NCBI GenBank assembly: GCA_004431415.1
Contig: QPMI01000424.1
Coordinates: 15,654-79,653 of the forward strand
From: Cyanophora paradoxa CCMP329
Taxonomy: Eukaryota; Plantae; Glaucophyta
Length of the DNA stretch: 64,000 nt
Direction: 5' to 3'
The notes beneath the pieces are model-generated. The model was not told the origin of the DNA and did not search any database. It saw nothing but the letters and a program-made list of their open reading frames with translations. Both the position numbers and the translations under genes were made by a program. Shown piece after piece: positions 1-64,000 of the stretch (position 1 is the stretch's first letter; each line of letters opens with the position of its first letter).

Positions 1-1626
1 GGTTGGGAGTCTTGGGACCTAGTTTCGCGCTCGGTCGCGAAAATATGCCGCTAGCGCTGGGCGGCGGGCGCAGGCTTAAGAGGACGGCTGCAGCGGGGTT
101 GCGTTCGAGGAGGCTCAGGGCGCCGGCGCCGGCGGTTACGTCCGGCGGTCGGCTTGTGCAGCCTCGCGCGTCCGAGTCCGGCGGCCACTCAGCGGCCAGG
201 TCGCCAGCACCGCCGTGGTGCTCGCAGCCAAGCGCGCGCCTATTCGGCGAGGGTGATGCGCCCGGCGGCCGGGCCTCGAGCTCGCCGATCGATATTGCGA
301 GTCGATCGTGGCCGCGGCTGCGCACGCGATCGCGAGGTTCCGGCGCTGTACATGCGCCCGGGCTCGCAGGGCATTCGCTAGATCTCCGAGGCTCATGACC
401 AGCCGCTGAGCCCCAGGCCGCGCTACTGGGCCAGGGCCGCGGGTTGCAGGAGCTCAAGCGGCAGCTTGGGGGGCCGAGGAGGCTTTTCGCTTCGAATTAG
501 CTGCCACGGGCCGGGTGCCACGGCGCGGGGTAGTCAGCGCTAGCTGCAGTTGCGATCTGAGTCCGTGCCCAGCTGCCGCAGTCACTGAGTGCAGCTGCAG
601 CTGCAGCCGAGTTCGGTTTGCGAATGCAAAGCGATTTGCAGCCCGCGAAGCGCGTGGCCGCTGGGTTGTGGGGCCCTGGCCAGGAATCGAAGCCGCAGGG
701 GACAGGCTTGGCGCGCGAGGCGCCGCCAGCGGCTGGGCCTTAAGCTTGTAGGGATCCGTGCTTGGACCCGTGCTTGCTGGGCGTTGCAATTGGATCCGTG
801 CTTGCAACGCCGATCGGCAGCTGCAGCTGTGCACGCAGCGGCAGGCGACGCCAGCACGGCGCCGTCGGAGTCATTCGAATTTCGCATGCTTCACCGCAAG
901 AAAACTCGTAGGGGGTCGAAGGCAAGGGGCCTCCGCGGCCGAGCTCGAGGCTCGTGCGGGGTGAATTTCCCGGTTTCGCGGGCCGGATCATCGGATCCCC
1001 GAAGGGCCCTGCTGCGAAAACGGTATACCATGATAGCCCGGCGGATAAGCAGTACGCTGGCAGCTCGCGCTACGGCGGCACTGCGAAAAGCGATTTGAAG
1101 TGCACCGTACGCGTGGCACGCCGAGGGCGAGCCATGGGCCTCGCTATAGACCCTGGCGGCGGCTGCTGCCCAGCCGTGGGTACAATTCGACGGCCGTGCG
1201 GGCACTGGCGTAATGATCGGCCCGGCGGCACTTGGCGGCATGCACGCCCAACTTGGCGATCATCGGATCGCGAGCCACGGAGCCCAAGTTCAAGGCTATG
1301 AGTGCGAGAGGGGCGTCTTGTGTGCGACCTCTAGATCTAGATCCGATGATCTGAGACTCGAGATCCGGGCCGGTCACAGGCTCAGCTGTAACGCGGCTTG
1401 CAGCCTCAAGGCTTCATGGCCTATAGCTAGGCTTGGTGGCTGAACCTGGGCCGCAGCGGCGACTCTCCCAGCGAGCTCGAGCTTGAGCCGGCCGGCTTCC
1501 CCGCGGCCGGCGCTGACGCTCGTGGCCAGAAGCTTGAGCGAGCCCGGGGCTGGTGTTTGAGCCCACGAGAAAGCAGCGGCAGCCTGCAGGCAGGTACCCG
1601 GTGATGTCCCGGAGCGAGAACCGGAG

Positions 1627-1632
1627 CTTCTG
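1627..1632 (+). repeat. Target-site duplication, left copy (CTTCTG)
   Basis: Identical hexamer at 27292-27297, directly outside the right TIR. A 6-bp TSD is typical of rve-integrase Polintons. Confidence 0.92.
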
Positions 1633-2002
1633 GCTCGCTTGGGGGTAGACCCCACCAATTGCGCGCAAAAAAAGCCGACCATGTCAATAAGCAGGTCTTA
1701 CATCTCCCACAATTCTCAGTGCGAAAATCATAAATTCGCACTGAGCCACACTATATTTTTCAAACATCTAACCCTTCCTTACTGAAACCAATCACGAAAC
1801 CCTTTAATTCTCCATTTTTCTAATTCCTTACCATTCTCAGTAAGCCCTTTAACCCTCCCCCAATCTCTCAGTAAGGACAGTAAGACCCTTATTTTTACGA
1901 AATGTTCCCGATCGTTTCCAAACTGTTTTCAGTTACCCAAATTGAAAAATCCAGGTAGACCCCACCAATTAAACAAGTGATCCCCACTTAAAGACTTCCC
2001 GA

Positions 2003-2341
2003 ATGTATAATGTAACAATGGCAAGCAATCAAGTAAATCTACCTGAGACTAAGCGGTGCAATGTTTGCGATAAGGTAAAACCGGCATCGAGTTACGCATT
2101 GCAAAAGCGTAGCTCAGGGAATATACTTTTGAATTGGAGATGCAAAGACTGCGACCGAGAGTATCACAATTACCTTTATCATTGTGTGTTAAAAACGCGT
2201 CCGAAAATCGAAGTACAATCGAAGATATGCTCGCACTGCAAGATTGAGAAGCTTGCAAGTGAGTTTAATAAAAGACAAAGAACGAAGGATGGTCTCAACT
2301 ATCAATGCCGAGAGTGTTATAGCAAAACTCGTAAGAGTTAA
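2003..2341 (+). CDS. TIR-encoded protein with two C4 zinc-finger units
   Basis: KRCNVC..K..RCKDC and KICSHC..K..F..KDGL..CREC. Conserved as an ORF in the diverged Element 2 terminus. Confidence 0.8.
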   Translation: MYNVTMASNQVNLPETKRCNVCDKVKPASSYALQKRSSGNILLNWRCKDCDREYHNYLYHCVLKTRPKIEVQSKICSHCKIEKLASEFNKRQRTKDGLNYQCRECYSKTRKS

Positions 2342-2423
2342 ACAGAATTTAATTGTATATTTTTTAAAGCAAGTTTGTGCATGAGCAAGCATGCCGAAAA
2401 TGCCCACCTGCACAAACTTGCGA

Positions 2424-2485
2424 CTTCAATCGAAATGTACTTCAATCGAAATGTACTTCAATCGAAATGTACGAATCGAAATGTA
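2424..2485 (+). repeat. 16-bp tandem repeat (CTTCAATCGAAATGTA x3 plus a shortened copy) in the TIR
   Basis: Read directly. Only one full copy at the equivalent site in Element 2 (about 37001). Confidence 0.9.
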
Positions 2486-2617
2486 CGATTAGCATATTTA
2501 CGACAAAGTACGACGATAGACCACGTTAAAATACACTCGCGCCCCGCCCACTATGCAAGATACATGCGAACAACATGCGAGATACATATATAAATTGTTT
2601 TTCTCTTCCTATAATAA

Positions 2618-3427
2618 ATGAAGACTCACTTTTACCATAAATATACCGGCAACAAGTATAATGAAATGGATACGATCTATCCATATATCGATTTAGAAGG
2701 AATTAATAAAGTTATAGAACCGTTTTGTGGTTCAGGTGCTTGTAGTTTCTATCTTTGGGAAAAGCATAAAGACCGGTTTGATTATTATATGAATGATAAC
2801 GACGAAACCCATACCCTTTTTTTGAATACAATGAAAGACCCAGACAATAAAGTTAAACTCTTAGAGAGTCTTAAACAGTTCGAAGCAGTTAGCAATATAG
2901 AAGAGCATAAAGAAGTCTATAAGAAGTTTCTACAACATGATCGTAAAGATGCAATGGATTACTTAGCTCACCATTTCTATCTTCTTAAAAACAGCGTTTT
3001 AAATGTTAAAACCCTCCGTGATTTCAAAAAACGAAACGTGAAGGTGAGTCCATATACAACTCTTAAAAAGAAGATGCCTTACGATGATTTCATAAAAGGA
3101 GTCAACCTATCCCATGGGGATTTTCGCGATATTGTAGCCAAATATAGAGATGACGAAGCGGCTTTTATATTTCTCGATCCTCCATACGTAAACAGCAATA
3201 ATGACTTTTACGAAAATGTAGAATTCGATTTAGAAACCTTCTTTTTGGATTTGGAAGACCTATTTAAGACAGCGAAATGCAAGGTTATGATGGTTGTAAA
3301 TGATGCTCTTTTAATGAAACTCCTATTTAAACCCTATATTCGCCATACGTATGGCAAAGTGTATGGTATAACAAAACGAAAAAGGAACCATATCATAATG
3401 ACTAACTATGAACTTGGTGAAAAATAA
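2618..3427 (+). CDS. DNA N6-adenine methyltransferase (Dam/D12 class)
   Basis: YTGNK, IEPFCGSG (SAM-binding motif I), YMND and FLDPPY (catalytic motif IV). Confidence 0.9.
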   Translation: MKTHFYHKYTGNKYNEMDTIYPYIDLEGINKVIEPFCGSGACSFYLWEKHKDRFDYYMNDNDETHTLFLNTMKDPDNKVKLLESLKQFEAVSNIEEHKEVYKKFLQHDRKDAMDYLAHHFYLLKNSVLNVKTLRDFKKRNVKVSPYTTLKKKMPYDDFIKGVNLSHGDFRDIVAKYRDDEAAFIFLDPPYVNSNNDFYENVEFDLETFFLDLEDLFKTAKCKVMMVVNDALLMKLLFKPYIRHTYGKVYGITKRKRNHIIMTNYELGEK

Positions 3428-3736
3428 CGACTCAGTCGTATATATATTTCGTATATATGTCCGAACCTCCGTCTGTATGATCCCGCCCAACTTTGATTTT
3501 TTTGTGTTTTTTTTGTTTTTTTCGCATATGACGACATATACATATATATACCGGCGTCACCGACATATTCGGGGTCATCAGATCGCGGCGATTCCGAAAA
3601 CATATAGCATGCGATAGCGTAGTATTTTTACCTGGCAGGTCTGATCGTAATGTGATAAACTCTATGGCTGATCGTAATGTGATAGGTGAGATCTCGCCTA
3701 CGCAGCTCCCGCAGGCACCTTCGTTCGCAGGTCGAT

Positions 3737-4004
3737 GCTGTCAGCCGACATGATGCGACAGTATCACGCTGTCAGCCGATATTATGGGGATAACATGATG
3801 CTGTCAGCCGACATGATGCGACAGTATCACGCTGTCAGCCGATATTATGGGGATAACATGATGCTGTCAGCCGACATTATGCAAATAAAATGATGCTGTC
3901 AGCCGACATTATGCGACAGTATCACGCTGTCAGCCGACATTATGCGACAGTATCACGCTGTCAGCCGACATTATGCGACAGTATCACGCTGTCAACCGAC
4001 ATTA
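3737..4004 (+). repeat. Minisatellite of nine 31-32-bp units with core GCTGTCAGCCGAYAT
   Basis: Units start at 3737, 3768, 3800, 3831, 3863, 3895, 3926, 3957 and 3988 (last one partial). Three tail variants recur. Confidence 0.95.
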
Positions 4005-4489
4005 CGTAAACTACGCCGAAACTAAGCCTTATAGTAGGTCTGTTATACCTTTCAAATTCTCAGTTAGAAGCATAATAGCCGCCGGCTTTGATTTACCATA
4101 ACACCGCGATCGCGACTCGGCGGCGACCCCCCCTTCCGTTTTCCGGGCATAACTTTGGACAGGAAGCTGATCTCGGCACGCTCTCAATTGCTATGTGCTC
4201 ACAACTTGATTCCGGGCATGATGGTGCTACATTGACCAGCTTAGGCAACCGTGGCGCGAAGCGCAAGTTCGCCATCGGCACAAGTGCCCGAAAACGGAGG
4301 TGTCCGCTACATTCTGAGCGCCGGCGCGCGTTCCCGTGCGGCTCCACTAGTCATACTTCGCATCCGTGTGCGTATAGAGTAATTCTACGCTATTACAAAG
4401 CGGCGCAGTCGGATTCGCAAAGGTTGCGATTTGGCGGCTACAAAAGCACACACAGCTCGTAGCTCACAAAAATATCGACTTAAATAATA

Positions 4490-4882
4490 ATGGATTCCCG
4501 ATACCGCGGCTACCACGTTATGCTCGACTATATAACCGACCCGTTCACCGACTCCCCGGAGGCATGCGCCGAGTGGATCACAGCGAACCTATCGCAATAT
4601 ATCACAGATCGCAAGATGCGCATCGTGCATCAGCACACTTGCATTTTCGATGGCTCTATTTCCCCTCCTGGTTTCGCGATTGGCTTTCTATTGGATGAGT
4701 CGCATGCGACAGCTCACTCTTACAGCGACCAGGGGCTATTAGCGATCGATATCTTTACATGCGGCTCAAACGCCGAAGCGAAGACAATGGGTATAGCACG
4801 GGACATTAACGAACTCATACAAGAAAGGCTGAAAGTTCGAAAGTGGGACTTACAGGTCGAGCAAAGGTTCCCAATTTCATAA
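4490..4882 (+). CDS. speD: S-adenosylmethionine decarboxylase proenzyme (short prokaryotic-type, pyruvoyl-dependent)
   Basis: GYHVMLD start, LLDE|SH self-cleavage motif, HSY and AIDIFTCG. Length 130 aa. Confidence 0.85.
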   Translation: MDSRYRGYHVMLDYITDPFTDSPEACAEWITANLSQYITDRKMRIVHQHTCIFDGSISPPGFAIGFLLDESHATAHSYSDQGLLAIDIFTCGSNAEAKTMGIARDINELIQERLKVRKWDLQVEQRFPIS

Positions 4883-4907
4883 AAAATGAAAAAAGCGACA
4901 TATACAT

Positions 4908-5222
4908 TTAATGTTCCTTGATCGGAAACTTGCCCATTAGCGGGTGATCGAGACCCATGACATACCAGCATCGCATGACGGGATCCCAGCGGGCTCTCTC
5001 AGCCTTCGCTTGATCCTTAAATTCATAAGGAATATCGAGGTAAACCTTCACGTTTCTTTGATACACTTGCTCATAGCTTAGAGTTTTGAACTGAGAGCAT
5101 AGGGGGTGATCTTTCTTCGTGACATACCAGCATGAATTCTCACGATCCCACTTTCCACCGAGGGATTTCGCAACGTCTTTTTTATCATACGGAATGTCAA
5201 CGAAATGCTTTTCACCCTCCAT
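4908..5222 (-). CDS. Tandem DUF5710-like domain protein
   Basis: Two repeats of (V/L)DIPY..KD.AK....+WD....CWYV. Confidence 0.75.
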   Translation of the reverse strand: MEGEKHFVDIPYDKKDVAKSLGGKWDRENSCWYVTKKDHPLCSQFKTLSYEQVYQRNVKVYLDIPYEFKDQAKAERARWDPVMRCWYVMGLDHPLMGKFPIKEH

Positions 5223-5235
5223 CGCTTTTATATTT

Positions 5236-5255
5236 ACCGGAGAAAATAATTTCGG
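5236..5255 (-). promoter_or_regulatory. Putative promoter motif CCGAAATTATTTTCTCCGGT
   Basis: Identical 20-mer at 11005-11024. Core TATTTTCTCCG also at 11574-11586 and 12135-12145. Each lies shortly upstream of a start codon. Confidence 0.7.
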
Positions 5256-5261
5256 GGTTTG

Positions 5262-6644
5262 TTATGAACGAGATGACCGAAGAATGCGCGTAGTAGGGGC
5301 TGTGTAGCTTGCGCTCTGATTCTTGAATGATTTATACCACCGCTGACTGTTTACCTCTGAGAGCTTCTCGGTTCCTGCGATCGTTAATTTGGCGAGCTCT
5401 CTCAGCGCTCTCTTCGTCTTTTCTGCGCGATCTTCCAGTAGGTCGCCTTTGGGAACGCTTGCGGCAACATCTATACCTTCCTTTTGAACCTGTCGGATAG
5501 AAGCGGCTTCTATTTCGGCTGCTTTGATTGCGTTGCCTGATGGTTCCACCACAGCTTCGACCTCTGTAATGATCTGCAATTCGTGCGGCTTAAAAAGCTT
5601 CGGCATTACGTTTCCGGATGCATCTTGCACCTCTATTGCGTTTCCTCTCCTTCCCGCAATTTTGTAGACCTCTCGGCTATACCTTTGAGTCGCCCCTTTA
5701 TCGAACTTCGATCTCGGCAATAACAGGCGGACGTGGAGACCCGGCGTAAAGTCGCTGAATATATCCTTGACGATCGTATTCTTTTTCGAAATAATAGCCG
5801 CTCGGATCCGATCCATATCAGTAAGCTTAACATCTGCGGGCTTCATTCCTATTGTTCTGTGAATGGTGTTGTTATAATTGAAAACGAAGTCGTCCAATTT
5901 GTCCATGAATCGAACTGTATTATAAGCGACACAGTAATTGTTTATCATCGTTTTTAAGGTCAAATGAAAGCGATTCATTATTCCCAGCGAAGTGTGATCT
6001 CCGACCTGTTTAAAGCGGTGCTCTATTCCATTATTTTTCACGATCTCCTGAAACTCCTTCGCGACGAATTCTGAACCGTTATCTGTCTCTAATCGAACCA
6101 TTGGAGCCGGGAGCTCTGTGAGCATCTCCGCAAAAGCGGCGGCAACACTTGCGCCCTCCTTATTCTTTAACTTCTTGGCATATGCTTTTCGGCTCGTCAT
6201 CTCAATGAGAGTAAGGACTGCAATGTAGCCGGAATTATAGCTGCCATATGAGAGATAAAAGATGAGATCCGCTTGATAGCACCACGGCGGGGCTGTGATG
6301 GGAATAAAGGCTGTTTGGGTCGGTGCGGGGGGCTTCTTGTTGATCTGCATAAATTCTTGTTTCGCTGCGACATCTTGCACTTCTTTCAATGTGAGGCTCT
6401 TGTCCTCTTTTCTCAGCTCTTCGTACAATGCCGATGGGTTCTTAAAACCTGTCTTTGGGTCATACATGCGGCGCACGATCTTAGAGGACGGGTTAGCAAT
6501 GCTAAAAGGAACATCTCCTAATAAATTTGATTTTGCTTGGCGTTTTGTGATTTTTTGGGGGACTTGCTCAGTCTCAGGAACCGCGATAGGTAGTATGGTG
6601 GTCTCTGTCTCCTCTCCCGCTACCCTTCTGACGATCCGTGACAT
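5262..6644 (-). CDS. Retroviral-like (rve) integrase
   Basis: CYQADL, LETDNGSEF, NRFHLTLK, YNNTIHRTIGMKP and an SH3-like C-terminal segment. No chromodomain evident. Confidence 0.92.
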   Translation of the reverse strand: MSRIVRRVAGEETETTILPIAVPETEQVPQKITKRQAKSNLLGDVPFSIANPSSKIVRRMYDPKTGFKNPSALYEELRKEDKSLTLKEVQDVAAKQEFMQINKKPPAPTQTAFIPITAPPWCYQADLIFYLSYGSYNSGYIAVLTLIEMTSRKAYAKKLKNKEGASVAAAFAEMLTELPAPMVRLETDNGSEFVAKEFQEIVKNNGIEHRFKQVGDHTSLGIMNRFHLTLKTMINNYCVAYNTVRFMDKLDDFVFNYNNTIHRTIGMKPADVKLTDMDRIRAAIISKKNTIVKDIFSDFTPGLHVRLLLPRSKFDKGATQRYSREVYKIAGRRGNAIEVQDASGNVMPKLFKPHELQIITEVEAVVEPSGNAIKAAEIEAASIRQVQKEGIDVAASVPKGDLLEDRAEKTKRALRELAKLTIAGTEKLSEVNSQRWYKSFKNQSASYTAPTTRILRSSRS

Positions 6645-6662
6645 TCTTCTAATTAAACCTGT

Positions 6663-9600
6663 TTATTTTTTGCTGCAATTGCACCCGTGATGCGCGAGCT
6701 GGCAATTGTCTTTAAGATGCGGGCGCCTGTTGTTTATGCGATCCACGACGAGCTTGTAATTCGGATCTTGCGGCTCAATCGGAATCGGAAGGGAACAGAG
6801 CGCACAGGCGCCCTTCTGTTGCTTTTTGCGCTCTAATATCCACTCCGGCGTAATATAATCCGCCTCGTCGAAATCGCGCCCGGCACGCTGATCCTGGCAT
6901 TTATAACCGCGGATCTTTGTTTTCAGATATTCGATGTAGTCACTCTTTCCTTGGAACTTGTGAATCGGTGTATAAATCAGCACAGTGGACAGATCGCGGT
7001 TACGAGTGAGAGCGGTATAGAACCATTCGCGAGTGGTATAGCGGAACGTAGCCTCACAAATGACAATGCCCGAATCAAGTGTGAGACCTTGCGTTGAATG
7101 ACCTGTTCCTGCATAAGGGAGAGAAAAATGTTCTAACATCGCGCACGGAACCTCGAACGTGACGCCATCGAAAACGTCAGTTAATGTGACCATTTGCTTT
7201 GTAATTTTGGTGATCCGATAGGTGTAATTTGTGTATGCATTAATAGACTCACCCTCAGACCGCGAAATGCGTAGATACCTGCGACAAACGACTTCCAGAC
7301 CCTTGTAGAATTTGATGCCGTTGACCTCTACGGTTGCAATATTTACTTTTCGTCTATCGTGCATCAGTTTGTTATAGGCTAAGGTCATTTCGTTTCTGTA
7401 AGCGATGCCAAAGTAGCCGTCAGGAATTGCGTTTAGATCATTAATTGTCGGCAACCCGTATTTCGAGATAATCTGTGCGGCTTCGAGTCCGTTTTCGAAG
7501 AGATCCTCTTTGATCGCCCGAATTAATTCACGGTCTGTCTCCTTCTTGTGCCGCTTGTTAATGCGTAGACTCAGGACGTTAGGGAACATGCTCTGAACAG
7601 CGCGCTTATAGTAGCCCTTGCGATCAGAAACCGAGAGCTCGTCATTAATTGGTTCGTTCTGATAGGTATCGCCATTAGCCAAATATTTGATATCCGGATA
7701 GCGATCGATAAACGACTTGATCTTAGCGAGATCTTTTACGGAATACGCGAATATCTCGTCGAACATAATGTGACTGAACTCGGAGACGAACGCCCTCTGG
7801 TCTTTTTCGCTCATAGCCTCTTCGTAGGTCTGATCATTTGAGACACGGATCCCGAGAACATTATACAAAGTACGAACGGTAATATTTTCGATTCCGCGGA
7901 CTTTCAGGGAGTCCCTTAGCTCTGCGCACTGTTTGTTATAGGGGCAAATAACTAAGCAATTCGACTTCTGAGATGCGAAACAGTTAATACCGAGTGTCGA
8001 CTTTCCACTTCCGGGCATGTCAGCAAGGACAAGCATACGATTATGGAGCTCCGCAACCCAATTAAAGCACTCAGGATTAAATTCGTCCCTCAGCGAGAAC
8101 CGGTTAATGAGTGTCTCGGGATCCTGAAATTCGAGAGTTACACCCCGTGGTGGGCGGAGTGCATTCTCAGGGCATCTTTTCCCGGGAATATAGCTGAATT
8201 TGCCCATGTTCTCAAACGCATTTCGGTCGAACTCTTTCTTACTTGTCCATGAACCTTCGATATATAGACAGTCCGTTCTGATCCCGGCAACCTTGTGCCC
8301 GCGCGCTGTCAGGCGCTTGTATTGCGCAAACATATTAGCACGGTTGCGATCGTAAATATGAAAGTGGATAGGAAGGAATCCGTTAACGAGCTCGCGGTGG
8401 GAGCTGATCTTAACGAAATAGATGTGACCTTCGAATTCGCTAAGAGTTTTGACACGTTTCGAATTCTTAGGATTGAAAGTAAACACCTCTACTGTTCCTC
8501 CGCATTCTTGGGCGAACCTCTCAGCCTCGGCACGGTTGTAGAACATTTTCGTGGATGTTTGCGAGTCTTGGAATTTGCCGAGCATTCCGATCTCTTTCAC
8601 TAAAATGTGTTTCTTGTCCGTGGTTTGAATGTCACTTGAAAGCACTTTTTTCATCTCAGCGATCGACGTATTGGGCACCAAATGCGAAGGCTCCGCGACC
8701 GCGATAATCTCTATCTTGTCCTTTACGTCCGCCCAGTGCATGGCGAGAGTGTAGCCTGTCATGAAATTATAACAGCGACCACTCACGGAAAATGCGCGAT
8801 CCAGAATAATTTCGACTCCATCAATCTTGCGAGACATGGCGGCATCATAATCTACATCCTCATCGTCGGCGAAAGTCGCTTGCTCTCTCTCAAACGCGAC
8901 CACACGCACGTAGTAGATCGCGTATTCGAGAATATCGCTTCCCACTTTAAAGGGAACGAAGTCATCGAATACATTGTATTTCGGAAGATATTGCATGCCT
9001 TTCAGTATCGAAGGGTAGCACTTCGCCATATCGACGGCTGTGTAGGTGGCTTTTGGGTTTGGCTTATAGAAATAACCGCTGAGTGCCGATCGCTTGTAGT
9101 GCGTGAGAATTTCGCGCATGTTCGGGCTGTAATGTGAGATATTCGTGGCATTTAGAAGCGACTCCCGGAATCCCTTCCCGATTTCACAGACCTTATTATA
9201 ATACTCTTCTGTTTCGAAATCTTGCTCAATAAAGTGGTCGGTTGTGCGTGGATCTTTGATAGAAAACATCGACCCATTGGCTTTGAATGTGATGCTGTCG
9301 ATTTGTTTCGATGGTGTTAGCTTCACAGCGGGCTCATATCGCATTTTCAGGAACGTAAATAGAAGACCTTCCAGACCTTCACGCCCAGTATACAGAATGC
9401 GAATGAAACTGCGCTCGTCGGGCGATAGTTTAAGTTGCGTGATCTTTAACAGATCCTTGGATGTGTGCGCGAAGATATCGTGAGTAAGACACGTCGGAAT
9501 TTTATAGAGTGCTAACGAAGAGTTCGACTTAGGAACATGATTATCGAGCTCTTCGACCTCCATCTTTGCCATGCGCATTTCGAGCGACTTGATGTTATCG

Positions 9601-10982
9601 TTGAATATATAGATGTGCTTGTTGTGAATCATAAAGTGAATATTGCGGGGAAATATGTTTTTGTTAATCGATTCCGCCGCGAATTTGTATATTAACTTTC
9701 CGTCGACATCAAAGACGCGGAAGCCTGTCTGGATTCTCTTACAGAATTTCTCGATATGGCGGAGGGTGAGAGCCAGAGAGTCGCCAGGTGTGCGCTCACG
9801 ACCGTGAAAGAATTTATAGAGACCGTCGTACGACATAGTTAAGTCAGTATATCGCGGTTTTGGCGCCTCCTGACACTTCTTAATGGACGCTCCCCATGTG
9901 GAGATGATCATATCATAGCCGCAAGCGTTAGATGTCGATGATTTGGGAAGCTCTATTAGATCTTCGAACTCAGACGCGTTTGGATTTAATGTATAGTCTG
10001 TGAATTTGCTCATAATCGCGGTGCATCGCATACTGTCCATTAGCTCCTCATCCAGGAACGCGTAGCGATTGCCAGGTATAGCGCCGGCTCCATCATCATC
10101 CTCAGCCGCTTCGGCTCCATCAATCGCGATTTCGTGGACAGTTACAAAGGCATCATCGATGCTACTACCGAAGTCCACTAAGATTTCACGTAGTTTTCTC
10201 TGTTCCGCGGTTGGTGGTGTCTTAAAGAAGAACACCTCGTATGCTTCGCCGAAAGTTCCCAGACCCATAGCCAATTCATCATAGTTTTCGAGTAAATAGA
10301 AGATTGAATCGCTCTCTTCCGAATAATAACGATTTTGATCGGGTCGAATGAGAACTCCATACGCTTTATCGATTTTTGCCAGAGCAAAGTTTCGCAACAC
10401 CCTCACCGAAACTGTCTCTCTTATATTGCGGTAGGTGACAAAGGTTCTATCTGGTATATTTAATTCGGGAATTCCGGGACGAACGAGCATATCCGACGAC
10501 CGAGCACCGGATCCAGGCGCCCACATCTTGAACGTAATTGTTGCGAGAGTTTCCGGATCGTATGCGGCGATTGGGTCGAGAATAGTGCGTTTGATCGCAT
10601 CCTCTACCGCTTTTAGTTTACCTCTCTGCTGCTTTGCTTCGAGCTTCGCTTCTTTCGCTCGTTTCTGTTCTTGCTTGCGATCGAAGCGCTGTAAACGCTT
10701 AGCCTCTTGTTCTTTTTGCTTCTGCTTTTCTATATTAACTTGGGTGCGAGCGGCGCGCTTTTCTTTCCGCTCTGCCCTGCGGAAAACGCGGGGATTAATG
10801 ATTCCATTCAGAGTATCCCGAATGTCGATCAGCGTTTGGAGCTTGGGCTTCCGATTCATTGTGTTGTGCATCGCCCAATGCGCCTGTTCTTCGGTTAGCA
10901 AATCCTGACTCAATCCCTGCATAATGTATCCGATAATTTCATCCCGAACATTGTTAGCGATTCTGTTGGTTGCGCGCGGCAT
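6663..10982 (-). CDS. Protein-primed family B DNA polymerase fused to an SF1B (RecD/Pif1-like) helicase and a C-terminal HNH-like domain
   Basis: PolB motifs DMAKCYPS, K..LVKEIGMLGK and IRTDC. Helicase motifs PGSGKST, DEIF, GDTYQN, TGHSTQGLT and YTALTR. C-terminus CALC..VDRINN..H...NC..CN. Confidence 0.85.
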   Translation of the reverse strand: MPRATNRIANNVRDEIIGYIMQGLSQDLLTEEQAHWAMHNTMNRKPKLQTLIDIRDTLNGIINPRVFRRAERKEKRAARTQVNIEKQKQKEQEAKRLQRFDRKQEQKRAKEAKLEAKQQRGKLKAVEDAIKRTILDPIAAYDPETLATITFKMWAPGSGARSSDMLVRPGIPELNIPDRTFVTYRNIRETVSVRVLRNFALAKIDKAYGVLIRPDQNRYYSEESDSIFYLLENYDELAMGLGTFGEAYEVFFFKTPPTAEQRKLREILVDFGSSIDDAFVTVHEIAIDGAEAAEDDDGAGAIPGNRYAFLDEELMDSMRCTAIMSKFTDYTLNPNASEFEDLIELPKSSTSNACGYDMIISTWGASIKKCQEAPKPRYTDLTMSYDGLYKFFHGRERTPGDSLALTLRHIEKFCKRIQTGFRVFDVDGKLIYKFAAESINKNIFPRNIHFMIHNKHIYIFNDNIKSLEMRMAKMEVEELDNHVPKSNSSLALYKIPTCLTHDIFAHTSKDLLKITQLKLSPDERSFIRILYTGREGLEGLLFTFLKMRYEPAVKLTPSKQIDSITFKANGSMFSIKDPRTTDHFIEQDFETEEYYNKVCEIGKGFRESLLNATNISHYSPNMREILTHYKRSALSGYFYKPNPKATYTAVDMAKCYPSILKGMQYLPKYNVFDDFVPFKVGSDILEYAIYYVRVVAFEREQATFADDEDVDYDAAMSRKIDGVEIILDRAFSVSGRCYNFMTGYTLAMHWADVKDKIEIIAVAEPSHLVPNTSIAEMKKVLSSDIQTTDKKHILVKEIGMLGKFQDSQTSTKMFYNRAEAERFAQECGGTVEVFTFNPKNSKRVKTLSEFEGHIYFVKISSHRELVNGFLPIHFHIYDRNRANMFAQYKRLTARGHKVAGIRTDCLYIEGSWTSKKEFDRNAFENMGKFSYIPGKRCPENALRPPRGVTLEFQDPETLINRFSLRDEFNPECFNWVAELHNRMLVLADMPGSGKSTLGINCFASQKSNCLVICPYNKQCAELRDSLKVRGIENITVRTLYNVLGIRVSNDQTYEEAMSEKDQRAFVSEFSHIMFDEIFAYSVKDLAKIKSFIDRYPDIKYLANGDTYQNEPINDELSVSDRKGYYKRAVQSMFPNVLSLRINKRHKKETDRELIRAIKEDLFENGLEAAQIISKYGLPTINDLNAIPDGYFGIAYRNEMTLAYNKLMHDRRKVNIATVEVNGIKFYKGLEVVCRRYLRISRSEGESINAYTNYTYRITKITKQMVTLTDVFDGVTFEVPCAMLEHFSLPYAGTGHSTQGLTLDSGIVICEATFRYTTREWFYTALTRNRDLSTVLIYTPIHKFQGKSDYIEYLKTKIRGYKCQDQRAGRDFDEADYITPEWILERKKQQKGACALCSLPIPIEPQDPNYKLVVDRINNRRPHLKDNCQLAHHGCNCSKK

Positions 10983-11004
10983 CTCTATTAGTTCTTTTAA
11001 AATA

Positions 11005-11024
11005 ACCGGAGAAAATAATTTCGG
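11005..11024 (-). promoter_or_regulatory. Putative promoter motif upstream of pPolB
   Basis: Same 20-mer as 5236-5255. Confidence 0.7.
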
Positions 11025-11151
11025 CGCAATCTACCAAATCCTCCTTTTCATACCCTTGTCGCCAATTCTTTAAGTGCTTTTTTGACGGATACGGGGAATA
11101 AAAAGGGAGGTAAAAAATTAATCATTTTTTGCATCGTACGGATACTTTCCG

Positions 11152-11565
11152 CTACGAATTTTTTGCGTTCTCGACGACATGCTTTCGGGGTCTCCCAGCG
11201 GGCTTTTGCGGCTGGGGCTTCACCGGCGGATTCAGCTTTCGTTCCGCTCTTTTTCTGCGTTGGTATTCCCGTGCCTTTTCCCTGATTTTCTCCCGATACT
11301 CTTCATCGTCTTGGTATCGCTGCTGTTTACGAATTGCGATCTTTTGTAGCTGCTCCGGGGTAAATACGGTCGCTTCCCCTGCGGCTAATCGCTCCTGTTT
11401 CTGTCTCTGATGCTTGTTTCGCTGCCTCTCGGCGTCTTTTTCGCGTTTTAGTCTTAATCTCTCCGCCTTCTCCTCTTCTGTGATCACCTTCTTCGGTCGC
11501 CCGGGTCTGCGCTTTTCTTGCTGTGCCGCCATTGCCTCTTGGTTTGAAATCTTGGGTTTCGCCAT
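11152..11565 (-). CDS. Basic Lys/Arg-rich protein with two AT-hook-like motifs
   Basis: RRPGRPKK and AGRPRKH flank a charged helix. Conserved in Element 2. Confidence 0.75.
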   Translation of the reverse strand: MAKPKISNQEAMAAQQEKRRPGRPKKVITEEEKAERLRLKREKDAERQRNKHQRQKQERLAAGEATVFTPEQLQKIAIRKQQRYQDDEEYREKIREKAREYQRRKRAERKLNPPVKPQPQKPAGRPRKHVVENAKNS

Positions 11566-11689
11566 TTACTATAACCGGAGAAAATAGTTTTTTGTCACTC
11601 TGTATTATTTCCCTTGCCCTTATATACCTTTTACCGAAACCTTCAATTTTTGCGCTCGGATCGATACAAGCGCCACCGAAATTCACCGC

Positions 11690-12103
11690 TCAATAACCGT
11701 TCCAGACGGTTCGTTCTTGTTGCTGAGGATATACATAAGGGTTTGTTAAGCTGTCATCGTCGCCTAACGCCATTTGATCCAATCTATACATCGGATAAGG
11801 TGAATCAGCGCGAAAATGCCCTTCCACAAATTCAGGACATGAGCGCCTTCTAATATGCTCTACATGCACGTCCTCTATCTGAGCGGCTTCGATATTAGAA
11901 CTCATAGCCGCGGGCACAGGCGAGGGCGATCGAGATCGTGGGTGGTTGTGATTGTCGCTGTGGTTAGAATATACAGAAAGGCGCCTACCTCCATGGTCTT
12001 CATCTGTAATATCAACCTCTACGGTTGTGTCGCAGCAAGAGTTGTGGCACGTGCTCGTGAAATGTAAATGAAACATTTCGATGCATTGTGTGATGAAATT
12101 CAT
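11690..12103 (-). CDS. Hypothetical protein
   Basis: Conserved in Element 2 and preceded by the TATTTTCTCCG motif. Confidence 0.65.
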   Translation of the reverse strand: MNFITQCIEMFHLHFTSTCHNSCCDTTVEVDITDEDHGGRRLSVYSNHSDNHNHPRSRSPSPVPAAMSSNIEAAQIEDVHVEHIRRRSCPEFVEGHFRADSPYPMYRLDQMALGDDDSLTNPYVYPQQQERTVWNGY

Positions 12104-12152
12104 CGATCCTACAAGGACGCAACGTATTAAATATCGGAGAAAATAAAAGGGA

Positions 12153-12311
12153 ATGAGGCTATTGCTTGCTCGTGTGTTTCCTTATGAGTTGGTCGACCTT
12201 ATAATGCTGTTTATGGAGCCGACATGCCCGTTTTGCAAGGGCGTTCATATTAAGACCCGCTCTAAATACGGGCGGGTTCAGCTTTGCCTTGCGGATATTC
12301 ACAGTCATTAG
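12153..12311 (+). CDS. Small 52-aa protein, possibly Zn-binding (not in the ORF track)
   Basis: My translation: MRLLLARVFPYELVDLIMLFMEPTCPFCKGVHIKTRSKYGRVQLCLADIHSH. It fills the intergenic gap, and a homologous start is at 51302(-). Confidence 0.45.
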   Translation: MRLLLARVFPYELVDLIMLFMEPTCPFCKGVHIKTRSKYGRVQLCLADIHSH

Positions 12312-12991
12312 CGGATATGGCGTTTACCACCGAGCATTGCGGCATAATTCACGGGTGCGGTCGGCACAATATGTGCATATTGCGGGGCGACCGATTGCTG
12401 ACGAGTTACGGCTTGCGCATCTGTCTTTTCCTCCTTTTTAATTTCCTCTACGTCGACTTTTTGCTTTAATCCGAGTTTGGAGATCTCTTTCTTTACGAGA
12501 CCCTTTAATTTCTTGCGTTCGTTATAATCTTGCATCCATTTCTCATAGTTAGAGACTTTCATTTCAAGGTCTCGCACTTTCTCTTCGAAGCTCATGACAA
12601 CGTCGACAGGAACCGTGTGTTTTTGATAGGATCCGCGCTTTTTAAGCTCGGTTTCGGCGGCTTTCGGGACGTCTTGCGTTTTGTGTTGGCTTGCGACAAC
12701 TTGCGCTTTAATTACTTTGTCGGTTGCTTCATCAACAGAGCCGCCTCCAATCTGTGGTTTTACAGTAGCTAAATCCTCCATTTGTCGTTTACCGCTATCT
12801 TGGTTGCCCTTGTCCGCGGTGGCACTCGCAATAATCGCCTCTTGCTTGGCGACCTCTTCTGGCGAAGTGTCTACAAGATATTCGGGCATTTCGAGACCGC
12901 CACCCGACGTTAATCCAGACTCTTCAAGTCCGCGATTAGGATTACCAGAAGCGACCGTTTGTAGGGTTTGAGGCTTCTTTCGGTAGACCAT
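12308..12991 (-). CDS. Hypothetical coiled-coil protein
   Basis: 227-aa ORF directly downstream of the ATPase. Conserved in Element 2. Confidence 0.75.
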   Translation of the reverse strand: MVYRKKPQTLQTVASGNPNRGLEESGLTSGGGLEMPEYLVDTSPEEVAKQEAIIASATADKGNQDSGKRQMEDLATVKPQIGGGSVDEATDKVIKAQVVASQHKTQDVPKAAETELKKRGSYQKHTVPVDVVMSFEEKVRDLEMKVSNYEKWMQDYNERKKLKGLVKKEISKLGLKQKVDVEEIKKEEKTDAQAVTRQQSVAPQYAHIVPTAPVNYAAMLGGKRHIR

Positions 12992-12993
12992 GA

Positions 12994-13860
12994 TTATCTT
13001 CTCTTACATTTGATTAACATTTTCTTTTTCTTAGGCGAAATTTGGGAAAGTTTGGGGATACCTTCAAGCTCACGTTCAAATTTGGATAAAGTTTTACAGA
13101 CAGTTGTCGAATCTTTGACAGGCGGCGGTTTTGTAGCTTGCTCCTCTTGCTGTTTGCGCTTCTTTTCTTCAAAAGCCGCCCGCTTGTGGAATTTAGTAAA
13201 CGGATGGTCATCGATCATATCGGCTTTTTCTACCCACCATCGCACAGAATACCCGGTATTATCGTGAATGATCGCTTGGTAGCTATGACAGAATTCTTGG
13301 AACATGCGCTTGAAACTCTCTTTATCCATGTTCCCGAATTCCTCGTGATATGCTTCAAACTCTCGCATGTTTGACCAGCTTAGGAATATGATATACTCCG
13401 CATTGCTGCGAATGATCGTTGAAAGCTTTGTTAGTTTCTGCGATATTAAAGCCACGGAACAAAACGTATGACGACCTTGCGCCATCAATTTATTTAGCAA
13501 ATGATCGCGCGAAAGATCGATAGTTCCGGACTCCAAACAATCGTCGAGCACAATGAGAATATTCTTTGGTTTCTTACCCGCGATGATGGCTTTTTTGCGG
13601 GCTTCTATGATCGACTCTACATATTCCGGTTTCCAGGTATCATGCACTTCGTCTGTTATTTGTCCCCAGAAACCGTTGAAACTCGTAGGACAGAAAACCA
13701 GAACATACGAGATCTGATCTTCGAGTTCTTTGATCAGCCACTTTAAAAATACCGACTTTCCACAATTGGTTTTCGCCAATAAGAGAAATCGTGCGGGAAG
13801 TTTCACCCTCTGTTTCGGGTTCCATTCTTCGAGATCCATGGGCGTCGTCCCTTTTTGCAT
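12994..13860 (-). CDS. A32-like (FtsK-HerA) genome packaging ATPase
   Basis: Walker A AKTNCGKS, Walker B LIVLDD, QGRH arginine finger, ISQ and IIRSNA. Start placed at MQKG. Confidence 0.92.
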   Translation of the reverse strand: MQKGTTPMDLEEWNPKQRVKLPARFLLLAKTNCGKSVFLKWLIKELEDQISYVLVFCPTSFNGFWGQITDEVHDTWKPEYVESIIEARKKAIIAGKKPKNILIVLDDCLESGTIDLSRDHLLNKLMAQGRHTFCSVALISQKLTKLSTIIRSNAEYIIFLSWSNMREFEAYHEEFGNMDKESFKRMFQEFCHSYQAIIHDNTGYSVRWWVEKADMIDDHPFTKFHKRAAFEEKKRKQQEEQATKPPPVKDSTTVCKTLSKFERELEGIPKLSQISPKKKKMLIKCKRR

Positions 13861-13918
13861 TCTTTCACTATAAAAACAATAGAAAAATAAGACTGAATGT
13901 GGTAATCGCACGAATTCC

Positions 13919-15232
13919 TTAGCTACTTACTCTTCGGATACCGTCGGCACCAATTATCATTATGTTATGAGCGAGGGCAATGCACTGAATTTGCATCTTC
14001 TGATAAGCGGCACCCGCATACCACTCCTCATTACCGACTCCACCGGCTGTGACACCATTGAATTCGAAGACCAGATCGAACGCCGATGTGCCTGTGGCAT
14101 CGATGTAGCCCGTGTTCTCTTGGTTGAGAAGCGACGCCTTTCCGTTTCCAGCACCGAAGTAAATGCCAGAGAGAGCCGGGTAGCTTGTGCTCTCGGTGAA
14201 AATCGCCGAATTATATTTATCTTGAAGTTCGGTCGCGGCAATCATGAGAGGAAGCGAAGTATTCGAGTAGAGGCGGTTATTGTTGAGTTCCACATAGAAG
14301 CTTACAGCGTTGGTTCGGAGTGCACGAGGAGCCAGAACCGAGAGAGTTCCGTTGTTCACCTTGGTCTTCGCGTTTTGGCGCACAGAGAATACGAGAGTGT
14401 GGATGAGACCCGCACCTGTGAGTTGCGAGAGATTGACTCGCGAACCGGAGGCGGTCGGCTGGAAATCTGTGTGGAGGAAACCGATTTCGTTGTAGGGGAT
14501 CGCGATACCAGTCGATTTAACACGGGCAATGGTCTCAGATACAACCGCCTCATCGGCATTTACGACCTTGCAGATAATGCGGGGTTTCAGCACTTGAAGG
14601 GAAGCGCCATTGTTGGTAACCGCAATATTGGCAACATTGTTAGTATCCTCAATGATACCATCACCAATCGCCTTGAATTCGATTTCGACCACGATCTCAG
14701 AGTTCAGAGCGCAAAGTGGGAACATCGCCTTCTCGAAAGGAGAGGGTAAATCGATTTCGTAGGTTCCACCGACAGTGTTACCAGCGGTTCCGACAAGACC
14801 ACCCACATAGCGAAGTTTCTTATCGAGTTCGCCCTGTTCGGTCATCAGTAGAAAATACTGGGTGACGAAATCCTCTGGGACAACGTAGCGGAATGAAGCG
14901 TGAGAGATTTCGATGCGCTTAATTAGCGATCCAATAACGCGAAGGTAGCCAGTAGTTCCAGCGACACCATTCGTGAGATCAGTGAGGGTGATCGGGTTAA
15001 GATCGAGTTGCAGCGCGAGACCATTCAGGAAATGGTAGCGGGGGATTTTGAAGACAACTCGGTTGCCGAGAGCGCTGGGTGGCTCAGTGTCGGGGGCGAC
15101 CAGAACTCGAAGTGGCTTAGTGCCAGAGGACGTTCCAATGACCAGCGACTTGTTTAGGAAATAATCCTTGTAGTCATCGGTGGTGAGCATAGATTTCAGC
15201 GTTGGGCGCTGGAATTGGCTGTTAGTCTCCAT
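13919..15232 (-). CDS. Double jelly-roll major capsid protein
   Basis: VVFKIPR, IKRIEIS, IDLPSPF..FPLCAL..I.VEIEF, and a C-terminal N+..I..G motif. About 437 aa and adjacent to the ATPase and pentons. Confidence 0.85.
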   Translation of the reverse strand: METNSQFQRPTLKSMLTTDDYKDYFLNKSLVIGTSSGTKPLRVLVAPDTEPPSALGNRVVFKIPRYHFLNGLALQLDLNPITLTDLTNGVAGTTGYLRVIGSLIKRIEISHASFRYVVPEDFVTQYFLLMTEQGELDKKLRYVGGLVGTAGNTVGGTYEIDLPSPFEKAMFPLCALNSEIVVEIEFKAIGDGIIEDTNNVANIAVTNNGASLQVLKPRIICKVVNADEAVVSETIARVKSTGIAIPYNEIGFLHTDFQPTASGSRVNLSQLTGAGLIHTLVFSVRQNAKTKVNNGTLSVLAPRALRTNAVSFYVELNNNRLYSNTSLPLMIAATELQDKYNSAIFTESTSYPALSGIYFGAGNGKASLLNQENTGYIDATGTSAFDLVFEFNGVTAGGVGNEEWYAGAAYQKMQIQCIALAHNIMIIGADGIRRVSS

Positions 15233-15279
15233 GAGCGTTTCTTCTCTTATCTTTGGGATCAGAAAATAATTTACAGGGC

Positions 15280-16206
15280 TCAATAGAAATTCATTTCGGG
15301 CGGTGCGTCGTAGGTTTCGATTTCAAAAGTGAAATAATGCGCCCAAACCCCGAAATCTAAGAGAGCGCCATCATGGTCGATGAGTTTAATCGTGAGGCGG
15401 TCGAAAGATTTTAATTCGCGGAATTCACGAATGAGAGGCACAGTAGTGGACGTGTCGAAGTGGTAGATATCACCATGTTCGAGTTCCTGTGGGATTGGAA
15501 TGCGCATGAAATAACCGTCGACGTGCTTGTTGACTGAGCGAATAAACGGCGCGAATTCGTCAATATATAGCCAGATCATCGAAGCCGGGGTCTCATCTCC
15601 ACGAGTATAGCCACGAATGCGTCGATTGAGCGTCACAGTTCCCGTCCCAGGATTGAACACAAGGAATGTATCGTTTGCAAGAGGTGTAAATGTCTCGTAA
15701 ACATATAGTTGAATATCTTTGAAACCGAATATTGCGAGTTTCTTAGCGATTGCTTTGCGGTTACTGGATTTTCTGAGTGTTTCAGGGGAAGCTTTGGAGA
15801 ACTTGAACCAAAAGTTACTATCACTGAAAAACTCATAGATCTTTGAAGTAGTATTATAGCGGCATTTAATATATTTTCCACCGAAATCTGAAAGGCGAGC
15901 TGCTTCGAGTCTTTCTGTGACTTTTGCGGCAAGGTCGTCTTTGGTGTAAAATCCTTTGGGGATTGTGATGGTCACGAATCCGGAATCCGAAGCTGTGACC
16001 GAGAAATAGAGTTCCATGCGCTCGATGGTTGCACCAGTGGCGTCGATATCGTTCGTCACAGTTGAAAGAACATTCGGAACCGTTGCCTGCACCAGGCGCA
16101 CCGATTTTACGTTGTCATAGCGACGGGGTAATGTCACTACATACTTGTTTGGCTGTGTGAACTCCTCGTCGCGATCATCGCTCGAAAAGCTCAGGTATTC
16201 TTTCAT
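15280..16206 (-). CDS. Minor capsid (penton) protein 1
   Basis: SSDDRD..L...Y.NVKSVRL..ATVPN, IPKGFYT and LTIKLID.DG..LDF..FTFEI. Confidence 0.8.
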   Translation of the reverse strand: MKEYLSFSSDDRDEEFTQPNKYVVTLPRRYDNVKSVRLVQATVPNVLSTVTNDIDATGATIERMELYFSVTASDSGFVTITIPKGFYTKDDLAAKVTERLEAARLSDFGGKYIKCRYNTTSKIYEFFSDSNFWFKFSKASPETLRKSSNRKAIAKKLAIFGFKDIQLYVYETFTPLANDTFLVFNPGTGTVTLNRRIRGYTRGDETPASMIWLYIDEFAPFIRSVNKHVDGYFMRIPIPQELEHGDIYHFDTSTTVPLIREFRELKSFDRLTIKLIDHDGALLDFGVWAHYFTFEIETYDAPPEMNFY

Positions 16207-16222
16207 CTTACTATAATAGATT

Positions 16223-17068
16223 ATGAAAAGAATAACAATAAATTGCGACAGTAGAGACCTTGAAAATGGCGTGCTGCACTTGAAAACGCGCCTTAATAAT
16301 GTACGACGATTTCGTGTGCTATCCGCTGAGATTCCCAATAGCTCTTATGTTGTTCCGCCCGATCAGACAATTACTATAACGCTTCTGAACGAAGAGCCCA
16401 CGGTAATCCCCGCATCCAAAATGATAGCACCGATTCCCAGCGTAAACGATTATTATTACGTTGATGCTGATAACGAACGATATCCGAAAGAGAGAGCTTT
16501 AAACAGTGATGCTTTACTCGGATTTGCGGGCGGTTCTTTTAATCCACTCGGTGTCTTCCCGGTTTCCTATTCTCTCGCTCTGTCCACAAACCGTTTCGTG
16601 TTCTCGTCTCCAAACAGCCCGTTTACATTAGAGTCCTCAGACCAGGAGCTCTGTGATTGTCTCGGCATAGAACCCGGAGTGGTTTACGCCAGCACACCAG
16701 AACCAGTGACGGTTCCACTCAGAGATTACCCCAGTCGCTATGCATTTACGTGCCCGAAAATGGTCGACTTTAATGCGATTCCATATATTTACCTTGATAT
16801 CGAAGAGCTCCGCCCGTTTACCAAATTCGCAGCGGTTACAGGTAGACTGAACAATGTCGACGACTCCTATCTATTGCGAATTCAGATGAACTCGGACTTT
16901 GGTAGATATTCCTTTTACCACGAACCGAGCGCAAGCATCCCTTTCGTAAATGTCACATCGCAACTCGATTTAGATCGTCTCACAATTTCGCTTCGAAAAT
17001 GGCGGGGCTCTGTTGCGGATATAAACGGTCTCTCATTCTCGTTCCAGCTCGAAGTGATCACGGATTAA
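16223..17068 (+). CDS. Minor capsid (penton) protein 2
   Basis: DSRD..L..RL.NV..FRVLSAEIPN, YIYLDIEEL and LDRLTISLR..G...D.NG.SFSFQLE. Confidence 0.8.
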   Translation: MKRITINCDSRDLENGVLHLKTRLNNVRRFRVLSAEIPNSSYVVPPDQTITITLLNEEPTVIPASKMIAPIPSVNDYYYVDADNERYPKERALNSDALLGFAGGSFNPLGVFPVSYSLALSTNRFVFSSPNSPFTLESSDQELCDCLGIEPGVVYASTPEPVTVPLRDYPSRYAFTCPKMVDFNAIPYIYLDIEELRPFTKFAAVTGRLNNVDDSYLLRIQMNSDFGRYSFYHEPSASIPFVNVTSQLDLDRLTISLRKWRGSVADINGLSFSFQLEVITD

Positions 17069-17074
17069 GCGCTG

Positions 17075-18568
17075 TCACACGTAGTAGCCCTCGAAATCAA
17101 TTCGGCATGCCGAAGCTACGTTCGTCGAGAGCACCCAGATTACGAGGGTTCTCACAGATCTCGGGTTCGCTAAGAAATGTTCGTCGGGCTCCGCACTTCC
17201 GGCTATTTGATTTGCATTGGTAAACACTCTCGTCGCGCCGGCTTCTGTGTATGTAACAAGCGCAGAAACTCCGGGAGTGAGCTGGTAATCGATCTCAAAC
17301 GTTTTAATATAGTTGCCATTCGCAGCCGGCTTCATTTTTATTGAGGAAAGCATGAACAGACGCGGAAAATCAATGCGTAAATAATTGCCTCCCGACCTAC
17401 TACCTTGCGGCGGGTTTGTAAATCCCACCCACCCCGTAGCATTTGACCAGCGGGCATTGGAGGCTGTGCCGAATTCCGCAATAAAGGCGCTATTATCGAG
17501 CGGCACCCAGTTAGACTCCGGGGGTGCACTTGTATCTGTGCACCCGGACAGATTAATTATGGGAACATCGCCCTCTGAGATATTCATGGTCAGCACTGAA
17601 TACATCGCATTAAAATACGTTTGCTGTGCGGAAACAAAGGTGAGGGCTTCCGTTTCCAAATATTGCAGGTGACTGGTCGTGATCGTATCGAGAGTCATTT
17701 TATCTTTCGGTAAAGGCACACTCAGCTTATAGTAGCGATCGTAGTTCTGATCATCATTTCTGGGTAAAAGTTCCAGTAGCTTTACGTGAGCGTTTAGATC
17801 GCTCGACTCTAAGAACATGCTGAGAATTGGCGATCCTGTGGCGCTTAGCATCCATTGCACGATCCCCCAATTTTTCATGGTGTCATACGAATATCCAGCT
17901 GTCGCTTTATCTAAGTCTTGGACGTGACCCGCCGTAATCGAAACCACGATAAGCTCCTCCTCGCAAGAGTTTCCGAATAAAGTGCGGGCGAATGTGTAGC
18001 CACAAACCCCGGGCGAATTATTTCCGCTCATGCAACCATCGATTAAACAGTATGTTCTCCCGGCGACTGTGACTTGTTTCGGCTCGAAATAGGTGGGAGC
18101 AGCCGAGGTAGCCCTTGCAGCATCTCGCACAAGCATCCCATTAATATCTTCGTCGTTGCTGGAAATAAAAACGGGGGACATTAAGACCGTGTCAAACGCA
18201 GTCACGATGGTGGGTTTATAGAGATCCGCCATGGTCGCTGAGCCGCAGAGTTCCAGAGCCACAGCTTCTAAGTTAGTTGCTTCGTACTTTGGGCGCTGTA
18301 CAATCGATGTAAGCACTCGTGGATTCGCGAAAATCAGCGGTAGCTTTGCTTTGTAGAGCGCCAGAATATCAGTGGCAGTATATTTAGGGGCGCCATCGGT
18401 TCCCTTGATATTCAATAGGAGCGCGATTAATCCACCTGTGGATGTTCCCGCAAAGCAGTCGAATAGCTGTTGGATTCGTTTACCTGTTTGTGCTTCAATC
18501 TGTGCCAGTATAGCAGCCTCGATTATTCCGCGCGACCCCCCTCCACTCAGACATAAAACGGTCTTCAT
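17075..18568 (-). CDS. Patatin-like phospholipase with a C-terminal discoidin (F5/8 type C)-like domain
   Basis: LSGGGSRG, GTSTGG (GxSxG), ATSAAPTYF and IDG. C-terminus W..NYLRIDF..YIKTFEIDY..RIDFEG. Confidence 0.9.
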   Translation of the reverse strand: MKTVLCLSGGGSRGIIEAAILAQIEAQTGKRIQQLFDCFAGTSTGGLIALLLNIKGTDGAPKYTATDILALYKAKLPLIFANPRVLTSIVQRPKYEATNLEAVALELCGSATMADLYKPTIVTAFDTVLMSPVFISSNDEDINGMLVRDAARATSAAPTYFEPKQVTVAGRTYCLIDGCMSGNNSPGVCGYTFARTLFGNSCEEELIVVSITAGHVQDLDKATAGYSYDTMKNWGIVQWMLSATGSPILSMFLESSDLNAHVKLLELLPRNDDQNYDRYYKLSVPLPKDKMTLDTITTSHLQYLETEALTFVSAQQTYFNAMYSVLTMNISEGDVPIINLSGCTDTSAPPESNWVPLDNSAFIAEFGTASNARWSNATGWVGFTNPPQGSRSGGNYLRIDFPRLFMLSSIKMKPAANGNYIKTFEIDYQLTPGVSALVTYTEAGATRVFTNANQIAGSAEPDEHFLANPRSVRTLVIWVLSTNVASACRIDFEGYYV

Positions 18569-18611
18569 TATCTTATATACTTCTTATATATCTTCTTTGT
18601 TTATAAAGAGG

Positions 18612-21600
18612 ATGTCGTTCCTGAATCCGAGACCCGATGCACGAGTAATTAATTCGACCACGCAGATAGAGGACACTGACCAGGTAAACACCGAAATTCG
18701 TGGGTCTATCAGAATAAATTACAATGCAGACCGCGAAGATCCAGTCAGTGGAACACCGAGCAGACCCGCAGCTTTGCAGTTAATGAACGTCGAGAAGGGG
18801 GATCATAAACTTGGAATCGACTTTTTACTTGATGATAACGAGCGAAACAGAGTTGCCAGCATCCAGGCGACTCGGCAGTTACCGAAAACGGTGCGCTATA
18901 ATCGCAGGAACATTCCCAAAGCATTCGACAAGGGTCGCTTAAACTTCTTTATCCAAGATGAAAGCGGTTTCCAAAATGCAGCTATGAGAATCGTGGATAA
19001 TAGCACGCTTATAGCCGGGGTTTCAAACAGACAGACAAAGGTAGAAATTGTTCACGGTTTATCTACAAGTAATTTGACAGCAAGTAACATTACCACGAAT
19101 ACCCTAAACGTAAACTCGCTTAACTCTGAGTCGTTTTTCGCCACTAATGTCGCTACATGCAATCTAACCCTTGATTCATTTATAATTCAGAAGAGCAACA
19201 CTGTTCCCCAAATCACAGAGGGCGTTTTTACAGTAGATCCCGCGAAACCAGTGTTAGAGATCCTCGAAAACGGGAGCGTTGTAAATATAATTGGTGCCAA
19301 TGCCCCGAATGTGCGATCCATAGCTCTTGATAAAACGACTATCTCGTTTGCTGAGGAAGTTCCGACATTTACCACAGAGAAACAAGCACTGAGAACCGAT
19401 CACGTTCACATTACCAGACAAAATGTAAACGATCTTTTGGGCAAGGACATTGTAAAGGCGTTTTTGGAGTTCGAGAGGAACAAGAACACCAAAGATTCCA
19501 GCCAGGATGGAACCCTCACGACTCACACAACCGAAATAGCCGCAATACAATCGGAGATTAATGCACTGTTTGCAGCAGATGGAGCGCTTGCAATTACCTT
19601 AGCCCATATTCTATCGAAAAGGAACATTTACCCCGCGACTGATAACACATACCGAGTTGGTCTCTCGAATCTGAGATGGTCAGAGGTGCATGGAGTTTCC
19701 ATGTTTGCCTCCAATTTAATCCTTCCATTAAATCACTCACTCCGACCTAATCAGATTCTTACCAATGATAATGCACTGATCAGCTACACCGACTATAATA
19801 GTAATCTTTCCCGCTCGGTTTCGCAAACTGAGACCTACACTGTCGAGGGATACCCTCAGCAGCTCGCAAATGGGGTCTATGTCGCTTATGTAGGCAAACC
19901 TACATATACATTCACTTGGGATCAGTTGGGTGTCACAGGTTTCGAGACGAATATACCCACTGTTTCATTGGTGGATCACACTACTTATTATAATCCTATC
20001 TATAACAATAATGAATCTAATAAAGCATTTATCCAAAATGTCACCTCCACAGGGTTTCAGGTTTCGTTTGTCATTAACGAGACATACAATTTACTTATCA
20101 TCCGAAACAACTCATTTAGTTCCGAAGCTACTATTAGTTTCACTCTCACCATCAATTACATTAGCCCTGTATTCGATAGCAAACCCAGAGTAAAGGTTTA
20201 CCGAGATTTACAAGGTAGCAATATCGTTCCTTTCTCACAGAATTTCGATCTTGGGGCGAATTCTTTGAGGTGGAACACAGTTTACTCAATGAATGCAAAC
20301 ACCTGTAATATTGTGGTCGCAGGTTCATCGGCTACTATTGGAGATCTGACCGCCCCTTTCAAAAGGAGTATCTTAAAGAGCTGTATATTACAAAGTCTGA
20401 TTTACCAGATGCTATTTCGTTGGTGCTCTCCCCGACTCCCAGCATCTCATACCACAATGTGAAAGACACCAGTAATGTAGTGCAGAGGGGAAGCAAAGTA
20501 TTCCAGGCATCCGAGATATCAGCAACAACATATAGATACCTTGCAGCGGTTCCAGCGAATTTTAATTTCACATTTGAGACACCATTTGTTTCCCCTCCTA
20601 CTATTGAAATTACCGACACGAATTTGTATGTGGTAAATGATGGGTCAGCTACATCACTTCAAAATGCACCAGCCGGCTACTCTCCATTTGTCGCAACAAA
20701 TATAACAACAACCGGCTTTACACTTGTCGGAAATGCAACAGTGACCTATGCTCTGTCAGGATATCCTGTTGGGTTGTATTTTTCGAAATTTAATCTCTCT
20801 GTTATCCCAGCAGTGTCTCTTGCTCCTCCCTTTACTATCAGTTGGAAGGCAACAGGAACTATTCCACGATTTGACCCCGAAGATCGATTAAAAATAAGGT
20901 ATCCTCTCGATGTTACCGACATTCATACTACGAGAATAAATGGGCAGAATTTCGTATTTAATGGAACCAATGCGACTCTGATCGATAATCGAGTTACAAA
21001 TAATTACTTTTTCGATTCTCGATATATTAATACTTGCAATATTGTCATACAAAACACGTTTGAAAATCGCAGTAAGACCTTAACAGTCACCTTGCCCACT
21101 CACTCGAATGTCTCAGATGGATTTCACTATTATCTTTTCAATCGTAATTACACCTCATATATTCCATATCCTTCTGAGACTGTCAACATGAGCTATCCCA
21201 GAGTCACCCTAACATCGACCAATGCTGACTTCTTTGGATCCACGGACTTTATGACCTTCTTTGCTTTCACATCGTCCACAGATGGTCTCTTAGTTTATTA
21301 CACTTTCAGGTATGATGCTGTTTGGACTCAGCTTGACAGCCACCCAAATACAGATGTAATTGAAGTGGGCGATAAGAAATATATTAAAACCGCTTCCCCA
21401 TGGGTGTGCACTGTCCGGCTCGATGATAGATACACTCCCAACCTAAATAACATTGGAATGCACTCGACTTGCAATATTTATGTGCAAGGTGCAATTTCGG
21501 CTACCAAATATTTCGAGGGTGGGAACTGTGATGCAGCCCATAGGTTGCTATCGAGAAATGGACTCTTTGAGTCATTTAGTGGGACAGCTCTACCCCCTTT

Positions 21601-22318
21601 CATCAGGGACACAGTCTATGATACTACATGCAATATTTGGGTGTGCCGATCTGTGAGCAACCCGCCTGTAACACAGGAATTATACAAGTATCTCGCAGAT
21701 AAATATGGTGCAATCGCAGGCTCATCAACAGGAAATCCAGCGACGGCTCCCATCGTGTTTGCAAATGCATACACAGCGCCAACGTCGTTAGCAGGGTCGA
21801 CAGAGCCGCCACCAAACGATCCCAATCCGAACCAGCCTAACCCAGATCCCGATTCAAAAGATCCCCCTACAACTGATCCAGATCCGAACACGACACCTAA
21901 TAATCCCTCAAATCCTACAAATCCAGTCGGATCGCCAGGAATGGATCCCGGGACGTTAGTGCTTCTCATTCTCTTGCCAATTCTCGGTGCCCTTGGACTT
22001 GTGCTTGCATACAAATTCCGAGCTTTATGTTGTGCTTGCATAGACAGAACCATTGCAGGAGCAGGTAATAAATACTCAACGCCTGAACTGAATGTGACCC
22101 AAACAGCCGAAGGAGATGTGGGGTTAGAGGTGAGGTCAGCCGAGGGGCATGGTCTTAGTGTAGTGAGAACTGATCAACCACCAGCAAGTAGGGCAGCACC
22201 CAAAAAATCGCGAGCAGAACGAATGGCTGAATCAATAATAAAAGATAATGCAGACTTTATGGCGGAAATGGCACAGCGAGAAGGGAGAATATATGAACAT
22301 GTTCCAAATGTTATGTAG
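18612..22318 (+). CDS. Large fibre/spike-like protein with a Pro-rich linker and a C-terminal hydrophobic helix (one frameshift near 20361)
   Basis: Joins ORFs 18372-20462 and 20420-22318. The Element 2 copy is a single ORF with A5 where this copy has A4. Contains phage-fibre-like P..N.(Y/F).+G....RW motifs. Confidence 0.8.
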
Positions 22319-22356
22319 CGATCCTAATTTTTGTAGTATGCCTTAATAGAGAAATA

Positions 22357-23895
22357 ATGACGGAACCCATAGTAGAAACGACAGTAAAGAATGCTGTATT
22401 GGATAATCAATTTTATATAACCCATGCCAATATACCCAGTGAATCCAATGACCTAATTGTTAATCTAAAAGGCTATGTGATGGGAGCTATGGCTTCTAAC
22501 CTATGGAATGACCTTTTCGGTTACGAGTTTGGTCACATCTATGACATTGCAAATGGGATCGGCTATGTGGATGCGATGGCAGGCACAGCCTTTCGAAATC
22601 TAAATTGCAACTGTGTGGGTGGGTGGATGTTTCAGATCTGTTCAAATGTCGATCCTACTATTGATCCCGCCACGATAACCTTTGATTGCAATCTGTTTGC
22701 CCCCAAAACCATTTTCTCCATCACTTGCAATCTCGTTAATTCGGATGTGCCCATTGTGGCACCTCTCATGGGTGCATCCAATATGTATATTCGAAGATAC
22801 CCTGTTGTTCACACAGGTGGAGAGTATGTGATCCCAGATGATCCAGCTATAATGCCTATTAAAATCGATCTCCCTTCGGATTATGTAGGGAGGGGGGAAC
22901 TGAAAACCGTTTCATTTACAGGAGACTATAATGATCTCATTAATAAACCCACCGCAGCAAATCTACACCCTGTTGCATTTTCGGGGAGTTTCCTCGACCT
23001 TAATAATAGATCACACACCCACACAAAGGCAGAAATCACAGATTTTGCACACACTCACACCAAATCACAAATTACAGATTTTGCACACTATCACACCCGA
23101 GCAGACATTACGAATTTCGCTCACACTCATGTTAAATCAGAGATTTTAGATCTCGGAAATGTTGCATATGTTGGTCACACCCACACCAAGGCAGAGATTA
23201 CAGATCTTGGAAATGTTGCATATGTAGGTCACACCCACACTAAGGCAGAGATTACAGATTTTGCACACACTCATGATTGGAATACAGATATCTATAACAA
23301 ACCTGCAATTTTCTCAGGAAACTACAATGATTTGACCAATAGACCAACTCTTGATCCTTTCACAGCCACCACAATCAGAGCCAACAACACAATGTATGTA
23401 GGATCAGGTCAGATTGTAGAACCAGCAGGACCTATGTTTGAAGAAACATGGTTCTTCCACAATTCGCAGAATTACTTTGATAAAACCTTACTTGTTCGTG
23501 GAAATGCCTATGCAAGAAATTTCTATGCTATGAACCCCTCAAATAATGCGACCATCAGTCGATGTATTACAGAGGCAGATCTTTCCAGTCAACTCAATGC
23601 ATATTTTAATGGGAAAATCCAAGCAGGAACGTATGTTTACACTACTCCTTATCTTTGGGCAAATCCTGACCATAGGTTTAACCTCACTATTAATTTCAAC
23701 AGCAGCTTTGCTAACCCTCCTATTGTAACAACTGGTATACAACACAATGAGACAGCCTACTACTACCGCATGTATGTAAGGCTTAAACAAGTTTACAGTA
23801 GCTATTTCACTTGTGAGCTTGACATAGTTCCATTAAGTTCTTTTGACAGACCAGGATTTCCAGTTACAATTCATTACACTGCTGTCGCAATTTAA
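22357..23895 (+). CDS. Fibre-like protein with HTHTKAEITD repeats
   Basis: His-x-His repeats, SG.YNDL.NKP phage-fibre motifs, and a C-terminal F..SF.NPP.V domain. Confidence 0.8.
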   Translation: MTEPIVETTVKNAVLDNQFYITHANIPSESNDLIVNLKGYVMGAMASNLWNDLFGYEFGHIYDIANGIGYVDAMAGTAFRNLNCNCVGGWMFQICSNVDPTIDPATITFDCNLFAPKTIFSITCNLVNSDVPIVAPLMGASNMYIRRYPVVHTGGEYVIPDDPAIMPIKIDLPSDYVGRGELKTVSFTGDYNDLINKPTAANLHPVAFSGSFLDLNNRSHTHTKAEITDFAHTHTKSQITDFAHYHTRADITNFAHTHVKSEILDLGNVAYVGHTHTKAEITDLGNVAYVGHTHTKAEITDFAHTHDWNTDIYNKPAIFSGNYNDLTNRPTLDPFTATTIRANNTMYVGSGQIVEPAGPMFEETWFFHNSQNYFDKTLLVRGNAYARNFYAMNPSNNATISRCITEADLSSQLNAYFNGKIQAGTYVYTTPYLWANPDHRFNLTINFNSSFANPPIVTTGIQHNETAYYYRMYVRLKQVYSSYFTCELDIVPLSSFDRPGFPVTIHYTAVAI

Positions 23896-23914
23896 CTATT
23901 TGATTAATATAAAG

Positions 23915-24988
23915 ATGACCTCTGTATTAGAGATCCCAAACTATGAACTTGCAGCAAAATCACTACACAGCACCTCTCATGAAGTAGTTGATTCTACACC
24001 CGGGTTTATTTGCACTGAAACTTCAAGTAATACCTCTTTCACAGAGAATAATATACTCAGAGTCAAAGAGATTCGATGTGATCGCAATGGAGGCAAGATA
24101 AGAACCACAGGAATTATTATCTCGAATAAAAATCAAGTTCAAGCAGGTCAAGTAGTCCCAGATTCAGCAGTGTATGATAATGTGGGTGGATTCACCACAG
24201 CAAAGATAGTAACTTTCGATAACACAATAAATAATTCGGCTCTTGTTGTCAAGAGTGGAGGAGCATACATTGGAGATGGGGCAATTGTGGTGGGGACTGT
24301 TACAGCAAATCAATTGAATGTGAGTGGGACAAGTTCATTTACAGGATTGATGACCTTTAATGGAGGTCTATCAGGAAGTATTCAGTATGGAACTCTCACA
24401 CTGTCAACAAGACTAACAACTCCTGAGAGTAACACAATTGCAGACACCAACTTCATTTACAAACGAAATGGAAGCGCAATTGTGACATTACAAAATATTC
24501 AAACAACACCATCAAATAGAGAAGCAATCGTATTTTCATCAGGTAGCTATCTGAAACGAAATGGTTGCCCTCGTTTTATGGCTTCGGCAATGACAGCAAA
24601 TGCAGCAGTAGCTCTTCTTGGTAAAACTTCGGCAAGTTCCTTCCCATTCACAGGCATTCTCATCAACCATGGAAATCGCTTTGCTGGTGCTACTGGAACG
24701 TTTACAGCTCCCATTACAGGAACCTATCGCTTTTTTTTCAACATTGAAACAACAAACAATGATGGGATGAACGGAACCATAGTCCTCAATATACGAAAAA
24801 ATGGTGCATCTTCGACAAACGAGGCAACTGGGACATTTTCATCCTCTGTATCAAGGCTCAATATTTCATACGAATGCATCATCGACCTCGCTGCAAATGA
24901 TTGGGTCAGAGTGTATAACAACTCTGCCACTGGGATTGAATACACCAATCGATCTCACTTTGGAGGAATGCTGATAAGCGCCACATAA
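23915..24988 (+). CDS. Fibre protein with C1q/TNF-like head (A)
   Basis: FTAPITGTYRF, L.ANDWVRV and FGGMLI. Confidence 0.85.
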   Translation: MTSVLEIPNYELAAKSLHSTSHEVVDSTPGFICTETSSNTSFTENNILRVKEIRCDRNGGKIRTTGIIISNKNQVQAGQVVPDSAVYDNVGGFTTAKIVTFDNTINNSALVVKSGGAYIGDGAIVVGTVTANQLNVSGTSSFTGLMTFNGGLSGSIQYGTLTLSTRLTTPESNTIADTNFIYKRNGSAIVTLQNIQTTPSNREAIVFSSGSYLKRNGCPRFMASAMTANAAVALLGKTSASSFPFTGILINHGNRFAGATGTFTAPITGTYRFFFNIETTNNDGMNGTIVLNIRKNGASSTNEATGTFSSSVSRLNISYECIIDLAANDWVRVYNNSATGIEYTNRSHFGGMLISAT

Positions 24989-25010
24989 TATTGTTACTTT
25001 AAAGTAAAGA

Positions 25011-26030
25011 ATGTCCACACAAATTGCTGTTCCTGTTTTCTGTTATGCCGCCCCAAAATTGCATCAGCTCAACCACACAGTAACAGATGCAACCCCTGGG
25101 TTTATTTGCACAGAATCCACAGGAGCTGATTCATTTTCTCAAAATTCGGTGATCAGATGCAAAGAGATACGATGTGATCGCAATAATGGAAAGGTGAGAA
25201 CCACTGGTTTAATTGTGTCAAATAAGAACCAAGTCCAATCGGGATCGATTGTATCAGATTCAGCAATTTATGATGATGTGGGAGGGTTCACCACACCCAA
25301 AATTATTACTTTTGACAACACCATTAATAACTCTGCTCTTGTAGTAAGAAGTGGAGGAGCCTACATTGGAGATGGGGCAAAGATTGATGGGACACTTACA
25401 GCATCTCAACTTTCCGTGACAGGGACAACCACTTTCACAGGATTAGTAACAGCAAGTGGTGGAGTCTCAGTATCAACCACCTCTCAACCCACCATTACTG
25501 CAACTACAAGGTTAGTAACCCCTGAAATCGATACAGGGGCAAATGTTGATCTTGTGTTGAAGCGAAATAGCAATACAGTAGCAACACTTGAACCCAATTC
25601 ATTAACAATTAATACAGGTTGTTATTTAAAGAACAGCTTCCAACCAAGGTTCTGCTTCCGATTGGGATATAATCACACTGCAACTTCTTCGACCGCTCTC
25701 ATTAATTGGGCAACAGATATTGTTAATGTCACTGGATCTTTCACTGGGTCATCTGGAAGATTTACAGCTCCTGTTGCTGGACATTATCGATTCTCAGTTT
25801 ATACCAACTCAACAACATCATCCGCAATTCAGCTTTTTTTCAAATTGAATGATGCCGACCCTGGGGGCATTTCTCTAACTGCTTCACACACAGGCACATT
25901 AATAAAACCTCTTCATCTGTCTTGCATTCTCAATCTTGCAGCTAATGAGTATGTTACAGTTTGGACAGGAACCACAGGCACATATTCCTCTGCAACAACA
26001 TTCTGTGGAGAGCTGATCAGTATAACATAA
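25011..26030 (+). CDS. Fibre protein with C1q/TNF-like head (B)
   Basis: FTAPVAGHYRF, L.ANEYV.V and FCGELI. N-terminus paralogous to fibre A. Confidence 0.85.
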   Translation: MSTQIAVPVFCYAAPKLHQLNHTVTDATPGFICTESTGADSFSQNSVIRCKEIRCDRNNGKVRTTGLIVSNKNQVQSGSIVSDSAIYDDVGGFTTPKIITFDNTINNSALVVRSGGAYIGDGAKIDGTLTASQLSVTGTTTFTGLVTASGGVSVSTTSQPTITATTRLVTPEIDTGANVDLVLKRNSNTVATLEPNSLTINTGCYLKNSFQPRFCFRLGYNHTATSSTALINWATDIVNVTGSFTGSSGRFTAPVAGHYRFSVYTNSTTSSAIQLFFKLNDADPGGISLTASHTGTLIKPLHLSCILNLAANEYVTVWTGTTGTYSSATTFCGELISIT

Positions 26031-26051
26031 ATTTCTCTTGTTATAGTAAGA

Positions 26052-26315
26052 ATGTCGAATATCTACCAAGTAGTTCTTTCAGATACTGAGAAATTGGGAA
26101 TGGAGTTCTGCGCTGCATCTGTTCAGGATTGGATCGATAATGCTGCCCATAACAGAGCAAGAATTGCAATTGATGAGATTGTTCAGAAAGAAATCCACTC
26201 TTGCATCTCAGGTGGAGTTCAAATACCAACCTCAAAGGAAGCGATTGTATTACAGGCATTCCAAAGGGGAACTGTGAAGAAAGCAATTGAATATAATACA
26301 GTTGCTGAGGAATGA
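26052..26315 (+). CDS. Small conserved protein, putative fibre accessory or chaperone
   Basis: QDWIDNAAHNRARIAIDEIV. Follows the C1q genes in all three elements. Confidence 0.75.
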   Translation: MSNIYQVVLSDTEKLGMEFCAASVQDWIDNAAHNRARIAIDEIVQKEIHSCISGGVQIPTSKEAIVLQAFQRGTVKKAIEYNTVAEE

Positions 26316-26356
26316 AGTCTAAATTAATTGGTTTTTCATATAGCATGCATAGAAAG

Positions 26357-27291
26357 GCATGTATCTTGCATAGTGGGCGGGGCGCGAGTGTATTTTAACG
26401 TGGTCTATCGTCGTACTTTGTCGTAAATATGCTAATCGTACATTTCGATTCGTACATTTCGATTGAAGTACATTTCGATTGAAGTACATTTCGATTGAAG
26501 TCGCAAGTTTGTGCAGGTGGGCATTTTCGGCATGCTTGCTCATGCACAAACTTGCTTTAAAAAATATACAATTAAATTCTGTTTAACTCTTACGAGTTTT
26601 GCTATAACACTCTCGGCATTGATAGTTGAGACCATCCTTCGTTCTTTGTCTTTTATTAAACTCACTTGCAAGCTTCTCAATCTTGCAGTGCGAGCATATC
26701 TTCGATTGTACTTCGATTTTCGGACGCGTTTTTAACACACAATGATAAAGGTAATTGTGATACTCTCGGTCGCAGTCTTTGCATCTCCAATTCAAAAGTA
26801 TATTCCCTGAGCTACGCTTTTGCAATGCGTAACTCGATGCCGGTTTTACCTTATCGCAAACATTGCACCGCTTAGTCTCAGGTAGATTTACTTGATTGCT
26901 TGCCATTGTTACATTATACATTCGGGAAGTCTTTAAGTGGGGATCACTTGTTTAATTGGTGGGGTCTACCTGGATTTTTCAATTTGGGTAACTGAAAACA
27001 GTTTGGAAACGATCGGGAACATTTCGTAAAAATAAGGGTCTTACTGTCCTTACTGAGAGATTGGGGGAGGGTTAAAGGGCTTACTGAGAATGGTAAGGAA
27101 TTAGAAAAATGGAGAATTAAAGGGTTTCGTGATTGGTTTCAGTAAGGAAGGGTTAGATGTTTGAAAAATATAGTGTGGCTCAGTGCGAATTTATGATTTT
27201 CGCACTGAGAATTGTGGGAGATGTAAGACCTGCTTATTGACATGGTCGGCTTTTTTTGCGCGCAATTGGTGGGGTCTACCCCCGAGCGAGC
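26357..27291 (-). repeat. Right terminal inverted repeat of Element 1 (935 bp)
   Basis: Reverse complement of 1633-2567. Identical ORF translations appear at both ends in the ORF track. Confidence 0.95.
26583..26921 (-). CDS. Second copy of the TIR zinc-finger protein
   Basis: Translation identical to 2003-2341. Confidence 0.8.
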   Translation of the reverse strand: MYNVTMASNQVNLPETKRCNVCDKVKPASSYALQKRSSGNILLNWRCKDCDREYHNYLYHCVLKTRPKIEVQSKICSHCKIEKLASEFNKRQRTKDGLNYQCRECYSKTRKS

Positions 27292-27297
27292 CTTCTG
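27292..27297 (+). repeat. Target-site duplication, right copy (CTTCTG)
   Basis: Matches 1627-1632. Confidence 0.92.
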
Positions 27298-28376
27298 AAA
27301 AGCCTTTGAAGCTCAGCGGCTCGTGCGAACAGCAAGCTCAGATGGGCTTCATGATCAGGCTAGGGTCCGCTCTCCGAGGGCCCAGGCCCTGAGGGCTCGG
27401 GGGACTGAGCTGTGCCTACAGTAGCATGTGCAGTGTAATTAAGGCTAGCGCTGGAGCCGGGGTCGCCCCGTAGCTAGAGCCTTGAATTCGAAGGCACGTC
27501 GCTGGGCCGCGCGCGCAGCCGGGCCACGAGCTCGAGCTCGCAATCGAGCCTTTGATTTTGCGGCTTGCCCTGTTTGCCCTCACGGCGTCCACTCCCCCTT
27601 CTTGCTAGCACCGTCCGCGGTGCTTGCAATAGAATCTTGGAGAGAATTCAAGGCGGTGATGCCACTTTTAGCGCGCAGCCTGGCAGCGTGAGGCCTAGGG
27701 CCGGCTGCCGCGGCTCATGATCAGCAGCTGGTGGTCGCGGCCGGGCCGCGGGATTCACGCCTAGTAGGCCTTGGGCTGGAGCCGGAGCTAGCGCTCGAGC
27801 TTGCAATTGGGCCTCGATCGATCGCGAGCTCTGTCGACGTCTCCAGGCTTTTGTTTTGCAGCCTTGCCATGCATATGGCAGTACTGGTTGTACATGTGTT
27901 CCTGAGCAGCTAGCCGTGGAGCCTGCCAGGCTGCAGCGGCATGCACGCAGCTCATGATCAGCGGCTGGCATGCATATGCTCCGGATCTGGATCAGAGCTA
28001 GGCTCATGCATATGATCAGTGATCAGGGCCGAACTGATCATGAGTCACCGGTGTACCAGGCGCCGGATAGCTCAGAAATTGCAATTGCAATTGGGCGAGG
28101 CCTGCATGCGCAGCTGATCATCTCGCGCGGCGCGGTCACCGGGTCACGAGCGCTGCGCGCTGGTCGGCGTGAATTCGAAAAAGCCTCGAGCTCGGAGCTC
28201 GAGCTCGTGATCTCAGTGTTCTGGCCAAGAGTCTGCACTAGCTATAGAGTACAGAGGACATTCTTCACACAAAATTCCGGGGGACATTCTTCACACGAAA
28301 AGCTCGCAGCGTAAAGCCAAGCTTATCGCGCAGAATGTCCACGCTCGGATTCCAGCGTCCTCGCCGTCCACGGTCG

Positions 28377-28627
28377 AGCACACCCTTTCAAGAAGACAGG
28401 CTCACTACGCAGTAGTAGAGCGCTGCTTCGGGTGGCTAGCGATGCAGCGGTGACTCGAGCAGTCTGCCTCGGTCCCGGTTCGCTTTCTCTCATCTCCATC
28501 GTCGGCTGATCAAGCACGCCCTTTCAAGAAGACAGGCTCACTACGCAGTAGTAGAGCGCTGCTTCGGGCGGCTAGCGATGCAGCGGTGACTCGAGCAGTC
28601 TGCCTCGGTCCCGGTTCGCTTTCTCTC
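28377..28627 (+). repeat. Host direct repeat, 2 x about 115 bp
   Basis: 28377-28491 and 28513-28627 are nearly identical. Confidence 0.9.
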
Positions 28628-28894
28628 CGGCCGTCGCTCGGTGCCGCAGGCAGCCGAGGTGAGCAAGCTCACATCGCACGAAACCGGAGCAATCTGCCCC
28701 CGGATCGTGTTTGCGCTTTATTTGCGAGAGCAGCACGCCCCAGTCGTAACCGCGCTGAGCCAGAACCTCAGCCCGCGGCCGTGGGCGCCAGGCTAAGCCA
28801 CGCGGCTGCCCCACGTCTCCTCCGCTGAAAGATCTGCGTGCGAGCGGCTCGCCGGGCTCTATAGGTGGCCGGCGGCCGCCCGCGCTTAGTGCCG

Positions 28895-29191
28895 CGCGGC
28901 GCGAGCGAGGTCTGCGGCCGACCCCAGCAGATCAAATCTGCCGACCCCAGCAGATCAAATCTCACGGGCGAGGCGCGGCGCGCACCCCGGGAGGCCGAGC
29001 GCGTGCGCAGCGACAGCACGGGCCATGATGAACTCGGGCGCGGAGCGAGCGAGGTCCGCGGCCGACCCCAGCAGATCAAATCTGCCGACCCCAGCAGATC
29101 AAATCTCACGGGCGAGGCGCGGCGCGCACCCCGGGAGGCCGTGCGCGTGCGCAGCGACAGCACAGGCCATGATGAACTCGGGCGCGGAGCG
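28895..29191 (+). repeat. Host tandem repeat, 2 x 144 bp, with internal CCGACCCCAGCAGATCAAATCT doublets
   Basis: Read directly; it appears as a 48-aa duplication in ORF 28865-29449. Confidence 0.9.
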
Positions 29192-29984
29192 CCGGGCTCG
29201 GGGTGCAAGGCTCGCGAGGGCCAGCACGGCCGATCGACCAGGCTCGATGTACGCCTCGGTCTTGGGCGAGGCTCGCGGGTCGCCGGTCATCGTACAGGTC
29301 TTCTTTCGTCTGCGCGAGGCCGTGCGCGCGGCGCGGCGCCGCAGGGGGCGCGTACTAGCATGGGCATCGAGGTTGTCCTCCGAGATCCGGACAAGATCTG
29401 CGACGTCCGTCGGCGAGGGCGACGGGAGGGCGCGTCCGACCGCATTTAGCAGTTCTCAAGAGCTAGTTCTACGTTTTCGGTGAGCTGACGGAGAGCCTGC
29501 CGGCTCGCTGTGGCTGATCGCTGTGTGCGTCCCGATCGCATGCCGATCCGGGCTCGCCGGTGCGCGGGGTCGCCGATCGACGCTGAAATGATGTTCTAGA
29601 GCTACTGTCGATGCGCCCGCATCGCTGCTGGTCGCCGATCGTGCCGGGCTGATGTTGACGATGAACTGCCCACGGGTTGCTCCGTAGGCAGTGGCGCCTG
29701 TCGGATAGGAGGATTCCCACCCGATTGGGCGCCCGCGCGGTCCAGCGCGGGGCCGGCTCCCTGTGCTGGAGCAGCTGTAGATGCAGGCTGGTGTATTCTC
29801 TGTGTACCCGGAAGACTACTGACACTGTACCCCTAGGATAGGTAGAGGCAGGCCAGCGTAGGCTACCGCGAGGTAAACCTACAGGAAGAGAGACTATGCT
29901 AAGGCACCGTAGACTGCGTCAGGCACCAACTAGCTCTAGTCACTAAGTCACCGCAAGGCCAGGGAATCGAGCCATGCGACAGAG

Positions 29985-30124
29985 CTGGGGGGCGGGCGGG
30001 GCGGGGCGGGCGGGGAGGGTGACGGGCCGGGAGCGGGGCGAGGCGCTGAGGGTCGGGGCAGGGCGCTGGAGGGCGGCGGGGGCAGGGCGCTGGGGGGCGG
30101 CGGGAGCGGGGCGCTGGGGGGGGC
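29985..30124 (+). repeat. G-rich low-complexity tract (G-quadruplex potential)
   Basis: Many runs of three or more G. Confidence 0.8.
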
Positions 30125-33100
30125 ATAGTTAAGCTTACTATACTGTAGTCCAGGCCTAGTCAGCTAGCATAGTACGGAGCATGTGAGGAGGGATCGAGGC
30201 AGTGTGAGTGGATGATATTGGAATGGAAGTCAAGTGCAGCAAGCTGAGGGTAGCCAGTGCCAATGTGCGCATTCAATAAAGGCAGGCAAAACTAAGTAGT
30301 CGAGCGCATGATAGAAGGTGTCAGAGATAGGAAACAGAAATCGATACGAAACGAACCCCGACAACTGACTGCCATACAACGTATATGGAGTACGGCGCGC
30401 GTCCTTGCCCTAATTCTGACCGACATCGTCGTACATTCCGTGGTACATATCATCATGCAGCGGCCATCCATCTGGGTCCACATCGGGTCGATGTACGACG
30501 TGCTTGGCGACCGTCCCATTCCACTTCATATAGATTTCGGCCCACCGGCGATCGGGGTCCCAACTGCCAGCACAATCGAAGGCATTTATCATCAAGTCGT
30601 ACTCTGCGGTGGGGATGGGGTTAATAGTTGATCATCATCCAAGATTACATGTGTACAGGCACCTCCATTACAGTCCGTAAGCTGAACGGACGCAATCACA
30701 TCGTACGCAGAAGTGAACTCGTTGTTACTCACGCGCACCGCTGCAGGCCCAGGTGGTACTGCTATGATGGCGCCTGTGCCGGGATTCTTGATTATAAAAA
30801 CGTCGGGGGTCATTTGGCTCATGGCCTCCAGTACGATGATGGAACCGGGGCCGCTGACTCGCACTGATTGAGATATATCGCGGTAAGAAGCTAAATCGAG
30901 ATTCGGTCTCGCGTAAGAAGCAGCTAGCACTATATCGGATGTGGGCGACGTATCTGCGATGGCGCAAATCGCAGCATGCACTTGCGTCAGCAGTGAACGG
31001 AGCAAGCGCACGGAGAACATACCTCTCGATCGCTTCTTGGAACCGGAATCGAGGATGGGACGCAAAGTATTCGTCAACGACATGTCTAGCCGTCTCTGCA
31101 AGAATCAAGTCCGGCAATTAGGGGTACAGCCTGCATTCCCGGCGCCGTGAACGACAGCCCGTGCGCTACACGCGCAACTCGTCGCATCGTTCTTAGCGCG
31201 CTCATTCGCCTGCGCAATCTCCAGCTAGGCCAACCCACCGCTAAGCGCGAAGCAACGCGGCGCGCTCCTTCGCCAACGCCAGCGCCATCAAGGCGAACAC
31301 AAGCGCTAGAAGCGCCGCTCGTCGTACCTTCGAAGCGCGCTCAGTCGCAGGTTGGCTGATACCCCGGCTCGAAGTAAGCATGCTCAGACCCGATCCGCGC
31401 CTGCCGTCTAAACACAGACGACTTTTAACTTATATGTTTCAACAGGTTCCGACTACTTGATCATGGCGAAAACAAAAGCGTGCCATGGGATCTCACCTGG
31501 GATGTTCAGAGGAACGATGCAGAGGATCGAGCAGCCACATGATTATAGAGGACCGATCCGTAACTATAGTCACTTCTCCGACGTCACTACTCTTATGAGA
31601 AACACACCGCCTGTTGATCGCATCCAAATCGTTGAAGATGGAACGGTTCTGCAACGATTTCTGCAGATCGAGCCTATCCACATCTTCAGGCCATGGCAAG
31701 CCGGGCGTGACTTCGGTATTACCCTTACGTAAACCTCTACTTCTTCACGTCTCACCACCAGACGCCTGCCAGCTATCTCTCGGGCACTCGATACGAAACT
31801 CCGCCTGCATCTGTCCTGTCCCTACACATCAGAACGTATCAGAGTGCCAGTTCAGTCAGTGTACTGCGTTCACCCGCACGTACGTGGTCGCATTCCCTTC
31901 ATAAATTCCACATTATTCTTATCCCTGCGCAGTGTTTCGATTTCAACGAGCACTTGATATTCTCCCTTCATAATGAAGATTGGTCAGCTATTCGTCCTGC
32001 ACTCATGATCATGATCAAAGTTAAATCCTTTCCATAGGGAATGCCCATTCCAATTCTGCCAAAGACAAGCAGGTCTCCACAATCTCATCATTGACGAGTT
32101 CTTCAAGTCCATCCTTGACGGGGTCTGTGCCCGATTTACCTTTACATCTCATAATTACTGACACCCTCATTCCAGACAACGCCTGCAGATCTCGCTGTCG
32201 AAATAGACAACACAGGAAGATGGCTGCCATGCGCTTCCGACAATATACCCGACTAGATTAGAATCTCCAAGCAGGGCTAGGCCGCGCACCCCCCATCAGT
32301 GCATCACCCCGCCCCGCCCTTCTCTGCCACATCCAACCCCGCCCCCGCCAGGGCGTCGCGAGTAGACCGCTGCGCCCCGGGCGGCTTACTATATTCTAGT
32401 CCATGTCCTAGCTAAAGAGCATCGTACAACGGACTGAAAGCAACGTGGCCCCCTAATCGACAGACCTATAGCTAGTAGTCTTCAGTCGAATCATAGCCAC
32501 AAACATGGTCATCGTAGCAGTCTGTTTCGGTGCAGCATAGACGATTGCAGATTTCGCCGCGAGCCTTGCCGTATGCAAGGTGCTCTCCTGGCGCTGCTGG
32601 TGGTGCATGTCTCTCATTCTTGGCGCGAGGATCGCCGTATTGACGATCAAGGGGGTTTCGCTTCAGAATCCGCCGACAGCGTATAACTGGGTGATTGGGG
32701 CAGAGGGTTGTGACATAGAAGTAATCATGCGCGCCCATGCGGGCATGAGCCCATGTGCGATCGGTACAGACATCGCATTTTATCATCTCGCTGCTATGTT
32801 CCTCACAGTAGATGCTGCATAACAAGGGCGTCGGCTCCAGTCAGATATGTTGGTTTTGTGCGTAGGGTTGACCACTTAAACATCATATATATCCCTCGCG
32901 AACCTGCTACAGTTATCCGATGAGCACCGGTATACCGTATGCTGACGACCGCCAGTACTGGCCATGGAGGGAGCGTGAAAGTCGTCATTGCAGAAAAGAA
33001 CAGGACAGCCAGTGACGGATGAACACTGAGCAAGCCGGCACGTTCGTGCTGGTTCGAGCGGGCATGGGCCGTGCATACCGTCGATGGCAGGGCACGCGTA

Positions 33101-33233
33101 CGGTCCGTGCGCACGCGCGTCGGCAATCTCATCCCCGGAACACGCTGCAGTCGAAGTAGGAGGCGGATCGGCTTCAGCTGCCGGCGCCATTACTATATGC
33201 TGGACCGAAATATGAGAGCAAGATGGCGAACAA

Positions 33234-33309
33234 GACTCACTCCCAAGATTCGAACCTGGGTCTAAGCGATGTGAGCGGCCGTCCTGGACGGCTGGTCCTA
33301 GAGACAGTC
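33234..33309 (-). pseudogene. Degenerate tRNA-like sequence (pseudogene or SINE head)
   Basis: The minus strand has a T-arm/B-box CCCAGGTTCGAATCTTGGG and a CTCACAT loop. The other stems pair poorly. Confidence 0.3.
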
Positions 33310-33775
33310 GCGATCGATGTTCGTCGCCAGCTTATGGTCTATGGCTGCATGGTTGCCAGCGCGGCTCTCACTTATGAGAAGCCAGCTAGCATAGTATACG
33401 TACCCTCCTGAACTACGCTGTCTGGGACCAGGCATCAGCCTGTGGTTTAGCGAGCAATAGCGAGCAATAGGGAGTAATAGCGAGCGATAGCGAGCAATGC
33501 ACGACCCGAAGGGACAGGAGGAGCAGGCTCCGGGTCAGACCCATCAGACAGCTCCGATCGGGAACGCGAAGTACACGTTGCCAGCGCAAGGAATCTACGC
33601 TGTCTGGGCCCAGGCCTCAGTCTGACGTAGAGTCTCTGGCATCAAACCCGAACGGCGGCTTTTTTCCCAATATGCGTACGCGAACTCGGAGAGTTAGTCG
33701 ACGATCGAGAACTAAAGTTAGTCCCAAATTTGAAATTTTGCGTTGAGTACGTACTCTAAACCATACCGAAGTGCA

Positions 33776-36174
33776 ATGGCACGTCAATCAAAGGCAGCTG
33801 CTGCTGCAGCCACGGCTGAGAAGAAGGACAACGTGCTCGAGCCGAAGAAGGCTGACGTGGCCGCGTCACTGGCGAAATCTGATGCCGCTGCTGCTGCCGG
33901 GAAGGACCCGCTCCCTGTCGCCGTTGACGAGGCTTCGCCGGTGATCCCTACGCCGGTGGATGCGGCGTGGACGACGCGGCACGCGCTGCCTGGGTGCGCT
34001 TGGAGTTAATCAATGTTCGGTCCGGCATGGTGCGGATTTAAGCTGACGATCTGCGCGATAGCAGGCTGAACGACGGCATGCCACGGGAAGGGGCAGCTGC
34101 AACTATCACGGCGGCAGTGGCATCGTCTCGCCCGTTGCCTGGCGCGTCCGGATCCATTTGCAATGCTGGGCAAGTGTACGTATTCTACGATTGCGTAATA
34201 TTGGCTGTGACTAATACGACGTTATTCGTCCCTGCGTAGATCGGCTGCCGTGCCGGTCGCCACTAATTCGGCAAGTGGCACGGCTAATGGGATTGTGATG
34301 CTATCGTACGTGCTTTTATAATCAATAGCATTTGTGCACGACGAGCGTCACAACCCTAATATATTTCCAGGCCCGCAAAGAAGGTTACTGTGGCGCGCAC
34401 GTTCATGGATTTGAAGGATGGGAGGGATTTTAACGGTGTCGTGCGGATTGCGAACATGCACACCATAAGTGGAAGGAACGGAGGTGACACCATCCGCGGT
34501 ACTCTGGAGGATGAGGTGCGCAACCCCGTTGTAGCTGGATAACCTCATGTGTAATGTCAATGTGGCGATTTTATATAAGCTTTCTGCTCATCGACGTACG
34601 CAATGCAGGTCGGCGATAAGGTGCCGCTCCGTATCTTCACAGGGGCGATGCTAACAAGTGCGGGAAAAAATGCCATCAAGGGAGACATGCTCATCGATCA
34701 AGTGAACAATATAACCGAACACTTGAACGCCAGCTGCAACTCAGAAAATATGGTATACTCTCCCATTTACGTATACTTCCATTATCCGTATCAGTATGCT
34801 GACATGGAATATATCGATCAGTACTTAATCATGAAATCATCAAACAAAGCACGCTACTTGGTGAAAGGGACTGCGACCGAGAAACTGGCTTGGCCATTGA
34901 CGCGAGACCGCACACTGCTGAAGGAGATCCAGATTAATTCTGGTAATGTCGGTCTAATCAACTTTGAATCAGTGAATGAGGAGGTCTGTCACTCATGTTT
35001 TACCTATATTCATATCGCGCGTCTTCATCACCTGCTCACTTTTGCTGCCGTACGTTAGGATCCTCGGCTCATCGAGCTTCCCCACAAACTCGCGAATATG
35101 GATCGCGCATCATTTGTCATGATGCGCTACGACATCGTTTCCGACTTCAAGGGAGCAGCAGTTGACTATATGAATGTCAACAAACTGTGCGACTCGAACA
35201 GGTTCAGCGAATGTGCGTGCTACTATAGATAACTGGGATGATACCACGTTTTTCGGCGCGCTCGTACCGTGTTTTATCGCTTCATCAGATAACATTGGAT
35301 GCATCATCAAGGAGGAAGAGGACGGATACGTGTGCATGGACAAGCTCGGGTGTAAGGTGTCAGCTCGGTTTGGACTTGGCGCAAAGTTCGAGTCCCTCGG
35401 GGAGCTGTTCGACACCTACAGCAACGACGGGGTCGCGGACATCGTCGTTTCATTCGCGGAGGTTCGGACGTCTATACTGTAGTTAACATGGTAAACGAAT
35501 GCAAGGCGTAATTCACACGCATTCAACCGTAGTTCAAATTCGAGCGACCATCAGGCACCCCGACGGAACTGTGGTTTGGCTTCTTTTCTGAAGTAATGGG
35601 ACTTGCGGAATTCGAGGAGAAAAAGAAGACCCTGCCGGTAGGGTTCGTCTCGAAGGCAATTAAAATTCCGGATGCGAGTGCTCGCTTGCATGCATCTGTC
35701 CCGTTTGGTAATGGGTCGAACCGAGTTGGTGCGGAAGTTCAGCCTATCGGTTTTAACCTGTGTAACCCTTTCATGCAGCGCTCTTCGCCGGCGGTACCGG
35801 CCCGACAGGGAGCACCCCGAATTTGTCGGGTACGACCGGGATCCCTGTCAAGGTTGGAAATGGTGGATCAGCGATCGCTCTGAATGGAATCTCAAGCTCG
35901 CCGATGGCAATGGCAGCAATGAACATGCCGATGCAGCTGCGCCTGAGCCTGAAGGACAATCCGTTCGCGGTGTCTCGCGATCGCACTGGAAGTGAGGCTT
36001 CTTTTCCTAATGGGCTCGTTGAGCGCGAGGTATATGACTTTCCGTACATTGCATATGTCACGTTCCAGCTAATCTCGTAGCAGGCAACTATCGCAAAGCG
36101 GAAGAAGGGAGGCAATGACGAAGCCAAAACTTCAAAGAAACAGAAGAACGTGAGCGTGGAGTCGGAATCAGATG
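33776..36174 (+). CDS. Intron-containing host gene or pseudogene of unknown function, interrupted by Element 2
   Basis: Starts MARQSKAAAA. Short GT-AG introns at 34984-35058, 35462-35532 and 36030-36080. The last exon, QATIAKRKKGG...ESESD, runs into the Element 2 terminus. Some frameshifts. Confidence 0.55.
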
Positions 36175-37112
36175 GCTCGCTTGCAGGTAAGCACCACCAA
36201 TTGCGCGCCCTCTTCTTTCTTTCCCCACTACCATTCTCAGTAAGCCCATTATCCATTTTCAAATTTCTCAGTAAGGCTCAGTAACAAATCATAAATTAGC
36301 ACTGTATTTTTCAAACATCTAACTCCTCCTTACTGAAACCAATCACAAAAACCTACATATAATCTTCTCTCTAATCCCTTACCATTTTCAGTAAGCCTTT
36401 ATTCCGCCTTCCGATCTCTCAGTAAGGACAGTAAGACCCTATTTTTTGCGTAATGTTCCTGATCCTTGTCGAACTGTTTTCAGTAGTCCAATTTGAAAAA
36501 TCAAGGTGAGCCCCACCGATAGGTTAAATTAACTTATATAGTGCGTATATCCCCACTTAAAGATTTCCCACTATACAAGTATAAAGATGCCGGGTAATCA
36601 GCTCCCCTTACCTAAAAGTAAACTGTGCAATGTGTGCAAAGAGGTCAAGCCTGCATCGTGGTTCCCTTTGCGCAAGTGCAAGTCGGGAAATATAACATTA
36701 TATTGGAGATGCATAGAGTGCCACCGTGACTATCAAAATGATCACTATCACAATGTCTTAAAAACGCGTCCGAAAATCGAAGTACAATCGAAGATATGCC
36801 CGGATTGCAAGATTGAGAAGCCTGCAAGCGAGTATAATAAAAAGCAAAGTACGAAGGATGGTCTCTACTATAAATGCCGACAGTGTTATAGTGAGACTCG
36901 GACGAGCTAATTTATGATTTTAAAATGAGATTTATATTTTTTAAAGCAAGTTTGTGCATGAGCAAGCATGCCGAAAATGCCCACCTGCACAAACTTGCGA
37001 CTTCAATCGAAATGTACGAATCGAAATGTACGATTAGCATATTTACGACAAAGTACGACGATAGACCACGTTAAAATACACTCGCGCCCCGCCCACTATG
37101 CAAGATACATGC
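36175..37112 (+). repeat. Terminal repeat region of Element 2 (partner not in window)
   Basis: Homologous to the Element 1 TIR: inner part of about 170 bp nearly identical, outer part diverged. Confidence 0.8.
36587..36910 (+). CDS. TIR zinc-finger protein (Element 2 allele)
   Basis: Clear homologue of 2003-2341 with all CxxC pairs kept. Confidence 0.8.
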   Translation: MPGNQLPLPKSKLCNVCKEVKPASWFPLRKCKSGNITLYWRCIECHRDYQNDHYHNVLKTRPKIEVQSKICPDCKIEKPASEYNKKQSTKDGLYYKCRQCYSETRTS

Positions 37113-37207
37113 CTTTCTTATGCATGATCTATGAAAAATAACAATAAACCCAGTCGTCAGACAAGCTGCCTTGGCTGCGCCTCTCTCATTCTTCGAATTC
37201 GAATTCT

Positions 37208-37471
37208 TTACATAGGAGCACTCACAGGAATTTCGCTTGCCTTTCGAACAGTCCCCCTTGCAAATGCTTGCTCTACAATCGCTTCCTTTGTGAGTGGAAT
37301 CGGAATTCCAGCGGCAATACACGATTTAACTTCTTTGTCCACAATCTCATCAATCGCAATTCTCGCCCGATTATGAGCAGCATTATCGATCCAATCCTGA
37401 ACAGAGTAGGCACAGTATTCCATTCCCAGTTTTTCAGTATCAGTTAGAACCACTTGGTAGATGTTCGACAT
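37208..37471 (-). CDS. Small fibre-associated protein
   Basis: Homologue of 26052-26315. Confidence 0.75.
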   Translation of the reverse strand: MSNIYQVVLTDTEKLGMEYCAYSVQDWIDNAAHNRARIAIDEIVDKEVKSCIAAGIPIPLTKEAIVEQAFARGTVRKASEIPVSAPM

Positions 37472-37480
37472 TCTTTTACT

Positions 37481-38506
37481 CTATGTTGCAGAAATTAATT
37501 CACCAGTAAATAAACAATTTGCATGAGTGGTTGCACCAAAAATAGCACCGCTATTGAGGTAGAACCTTATTGTATCATAACCGGCTAATATAGTTATAAT
37601 GGAAAATCCAAATTGCCTTGCAACTGATGTTGTTCCGATTGCATCAGAGTATGCTTGCACAACAACACTCTCAATATCTATATTATTCCTTTTCAATTGC
37701 ATAACAGTATCTGAGGTATTTTCAGTTGTCAGACCTGTAAATGTAAATCTGTAATGTCCAGGAACAGGAGCTGTAAACACACCAGTGTCTCTATCCATAT
37801 GATTTCCATTGTTGACCCAGTTATATGGAAAACTTGTTATGTATCCAGCTGTGGTTATAGAATTATTAATACTAACACAGAATCGTGGATGATTTGGGGT
37901 AGAAAGATAGGAATTGGTTCCATTTACACTGAATCCATTATAGCTATACTGAGTGCTGTTCTTTGTGAAAGTTGATGCGAAGGTAGAAGCAATCTTTGCC
38001 CCACCTCTCTTGATCTCAAAATTGTCATTCGCACCCACAGTATCAATAGAATTGGTCTTCACTCCACCACTTGCTGTAAGAAGCCCAGTAAACCCACCAG
38101 TGGTTGCATTCACAGCCCCATAAGAAGTTGCTGTCACTGTCCCATTCACACTCAGTCCAGTCCCAATCCATGCCCCACCACTGTAAACTTGAAAAGCCGC
38201 CGAATTCCTATCAGCCGGATTAAAAGCCGTTTTGGAATCCTGTTGACCTTCATATAGATTTTCTTTGGTGACCAGCCCCGAAGAGATTGCGGGTCGATTA
38301 GATACGATCATTTGAGTAGCTTTAACGACTCCATCAGCCTTGTCAGCTCGGAGTTCTTTGACTCTGAGTATGCTTTGGTCATTAAAAGAATCGGTTTTCG
38401 CTGTCTCAGTCGAAGGGTGGCTTGGAGATAAATCATAAACAGTGTGTTGGACATTGTGGACAGCACTTGCACTCAAAGAAAACACAGGCGTGAATACAGT
38501 TGTCAT
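37481..38506 (-). CDS. Fibre protein with C1q-like head (divergent allele)
   Basis: FTAPVPGHYRF and FTGELI. Only distantly similar to Element 1 fibres A and B. Confidence 0.85.
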   Translation of the reverse strand: MTTVFTPVFSLSASAVHNVQHTVYDLSPSHPSTETAKTDSFNDQSILRVKELRADKADGVVKATQMIVSNRPAISSGLVTKENLYEGQQDSKTAFNPADRNSAAFQVYSGGAWIGTGLSVNGTVTATSYGAVNATTGGFTGLLTASGGVKTNSIDTVGANDNFEIKRGGAKIASTFASTFTKNSTQYSYNGFSVNGTNSYLSTPNHPRFCVSINNSITTAGYITSFPYNWVNNGNHMDRDTGVFTAPVPGHYRFTFTGLTTENTSDTVMQLKRNNIDIESVVVQAYSDAIGTTSVARQFGFSIITILAGYDTIRFYLNSGAIFGATTHANCLFTGELISAT

Positions 38507-38526
38507 CTTTAAATTGCTCTTTATAA

Positions 38527-39990
38527 TTACGTGAGAATATTATTGTTTTGGAGAGGTCCGACAGCAATCCAATGGAGTTTAAGGGTTCTTTCGTTTTGGG
38601 GCACATTCGTATAATTGATGTCCGAGTAACAAGTAAATATAGCAATCCAAGTGAATTTATTTTTGAAACCAACACGGTTCCCACTCACAAATTCAGCGGA
38701 GATATATATGCTGTTTGTAAAATTGACACTTGTTAAGATAATATCATTTTCGAGAGTAGCATTAACTATTGGATCACTATTATATGGGGTAGAAAATGTA
38801 ACGGTTCCCGATACTGTGGTAAAATCCCCTTTGTAATAGACTCCGGCAGGAATGACTACATTCGCTGTCCCTTGTTGCACATATGCATTTGCATTTACAT
38901 AACTACCGAAATTCGTGAGCAACTCTATGCTGTGATTGTGAGTAGGTGGTGAAGTAGGTGTGTTAATCAGATCGTTATAATTTCCGCTCGTAGCCACAGC
39001 ATGTAGGGTCGGTGTATTAACGAGATCATTGTAGTCTCCACTTGTAGCCACAGCATGCAAGGTCGGTGCATTGGGTGTGTTAGTTAAATCATTGTAGTCA
39101 CCACTTGTGGCAACAGCATGCAAATTCGGCTTAGTAAATAACCTATCCCATGTCCCATTGAAAGGAAGTGTAGATTCTGATATAATTACACCTTGATCGA
39201 TCCAACGAGGTATATAACTTGTGAAATCGGGAGTTCCCTCTAAATCATAGTAATTTCCTGTGTATGCTACACTACTCCAAGTCGGCTTCTCAGTAATATC
39301 AGTCCATCTACCACTAAATCCCGCCGGCACATCTGTAAGCTCTTTATAGCTCACCTTTTGCTTCGGTATAGAGAGCTCGATGGGTGAGAATGCACCCGAA
39401 AGGCGATTTTCAGAGGTGAAATACATGAGACTTTGACTGTTAGGGAACTCATCCACGAGATTAAAGGTGAAATTCGTGGGCAATTCGAGTCGACTAATTG
39501 GGGTGTTGTCGCCTAATATAAATTCGGCGCCTGTATGCACGACCGGATTTCTTTGGATATACATATTTGATGCACCTATTACAGGTGCTACTATGGGCAC
39601 ATCCGAATTAACGAGATTGCAAGTGATAGAAAAAATGGTTTTGGGGGCATACAGATTGCAATCAAAAGTAATCGTGGCGGGATCAATAGTAGGATCGACA
39701 TTTGAACAGATCTGAAACATCCACCCACCCACACAGTTGCAATTTAAATTGCGAAAGGCTGTGCCTGCCATTGCATCCACATAGCCAATCCCATTTGCAA
39801 TGTCATAGATGTGACCAAACTCGTAACCGAAAATGTCATTCCATAGGTTAGAAGCCATAGCTCCCATCACATAGCCTTTTAGATTAACAATTAGGTCATT
39901 GGATTCACTGGGTATATTGGCATGGGTTATATAAAATTGATTATCCAATACAGCATTCTTTACTGTCGTTTCTACTATGGGTTCCGTCAT
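38527..39990 (-). CDS. Fibre-like protein with LHAVATSGDYNDL repeats
   Basis: First about 150 aa nearly identical to 22357-23895; the remainder is different. Confidence 0.8.
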   Translation of the reverse strand: MTEPIVETTVKNAVLDNQFYITHANIPSESNDLIVNLKGYVMGAMASNLWNDIFGYEFGHIYDIANGIGYVDAMAGTAFRNLNCNCVGGWMFQICSNVDPTIDPATITFDCNLYAPKTIFSITCNLVNSDVPIVAPVIGASNMYIQRNPVVHTGAEFILGDNTPISRLELPTNFTFNLVDEFPNSQSLMYFTSENRLSGAFSPIELSIPKQKVSYKELTDVPAGFSGRWTDITEKPTWSSVAYTGNYYDLEGTPDFTSYIPRWIDQGVIISESTLPFNGTWDRLFTKPNLHAVATSGDYNDLTNTPNAPTLHAVATSGDYNDLVNTPTLHAVATSGNYNDLINTPTSPPTHNHSIELLTNFGSYVNANAYVQQGTANVVIPAGVYYKGDFTTVSGTVTFSTPYNSDPIVNATLENDIILTSVNFTNSIYISAEFVSGNRVGFKNKFTWIAIFTCYSDINYTNVPQNERTLKLHWIAVGPLQNNNILT

Positions 39991-40019
39991 TATTTCTCTA
40001 TTATGGCATTCTACAAAAA

Positions 40020-43000
40020 TTAAGGTCGCATTGGGAGAAGCTCGTATGTTCTGCCCTCTCGTTGTGCAATTTCCGCCATAAAGTCTGCATTTTCATTCAT
40101 TATTGATTCAGCCATTCGTTCTGCTCGTGATTTTTTGGGTGCTGCCCTACTTGCTGGTGGTTGATCAGTTCTCACAACACTAAGACCATGCCCCTCGGCT
40201 GACCTCACCTCTAACCCCACATCTCCTTCGGCTGTTTGGGTCACATTAAGCTCTGGTGTTGAGTATTTATTACCTGCTCCTGCAATGGTTCTGTCTATGC
40301 AAGCACAACATAGAGCTCGGAATTTGTATGCAAGCACAAGTCCAAGAGCACCGAGAATCGGCAAGAGAATGAGAAGCACTAACGTTCCTGGATCCATTCC
40401 TGGCGATCCGACTGGATTTGTAGGATTTGAGGGATTATTAGGTGTCGTGTTCGGATCTGGATCAGTTGTAGGGGGATCTTTTGAATCGGGATCTGGGTTA
40501 GGCTGGTTCGGATTGGGATCGTTTGGTGGCGGCTCTGTCGACCCTGCTAATGATGTCGGCGCTGTGTATGCATTCGCAAATACGATAGGAGCCGTCGCTG
40601 GATTTCCTGTTGAAGACCCTGTAATTGCACCATAGGTATCTGACAGATATTTATATAATTCCTTTGTCACAGGCGGATTGCTCACAGATCGACACACCCA
40701 AATATTGCATGTGGTATCATAGACTGTGTCCCTGATAAAGGGCGGTAGAGCTGTCCCACTAAATGACTCAAAGAGTCCATTTCTCGATAGCAACCTATGG
40801 GCTGCATCACAGTTCCCACCCTCAAAGTACTTTGAAGCTGAAATTGCACCTTGAACATAAATATTGCATGTCGAGTGCATTCCAATGTTATTTAGGTTAG
40901 GAGTGTATCTGTCGTCGAGCCGGACAGAGCATACCCATGGGGAAGCGGTTTTAATATATTTCTTATCGCCCACTTCGATTACATCTGTATTTGGGTGGCT
41001 GTCAAGCTGAGTCCAAACAGCATCATATCTGAAAGTGTAATAAACTAAGAGACCATCTGTGGACGATGTGAAAGCAAAGAAGGTCATAAAGTCCGTGGAT
41101 CCAAAGAAGTCAGCATTGGTCGATGTTAGGGTGACTCTGGGATAGCTCATGTTGACAGTCTCAGAAGGATATGGAATATATGAGGTGTAATTACGATTGA
41201 AAAGATAATAGTGAAATCCATCTGAGACATTCGAGTGAGTGGGCAAGGTGACTGTTAAGGTCTTACTGCGATTCTCAAACGTGTTCTGTATGACAATATT
41301 GCAAGTATTAATATATCGAGAATCGAAAAAGTAATTATTTGTAACTCGATTATCGATCAGAGTCGCATTGGTTCCATTAAATACGAAATTCTGCCCATTT
41401 ATTCTCGTAGTATGAATGTCGGTAACATCGAGAGGATACCTTATTTTCAAGCGATCTTCGGGGTTGAATCGTGGAATAGTTCCTGTTGCCTTCCAACTGA
41501 TAGTAAAGGGAGGAGAAAGGGACACAGGTGGGATTGGAGTAAGATTAAACTTCGCAAAATACAATCCAACAGGATATCCTGACAGAGCATAGGTCACTGT
41601 TGCATTTCCGACAAGTGTAAAGCCGGTTGTTGTTATATTTGTGGCGACAAATGGAGAGTAACCAAGGGGCGCATTGTTGAGAGAGGTAGATGATCCATTA
41701 TTGATCACATACAAATTCGTGTCTGTTATTTCAATAGTAGGAGGGGAAACAAAAGGTGTCTCAAATGTGAAATTAAAATTCGCTGGAACCCCTGCAAGGT
41801 ATCTATATGTTGATGCTGATATCTCGGATGCCTGGAATACTTTGCTTCCCCTCTGCACTACATTACTTGTGTCTTTCACATTGTGGTAGGATATACTGGG
41901 AGTCGGGGAGAGCACCAACGAAATAGCATCTGGTAAATCAGACTTTGTAATATACAGCTCTTTAAGATACTCCTTTTTGAAAGGGGCGGTCAGATCTCCA
42001 ATAGTAGCCAATGACCCTGCGACCACAATATTACAGGTGTTTGCATTCAAAGTATAAACTGTGTTCCACCTCAAAGAATTCGCCCCAAGATCGAAATTCT
42101 GTGAGAAGGGAACGATATTGCTACCTTGTAAATCTCGGTAAACCTTCACTCTGGGTTTGCTATCGAATTCAGGGGTGATATAATTGATGTTAAGAGTGAA
42201 ACTAATAGTAGCTTCGGAACTCAATGAGTTGTTTCGGATGATAAGTAAATTGTATGTCTCGTTAATGACAAACGAAACCTGAAACCCTGTGGAGGTGACA
42301 TTTTGGATAAATGCTTTATTAGATTCATTATTGTTATAGATAGGATTATAATAAGTAGTGTGATCCACCAATGAAACAGTGGGTATACTCTCCAAATCTG
42401 TGACACCCAACTGATCCCAAGTGAATGTATATGTAGGTTTGCCTACATAAGCGACATAGACCCCATTTGCGAGCTGCTGAGGGTATCCCTCGACAGTGTA
42501 GGTCTCAGTTCGCGAAACTGAGCGGGAAAGGTTGCTATTAAAGTCGTTGTAGCTGATCAGAGCTCTCTCATCAGTGGGTATTTGATTGGGTCGGAGTGAG
42601 TGATTTAATGGAAGGATTAAATTGGAGGCAAACATGGAAACTCCATGCATCTCTGACCATCTCAGATTCGATAAACCAACTCGGTATGTGTTATCAGTCG
42701 CGGGGTAAATGTTCCTTTTCGATAGAATATGGGCTAAGGTAATTGCAAGCGCTCCATCTGCTGCAAAGAGAGCATTAATTTCGGATTGCAAAGCGGCTAT
42801 TTCGGTTGTGTGGGTCGTGAGGGTTCCATCCTGACTGGAATCTTTGGTGTTCTTGCTCCTTTCAAACTCCAAAAACGCCTTTACAATGTCCTTGCCCAAA
42901 AGATCGTTTATATTGTCTCTGGTAATGTGAACATGATCTGTTCTCAGTGCCTGCTTCTCTGTGGTAAATGCCGGAATTTCCTCTGCAAATGATATAGTCG

Positions 43001-43739
43001 TTTTATCAAGTGCTAAGGATCTCACATTCGGAGCATTGGCGCCAATTATATCCACAACGTTCCCATTTTCGACAATTTCTAAGGTCGGTTTCGCGGGGTC
43101 TAATGTGAAAACGCTCTCTGTGATTTCGGGAACCGAGTCGCTCTTCTGAATAATAAAAGAATCAAGGGTAAGATTGCATGTAGCGACATTAGTGGCGAAA
43201 AACGACTCGGAGTTAAGCGAGTTTACGTTTAGGGTATCCGTAGTGATGTTACTTGCTGTAATATTGCTCGTCGTTAGATTACCTGCTGAGAGATCATGGA
43301 CGACCTCTACCTTTGTTTTTCGTGTGGATACTCCGGCTATAAGCGTGCTATTATCCACGATTCTCATAGCTGCATTTTGGAAACCGCTCTCATCTTGAAT
43401 GAAGAAGTTTAAGCGACCTCTATCGAAAGCTTTTGGGATGTTCCTACGATTATATCGCACCGTTTTGGGTAACTGACGAGTCGCCTGGATGCTGGCAACT
43501 CTGTTTCGCTCGTTATCATCAAGTAAAAAGTCGATTCCAAGTTTATGATCCCCCTTCTCGACGTTCATTAACTGCAAAGCTGCGGGTCTGCTCGGTGTTC
43601 CACTGACTGGATCTTCGCGGTCTGCATTGTAATTTATTCTGATAGACCCACGAATTTCGGTGTTTACCTGGTCAGTGTCCTCTATCTGCGTGGTCGAATT
43701 AATTACTCGTGCATCGGGTCTCGGATTCAGGAACGACAT
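40020..43739 (-). CDS. Large fibre/spike-like protein (intact, about 1239 aa)
   Basis: Uninterrupted homologue of 18612-22318. Start placed at MSFLNP. Confidence 0.85.
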   Translation of the reverse strand: MSFLNPRPDARVINSTTQIEDTDQVNTEIRGSIRINYNADREDPVSGTPSRPAALQLMNVEKGDHKLGIDFLLDDNERNRVASIQATRQLPKTVRYNRRNIPKAFDRGRLNFFIQDESGFQNAAMRIVDNSTLIAGVSTRKTKVEVVHDLSAGNLTTSNITASNITTDTLNVNSLNSESFFATNVATCNLTLDSFIIQKSDSVPEITESVFTLDPAKPTLEIVENGNVVDIIGANAPNVRSLALDKTTISFAEEIPAFTTEKQALRTDHVHITRDNINDLLGKDIVKAFLEFERSKNTKDSSQDGTLTTHTTEIAALQSEINALFAADGALAITLAHILSKRNIYPATDNTYRVGLSNLRWSEMHGVSMFASNLILPLNHSLRPNQIPTDERALISYNDFNSNLSRSVSRTETYTVEGYPQQLANGVYVAYVGKPTYTFTWDQLGVTDLESIPTVSLVDHTTYYNPIYNNNESNKAFIQNVTSTGFQVSFVINETYNLLIIRNNSLSSEATISFTLNINYITPEFDSKPRVKVYRDLQGSNIVPFSQNFDLGANSLRWNTVYTLNANTCNIVVAGSLATIGDLTAPFKKEYLKELYITKSDLPDAISLVLSPTPSISYHNVKDTSNVVQRGSKVFQASEISASTYRYLAGVPANFNFTFETPFVSPPTIEITDTNLYVINNGSSTSLNNAPLGYSPFVATNITTTGFTLVGNATVTYALSGYPVGLYFAKFNLTPIPPVSLSPPFTISWKATGTIPRFNPEDRLKIRYPLDVTDIHTTRINGQNFVFNGTNATLIDNRVTNNYFFDSRYINTCNIVIQNTFENRSKTLTVTLPTHSNVSDGFHYYLFNRNYTSYIPYPSETVNMSYPRVTLTSTNADFFGSTDFMTFFAFTSSTDGLLVYYTFRYDAVWTQLDSHPNTDVIEVGDKKYIKTASPWVCSVRLDDRYTPNLNNIGMHSTCNIYVQGAISASKYFEGGNCDAAHRLLSRNGLFESFSGTALPPFIRDTVYDTTCNIWVCRSVSNPPVTKELYKYLSDTYGAITGSSTGNPATAPIVFANAYTAPTSLAGSTEPPPNDPNPNQPNPDPDSKDPPTTDPDPNTTPNNPSNPTNPVGSPGMDPGTLVLLILLPILGALGLVLAYKFRALCCACIDRTIAGAGNKYSTPELNVTQTAEGDVGLEVRSAEGHGLSVVRTDQPPASRAAPKKSRAERMAESIMNENADFMAEIAQREGRTYELLPMRP

Positions 43740-43782
43740 CCTCTTTATAAACAAAGAAGATATATAAGAAGTATATAAGATA

Positions 43783-45276
43783 ATGAAGACCGTTCTCGCT
43801 TTGAGTGGAGGGGGGTCGCGCGGAATAATCGAGGCTGCTATACTGGCACAGATTGAAGCACAAACAGGTAAACGAATCCAACAGCTATTCGACTGCTTTG
43901 CGGGAACATCCACAGGTGGATTAATCGCGCTCCTATTGAATATCAAGGGAACCGATGGCGCCCCTAAATATACTGCTACTGATATTCTGGCGCTCTACAA
44001 AGCGAAGCTACCGCTGATTTTCGCAAATCCACGAGTGCTTACATCGATTGTACAGCGCCCAAAGTACGAAGCAACTAACTTAGAAGCGGTGGCTCTCGAA
44101 CTCTGCGGCTCAGCGACCATGGCGGATCTCTATAAACCCACCATCGTGACTGCGTTCGACACGGTCTTAATGTCCCCCGTTTTTATTTCAAGCAACGATG
44201 AAGATATTAATGGGATGCTTGTGCGCGATGCTGCAAGGGCTACCTCGGCTGCTCCGACCTATTTCGAGCCGAAACAAGTCACAGTCGCCGGGAGAACATA
44301 TTGTTTAATCGATGGTTGCATGAGCGGAAATAATTCGCCCGGGATCTGTGGCTACACGTTCGCCCGCACTTTATTCGGAAACTCATGCGAGGAGGAGCTT
44401 ATCGTGGTTTCGATTACGGCGGGTCACGTCCAAGACTCTGATAAGGCGACAGCTGGATATTCGTACGACACTATGAAAAATTGGGGGATCGTGCAATGGA
44501 TGCTAAGCGCGACAGGATCGCCAATTCTCAGCATGTTCTTAGAGTCGAGCGATCTAAACGCCCACGTAAAGCTGCTGGAACTTTTACCCAGAAACGATGA
44601 TCAGAATTACGATCGCTACTATAAGCTGAGCGTTCCTTTACCGAAAGATAAAATGACCCTCGATACTATCACAACGAGTCACCTGCAATATTTGGAAACG
44701 GAAGCGCTCGCCTTTGTTTCCGCACAGCAAACGTATTTTAATGCGATGTATTCAGTGCTGACCATGAATATCTCAGAGGGCGATGTTCCCATAATTAATC
44801 TGTCCGGGTGCACAGATGTAAGCGCACCCCCGGAGTCTAACTGGGTGCCGCTCGATAATAGCGCCTTTATTGCGGAATTCGGCACAGCCTCCAATGCCCG
44901 CTGGTCGAATGCCACGGGGTGGGTGGGATTTACAAACCCGCCGCAAGGTAGTAGGTCGGGAGGCAATTATTTACGCATCGATTTCCCGCGTCTGTTTATG
45001 CTTTCCTCTATAAAAATGAAGCCGGCTGCGAATGGAAACTATATTAAAACGTTTGAGATCGATTAACAGCTTACTCCCGGAGTTTCTGCGCTTGTTACAT
45101 ACACAGAAGCCGGCGCGACGAGAGTGTTTACCAATGCGAATCAAATAGCCGGAAGTGCGGATCCCGACGAACATTTCTTAGCGAACCCGAGATCTGTGAG
45201 AACCCTCGTAATCTGGGTGCTCACGACGAATATTGCTTCGGCATGCCGAATAGATTTCGAGGGCTACTATGTGTGA
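43783..45276 (+). pseudogene. Patatin-discoidin lipase with a premature stop at 45064-45066
   Basis: TAA where Element 1 has TAC. The reading frame continues to TGA at 45276. Confidence 0.8.
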
Positions 45277-45311
45277 CTTCCTTCGGTCGTTGCGCGCTGA
45301 CGAGACAGCGC

Positions 45312-46157
45312 TTAGTCGGTGATCACTTCGAGCTGGAACGAGAATGAGAGACCGTTTATATCCGCAACAGAGCCCCGCCATTTTCGAAGCGAAATTGTGA
45401 GGCGATCTAAATCGAGTTGCGATGTGACATTTACGAAAGGGATGCTTGCGCTCGGTTCGTGGTAAAAGGAATATCTACCAAAGTCCGAATTCATCTGAAT
45501 TCGCAATAGATAGGAGTCGTCGACATTGTTTTGTCTACCTGTAACCGCTGCGAATTTGGTAAACGGGCGGAGCTCTTCGATATCAAGGTAAATATATGGA
45601 ATCGCATTAAAGTCGACCATTTTCGGGCATATAATCGCGTAGCGACTGGGGTAATCTCTGAGTGGAACCGTCACTGGTTCTGTTGTGCTGGCGTAAACCA
45701 CTCCGGGTTCTATGCCGAGACAATCACAGAGCTCCTGGTCTGAGGACTCTAATGTAAACGGGCTGTTTGGAGACGAGAACACGAAGCGGTTAGTAGATAG
45801 AGCGAGAGAATAGGAAACCGGGAAGAGACCGAGTGGATTAAAAGAACCGCCTGAAAAACCGAGTAAAGCATCCCTGTTTAAAGCTCTCTCTTTCGGATAT
45901 CGTTCGTTATCAGCATCGACGTAATAATAGTCGTTTACGCTGGGAATCGGTGCTATCATTTTGGATGCGGGAATTACTGTGGGCTCTTCGTTCAGAAGCG
46001 TTATAGTTATTGTCTGATCGGGCGGAACAACATAAGAGCTATTAGGAATCTCAGCTGATAGCACACGAAATCGTCGTACATTATTAAGGCGCGTTTTCAA
46101 GTGCAGCACGCCGTTTTCAAGGTCTCTACTGTCGCAATTTATTGTTATTCTTTTCAT
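45312..46157 (-). CDS. Penton 2 (Element 2)
   Basis: Near-identical to 16223-17068. Confidence 0.8.
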   Translation of the reverse strand: MKRITINCDSRDLENGVLHLKTRLNNVRRFRVLSAEIPNSSYVVPPDQTITITLLNEEPTVIPASKMIAPIPSVNDYYYVDADNERYPKERALNRDALLGFSGGSFNPLGLFPVSYSLALSTNRFVFSSPNSPFTLESSDQELCDCLGIEPGVVYASTTEPVTVPLRDYPSRYAIICPKMVDFNAIPYIYLDIEELRPFTKFAAVTGRQNNVDDSYLLRIQMNSDFGRYSFYHEPSASIPFVNVTSQLDLDRLTISLRKWRGSVADINGLSFSFQLEVITD

Positions 46158-46173
46158 AATCTATTATAGTAAG

Positions 46174-47100
46174 ATGAAAGAATACCTGAGCTTTTCGAGC
46201 GATGATCGCGACGAGGAGTTCACACAGCCAAACAAGTATGTAGTGACATTACCCCGTCGCTATGACAACGTAAAATCGGTGCGCCTGGTGCAGGCAACGG
46301 TTCCAAATGTTCTATCGACCGTGACAAACGATATAGACGCCACTGGTGCAACCATTGAGCGCATGGAACTCTATTTCTCGGTCACAGCTTCGGATTCCGG
46401 ATTCGTGACCATCACAATCCCCAAAGGATTTTACACCAAAGACGACCTTGCCGCAAAAGTCACAGAAAAGCTCGAAGCAGCTCGCCTTTCAGATTTCGGT
46501 GGAAAATATATTAAATGCCGCTATAATACTACTTCAAAGATCTATGAGTTTTTCAGTGATAGTAATTTCTGGTTCAAGTTCTCTCAGGCTTCCGAAGCCA
46601 CACTCAGAAAATCCAGTAATCGCAAAGCAATCGCTAAGAAACTCGCAATATTCGGTTTCAAAGATATTCAGCTATATGTTTACGAGACATTTACCCCTCT
46701 TGCAAGCGATACATTCCTTGTATTCAATCCTGGATCGGGGACTGTGACACTTAATCGACGCATTCGCGGCTATACTCGTGGAGATGAGACCCCGGCTGCA
46801 ATGATCTGGCTATATATTGACGAATTCGCGCCGTTTATTCGCTCAGTCAACAAGCACGTCGACGGTTATTTCATGCGCATTCCAATCCCACAGGAACTCG
46901 AACATGGTGATATCTACCACTTCGACACGTCCACTACTGTGCCTCTCGTTCGCGAATTCCGCGAATTAAAATCTTTCGACCGCCTCACGATTAAACTCAT
47001 CGACCATGATGGCGCTCTCTTAGATTTCGGGGTTTGGGCGCATTATTTCACTTTTGAAATCGAAACCTACGACGCACCGCCCGAAATGAATTTCTACTAA
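46174..47100 (+). CDS. Penton 1 (Element 2)
   Basis: Near-identical to 15280-16206. Confidence 0.8.
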   Translation: MKEYLSFSSDDRDEEFTQPNKYVVTLPRRYDNVKSVRLVQATVPNVLSTVTNDIDATGATIERMELYFSVTASDSGFVTITIPKGFYTKDDLAAKVTEKLEAARLSDFGGKYIKCRYNTTSKIYEFFSDSNFWFKFSQASEATLRKSSNRKAIAKKLAIFGFKDIQLYVYETFTPLASDTFLVFNPGSGTVTLNRRIRGYTRGDETPAAMIWLYIDEFAPFIRSVNKHVDGYFMRIPIPQELEHGDIYHFDTSTTVPLVREFRELKSFDRLTIKLIDHDGALLDFGVWAHYFTFEIETYDAPPEMNFY

Positions 47101-47147
47101 GCCCTTTAAATTATTTTCTGATCCCAAAGATAAGAGAAGAAACGCTC

Positions 47148-48460
47148 ATGGAGACTAACAGCCAATTCCAGCGCCCAACGCTGAAATCTATGCTCACCAC
47201 CGATGACTACAAGGATTATTTCCTAAACAAGTCGCTGGTCATTGGAACGTCCTCTGGCACTAAGCCACTTCGAGTTCTGGTCGCCCCCGACACTGAGCCA
47301 CCCAGCGCTCTCGGCAACCGAGTTGTCTTCAAAATCCCCCGCTACCATTTCCTGAATGGTCTCGCGCTGCAACTCGATCTTAACCCGATCACCCTCACTG
47401 ATCTCACGAATGGTGTCGCTGGAACTACTGGCTACCTTCGCGTTATTGGATCGCTAATTGAGCGCATCGAAATCTCTCACGCTTCATTCCGCTACGTTGT
47501 CCAGAGGATTTCGTCACCCAGTATTTTCTACTGATGACCGAACAGGGCGAACTCGATAAGAAACTTCGCTATGTGGGTGGTCTTGTCGGAACCGCTGGTA
47601 ACACTGTCGGTGGAACCTACGAAATCGATTTACCCTCTCCTTTCGAGAAGGCGATGTTCCCACTTTGCGCTCTGAACTCTGAGATCGTGGTCGAAATCGA
47701 ATTCAAGGCGATTGGTGATGGTATCATTGAGGATGTAAACAATGTTGGCAATATTTCGGTCGTAAACAGTGGTGCTTCCCTTCAAGTGCTGAAACCCCGC
47801 ATTATCTGCAAGGTCGTAAATGCCGATGAGGCGGTTGTATCTGAGACCATTGCCCGTGTAAAATCGACTGGTATCGCGATCCCCTACAACGAAATCGGTT
47901 TCCTCCACACAGATTTCCAGCCGACCGCCTCCGGTTCGCGAGTCAATCTCTCGCAACTCACAGGTGCGGGTCTCATCCACACTCTCGTATTCTCTGTGCG
48001 CCAAAACGCGAAGACGAAGGTGAACAACGGAACTCTCTCGGTTCTGGCTCCTCGTGCACTCCGAACCAACGCTGTAAGCTTCTATGTGGAACTCAACAAT
48101 AACCGCCTCTACTCGAATACTTCGCTTCCTCTCATGATTGCCGCGACCGAACTTCAAGATAAATATAATTCGGCGATTTTCACCGAGAGCACAAGCTACC
48201 CGGCTCTCTCTGGCATTTACTTCGGTGCTGGAAACGGAAAGGCGTCGCTTCTCAACCAAGAGAACACGGGCTACATCGATGCCACAGGCACATCGGCGTT
48301 CGATCTGGTCTTCGAATTCAATGGTGTCACAGCCGGTGGAGTCGGTAATGAGGAGTGGTATGCGGGCTCCGCTTTCCAGAAGATGCAAATTCAGTGCATT
48401 GCGCTCGCTCATAACATAATGATAATTGGCGCCGACGGAATCAGGCGTGTGAGTAGCTAA
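47148..48460 (+). CDS. Major capsid protein (Element 2; one frameshift near 47500)
   Basis: Near-identical to the Element 1 MCP. GTCCAG here versus GTCCCAG there. Confidence 0.85.
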
Positions 48461-48588
48461 GGAATTCGTGCGATTACCACATTCAGTCTTATTTTTACAA
48501 CATTTTCATCGTTTTGGAAATTCCCAGTAAGAGATACCCACAAAAAGCATTTAAAGACAAGACAACAATCAGTATATTAAGAAACAAG

Positions 48589-49531
48589 ATGACTCCCGCT
48601 CTGACTCACGATCAATTCGTAGCTCGGTCTCAGGAAAGATTCCCAGGTAAATTTGCATATGAGAAGGCGAAGTATAAAACATACTGCTTCGACAAGGTCA
48701 CTTTGATTTGTCTGACATGTAACACAGAATTCGAATGTCTGCCTTCAAACCATTTGAAAAAGGTGGATATGGAGGTGTCCCGAATGTTGCAAGGTCATGC
48801 TTCACAATGATAGAGTCACTCCAAAGACTTGTTTTTGGAGCGAGCTCGATCAGTGCATGGAGACCAATACGATTATGACTTGACGAATTACAGAAACTGT
48901 CGATCTAAGATTTCTATTCACTGCAAACAGTGCGGACACGACTTTGAGAAGACTGTGTGTAAGGTTGTGCGAAGCGAAGGATGCCCGAAGTGTAGTTTCA
49001 AAGCGAAATGCAAGAAAAGAAGTAAGCCACTCGATATATTTTTGAGCGAAGTCAGTGAAGTTCATGGAGATCTTTATGACTATTCAGCAACAGAATACAC
49101 AAACAAACGCACACCAGTTACCATTAAATGCAAGAAATGTAGCTCAAAGTTTTCATGCCTACCACAGAATCATCTACGGGGACTGGTTGCCCCCGCTGCA
49201 AATTTTCGAAAGGAGAAATCGCCGTTGAACAAGTCTTGAAGTCTTTGGAGCTTACATTTAAACAACAGCACCGTTTTGCAAACTGCAAAATAAAAACACG
49301 CTTCCTTTCGACTTTTACATTCCTTCATTGAAGATTGCAATTGAGTATGACGGGCGCTTACATTATGAGCCGGTCGATTACTTTGGGGGTCAGGAGAGAT
49401 TAGATACGATTCGGCTTCATGATGGCATAAAGAACCGCTACTGCGAAGCTAACAACATTAAGCTCCTCCGCATACCATACACTGAAACTGATATTAAAGG
49501 TTGCATTGAGCGCTTCCTCTCATCGCTCTAA
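48589..49531 (+). CDS. Zinc-ribbon-repeat plus PD-(D/E)xK/Vsr-like endonuclease (homing-endonuclease-like; frameshifted)
   Basis: Three (H)G..(Y/F).Y...Y......+.+.C..C...F repeats, then LPFDFYIP..KIAIEYDG..H..D..KN.YC..N.IKLLRIPY. Absent from Element 1. Confidence 0.8.
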
Positions 49532-49575
49532 TTACCACACTCAGTCTTATTTTCTATTGTTTTTATAGTGAAAGA

Positions 49576-50440
49576 ATGCAAAAAGGGACGACGCCCATGG
49601 ATCTCGAAGAATGGAACCCGAAACAAAGGGTGAAACTTCCCGCACGATTTCTCCTATTGGCGAAAACCAATTGTGGTAAATCGGTATTCTTAAAGTGGCT
49701 GATCAAAGAACTCGAAGACCAGATCTCGTATGTTCTGGTTTTCTGTCCTACGAGTTTTAACGGTTTCTGGGTCAAATAACAGACGAAGTGCATGATACCT
49801 GGAAACCGGAATATGTAGAGTCGATCATAGAAGCCCGCAAAAAGCCATCATCGCGGGTAAGAAACCAAAGAATATTCTCATCGTACTCGACGATTGTTTG
49901 GAGTCCGGAACTATCGATCTTTCGCGCGATCATTTGCTAAATAAATTGATGGCGCAAGGTCGTCATACGTTTTGTTCCGTGGCTTTAATATCGCAGAAAC
50001 TAACAAAACTTTCAACGATCATTCGCAGCAATGCGGAGTATATCATATTCCTAAGCTGGTCAAACATGCGAGAGTTTGAAGCATATCACGAGGAATTCGG
50101 GAACATGGATAAGGAGAGTTTCAAGCGCATGTTCCAAGAATTCTGTCATAGCTACCAAGCGATCATTCACGATAATACCGGGTATTCTGTGCGATGGTGG
50201 GTCGAAAAAGCCGATATGATCGATGACCACCCGTTTACTAAATTCCACAAGCGGGCGGCTTTTGAAGAAAAGAAGCGCAAACAGCAAGAGGAGCAAGCTA
50301 CAAAACCGCCGCCTGTCAAAGATTCGACAACTGTCTGTAAAACTTTATCCAAATTTGAACGTGAGCTTGAAGGTATCCCCAAACTTTCCCAAATTTCGCC
50401 TAAGAAAAAGAAAATGTTAATCAAATGTAAGAGAAGATAA
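49576..50440 (+). CDS. Packaging ATPase (Element 2; frameshifted)
   Basis: Near-identical to 12994-13860. Confidence 0.85.
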
Positions 50441-50442
50441 TC

Positions 50443-51118
50443 ATGGTCTACCGAAAGAAGCCTCAAACCCTACAAGCGGTCGCTTCTGGTAATCCTAATC
50501 GCGGACTTGAAGAGTCTGGATTAACGTCGGTGGCGTCTCGAATGCCCGAATATCTTGTAGACACTTCGCCAGAAGAGTCGCCAAGCAAGAGGCAATTATT
50601 GCGGGTGCCACCGCGGACAAGGGCAACCAAGATAGCGGTAACGCCAAATGGAGGATTTAGCTACTGTAAAACCACAGATTGGAGGCGGCTCTGTTGATGA
50701 AGCAACCGACAAAGTACTCAAAGCGCAAGTTGTTGCAAGCCAGCACAAGACACAAGACGTCCCGAAAGCCGCCGAAACCGAGCTTAAAAAGCGCGATCCT
50801 ATCAAAAACACACTGTTCCAGTCGACGTTGTCATGAGCTTCGAAGAGAAAGTGCGAGATCTTGAAATGAAAGTGTCAAACTACGAGAAATGGATGCAAGA
50901 TTATAACGAACGCAAGAAATTAAAGGGGCTCGTAAAGAAAGAGATCTCGAAACTCGGATTAAGCAAAAGTCGACGTAGAGGAGATTAAAAAGGAGGAAAA
51001 GACAGATGCGCAAGCCGTGACTCGTCAGCAATCGGTCGCCCCGCAATATGCTCACATAGTGCCGACTGCACCAGCGAATTTCGCGGCAATGCTCGGTGGT
51101 AAACGCCATATTCGTTAA
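50443..51118 (+). CDS. Coiled-coil hypothetical protein (frameshifted)
   Basis: Homologue of 12308-12991. Confidence 0.7.
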
Positions 51119-51350
51119 TGGCTGTGAATATCCGCAAGGCAAAGCTGAATCCGCCCGTATTTAGAGCGGGTCTTAAGCGGCACGCAAGCTTGCCTCGCGC
51201 AAGCGCTATGAATGCCCTTGCAAAACGGCATGTCGGCTCCATAAACAGCATTATAAGGTCGACCAACTCGTAGGGGAACACACGAGCAAGTAAAGCCCTC
51301 ATTCCCTTTTATTTTCTCCGATATTTAATACGTTGCCCATTTGTAGGTCG

Positions 51351-51763
51351 ATGAATTTCATCACACAATGCATCGAAATGTTTCATTTGCATTTACAAGC
51401 ACGTGCCACAACTCTTGCTGCGACACAACCGTAGAGGTTGATATTACAGATGAAGACCATGGAGGTAGGCGCCTTTCTGTATATTCTAACCACAGCGACA
51501 ATCACAACCACACACGATCTCGATCGCCCTCGCCTGTGCGCACGGCTATGAGTTCCAATATCGAGACCTCTCAGATAGAGGATGTGCATGTAGAGCATAT
51601 TAGAAGGCGATCATGTCCTGAATTTGTGGAAGGGCATTTGCGCGCTGATTCACCTTATCCGATGTATAGATTGGATCAAATGGCATTAGGCGACGATGAC
51701 AGCTTAACAAACCCTTATGTATATCCTCAGCAACAAGAAAGAACCGTCTGGAACGGTTATTGA
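51351..51763 (+). CDS. Hypothetical protein (frameshifted near the start)
   Basis: Homologue of 11690-12103. Confidence 0.65.
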
Positions 51764-51887
51764 GCGGTGAATTTCGGTGGCGCTTGTATCGATCCGAGGG
51801 CAAAAATTGAAGGTTTCGGTAAAAGGTATATAAGGGCAAGGGAAATAATACAGAGTGACAAAAAACTATTTTCTCCGGTTATAGTAA

Positions 51888-52299
51888 ATGGCGAAACCCA
51901 AGATCTCGAACCAAGAGGCAATGGCGGCACAGCAGGAAAAGCGCAGACCCGGGAGACCGAAAAAGGTGATCACAGAAGAGGAGAAAGCCGAGAGATTACG
52001 ACTAAAACGCGAGAAAGATGCAGAGCGGCAGCGAAACAAGCATCAGAGACAAAAGCAAGAGCGATTAGCCGCAGGGGAAGCGACCGTATTTACCCCGGAG
52101 CAGCTACAAAAGATCGCAATTCGTAAACAGCAGCGATACCAAGACGATGAAGAGTATCGGGAGAAAATCAGGGAAAAGGCACGGGAATACCAACGCAGAA
52201 AAAGAGCGAACGAAAGCTGAATCCGCCGGTGAAGCCCCAGCCGCAAAAGCCCGCTGGGAGACCCCGAAAGCATGTCGTCGAGAACGCGAAAATTCGTAG
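51888..52299 (+). CDS. AT-hook basic protein (frameshifted)
   Basis: Homologue of 11152-11565. Confidence 0.7.
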
Positions 52300-52467
52300 C
52301 GGAAAGTATCCGTACGACGCAAAAAATGATTAATTTTTTACCTCCCTTTTTATTCCCGTATCCGTCGAAAAAGCATTTAAGGAATTAACAACAAGGGTAT
52401 GAAAAGGAGGATTTGGTAGATTGCGCCGAAATTATTTTCTCCGGTTATTTTAAAAGAACTAATAGAG

Positions 52468-52638
52468 ATGCCGCGCGCAGCCAACAGAATCGCTAACAAT
52501 GTTCGGGAGGAGATTATCGGATACATTATGCAGGGATTGAGTCAGGATTTGCTAACCGAAGAACAGGCGCATTGGGCGATGAACAGCACGATGAACAGGA
52601 AGCCCAAGCTCAAACGCTGATCGACATTCGGGATACTC
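52468..52638 (+). pseudogene. 5' fragment of Element 2 pPolB
   Basis: MPRAANRIANNVREEIIGYIMQGLSQ...; homology to Element 1 breaks after GGGATACTC. Confidence 0.9.
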
Positions 52639-52919
52639 ACACATAGTAAAATGCGGAGTTTAACCCTCGGCTTATCTAATTGATTTTGTTGATATATCTC
52701 GTATATTCTATTTCAATCAATCGATAATCTGTGTGTATCTTATCGAATATTCAATTATTTCGATTATTTTGTATCTTTTCGATATTTTATCGTAAATTTC
52801 TCTTATTTTCCGATTAGTCTTACTTAGTCTATCGATAATCTGTATATATTTCGAATAATATAACTGAATCTCAATTATATCTTGCCTCTGGTTAAAACTC
52901 CGCATTTTACTATGTGTGA
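52637..52919. repeat. 283-bp unit bounded by about 29-bp inverted repeats (MITE-like, or the Element 3 terminus)
   Basis: TCACACATAGTAAAATGCGGAGTTTAACC at 52637-52665 and its reverse complement (one extra A) at 52890-52919. Confidence 0.85.
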
Positions 52920-53170
52920 ATGGTCATTTGTTTAATTGATTTAATCGATATTATATTCATGTACTTTCTCGATTAAATTTAATTAAATTTAATTCATTTA
53001 ATCGGAAACATATCGCTAAACTCGATTAAGATCCATAAAAGATTCATTTGTTAAATAAAACAAATAGATCTCTTATTGAATCCAATCGATATAATACATA
53101 AAATTTATATGTTTTTATCATGTTTTTATGAGTCTAAGGGGGGTCCCTTAGGAATTTGATGAATAATTGG

Positions 53171-53463
53171 GTGTCACAGGTGTCACAGGTCCATCCCAAA
53201 CTTTTGAAAATTCACTCTTTATAGGAGAAACTTTGGATAGACCTGTGACACCTGTGACACATACCATATTCAGTAAGGACCTCTTTATAATGAAAAACGC
53301 AGTAATTATCTTATCTATGTATTCTAATTAAATGAATAAATGATTTAATCGAGTGTCACAGGTGTCACAGGTCCATCCCAAACTTTTGGAAATTTACTCT
53401 TTATAGGAGAAACTTTGGATAGACTGTGACACCTGTGACACAAACCAATTCAGTAAGGACCTC
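53171..53463. repeat. Two copies of a ~113-bp palindromic unit (GTGTCACAGGTGTCACAGGT...ACCTGTGACACCTGTGACAC...CAGTAAGGAC)
   Basis: Copies at 53171-53283 and 53353-53463, each with inverted arms. Confidence 0.9.
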
Positions 53464-53833
53464 ATATATTGTTAAAATCTCAGTGTTAGTTGGTGTAGTT
53501 GATTCAAAAATGCATTATACTCTGATTCATTGTTATTTCCTGTGAAATTTGAGTCAACTCAACCCACTTAGTCAACCCTCCCATTGAATTCGTAACAAAT
53601 CCATATACTTTACTACTTTACGATTAATATGAGTCAACCTTGAGTCCACTTAAATTATAATTGGGGAATGAAGGGAGATGCTGAGTTTTATTGTAAGGAA
53701 ATCGATAGTATTCGAAATTGTAACATATTCTATTGTAGGAAAGGGATATATTATATCCTTTTGTTATAATAGCTGATCAATGTTATTGTAATAAAAAAAG
53801 GTAAATCACCCTGATCATCATTATAGAAACCCA

Positions 53834-54229
53834 TCAAAACGGAAATCTATCATGTTTATGCCTCTCAGTCTTCTCAAATGTTAAGAAATTCATTGTTTTA
53901 TCGATCTTATCTGCTACTGCTTGTGTTTTATGCTGAGCGTCTTTACCACAACTGAATATATCAATTGCTAACATGCCTTCATTGGAATAACAATGAGCTG
54001 TACAATGGCTTCATCTAATAGCAGAACCAATGCAAAACCAGGAGGTGATACTTGCCATCAATATCTCACAATGTTTGTGAACAATCCTAATGCCTTGCCT
54101 TAATACTGCTTGTTCAAGGGTTCTCATAATCCAATTACCAAGGAAGCTTACATGCTCATGTCCTGTTGCAATAGCTGTTTTAGCCTTGTAATCAAGCATA
54201 ACATGAAAGCCCCTGTATTGAGTCTCCAT
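53834..54229 (-). CDS. speD: AdoMet decarboxylase (Element 3; frameshifted)
   Basis: METQYRGFHVMLDY...LLDE(S)HCTAHCYSNEGMLAIDIFSCG...RFPF, read across frameshifts. Confidence 0.8.
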
Positions 54230-54339
54230 TAAGAATACCTTAGAAAAATTATTAAACCTAATCGAACCTAATGCAAACATCTCTATATTCCACTGTGATT
54301 GATGAAGTAGCCCTTTTCCTATAAGCTTGAGAATGCTTT

Positions 54340-54490
54340 TTGTTGCATTCCTGCAACCTGATCCTTCACATGATAAAGGGATAGGTAGGATCACCTTATT
54401 ACACTGCAAACATCTAACAGATACTTTCTCTTGAGCTTTGATGTAATGTGTCTCACTGTAATCGAATTTATCTTTACCATGAACTGTCAT
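54340..54490 (-). pseudogene. Zinc-ribbon repeat fragment of the same type as in the Element 2 endonuclease
   Basis: VHGKDKFDYSETHYIKAQEKVSVRCLQC. Confidence 0.55.
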
Positions 54491-54516
54491 AGCAGCATCA
54501 ATAAACTTTTTGTTTT

Positions 54517-56215
54517 ACTATCCATACTCTATATATAACCAATATTCTTATGGAGCAGTATCCTGCCCAAAAATGGGAAATATCGATTAGTGCCATAGTA
54601 CTCAGCATAGGTATTCTGCTTGCAATAAAATCAGTTCTCTCAGCATATAATACACACTTGTAGATACCAAACTTGGTGGCTCTAACAGGAACTGATAATC
54701 TTCCAAACCAAAATTGACTCCATGATAAGCAATTCGAAATTATCATATGGGGTGATCACAACTGCAAAATTAGGAGTTCCACCCCCACTTGACATACAGC
54801 ATATACATCTGGTGGAATATCCACAACAACCTTGTAGTGGTCACCAATCTCACAAGAGAGTCTACAACTGCTGTCTGTTCATTTACCACAATGGGAATAT
54901 TTTGATTATATAGGGGCATTCATGCTGGGACATAGGTTCGAATTCTGGTGTTAGGATCAATGGATTGGGTGATCATTCACAAATAAAGGCGCTCCAACAG
55001 CCCCACCAACCCGAAGACCATCACCAATATAAGCTCCCCCCGATTTGCAGTTAATAGCTCCCGACCTAGATTCAAAAGAATAAGTAGACAGAGGATCTCC
55101 ATAGCTATCTGGGTCTCCATAATGAGCAGAAAGTTCGCATTTGTCACAAGGAGTTTCGTTGTCTTAACTATACCATTATTTTTATCACATCTGAGTTCCT
55201 GCAATCTCAGTTTATGGGGGAACCAAAGTGTTCATTGTAGGTTGGACCTCTGTTGATTGGAGACCTCTACTCATCAAAGGTAGCATGCTGTAAAACATGG
55301 TTGCTGGGGCAGCTAATGATATTGAGGTGTAATAATTCGTTCAGTGGGGTTGCTCAGCCATTTTACATTAAAGGGATATATCTTTTATGGGTTGGTCATC
55401 AATTACATCTGGCTCTTGGTAAAACCCTGTTTGAGAAAGAGTATCAGGAGTAACACCTCTTAGAGCTGAGACAGCAGCTATATCTGTTCTGATACCATAA
55501 CTGTAATTGTATATTTTCCAATATCTGTAACAAACAGATCATAGGTGAAATTGTTATTATAAAACACAGAACCCTGTGCCAAAATGATCATATCCTTGAA
55601 CACTGAAATTGTATCTGTGACCTGGCTGGTTATTGTTGCTCTACATAAAGAAAGCATTGCAGAAGGAATGACCAGCCCTCTCATTACTCTTTGGTTCCTT
55701 CAATCAATCAGAGTTTTCAAGTGTGACAGTATAACCTGGTAAAATTGAATAATGGCTGTTGTGCAACTGGTATATAATCGAATTCGTTGTGGGTTCTCTA
55801 CATTTGTTCAAGAGTATCTGGGACATCATTATACGAAATTGAGGATGAAAGCTGACCTGAACTCTGCAGCCACCACCAATAAAAGCTCCTCCTGATCTCA
55901 CAGTTACAGCAGCAGTGTTTATCATAATCAAGGCTTTCAGATCAACACTGTAAGCATCAGGACCTCCATTAGTAGGCCGGAAAAGTTAAGCATTTGTGAC
56001 AAGAAGTCGAGTTGTTTTCACCACACCTGAGTTTCTTATCAGCTCTCAGCTCTTTAACTCGAATAATCGAATTTTTATCAAAGGAGTTGCCATTGGAATT
56101 GGGTCTCTCTGTGGATTCCAATCACGAACCTCATCATTTACTTCATGCTGGCGAAAATGCATTGCAGGGGATCCAAGGAATATATAGGCAGTTGAACTCG
56201 ATTATATTCACCCAT
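54517..56215 (-). pseudogene. Two additional fibre-paralogue genes (frameshifted; boundaries approximate)
   Basis: Fragments QELRCDKNNGIVKTT and AAVTVRSGGAFIG match the shared fibre N-terminus. Confidence 0.6.
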
Positions 56216-56256
56216 TGCTTCTTTTACTAAGAAGGAAAGAAAAATAATGTACAATA

Positions 56257-56517
56257 CTATTCTTGACATTGTTATACTCAATTGCTTTCTTCACAGTTCC
56301 CCTTTGGAATGCCTGTAATACAATCGCTTCCTTTGAGGTTGGTATTTGAACTCCACCTGAGATGCAAGAATGGATTTCTTTCTGAACAATCTCATCAATT
56401 GCAATTCTTGCTCTGTTATGGGCAGCATTATCGATCCAATCCTGAACAGAAGCAGCACAAAAATTCCATTCCCAACTTCTCAATATCAGATAGAACCACT
56501 TGGTAAATATTCGACAT
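56257..56517 (-). CDS. Small fibre-associated protein (frameshifted)
   Basis: Almost identical to 26052-26315. Confidence 0.75.
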
Positions 56518-56544
56518 TTCCTAAACTACCATAAGAAAATTAAA

Positions 56545-57556
56545 CGATGCTTATTAATTCACCTGAGAAGGCTGTTTACTTGCATATGAACCGACTGAAT
56601 TTGTAACAAGTGTAACAAATTCGTTTTGGGCAAGATTGAGAATGCAAGAGAAACACAGCGCTTTATTTGTTGTTGACAGATTGTGAACTTGGGAAATGCT
56701 CAATCCCCCTGGATCTGCATTGTTTACCCTGAGAAACAATTCAATAGCAGAAGTTGTGGTTGAAGAAGTGAAATACTGAAAAACGATAGTGTCCTGCAAC
56801 AGGTGCTGTGAACCTTCCAGTTGATGTGCTGAATGAATTGGTATTGTTTACTCGAACTGTTGCCCAGTTTATTAGATCAGCAGAAGTTGTAGCAGTGTGA
56901 TTGTAGCAAGTTGAACTGAAAATCGTGGATGTGATGTTTTGAGATAACACCCTGTATTAACTGTCAAACTATTCGCTTCCAGAGTAGCGACAGTGTTACT
57001 ATTTCGTTTGAGAAGAAGGTCTACATTGGCTCCTGTATCGATTTCTGGTGTGACAACCTTGTTTGTTGCTGTGATTATGGATTGTGAGGCAATTGTAGTG
57101 AAATACCAGCATTTGCTGTTACCAATCCTGTAAAGGTGCTTGTTCCTGTAATACTTACCTGATTTGCTGTAGAGTTCCATCAAACTCTCGCCCCATCTCC
57201 AATGTAAGCTCCTCCACTTCTCACAACAAGAGCAGAGTTATTGATTGTGTTGTTAACTGTTACTATTTTGGGTGTGGTGAACCCTCCTACATCATCATAT
57301 ATTGATGAATCGGAAACAATTTGACCTGATTGAACTTGGTTCTTGTTTGAAACTATTAAACCTGTGGTTCTCACCTTGCCCCCATTGCGATCACATCGAA
57401 TTTCTTTGCATCTGATCACAGAGTTTGAGAAAATGAATCGGCTCCTGTTGTTTCAGTGCACATAAACCCAGGGGTTGCATCTGTTACTGTGTGATTGAGT
57501 TGATGTAATTTTGGGGCAGCATAACAGAAAACAGGAACAGCTATTTGTGTAGACAT
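56545..57556 (-). CDS. C1q fibre B homologue (frameshifted; 3' end approximate)
   Basis: MSTQIAVPVFCYAAPK...FTAPVAGHYRFS. Confidence 0.75.
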
Positions 57557-57577
57557 TCTTTATATTATGTGACAATA

Positions 57578-58641
57578 TTATGAATGGACAAGCATACATC
57601 CAAAGAACCATCTGATATTATAATATATAGAACCTCCACCACTGCTATATATGATATTCTGATGGAATCATTGGCTTGAAGGTCTACAATAATTTCGAAA
57701 CCATTGTTGCATATGCAGATGCATAATTAGTATGCACTTCAATTCCAGATGAGCTTCCGTTTTTCTGTAAAAATGTAACAATATTAGTTGTTCTTCAGTC
57801 CAATAACAGGATCCACTAAATGTGACAAGATAGTTTCCTGTAACAGGGGCAGTAAAAAGCCCTGTCGCAGGATCGAAATGATTTCCTTGGTTCACTATGA
57901 CCTCTGTTGTTGGATATATATTTATTGAGGAAAAGTGTTGCAGTTATTGACCCATTTGTTGCTGTTTTGTTGCAAAGAAACGAGGATGGCTACTTAATTT
58001 GAGATATTTGCTTGTCGGAGTGTGAGATGTTGAACAGTTGTGGTATCTGTCTGAATAGTTTTTTGAAGAGAAAGAATGGTATCCCCATTCCTCTTGTAAT
58101 TCATGACTGTGTCACTCATGTTGTCAATCTCAGGTGTATTTATTCTTGTTGTAAGTGTGAGAGTTCCATACTGAATACTCCTGAAAGCCACCATTAAAGG
58201 TCATCAATCCTGCAAATGACTTGTTCCCACTCACAGTCAATTGATTTGCTGTCAGAGTTCCTGCTACATTTGCTCCATCACCAATGTAGGCTCCTCCACT
58301 CTTGACTACAAGAGCGGAATTATTGCTTGTGTTCCCAAAAGTCACTATCTGTGCTGTGTGACTCCACCCACATTATCATATATTGCTGAATCGGGGACTA
58401 CTTGACCTGCTTGAACCTGATTTTTATTCGAGATTATAATGCCTGTGGTTCTAATCTTGCCTCCATTTTCGATCACATCGAATTTCTTTGACCCTCAGTA
58501 ATACTGTTCTCTGTGAAAGAGGTATTACTTGTAGTTTCAGTGCAAATAAAACCGGGTGTAGAGTCGACTACTTCATGAGAGGTGCTGTGGAGTGATTTGG
58601 CTGCAAGTTCAGAGTTTGGGATTTTCTAATAGAGAGGTCAT
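57578..58641 (-). CDS. C1q fibre A homologue with a different head (frameshifted)
   Basis: N-terminus matches 23915-24988. Head reads NQGNHFDPATGLFTAPVTGNY. Confidence 0.75.
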
Positions 58642-58666
58642 CTTTGTAATAGTGTGAGAATCTTAA

Positions 58667-61600
58667 TTATGCTGTTGCTATCCAATGGATATACACTGTG
58701 AAGCTTGTAGGGTAAAGTGTATTCCAACCCACAACCCAGACTTGTACATTGACTGTTGTTGATGTTGTTGAGTTGTTGGTAATTGCAATTTTATATCCGA
58801 GATCAGTGCAATCTGCAAGCAATCCTTGCATATTTGTAACAACAGAGGGTGTAGATGAAAAATGCTGGACTCCAATTGAGGGTGAAAGTAAAATTTGGTC
58901 TTGCAGTTGCTGAATTGTTCATCTGTTGAGGATTGGTTATGGTAATGGATTGTATACCCTTTCTAATCAGGTTATCAAGCATGTATTGGGGTGCCAACTT
59001 AGTCACCTTGGAGTTATCTCGAGGATCCATTACCCACATTTCTCTTGCATATGCATTTCCACGAACAAGTAGGGTTTTATCCTGATAGTAAGATATAGAG
59101 TTAGTAGAAAGGGTTGAATTGTGGAAATTCCAAATAACAGGAGGATCAGGCATAATATATGGGTCATAATCGAGAAAGTAACCTGATCCAATGAGAAGGT
59201 TTGCATTTGCAGTGATATTATTTGCTGTAAAGGGATCAAGGGTGGGTTTATTGGTCAGATCATTGTAGTTGCCCGAGAAAATCGCTGGTTTGTTATAAAT
59301 ATCTGTATTCCAATCATGAGTATGTGCAAAATCTGTAATCTCTGCCTTAGTGTGGGTGTGACCTACATATGCAACATTTCCAAGATCTGTAATCTCTGCC
59401 TTGGTATGGGTGTGACCAACATATGCAACATTTCCAGATCTAAATCTCTGATTTAACATGAGTGTGAGCGAAATTCGTAATATCTGCTCTTGTGTGGATA
59501 GTGTGCAAAATCTGTAATTTGGGATTGGTGTGGGTGTGTGCGAAATCTGTGATTTCTGCCTTTGTGTGGGTGTGTGATCTATTATTAAGATCAAGGAAGC
59601 TTCCCGAAAATGCAACAGGATGCAGATTTGCAGAGTAGGTTTATTATGAGATCATTATAATCTCCTGTAAATGAAATGGTTTTCAGTTCACCCCTTCCTA
59701 CATAATCAGAAGGTAGATCAATCTTGATGGGCATGATAGCTGGATCATCTGGATCTCATACTCACCTCCTGGATGAACCACAGGAAGGTTTGATTGCTTT
59801 CAGTGTGGACAAAGAAATTGCATGCTGTTACTGTTCCATCAATAGTCCCACCTGTGAGAGGGAGGTAATTGCCTGTGACACCAATACCTATACCTGCAAT
59901 GATTGTATTAAGTTCTGTTTCATCATGTAATTTTGGGCTTGAAGGTAATCCTCTGTGACCACTCTGGATATGGTCTCATTGTGAATATTTTTGCAGCCAT
60001 CCTCTGATTGGCTTCCAGAACCCCACCATAATCTGTTTTAATCCATGCAAGCTCTGCCCTTCCATAGTTATCATTTGCAGTTCCCACTATGGGAATGTAG
60101 GAATACTTATCTCGACTGAAAACTATCATTGGTCTTGAGCCATCTAAGCTGCTTACATCTGCTACATGAACCTGTATAGCAGAGTTGTAATTTTGGTAGG
60201 TTGCTGGGTCTGTTGGGACTCTGAATGTATCTGTGGGAATGTCAGCCTCCATGTAGCTTGACACAAAGATATTTGGTATGGTTGCTCCTGGTGGTGGTGG
60301 GGTTTCAAAAGAGCCTGGTAATGTCCTAATATGAAGTGGTCCTCTCATAGCTGAATTTGCAAGTGTCCCATTCACATGTACATAGTGTTCATTCAAAAAG
60401 ATTCTTTCTGGGACATTACAAGTCTGATAAAGAGAAACCCCCAAGTTATCAAGAGGCTCTACCTTTGCGAATTCTGGTTGGTCATTGATCTCATCCCAAG
60501 TATGTTCATGTTTGCTTGGTGGGAACTCAGTTGGAATCCCATCAATTTCACCCCAATCATGCCTGTGATCCTCTGGTGGATACTTTTGAGGTTTGCCTAA
60601 GATCTCATCCCAATCATGATTGTGATCCTCTGGGGGATACTTTGCAGGTTTATTATTAATTTGTTCATAATCAGGAAAGAACTCCCAGATCTCAGGTCGA
60701 AATCCATCTGGTAACAATTCCTCATGGGGTTCATAAGGTTGCTCATAGTCAACAGCTGGTGGATCATGCCCATCTGGCAAATACTCCTCATCAGGTTCAT
60801 AGTTCTGCTCATACTCAAACTCTTGTGGATCTAAGCCATCTGGTAATATTCCTCCTCATTGGGGTCAAATTGATCATACTCATACTCTTGTGGGTCAAAA
60901 CCATCTGGTAAATACTCTTCCTCATCTGGAACGAATTGATATTCATCAAGCTCTAATATATCGACTTCAGGAGGTAAATACTGCTCATCTATTTGCTTTC
61001 TGGGTTCAATTATAGGTTTATTGCGAACTTGCTCCCAACTACAATATGCTGCCCAAAGGCTACATCTTCAGTTGCTGTGTATTCTCTTCCAGGCTGCTTC
61101 TTTGGTGTTAAATCGGGTGGTCCATTGGAAATGGAATAGGGAATGGGACTGTTGGTCCATTGGGACCATAATGCTCGAATTATTTCCTTAGAGTTTTCTC
61201 ACTCACAAGTTTCTCCCATTTGCATACACATTGCTGCCATGGATATTTCGCCATTGCCTGGTTCGAATTCCAAGGTCTTTCACATTGCTATACAAAGGCA
61301 AAGGTGCCTATCCATTTCGACTAAATCAGGGTGTAAATGGATTGCTACTGGTTGACTGGGGCTACTGTTGATTGTAATTGATGGCTTTTTTTGATGGACA
61401 TCTTTTGGAGTAAAAAACCCAAAAGGCTCATTCCTCGCAAAGTCATATGTAATATCCTTGGGGTATACATCATTTGTGTAGGAGACCTGATTTGTGTTGG
61501 CAATGGGACCCACTTGCAATACTTGGGGGACCTCAGCTTTTGCAGTGCTGCCCTCATTGTAAATTCGCAAAGCTGTGTTCTGTTTGCCCTGCTCATCTTG

Positions 61601-61938
61601 AACATTGAAAACAAACGACCACTATCAAACCTGGAAGGTATATCTGGTGGTGCCACTGGTTTTTAGTTTCCTAGGTCTCCTTCTTGTGCTTTGATCTCTG
61701 CCACTTGGTTTGCTTTCACATTACCCAAACTAAAAGCAACACTGACCTCCTCTTTATCTGGATCGGTTTGATTCACAGATAAAGCATGCTCCCTTGATTG
61801 AGTCTTTGATGAATTATCAGAGCTGTGGTCAATTGAAACTGAACCCTTTACTTTAATATTATCAAAGTTCACATGCTTGGTGCTGCTTGCATTATCATCT
61901 TGAATGGTTTCTAGATTTGGTGGGTAATTGAAGCTCAT
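58667..61938 (-). CDS. Large fibre gene or genes of Element 3 (frameshifted)
   Basis: MSFNYPP start, acidic and PPEDH.HDW.EI repeats, then an HTHTKAEITD region matching Element 1 22801-23370. Confidence 0.6.
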
Positions 61939-61981
61939 GGCTTTTACTATATGGATTTATAAAATTCCTGATAAGTAAAAG

Positions 61982-63533
61982 ATGCCTCTCAAGGTCGTTT
62001 TAAGTCTTTCTGGCGGGGGTGCAAGGGGCATTATCATAACCAGGCTGCTCAAAGAAATCGAAAATCGAACTGGCAGGAGAATAATCGATCTTGTGGATCT
62101 TGTGAGTGGAACTTCCACTGGTGGGATCATTGCAATAGGTTTGAATATAAGGCATCCTGATAAACCAGGTGAACCTAAACTGACAGCAAACGATTTACAC
62201 AATATTTACCTAACTCAACTGCCCTTGATTTTCGCAAATCCTCGAAATATAATCGAAAATGCCCTTTTTAATACAAAGTATGATGTGGGACCCTTGGAGA
62301 CTGCAATCAATTCAGTTACTGGTGAATCACTAATACAGGATTCCCTAAAGGACATTGTGATTACATCCTTTGATACTCAGAATATGAAACCAATATTTAT
62401 CACAAATGACAACAATTACAACTTTATGCCTTGTAAGATTGCTGCTAGGGCTACTTCTGCTGCTCCTACATATTTCTCTCCTGTAAGCATTGTTGATTTC
62501 AATCGGGGAGTATATGTCTGTCTCATTGATGGTGCCATTTCGGGAAACAATAATCCCAGTGTGTGTGGTTACAGCCATGCAAAGAAGATTTACAGTGATG
62601 ATGATGATATTATAGTAATAAGTATCTCTTGTGGAGAGGTGACCCACATTTAGAGTCTGATTATGTGGGTTATGCTTATGAGACTGTAACAGCTGGGGCA
62701 TTCTCTCATGGATTGCCTCAACAGATGGAAGCCCATTGATTAACATGCTCATGGCTGCAAGTGAGCTTTCTGCCCTTGATAAGATGGAGGAGTTGTTACC
62801 CTACAACTATGATCAGGATTATGGAGATACTATAGGCTATCAGTCCCTCTTCCAAACATATAGTTAGCTCCCTTGATGACACTTCTAAAATCCCAGATAT
62901 GCTTTCTTTCACAGAAACCTACATTGCAGCAAACAATGATATGATCAATAAGCTTTGCAGCCTACTAGTAGCAAACTATGAACTAAAGAACCCTTCAAAG
63001 GCTTACATTCATCCACTCTCACTACATCACCACCTTTGGATGCTAATTGGTATCAGCTTGCAGATGATGCCTTCACTGCCTCATCCTCTGTGACTGGTAA
63101 AGAGCCTTTCATGGCTAGACCTTCAGCATTTGGCTGGGAAGCTGGAGCCTATGCTCCTGAGCAGATATGGGAAACCCCCACTGAATACCTTCAAGTTGCT
63201 TTCCCATATACTTTTGAACTCTCTTCTGTGATTGCCTATGGATCAGGGGACACCAATGCTTTTATTAAGATTTTCAATGTGGCAACATCCACTGATGGGA
63301 TCAACTGGTCTTTTATTCGATCAGATGGGCAGAACAAAATATATGTCTGTGAGAACATTAACAATGCTCACAACTCAGGTGATATGGCTCTATTGAGTGG
63401 GTTCCCTCTCAGCATCAAGGATGCTTTTTACATAGGTTTTTCTCTCAGAATTAAATATATTCGCATTTATCCCCTTGTGTATGTGAATGCTCCCACAATG
63501 AGAGTTGATTTCACAGGTGCCTTTATTCGATAA
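61982..63533 (+). CDS. Patatin-discoidin lipase (Element 3; frameshifted)
   Basis: LSGGGARG, GTSTGG, ATSAAPTYF and IDG. Discoidin part EYLQVAF..YIRIYP..MRVDFTG. Confidence 0.8.
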
Positions 63534-64000
63534 ACTCCAACTGAAAAGAATTATCGATTCCATTCATATCAATCAGTTCACCAAAGTAATCTTTAAATTC
63601 AACTGTGAGTTCCCTTATCACCAGGTTTCTGTCATTGATTTGAATAAATTCTGCATGCTCACCACTATGGTAAACATAGCCCCCTATATCCTTACTCAAT
63701 TGCAATCTAAGGATAGCTCCCTGATTTGTGGTTGCGATTTTGGAATTATATTGTGTCTGCTGGCAAAGGGGGACAGCTCTTTAATATGCATGTACAGATA
63801 CTGCTCAGCATTCATATCAGACATCTTCCTGCTGTCAAAATAATATTGCAAGGGCTTAGAGGAGAGTCTGGGTCCTGAGAAGGTGATTCCCCATGCTGGG
63901 TGATCAGGTGTAATAGGTTTGCCATCATACTTTAAAGGTTCTCAGGTCGATAGGGAGATCCACCAACAGGAGGAGTGCTATAATACCCATTGGTGTATTC
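63523..64000 (-). CDS. Penton 2 homologue, 3' part
   Basis: ELTVEFKDYFGELIDMNGIDNSFQLEFIE, in the same position as in Elements 1 and 2. Confidence 0.6.

Follow-up and report, generated by a model that had tools for sequence, protein, structure and literature searches.

The window analysed here is a stretch of 64,000 nucleotides from the glaucophyte Cyanophora paradoxa CCMP329 (contig QPMI01000424.1), and it holds three elements, E1, E2 and E3. The limits and ends of the first two are as follows:

1633..27291, no strand assigned: Element 1 (E1), a complete polinton-like element with rve integrase and A32 ATPase Pfam matches
1633-2567 and 26357-27291: E1 terminal inverted repeats, 935 bp each
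1627-1632 and 27292-27297: E1 target-site duplication, 6 bp
36175..52638, no strand assigned: Element 2 (E2), a sibling of E1 in inverted orientation, truncated within its own replicase gene

E1 is recognised as a polinton-like virus (PLV) by its integrase (rve, E 1.3e-13), found together with the terminal inverted repeats and the 6-bp duplication, and by an A32-like packaging ATPase (PF04665, E 1.7e-10, 12994-13860); rve integrases with 6-bp target duplications also figure among the PLVs in the main text of PMC12220804. The two copies of the terminal repeat are mismatched at 1 of 935 bases. A 437-aa gene is a capsid candidate on the whole basis of its position and size; it has one homologue, no match in Pfam or PDB sequence searches, one hit and no confirmed relative in viral contigs, and a predicted fold with a pLDDT of 30, both of the structure predictions made (pLDDT 35 and 30) being of low confidence. 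The minor capsid candidates are two paralogous genes (308 and 281 aa; 29% identity over 94 residues) for which Pfam gave a weak DUF5901 match only. The replicase candidate, of 1439 aa, has weak superfamily-1 helicase matches (E 7e-4 to 9e-3), PolB being absent among its Pfam matches; it may carry PolB-like motifs.

The backbone identity between E1 and E2 is patchy, with shared identical runs of up to 353 bp, and their third-position differences are clumped (dispersion 3.08, with 0 of 10,000 permutations as high), which uneven constraint may partly explain. The core of E3 is distant from that of E1, with amino acid identities of 47% for the patatin, 30% for the start of the long fibre and 39% for the SAM decarboxylase, and none of 23 E3 fragments and host flanks was matched in Pfam.

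At its right end E1 carries a set of fibre genes, which can be divided into these parts:

22357..23895, + strand: E1 second fibre gene, 512 aa, with N-domain, phage-tail-repeat shaft and H-lectin-like tip; a chimera
22357..22800, + strand: E1 N-domain (aa 1-148), E2 type
22801..22817, + strand: PVVH hinge, a 17-nt overlap where E1 matches both E2 and E3; crossover zone
22818..23366, + strand: E1 shaft, HTHTKAEITD-type repeats with 36- and 54-nt spacing, E3 type
23367..23895, + strand: E1 H-lectin-like tip, an allele unlike that of E2 and that of the neighbouring E3
23915..24988, + strand: C1q fibre A, 357 aa; start common to E3 (dS 0.30), head unshared
25011..26030, + strand: C1q fibre B, 339 aa; start common to E3 (dS 0.54)
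26052..26315, + strand: 87-aa gene, found in all three elements

The corresponding parts of the other two elements are:

38527..39990, - strand: E2 second fibre gene, 487 aa; N-domain as in E1, other shaft and tip
39530-39546, - strand: E2 hinge, within that gene
37481..38506, - strand: the sole C1q fibre of E2, 341 aa; against E1, 39% aa identity in the gene starts and 31-32% in the heads
37208..37471, - strand: E2 87-aa gene, 80% aa identity with that of E1
58667..61938, - strand: E3 long fibre, in abutting open frames; own 5' part, E1-like shaft, differing H-lectin-like tip
59768-59784, - strand: E3 hinge, within the long fibre
56265..58641, - strand: E3 C1q fibres A and B and 87-aa gene, interrupted by numerous 1-bp indels

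The second fibre gene of E1 is matched by PF12789 (E 4.7e-8) and by PF09458 (E 4.3e-4, under the curated cut-off); C1q scores exceed their cut-off, and H-lectin stays under its own. The tips of E1 and E2 share 27% of their amino acids. The frame chain of the E3 long fibre is likely a single gene of about 1090 aa, and the E3 copy of the shared tail is the 3' end of this chain, which starts at 61938, and no separate gene. Of the many 1-bp indels of E3 most are found in base runs (in two blocks, 6 of 7 and 7 of 8), and so the assembly is imperfect here.

Self-blastn aligns E1 13883-22817 with E2 48496-39530 (94.8% over 8980 columns), and from the hinge onwards it aligns E1 with E3, at 22801-23366 with 59784-59224 (90.8%), 23905-24434 with 58651-58122 (88.0%) and 24984-26296 with 57582-56272 (77.8%), the DNA-level match of E2 to E3 being confined to the 87-aa gene (78.8%). 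In windows of 60 bp, E1/E2 identity goes from 0.90-1.00 (22360-22779) to 0.52-0.63 (22840-23379), and E1/E3 identity across the same windows from 0.48-0.58 to 0.78-1.00. Base by base, E1 is E2-like at 22780-22799 and mostly E3-like at 22820-22830, which places the crossover at about 22798-22817. Across the six frames there are exactly three PVVH-type motifs, one in each element (22801, 39546 and 59784), so that the motif can be called a shared hinge. The sequence-only reading had claimed near-identity of E1 and E2 up to PVVH and a discrete intragenic switch thereafter, and these comparisons bear it out, including the sliding windows that it had proposed as a check, where the passage from E2 to E3 is discrete. 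Past the 87-aa gene E1 is again E2-like (0.88 and 1.00 at 26320-26439). Smaller shifts are found within the N-domain, where differences between E1 and E2 number 5/294 before a point near 22650 and 19/167 after it (Fisher p 1.3e-5), and within the 87-aa gene, where E1 and E3 differ at 2/166 bases in 26131-26296 and at 10/79 upstream (Fisher p 2.9e-4). Neither a site-specific switch word nor inverted sites could be upheld as candidates, as no common site was found at nine switch points (mean shared word 6.25, against 6.06 at random) and no inverted repeats were found flanking them.

The match of E1 to E3 is a patchwork, in which only the shafts and gene starts are common, and the tip and both C1q heads differ. 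Between the two elements the tip (23367-23904) is 57.0% identical, against a shuffled maximum of 57.9%; for C1q head A the values are 59.2% against 57.4%, and for head B 65.4% against 58.5%, C1q fibre B being deeply diverged beyond its start (dS 1.65, dN 0.23). Of the resemblance to E3 claimed from about 22801 on, the shaft repeats, the C1q starts and the 87-aa gene have held; the patchwork nature of the match had been left out of the sequence-only reading. Divergence from the neighbours on the two sides of the hinge amounts to dS 0.44 and 0.40 with dN 0.04 and 0.012, the second of each pair belonging to the E1/E3 shaft; the shared blocks, with dN/dS far below 1, are under purifying selection.

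In the short reads, an exact contig of 122 bp (22735-22856) bridges the junction with zero differences at a depth of 632, reaching 66 bases to the left and 39 to the right of the overlap; it was present in at least one of two runs, among 16 of 67 pieces listed. Three exact contigs unique to E1 have depths of 81-88 in the same run, a ratio of 7.5 for the bridging contig, where depth is not copy number and the ratios assume that the E1-unique pieces are single-copy. The junction, at about seven times the unique depth, would on this account exist at other loci, any copy number being derived from depth. Both runs have loose ends, E3-type before 22800 and E2-type behind 22764; in run X1 a third tail type departs at 22790, and several diverged tail alleles start at 22800-22803. 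At 22765 the E1 allele makes up 17% and 13% of the depth, and at 22857 it makes up 15% and 17%; the majority letters match E2 and E3. Run X20, with 0.06 of words and 9/30 bins covered, was left out. In 3 of 4 runs the summed depth goes into thousands at the anchor bins 22320-22647, 22976-23303, 23960-24287 and 26092-26400, versus 45-88 over C1q head A, which stands at unique depth in three runs; around this head, single contigs of unique depth exit and rejoin E1, from 24412 to 25007 and from 24581 to 24959 (X1, X3, X6). For the E1 tip there is a contig that shows 4 differences and whose depth is 19-37 times the unique one.

The search for relatives yielded one credible homologue of the N-domain, P0122, among three HMMER matches; 16 pattern hits for the N-domain in viral contigs gave no confirmed relative, nor did 134 hits for alignment A1 in metagenome contigs, and a PDB sequence search found nothing for A1 or A2. 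Among the 120 of 408 fibre hits listed, all were partial, most covered at most a third of the query, and many bear the phage-tail repeat. No relative of the C1q-gene start was found among 129 candidates. P0122, a distant homologue with 41% identity in the N-domain, also has a PV motif, a shaft and an H-lectin-like tip.

From the switch points and the short-read junction, the second fibre gene of E1 is a real chimera of E2 type and E3 type, as had been proposed. Constant anchors alternate in the fibre region with variable parts, and the crossovers lie at conserved motifs. One anchor can bear several alleles and one allele can stand on several anchors: the N-domain is followed by three different tails, the shaft is preceded by two different 5' parts, and some contigs replace C1q head A. 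We consider it probable that anchors and tips have been shuffled by recombination across a high-copy polinton-like family. The anchors, namely the N-domain, the PVVH hinge, the repeat shaft, the starts of the C1q genes and the 87-aa gene, alternate with divergent tips, predicted from their domain content to bind receptors at the cell surface, and old fibre alleles would have been reassorted when members of the family replicated and recombined with one another, by homologous or near-homologous exchange. An E1 genome of E2 type would have gained a block of 3.5 kb from the E3 family by crossing over at the hinge and again close to where the 87-aa gene ends; this recombinant would then have replicated and re-integrated several times, with its tips swapped again independently. 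These crossovers may have taken place during viral replication, for example when two elements were reactivated together in one cell. E1 is the likely recipient, since E2-like DNA flanks its E3-related block left and right, and on either side of the hinge its alleles make up a minority of 13-17%. The contrast between a flank dS of 0.40-0.44 and a single difference in the 935 bases of the terminal repeats indicates that the chimera is older than this E1 insertion, and that the neighbouring copies were not the donors.

Other explanations have to be set against this evidence. That the assembly joined two copies of a repeat could be suspected from the high-copy repeats and from the imperfect assembly of E3, and this possibility is now practically negligible: the exact contig spans the junction, which is real as the sequence-only reading supposed, the silent sites of E1 differ from those of both neighbours, and the frame is open across it. 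An exchange in the opposite direction, in which the E1 gene would be native, the E3 family would have captured an E1-like block and E2 would have separately replaced its own, appears unlikely. It draws on the layout of P0122, which is that of E1 and makes the architecture of E1 ancestral and the E3 fusion derived, leaving the direction unproven; on E3 being without the N-domain, its tail sitting on a long fibre; and on the similar dS on both sides of the hinge, which counts against a settled direction. It requires two exchanges of blocks whose ends match, in place of one, and has to contend with the minority alleles of E1 on both sides and with the several diverged tails that begin at 22800-22803.

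The integrated copies might also take a more direct part. The sequence-only reading regarded the integrated cluster as a library of cassettes; swapping in place between neighbours could be suggested by their proximity, their complementary matches and the one patch with 2/166 differences, and it is largely refuted and very improbable, given that the silent divergence of the flanks far exceeds that of the terminal repeats, the junction is several-fold above unique depth and E1 lacks the tips of the neighbouring E3 copy. Any library would have to be the high-copy family as a whole. One-way conversion from the neighbours does not agree with a dS of 0.40-0.44, save in the 166-bp patch. A wider version, where a reactivated genome copies cassettes by gene conversion from silent integrated copies genome-wide, as in archives of antigenic variation, is doubtful: many tip alleles of the family lie within one genome, and the near-identical E1/E3 patch amid divergence, like the long identical runs of E1 and E2, could be its traces, but the data fit integrated and co-replicating templates alike, the main blocks are separated from the neighbours by a dS of 0.3-0.5, and neither a site nor an enzyme dedicated to such copying was found. 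A specialised diversifier, such as a diversity-generating retroelement, an invertase or a shufflon, would equally produce variable tips on constant anchors; it is largely refuted within the window and extremely unlikely, as the divergence between the heads is deep and mostly silent, a Pfam scan of 62 frames and proteins revealed neither a reverse transcriptase nor an invertase, and the self-comparison of the window gave no template/variable repeat pair.

The preferred reading, the shuffling of anchors and tips across the family, has precedents, and the principle of a swappable fibre is already known from T-even phages and adenoviruses. T-even tail fibres and gp38 adhesins are shuffled by exchanges at or near conserved motifs (PMC3157838, citing Tetart 1998); they share with E1-E3 the conserved anchors, the variable specificity parts and a population that serves as library, but their host-range effects are proven, whereas E1-E3 are eukaryotic and integrated, with alleles together in one genome and a predicted function. 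In human adenovirus D the fibre, penton and hexon regions recombine, and as in E1-E3 old alleles of surface proteins are swapped through homologous recombination in conserved flanks; the exchange needs two genomes per cell, attained there by co-infection and here with a family already resident (PMC3648800, in the part concerned). Unlike that of adenovirus, the E1/E3 exchange joins non-orthologous genes of elements whose cores have 30-47% protein identity.

Among PLVs, the main text of PMC12220804 describes phage-tail-repeat (PTR) fibres in endogenous protist elements, one example, in a PLV of Cyanophora paradoxa, of PTR repeats joined to an H_lectin at the C terminus, and discoidin, either by itself or in fusion with patatin, in PLVs of rhizarians and glaucophytes. 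That text catalogues domain architectures across hosts; in the portion available it gives no breakpoints at base level and no exchange of alleles from copy to copy, and "C1q" appears 0 times in the main text, whereas E1-E3 carry C1q fibres. It interprets such fibres as host-attachment proteins, and the domain content of the parts seen here suggests that they could govern host range or receptor specificity. A helper-virus range had also been suggested for them and was dropped, as nothing in this analysis bears on it; helper compatibility is tied to promoter motifs in the relevant part of PMC8547959. Mosaicism in Polisuviricotina, where replicases are swapped and elements integrate in tandem (bioRxiv 10.64898/2026.10.13.758929), EMALE02 (PMC8547959) and Halocafeteria (bioRxiv 10.64898/2026.07.28.741278) offer exchanged modules, visible breakpoints and clustered insertions as here, but these concern replication and capsid modules, the word "Fiber" occurring 0 times in the portion of each report that was available. 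The hypervariable adhesion islands of giant viruses have variable adhesion genes, conserved flanks and a proposed population-wide sharing, and, as far as the text of PMC13620141 extends, are whole-gene islands of free viruses, in contrast to an intragenic exchange in endogenous elements of 25 kb. A base-level report of such exchange in polinton-like fibres was not found in the literature.

It is conceivable, and we put it forward tentatively, that the integrated copies constitute an inherited store of fibre tips from which a reactivated virus draws via fixed hinge points. If true, a clonal cell line would release novel combinations of fibres at each reactivation, and an endogenous virus family, possibly defending the alga, would have a combinatorial receptor library. 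As a single host genome holds the variable units with their boundaries and a large number of natural alleles, tip binding and recombination at reactivation are directly testable. Mosaics of this kind are not necessarily assembly errors, nor are their parents necessarily the neighbouring copies, and fibre shuffling in the manner of phages and adenoviruses would thus be extended to the endogenous viruses of protists, where prior reports, in the portions cited, concern replicase and capsid modules.

The second fibre gene of Element 1, one of three integrated polinton-like viruses (PLVs) whose 39-50% GC contrasts with about 50-68% in the surrounding host DNA, changes from Element 2-type to Element 3-type sequence at a discrete point, as the sequence-only reading had proposed. 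By self-blastn Element 1 is 94.8% identical to Element 2 up to 22817 and 90.8% identical to Element 3 from 22801; in sliding windows the two identities cross sharply, and base-by-base comparison locates the crossover at about 22798-22817, on a PVVH-type motif (the hinge) of which the window has three copies, one per element.

Element 1, 1633-27291: complete; 935-bp terminal inverted repeats, 1 base different; 6-bp target-site duplication
Its second fibre gene, 22357..23895, forward strand: N-domain 22357..22800, hinge 22801..22817, shaft 22818..23366, H-lectin-like tip 23367..23895
Element 2, 36175-52638: inverted sibling of Element 1, interrupted within the replicase gene

Element 3 extends past the window edge, and its core is distant from that of Element 1 (patatin 47%, long-fibre start 30% at the amino-acid level). 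The match of Element 1 to Element 3 is broken up rather than continuous: shafts and gene starts are common to both, whereas the tip aligns at 57%, C1q head A at 59% and C1q head B at 65%, shuffled maxima being 57-59%. Beyond the 87-aa gene Element 1 is again Element 2-like, so that the Element 3-related block covers about 3.5 kb with Element 2-type DNA on either side. In Element 3 the Element 1-like tail closes a series of abutting frames that starts at 61938 and has neither a spacer nor a typical start context at the hinge; thus the exchange joins non-orthologous genes.

The junction is also present in short reads. At least half of the words were found in 19 of the 24 runs listed, and in run X1 an exact 122-bp contig spans 22735-22856 with no difference to Element 1, this bridging contig coming from one of the two runs compared, among 16 of 67 pieces listed. 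Its depth is 632, against 81-88 for three exact contigs unique to Element 1, a ratio of 7.5, with the reservation that depth does not equal copy number and that such ratios presume the unique pieces to be single-copy. In run X6 the corresponding ratio is 8 for the Element 1 allele at 22765 and 6 for an exact contig directly right of the hinge. In both runs compared Element 3-type sequence enters at 22800 and Element 2-type sequence departs before the hinge; in X1 a third tail type departs at 22790. Since the Element 3-type contigs keep the frame open across the hinge, and most indels of Element 3 alter the length of a base run by 1 bp (6/7 and 7/8 in two blocks), these indels are likely consensus errors.

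The neighbours themselves are not the parents. The shafts of Elements 1 and 3 differ by dS 0.40 and dN 0.012, and Elements 1 and 2, over the last 167 bases before the hinge, by dS 0.44 and dN 0.04, a divergence accumulated under purifying selection; with 1/935 terminal-repeat differences, the insertion of Element 1 is likely far younger, and Elements 2 and 3 are therefore relatives of the parents. Element 1 was likely the recipient of an Element 3-family block, as a single block exchange is enough and its alleles stand at 13-17% on either side of the hinge. However, the N-domain, PV motif, shaft and H-lectin-like tip of Element 1 all recur in a distant homologue, P0122, so the Element 3 fusion is itself derived; a reverse history, with two exchanges, has a lower but real probability. 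There are further switches, one near 22650 (Element 1/2 differences 5/294 against 19/167, p 1.3e-5), another within the 87-aa gene (10/79 against 2/166, p 2.9e-4), at boundaries picked post hoc, which makes the p-values optimistic. Third-position differences along the Element 1/2 backbone are more clumped than in any of 10000 permutations, so that recombination is likely general, beyond the fibres. The capsid candidate (13919-15273) has an Element 1/2 dS of 0.05 and identical runs of 350 bp, which suggests recently exchanged segments; in the long fibre dS is about 0.2.

Across the family the fibre parts likely vary separately. In each of runs X1, X3 and X6 (X20, with 9/30 bins covered, was left out), summed depth in 21500-26400 reaches thousands on the conserved anchors (e.g., 22320-22647, 22976-23303, 23960-24287, 26092-26400), against 45-88 on C1q head A. 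A near copy of the Element 1 tip has 19-37 times the unique depth, above that of the junction, and in the three runs contigs of unique-level depth exit Element 1 at 24412 or 24581 and return at 25007 or 24959, which would fit these anchors carrying other heads. As junction, tip and heads differ in abundance, the three likely move independently. Shaft repeat number (23003-23273) also differs among members, contig joints skipping 103-180 bases or stepping back within repeats. Past its 87-aa gene Element 3 has two further genes with C1q-fibre-type starts (54957-56200), in total four, against two in Element 1 and one in Element 2. The long fibre (18612-22318 in Element 1, in two pieces because an A run differs by 1 bp; 40020-43739 in Element 2, 1239 aa) has an internal H-lectin-like match. 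At its end lie a Pro/Asn-rich linker and a hydrophobic segment similar to a membrane anchor, which capsid fibres do not usually have.

By Pfam, Element 1 carries an rve integrase, A32 ATPase, patatin, a large replicase with weak helicase matches, and fibre genes with phage-tail repeats, H-lectin-like tip and C1q heads; capsid genes are candidates, for which homologue and PDB sequence searches gave no confirmation. It also has a Dam-like methylase (2618-3427) and an S-adenosylmethionine decarboxylase (4490-4882) that shares 39% of amino acids with that of Element 3 (53834-54229). The patatin genes (17075-18568; 61982-63533 in Element 3) have a C-terminal extension, in Element 3 matching the F5/8 discoidin family (E 2.5e-6); the patatin parts are 47% identical, the extensions 25%. 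Between capsid candidate and ATPase, Element 2 has a 1-kb insertion (48496-49531) with a short flanking repeat and no counterpart in Element 1; it codes for repeats rich in Cys and an end that resembles a nuclease (weak DUF2726 match) and is likely a mobile endonuclease, and Element 3 has a similar fragment at 54011-54514. Element 2 breaks off about 170 bases into the replicase gene, followed by AT-rich DNA (52638-53800) with a 140-bp direct repeat (53164-53303, 53346-53484); Element 3 may be nested in Element 2, or this may be an assembly join, the other end lying beyond the window.

No common word was found at nine switch points, no inverted sites flank the fibre parts, and a Pfam scan of 62 frames and proteins gave no reverse transcriptase or invertase. 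The simplest mechanism would be that genomes replicating together in a cell cross over where some homology persists at domain borders, and that selection retains products with whole domains; many resident copies would supply partners at co-reactivation. In Tetraselmis a giant virus reactivates several integrated PLVs, according to a preprint (bioRxiv 10.1101/2025.10.09.676808). T-even adhesins (PMC3157838) and adenovirus D fibres (PMC3648800) follow the same logic; other reports describe replication and capsid modules exchanged among endogenous virophages and PLVs, and variable adhesion islands in giant viruses. PMC12220804 describes a fibre architecture matching that of Element 1, which makes a glaucophyte alga the likely host (host flanks and Element 3 fragments gave no Pfam match, 0 of 23), and its supplements may include this element's architecture; in the literature, mainly open-access main texts, we found no base-level account of PLV fibre shuffling. 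The chimera is a further case of a known kind of process, the exchange of fibre parts, whose tips, to judge from the C1q and H-lectin matches and PMC12220804, would bind receptors.

The proposal that this cluster acts as a library of such cassettes is not supported, its members not being the parents and the tips of the Element 3 copy lying outside the shared block. That integrated copies are a store of fibre tips for a reactivated virus seems to us unlikely; the library, if any, would be the genome-wide family rather than these three elements.
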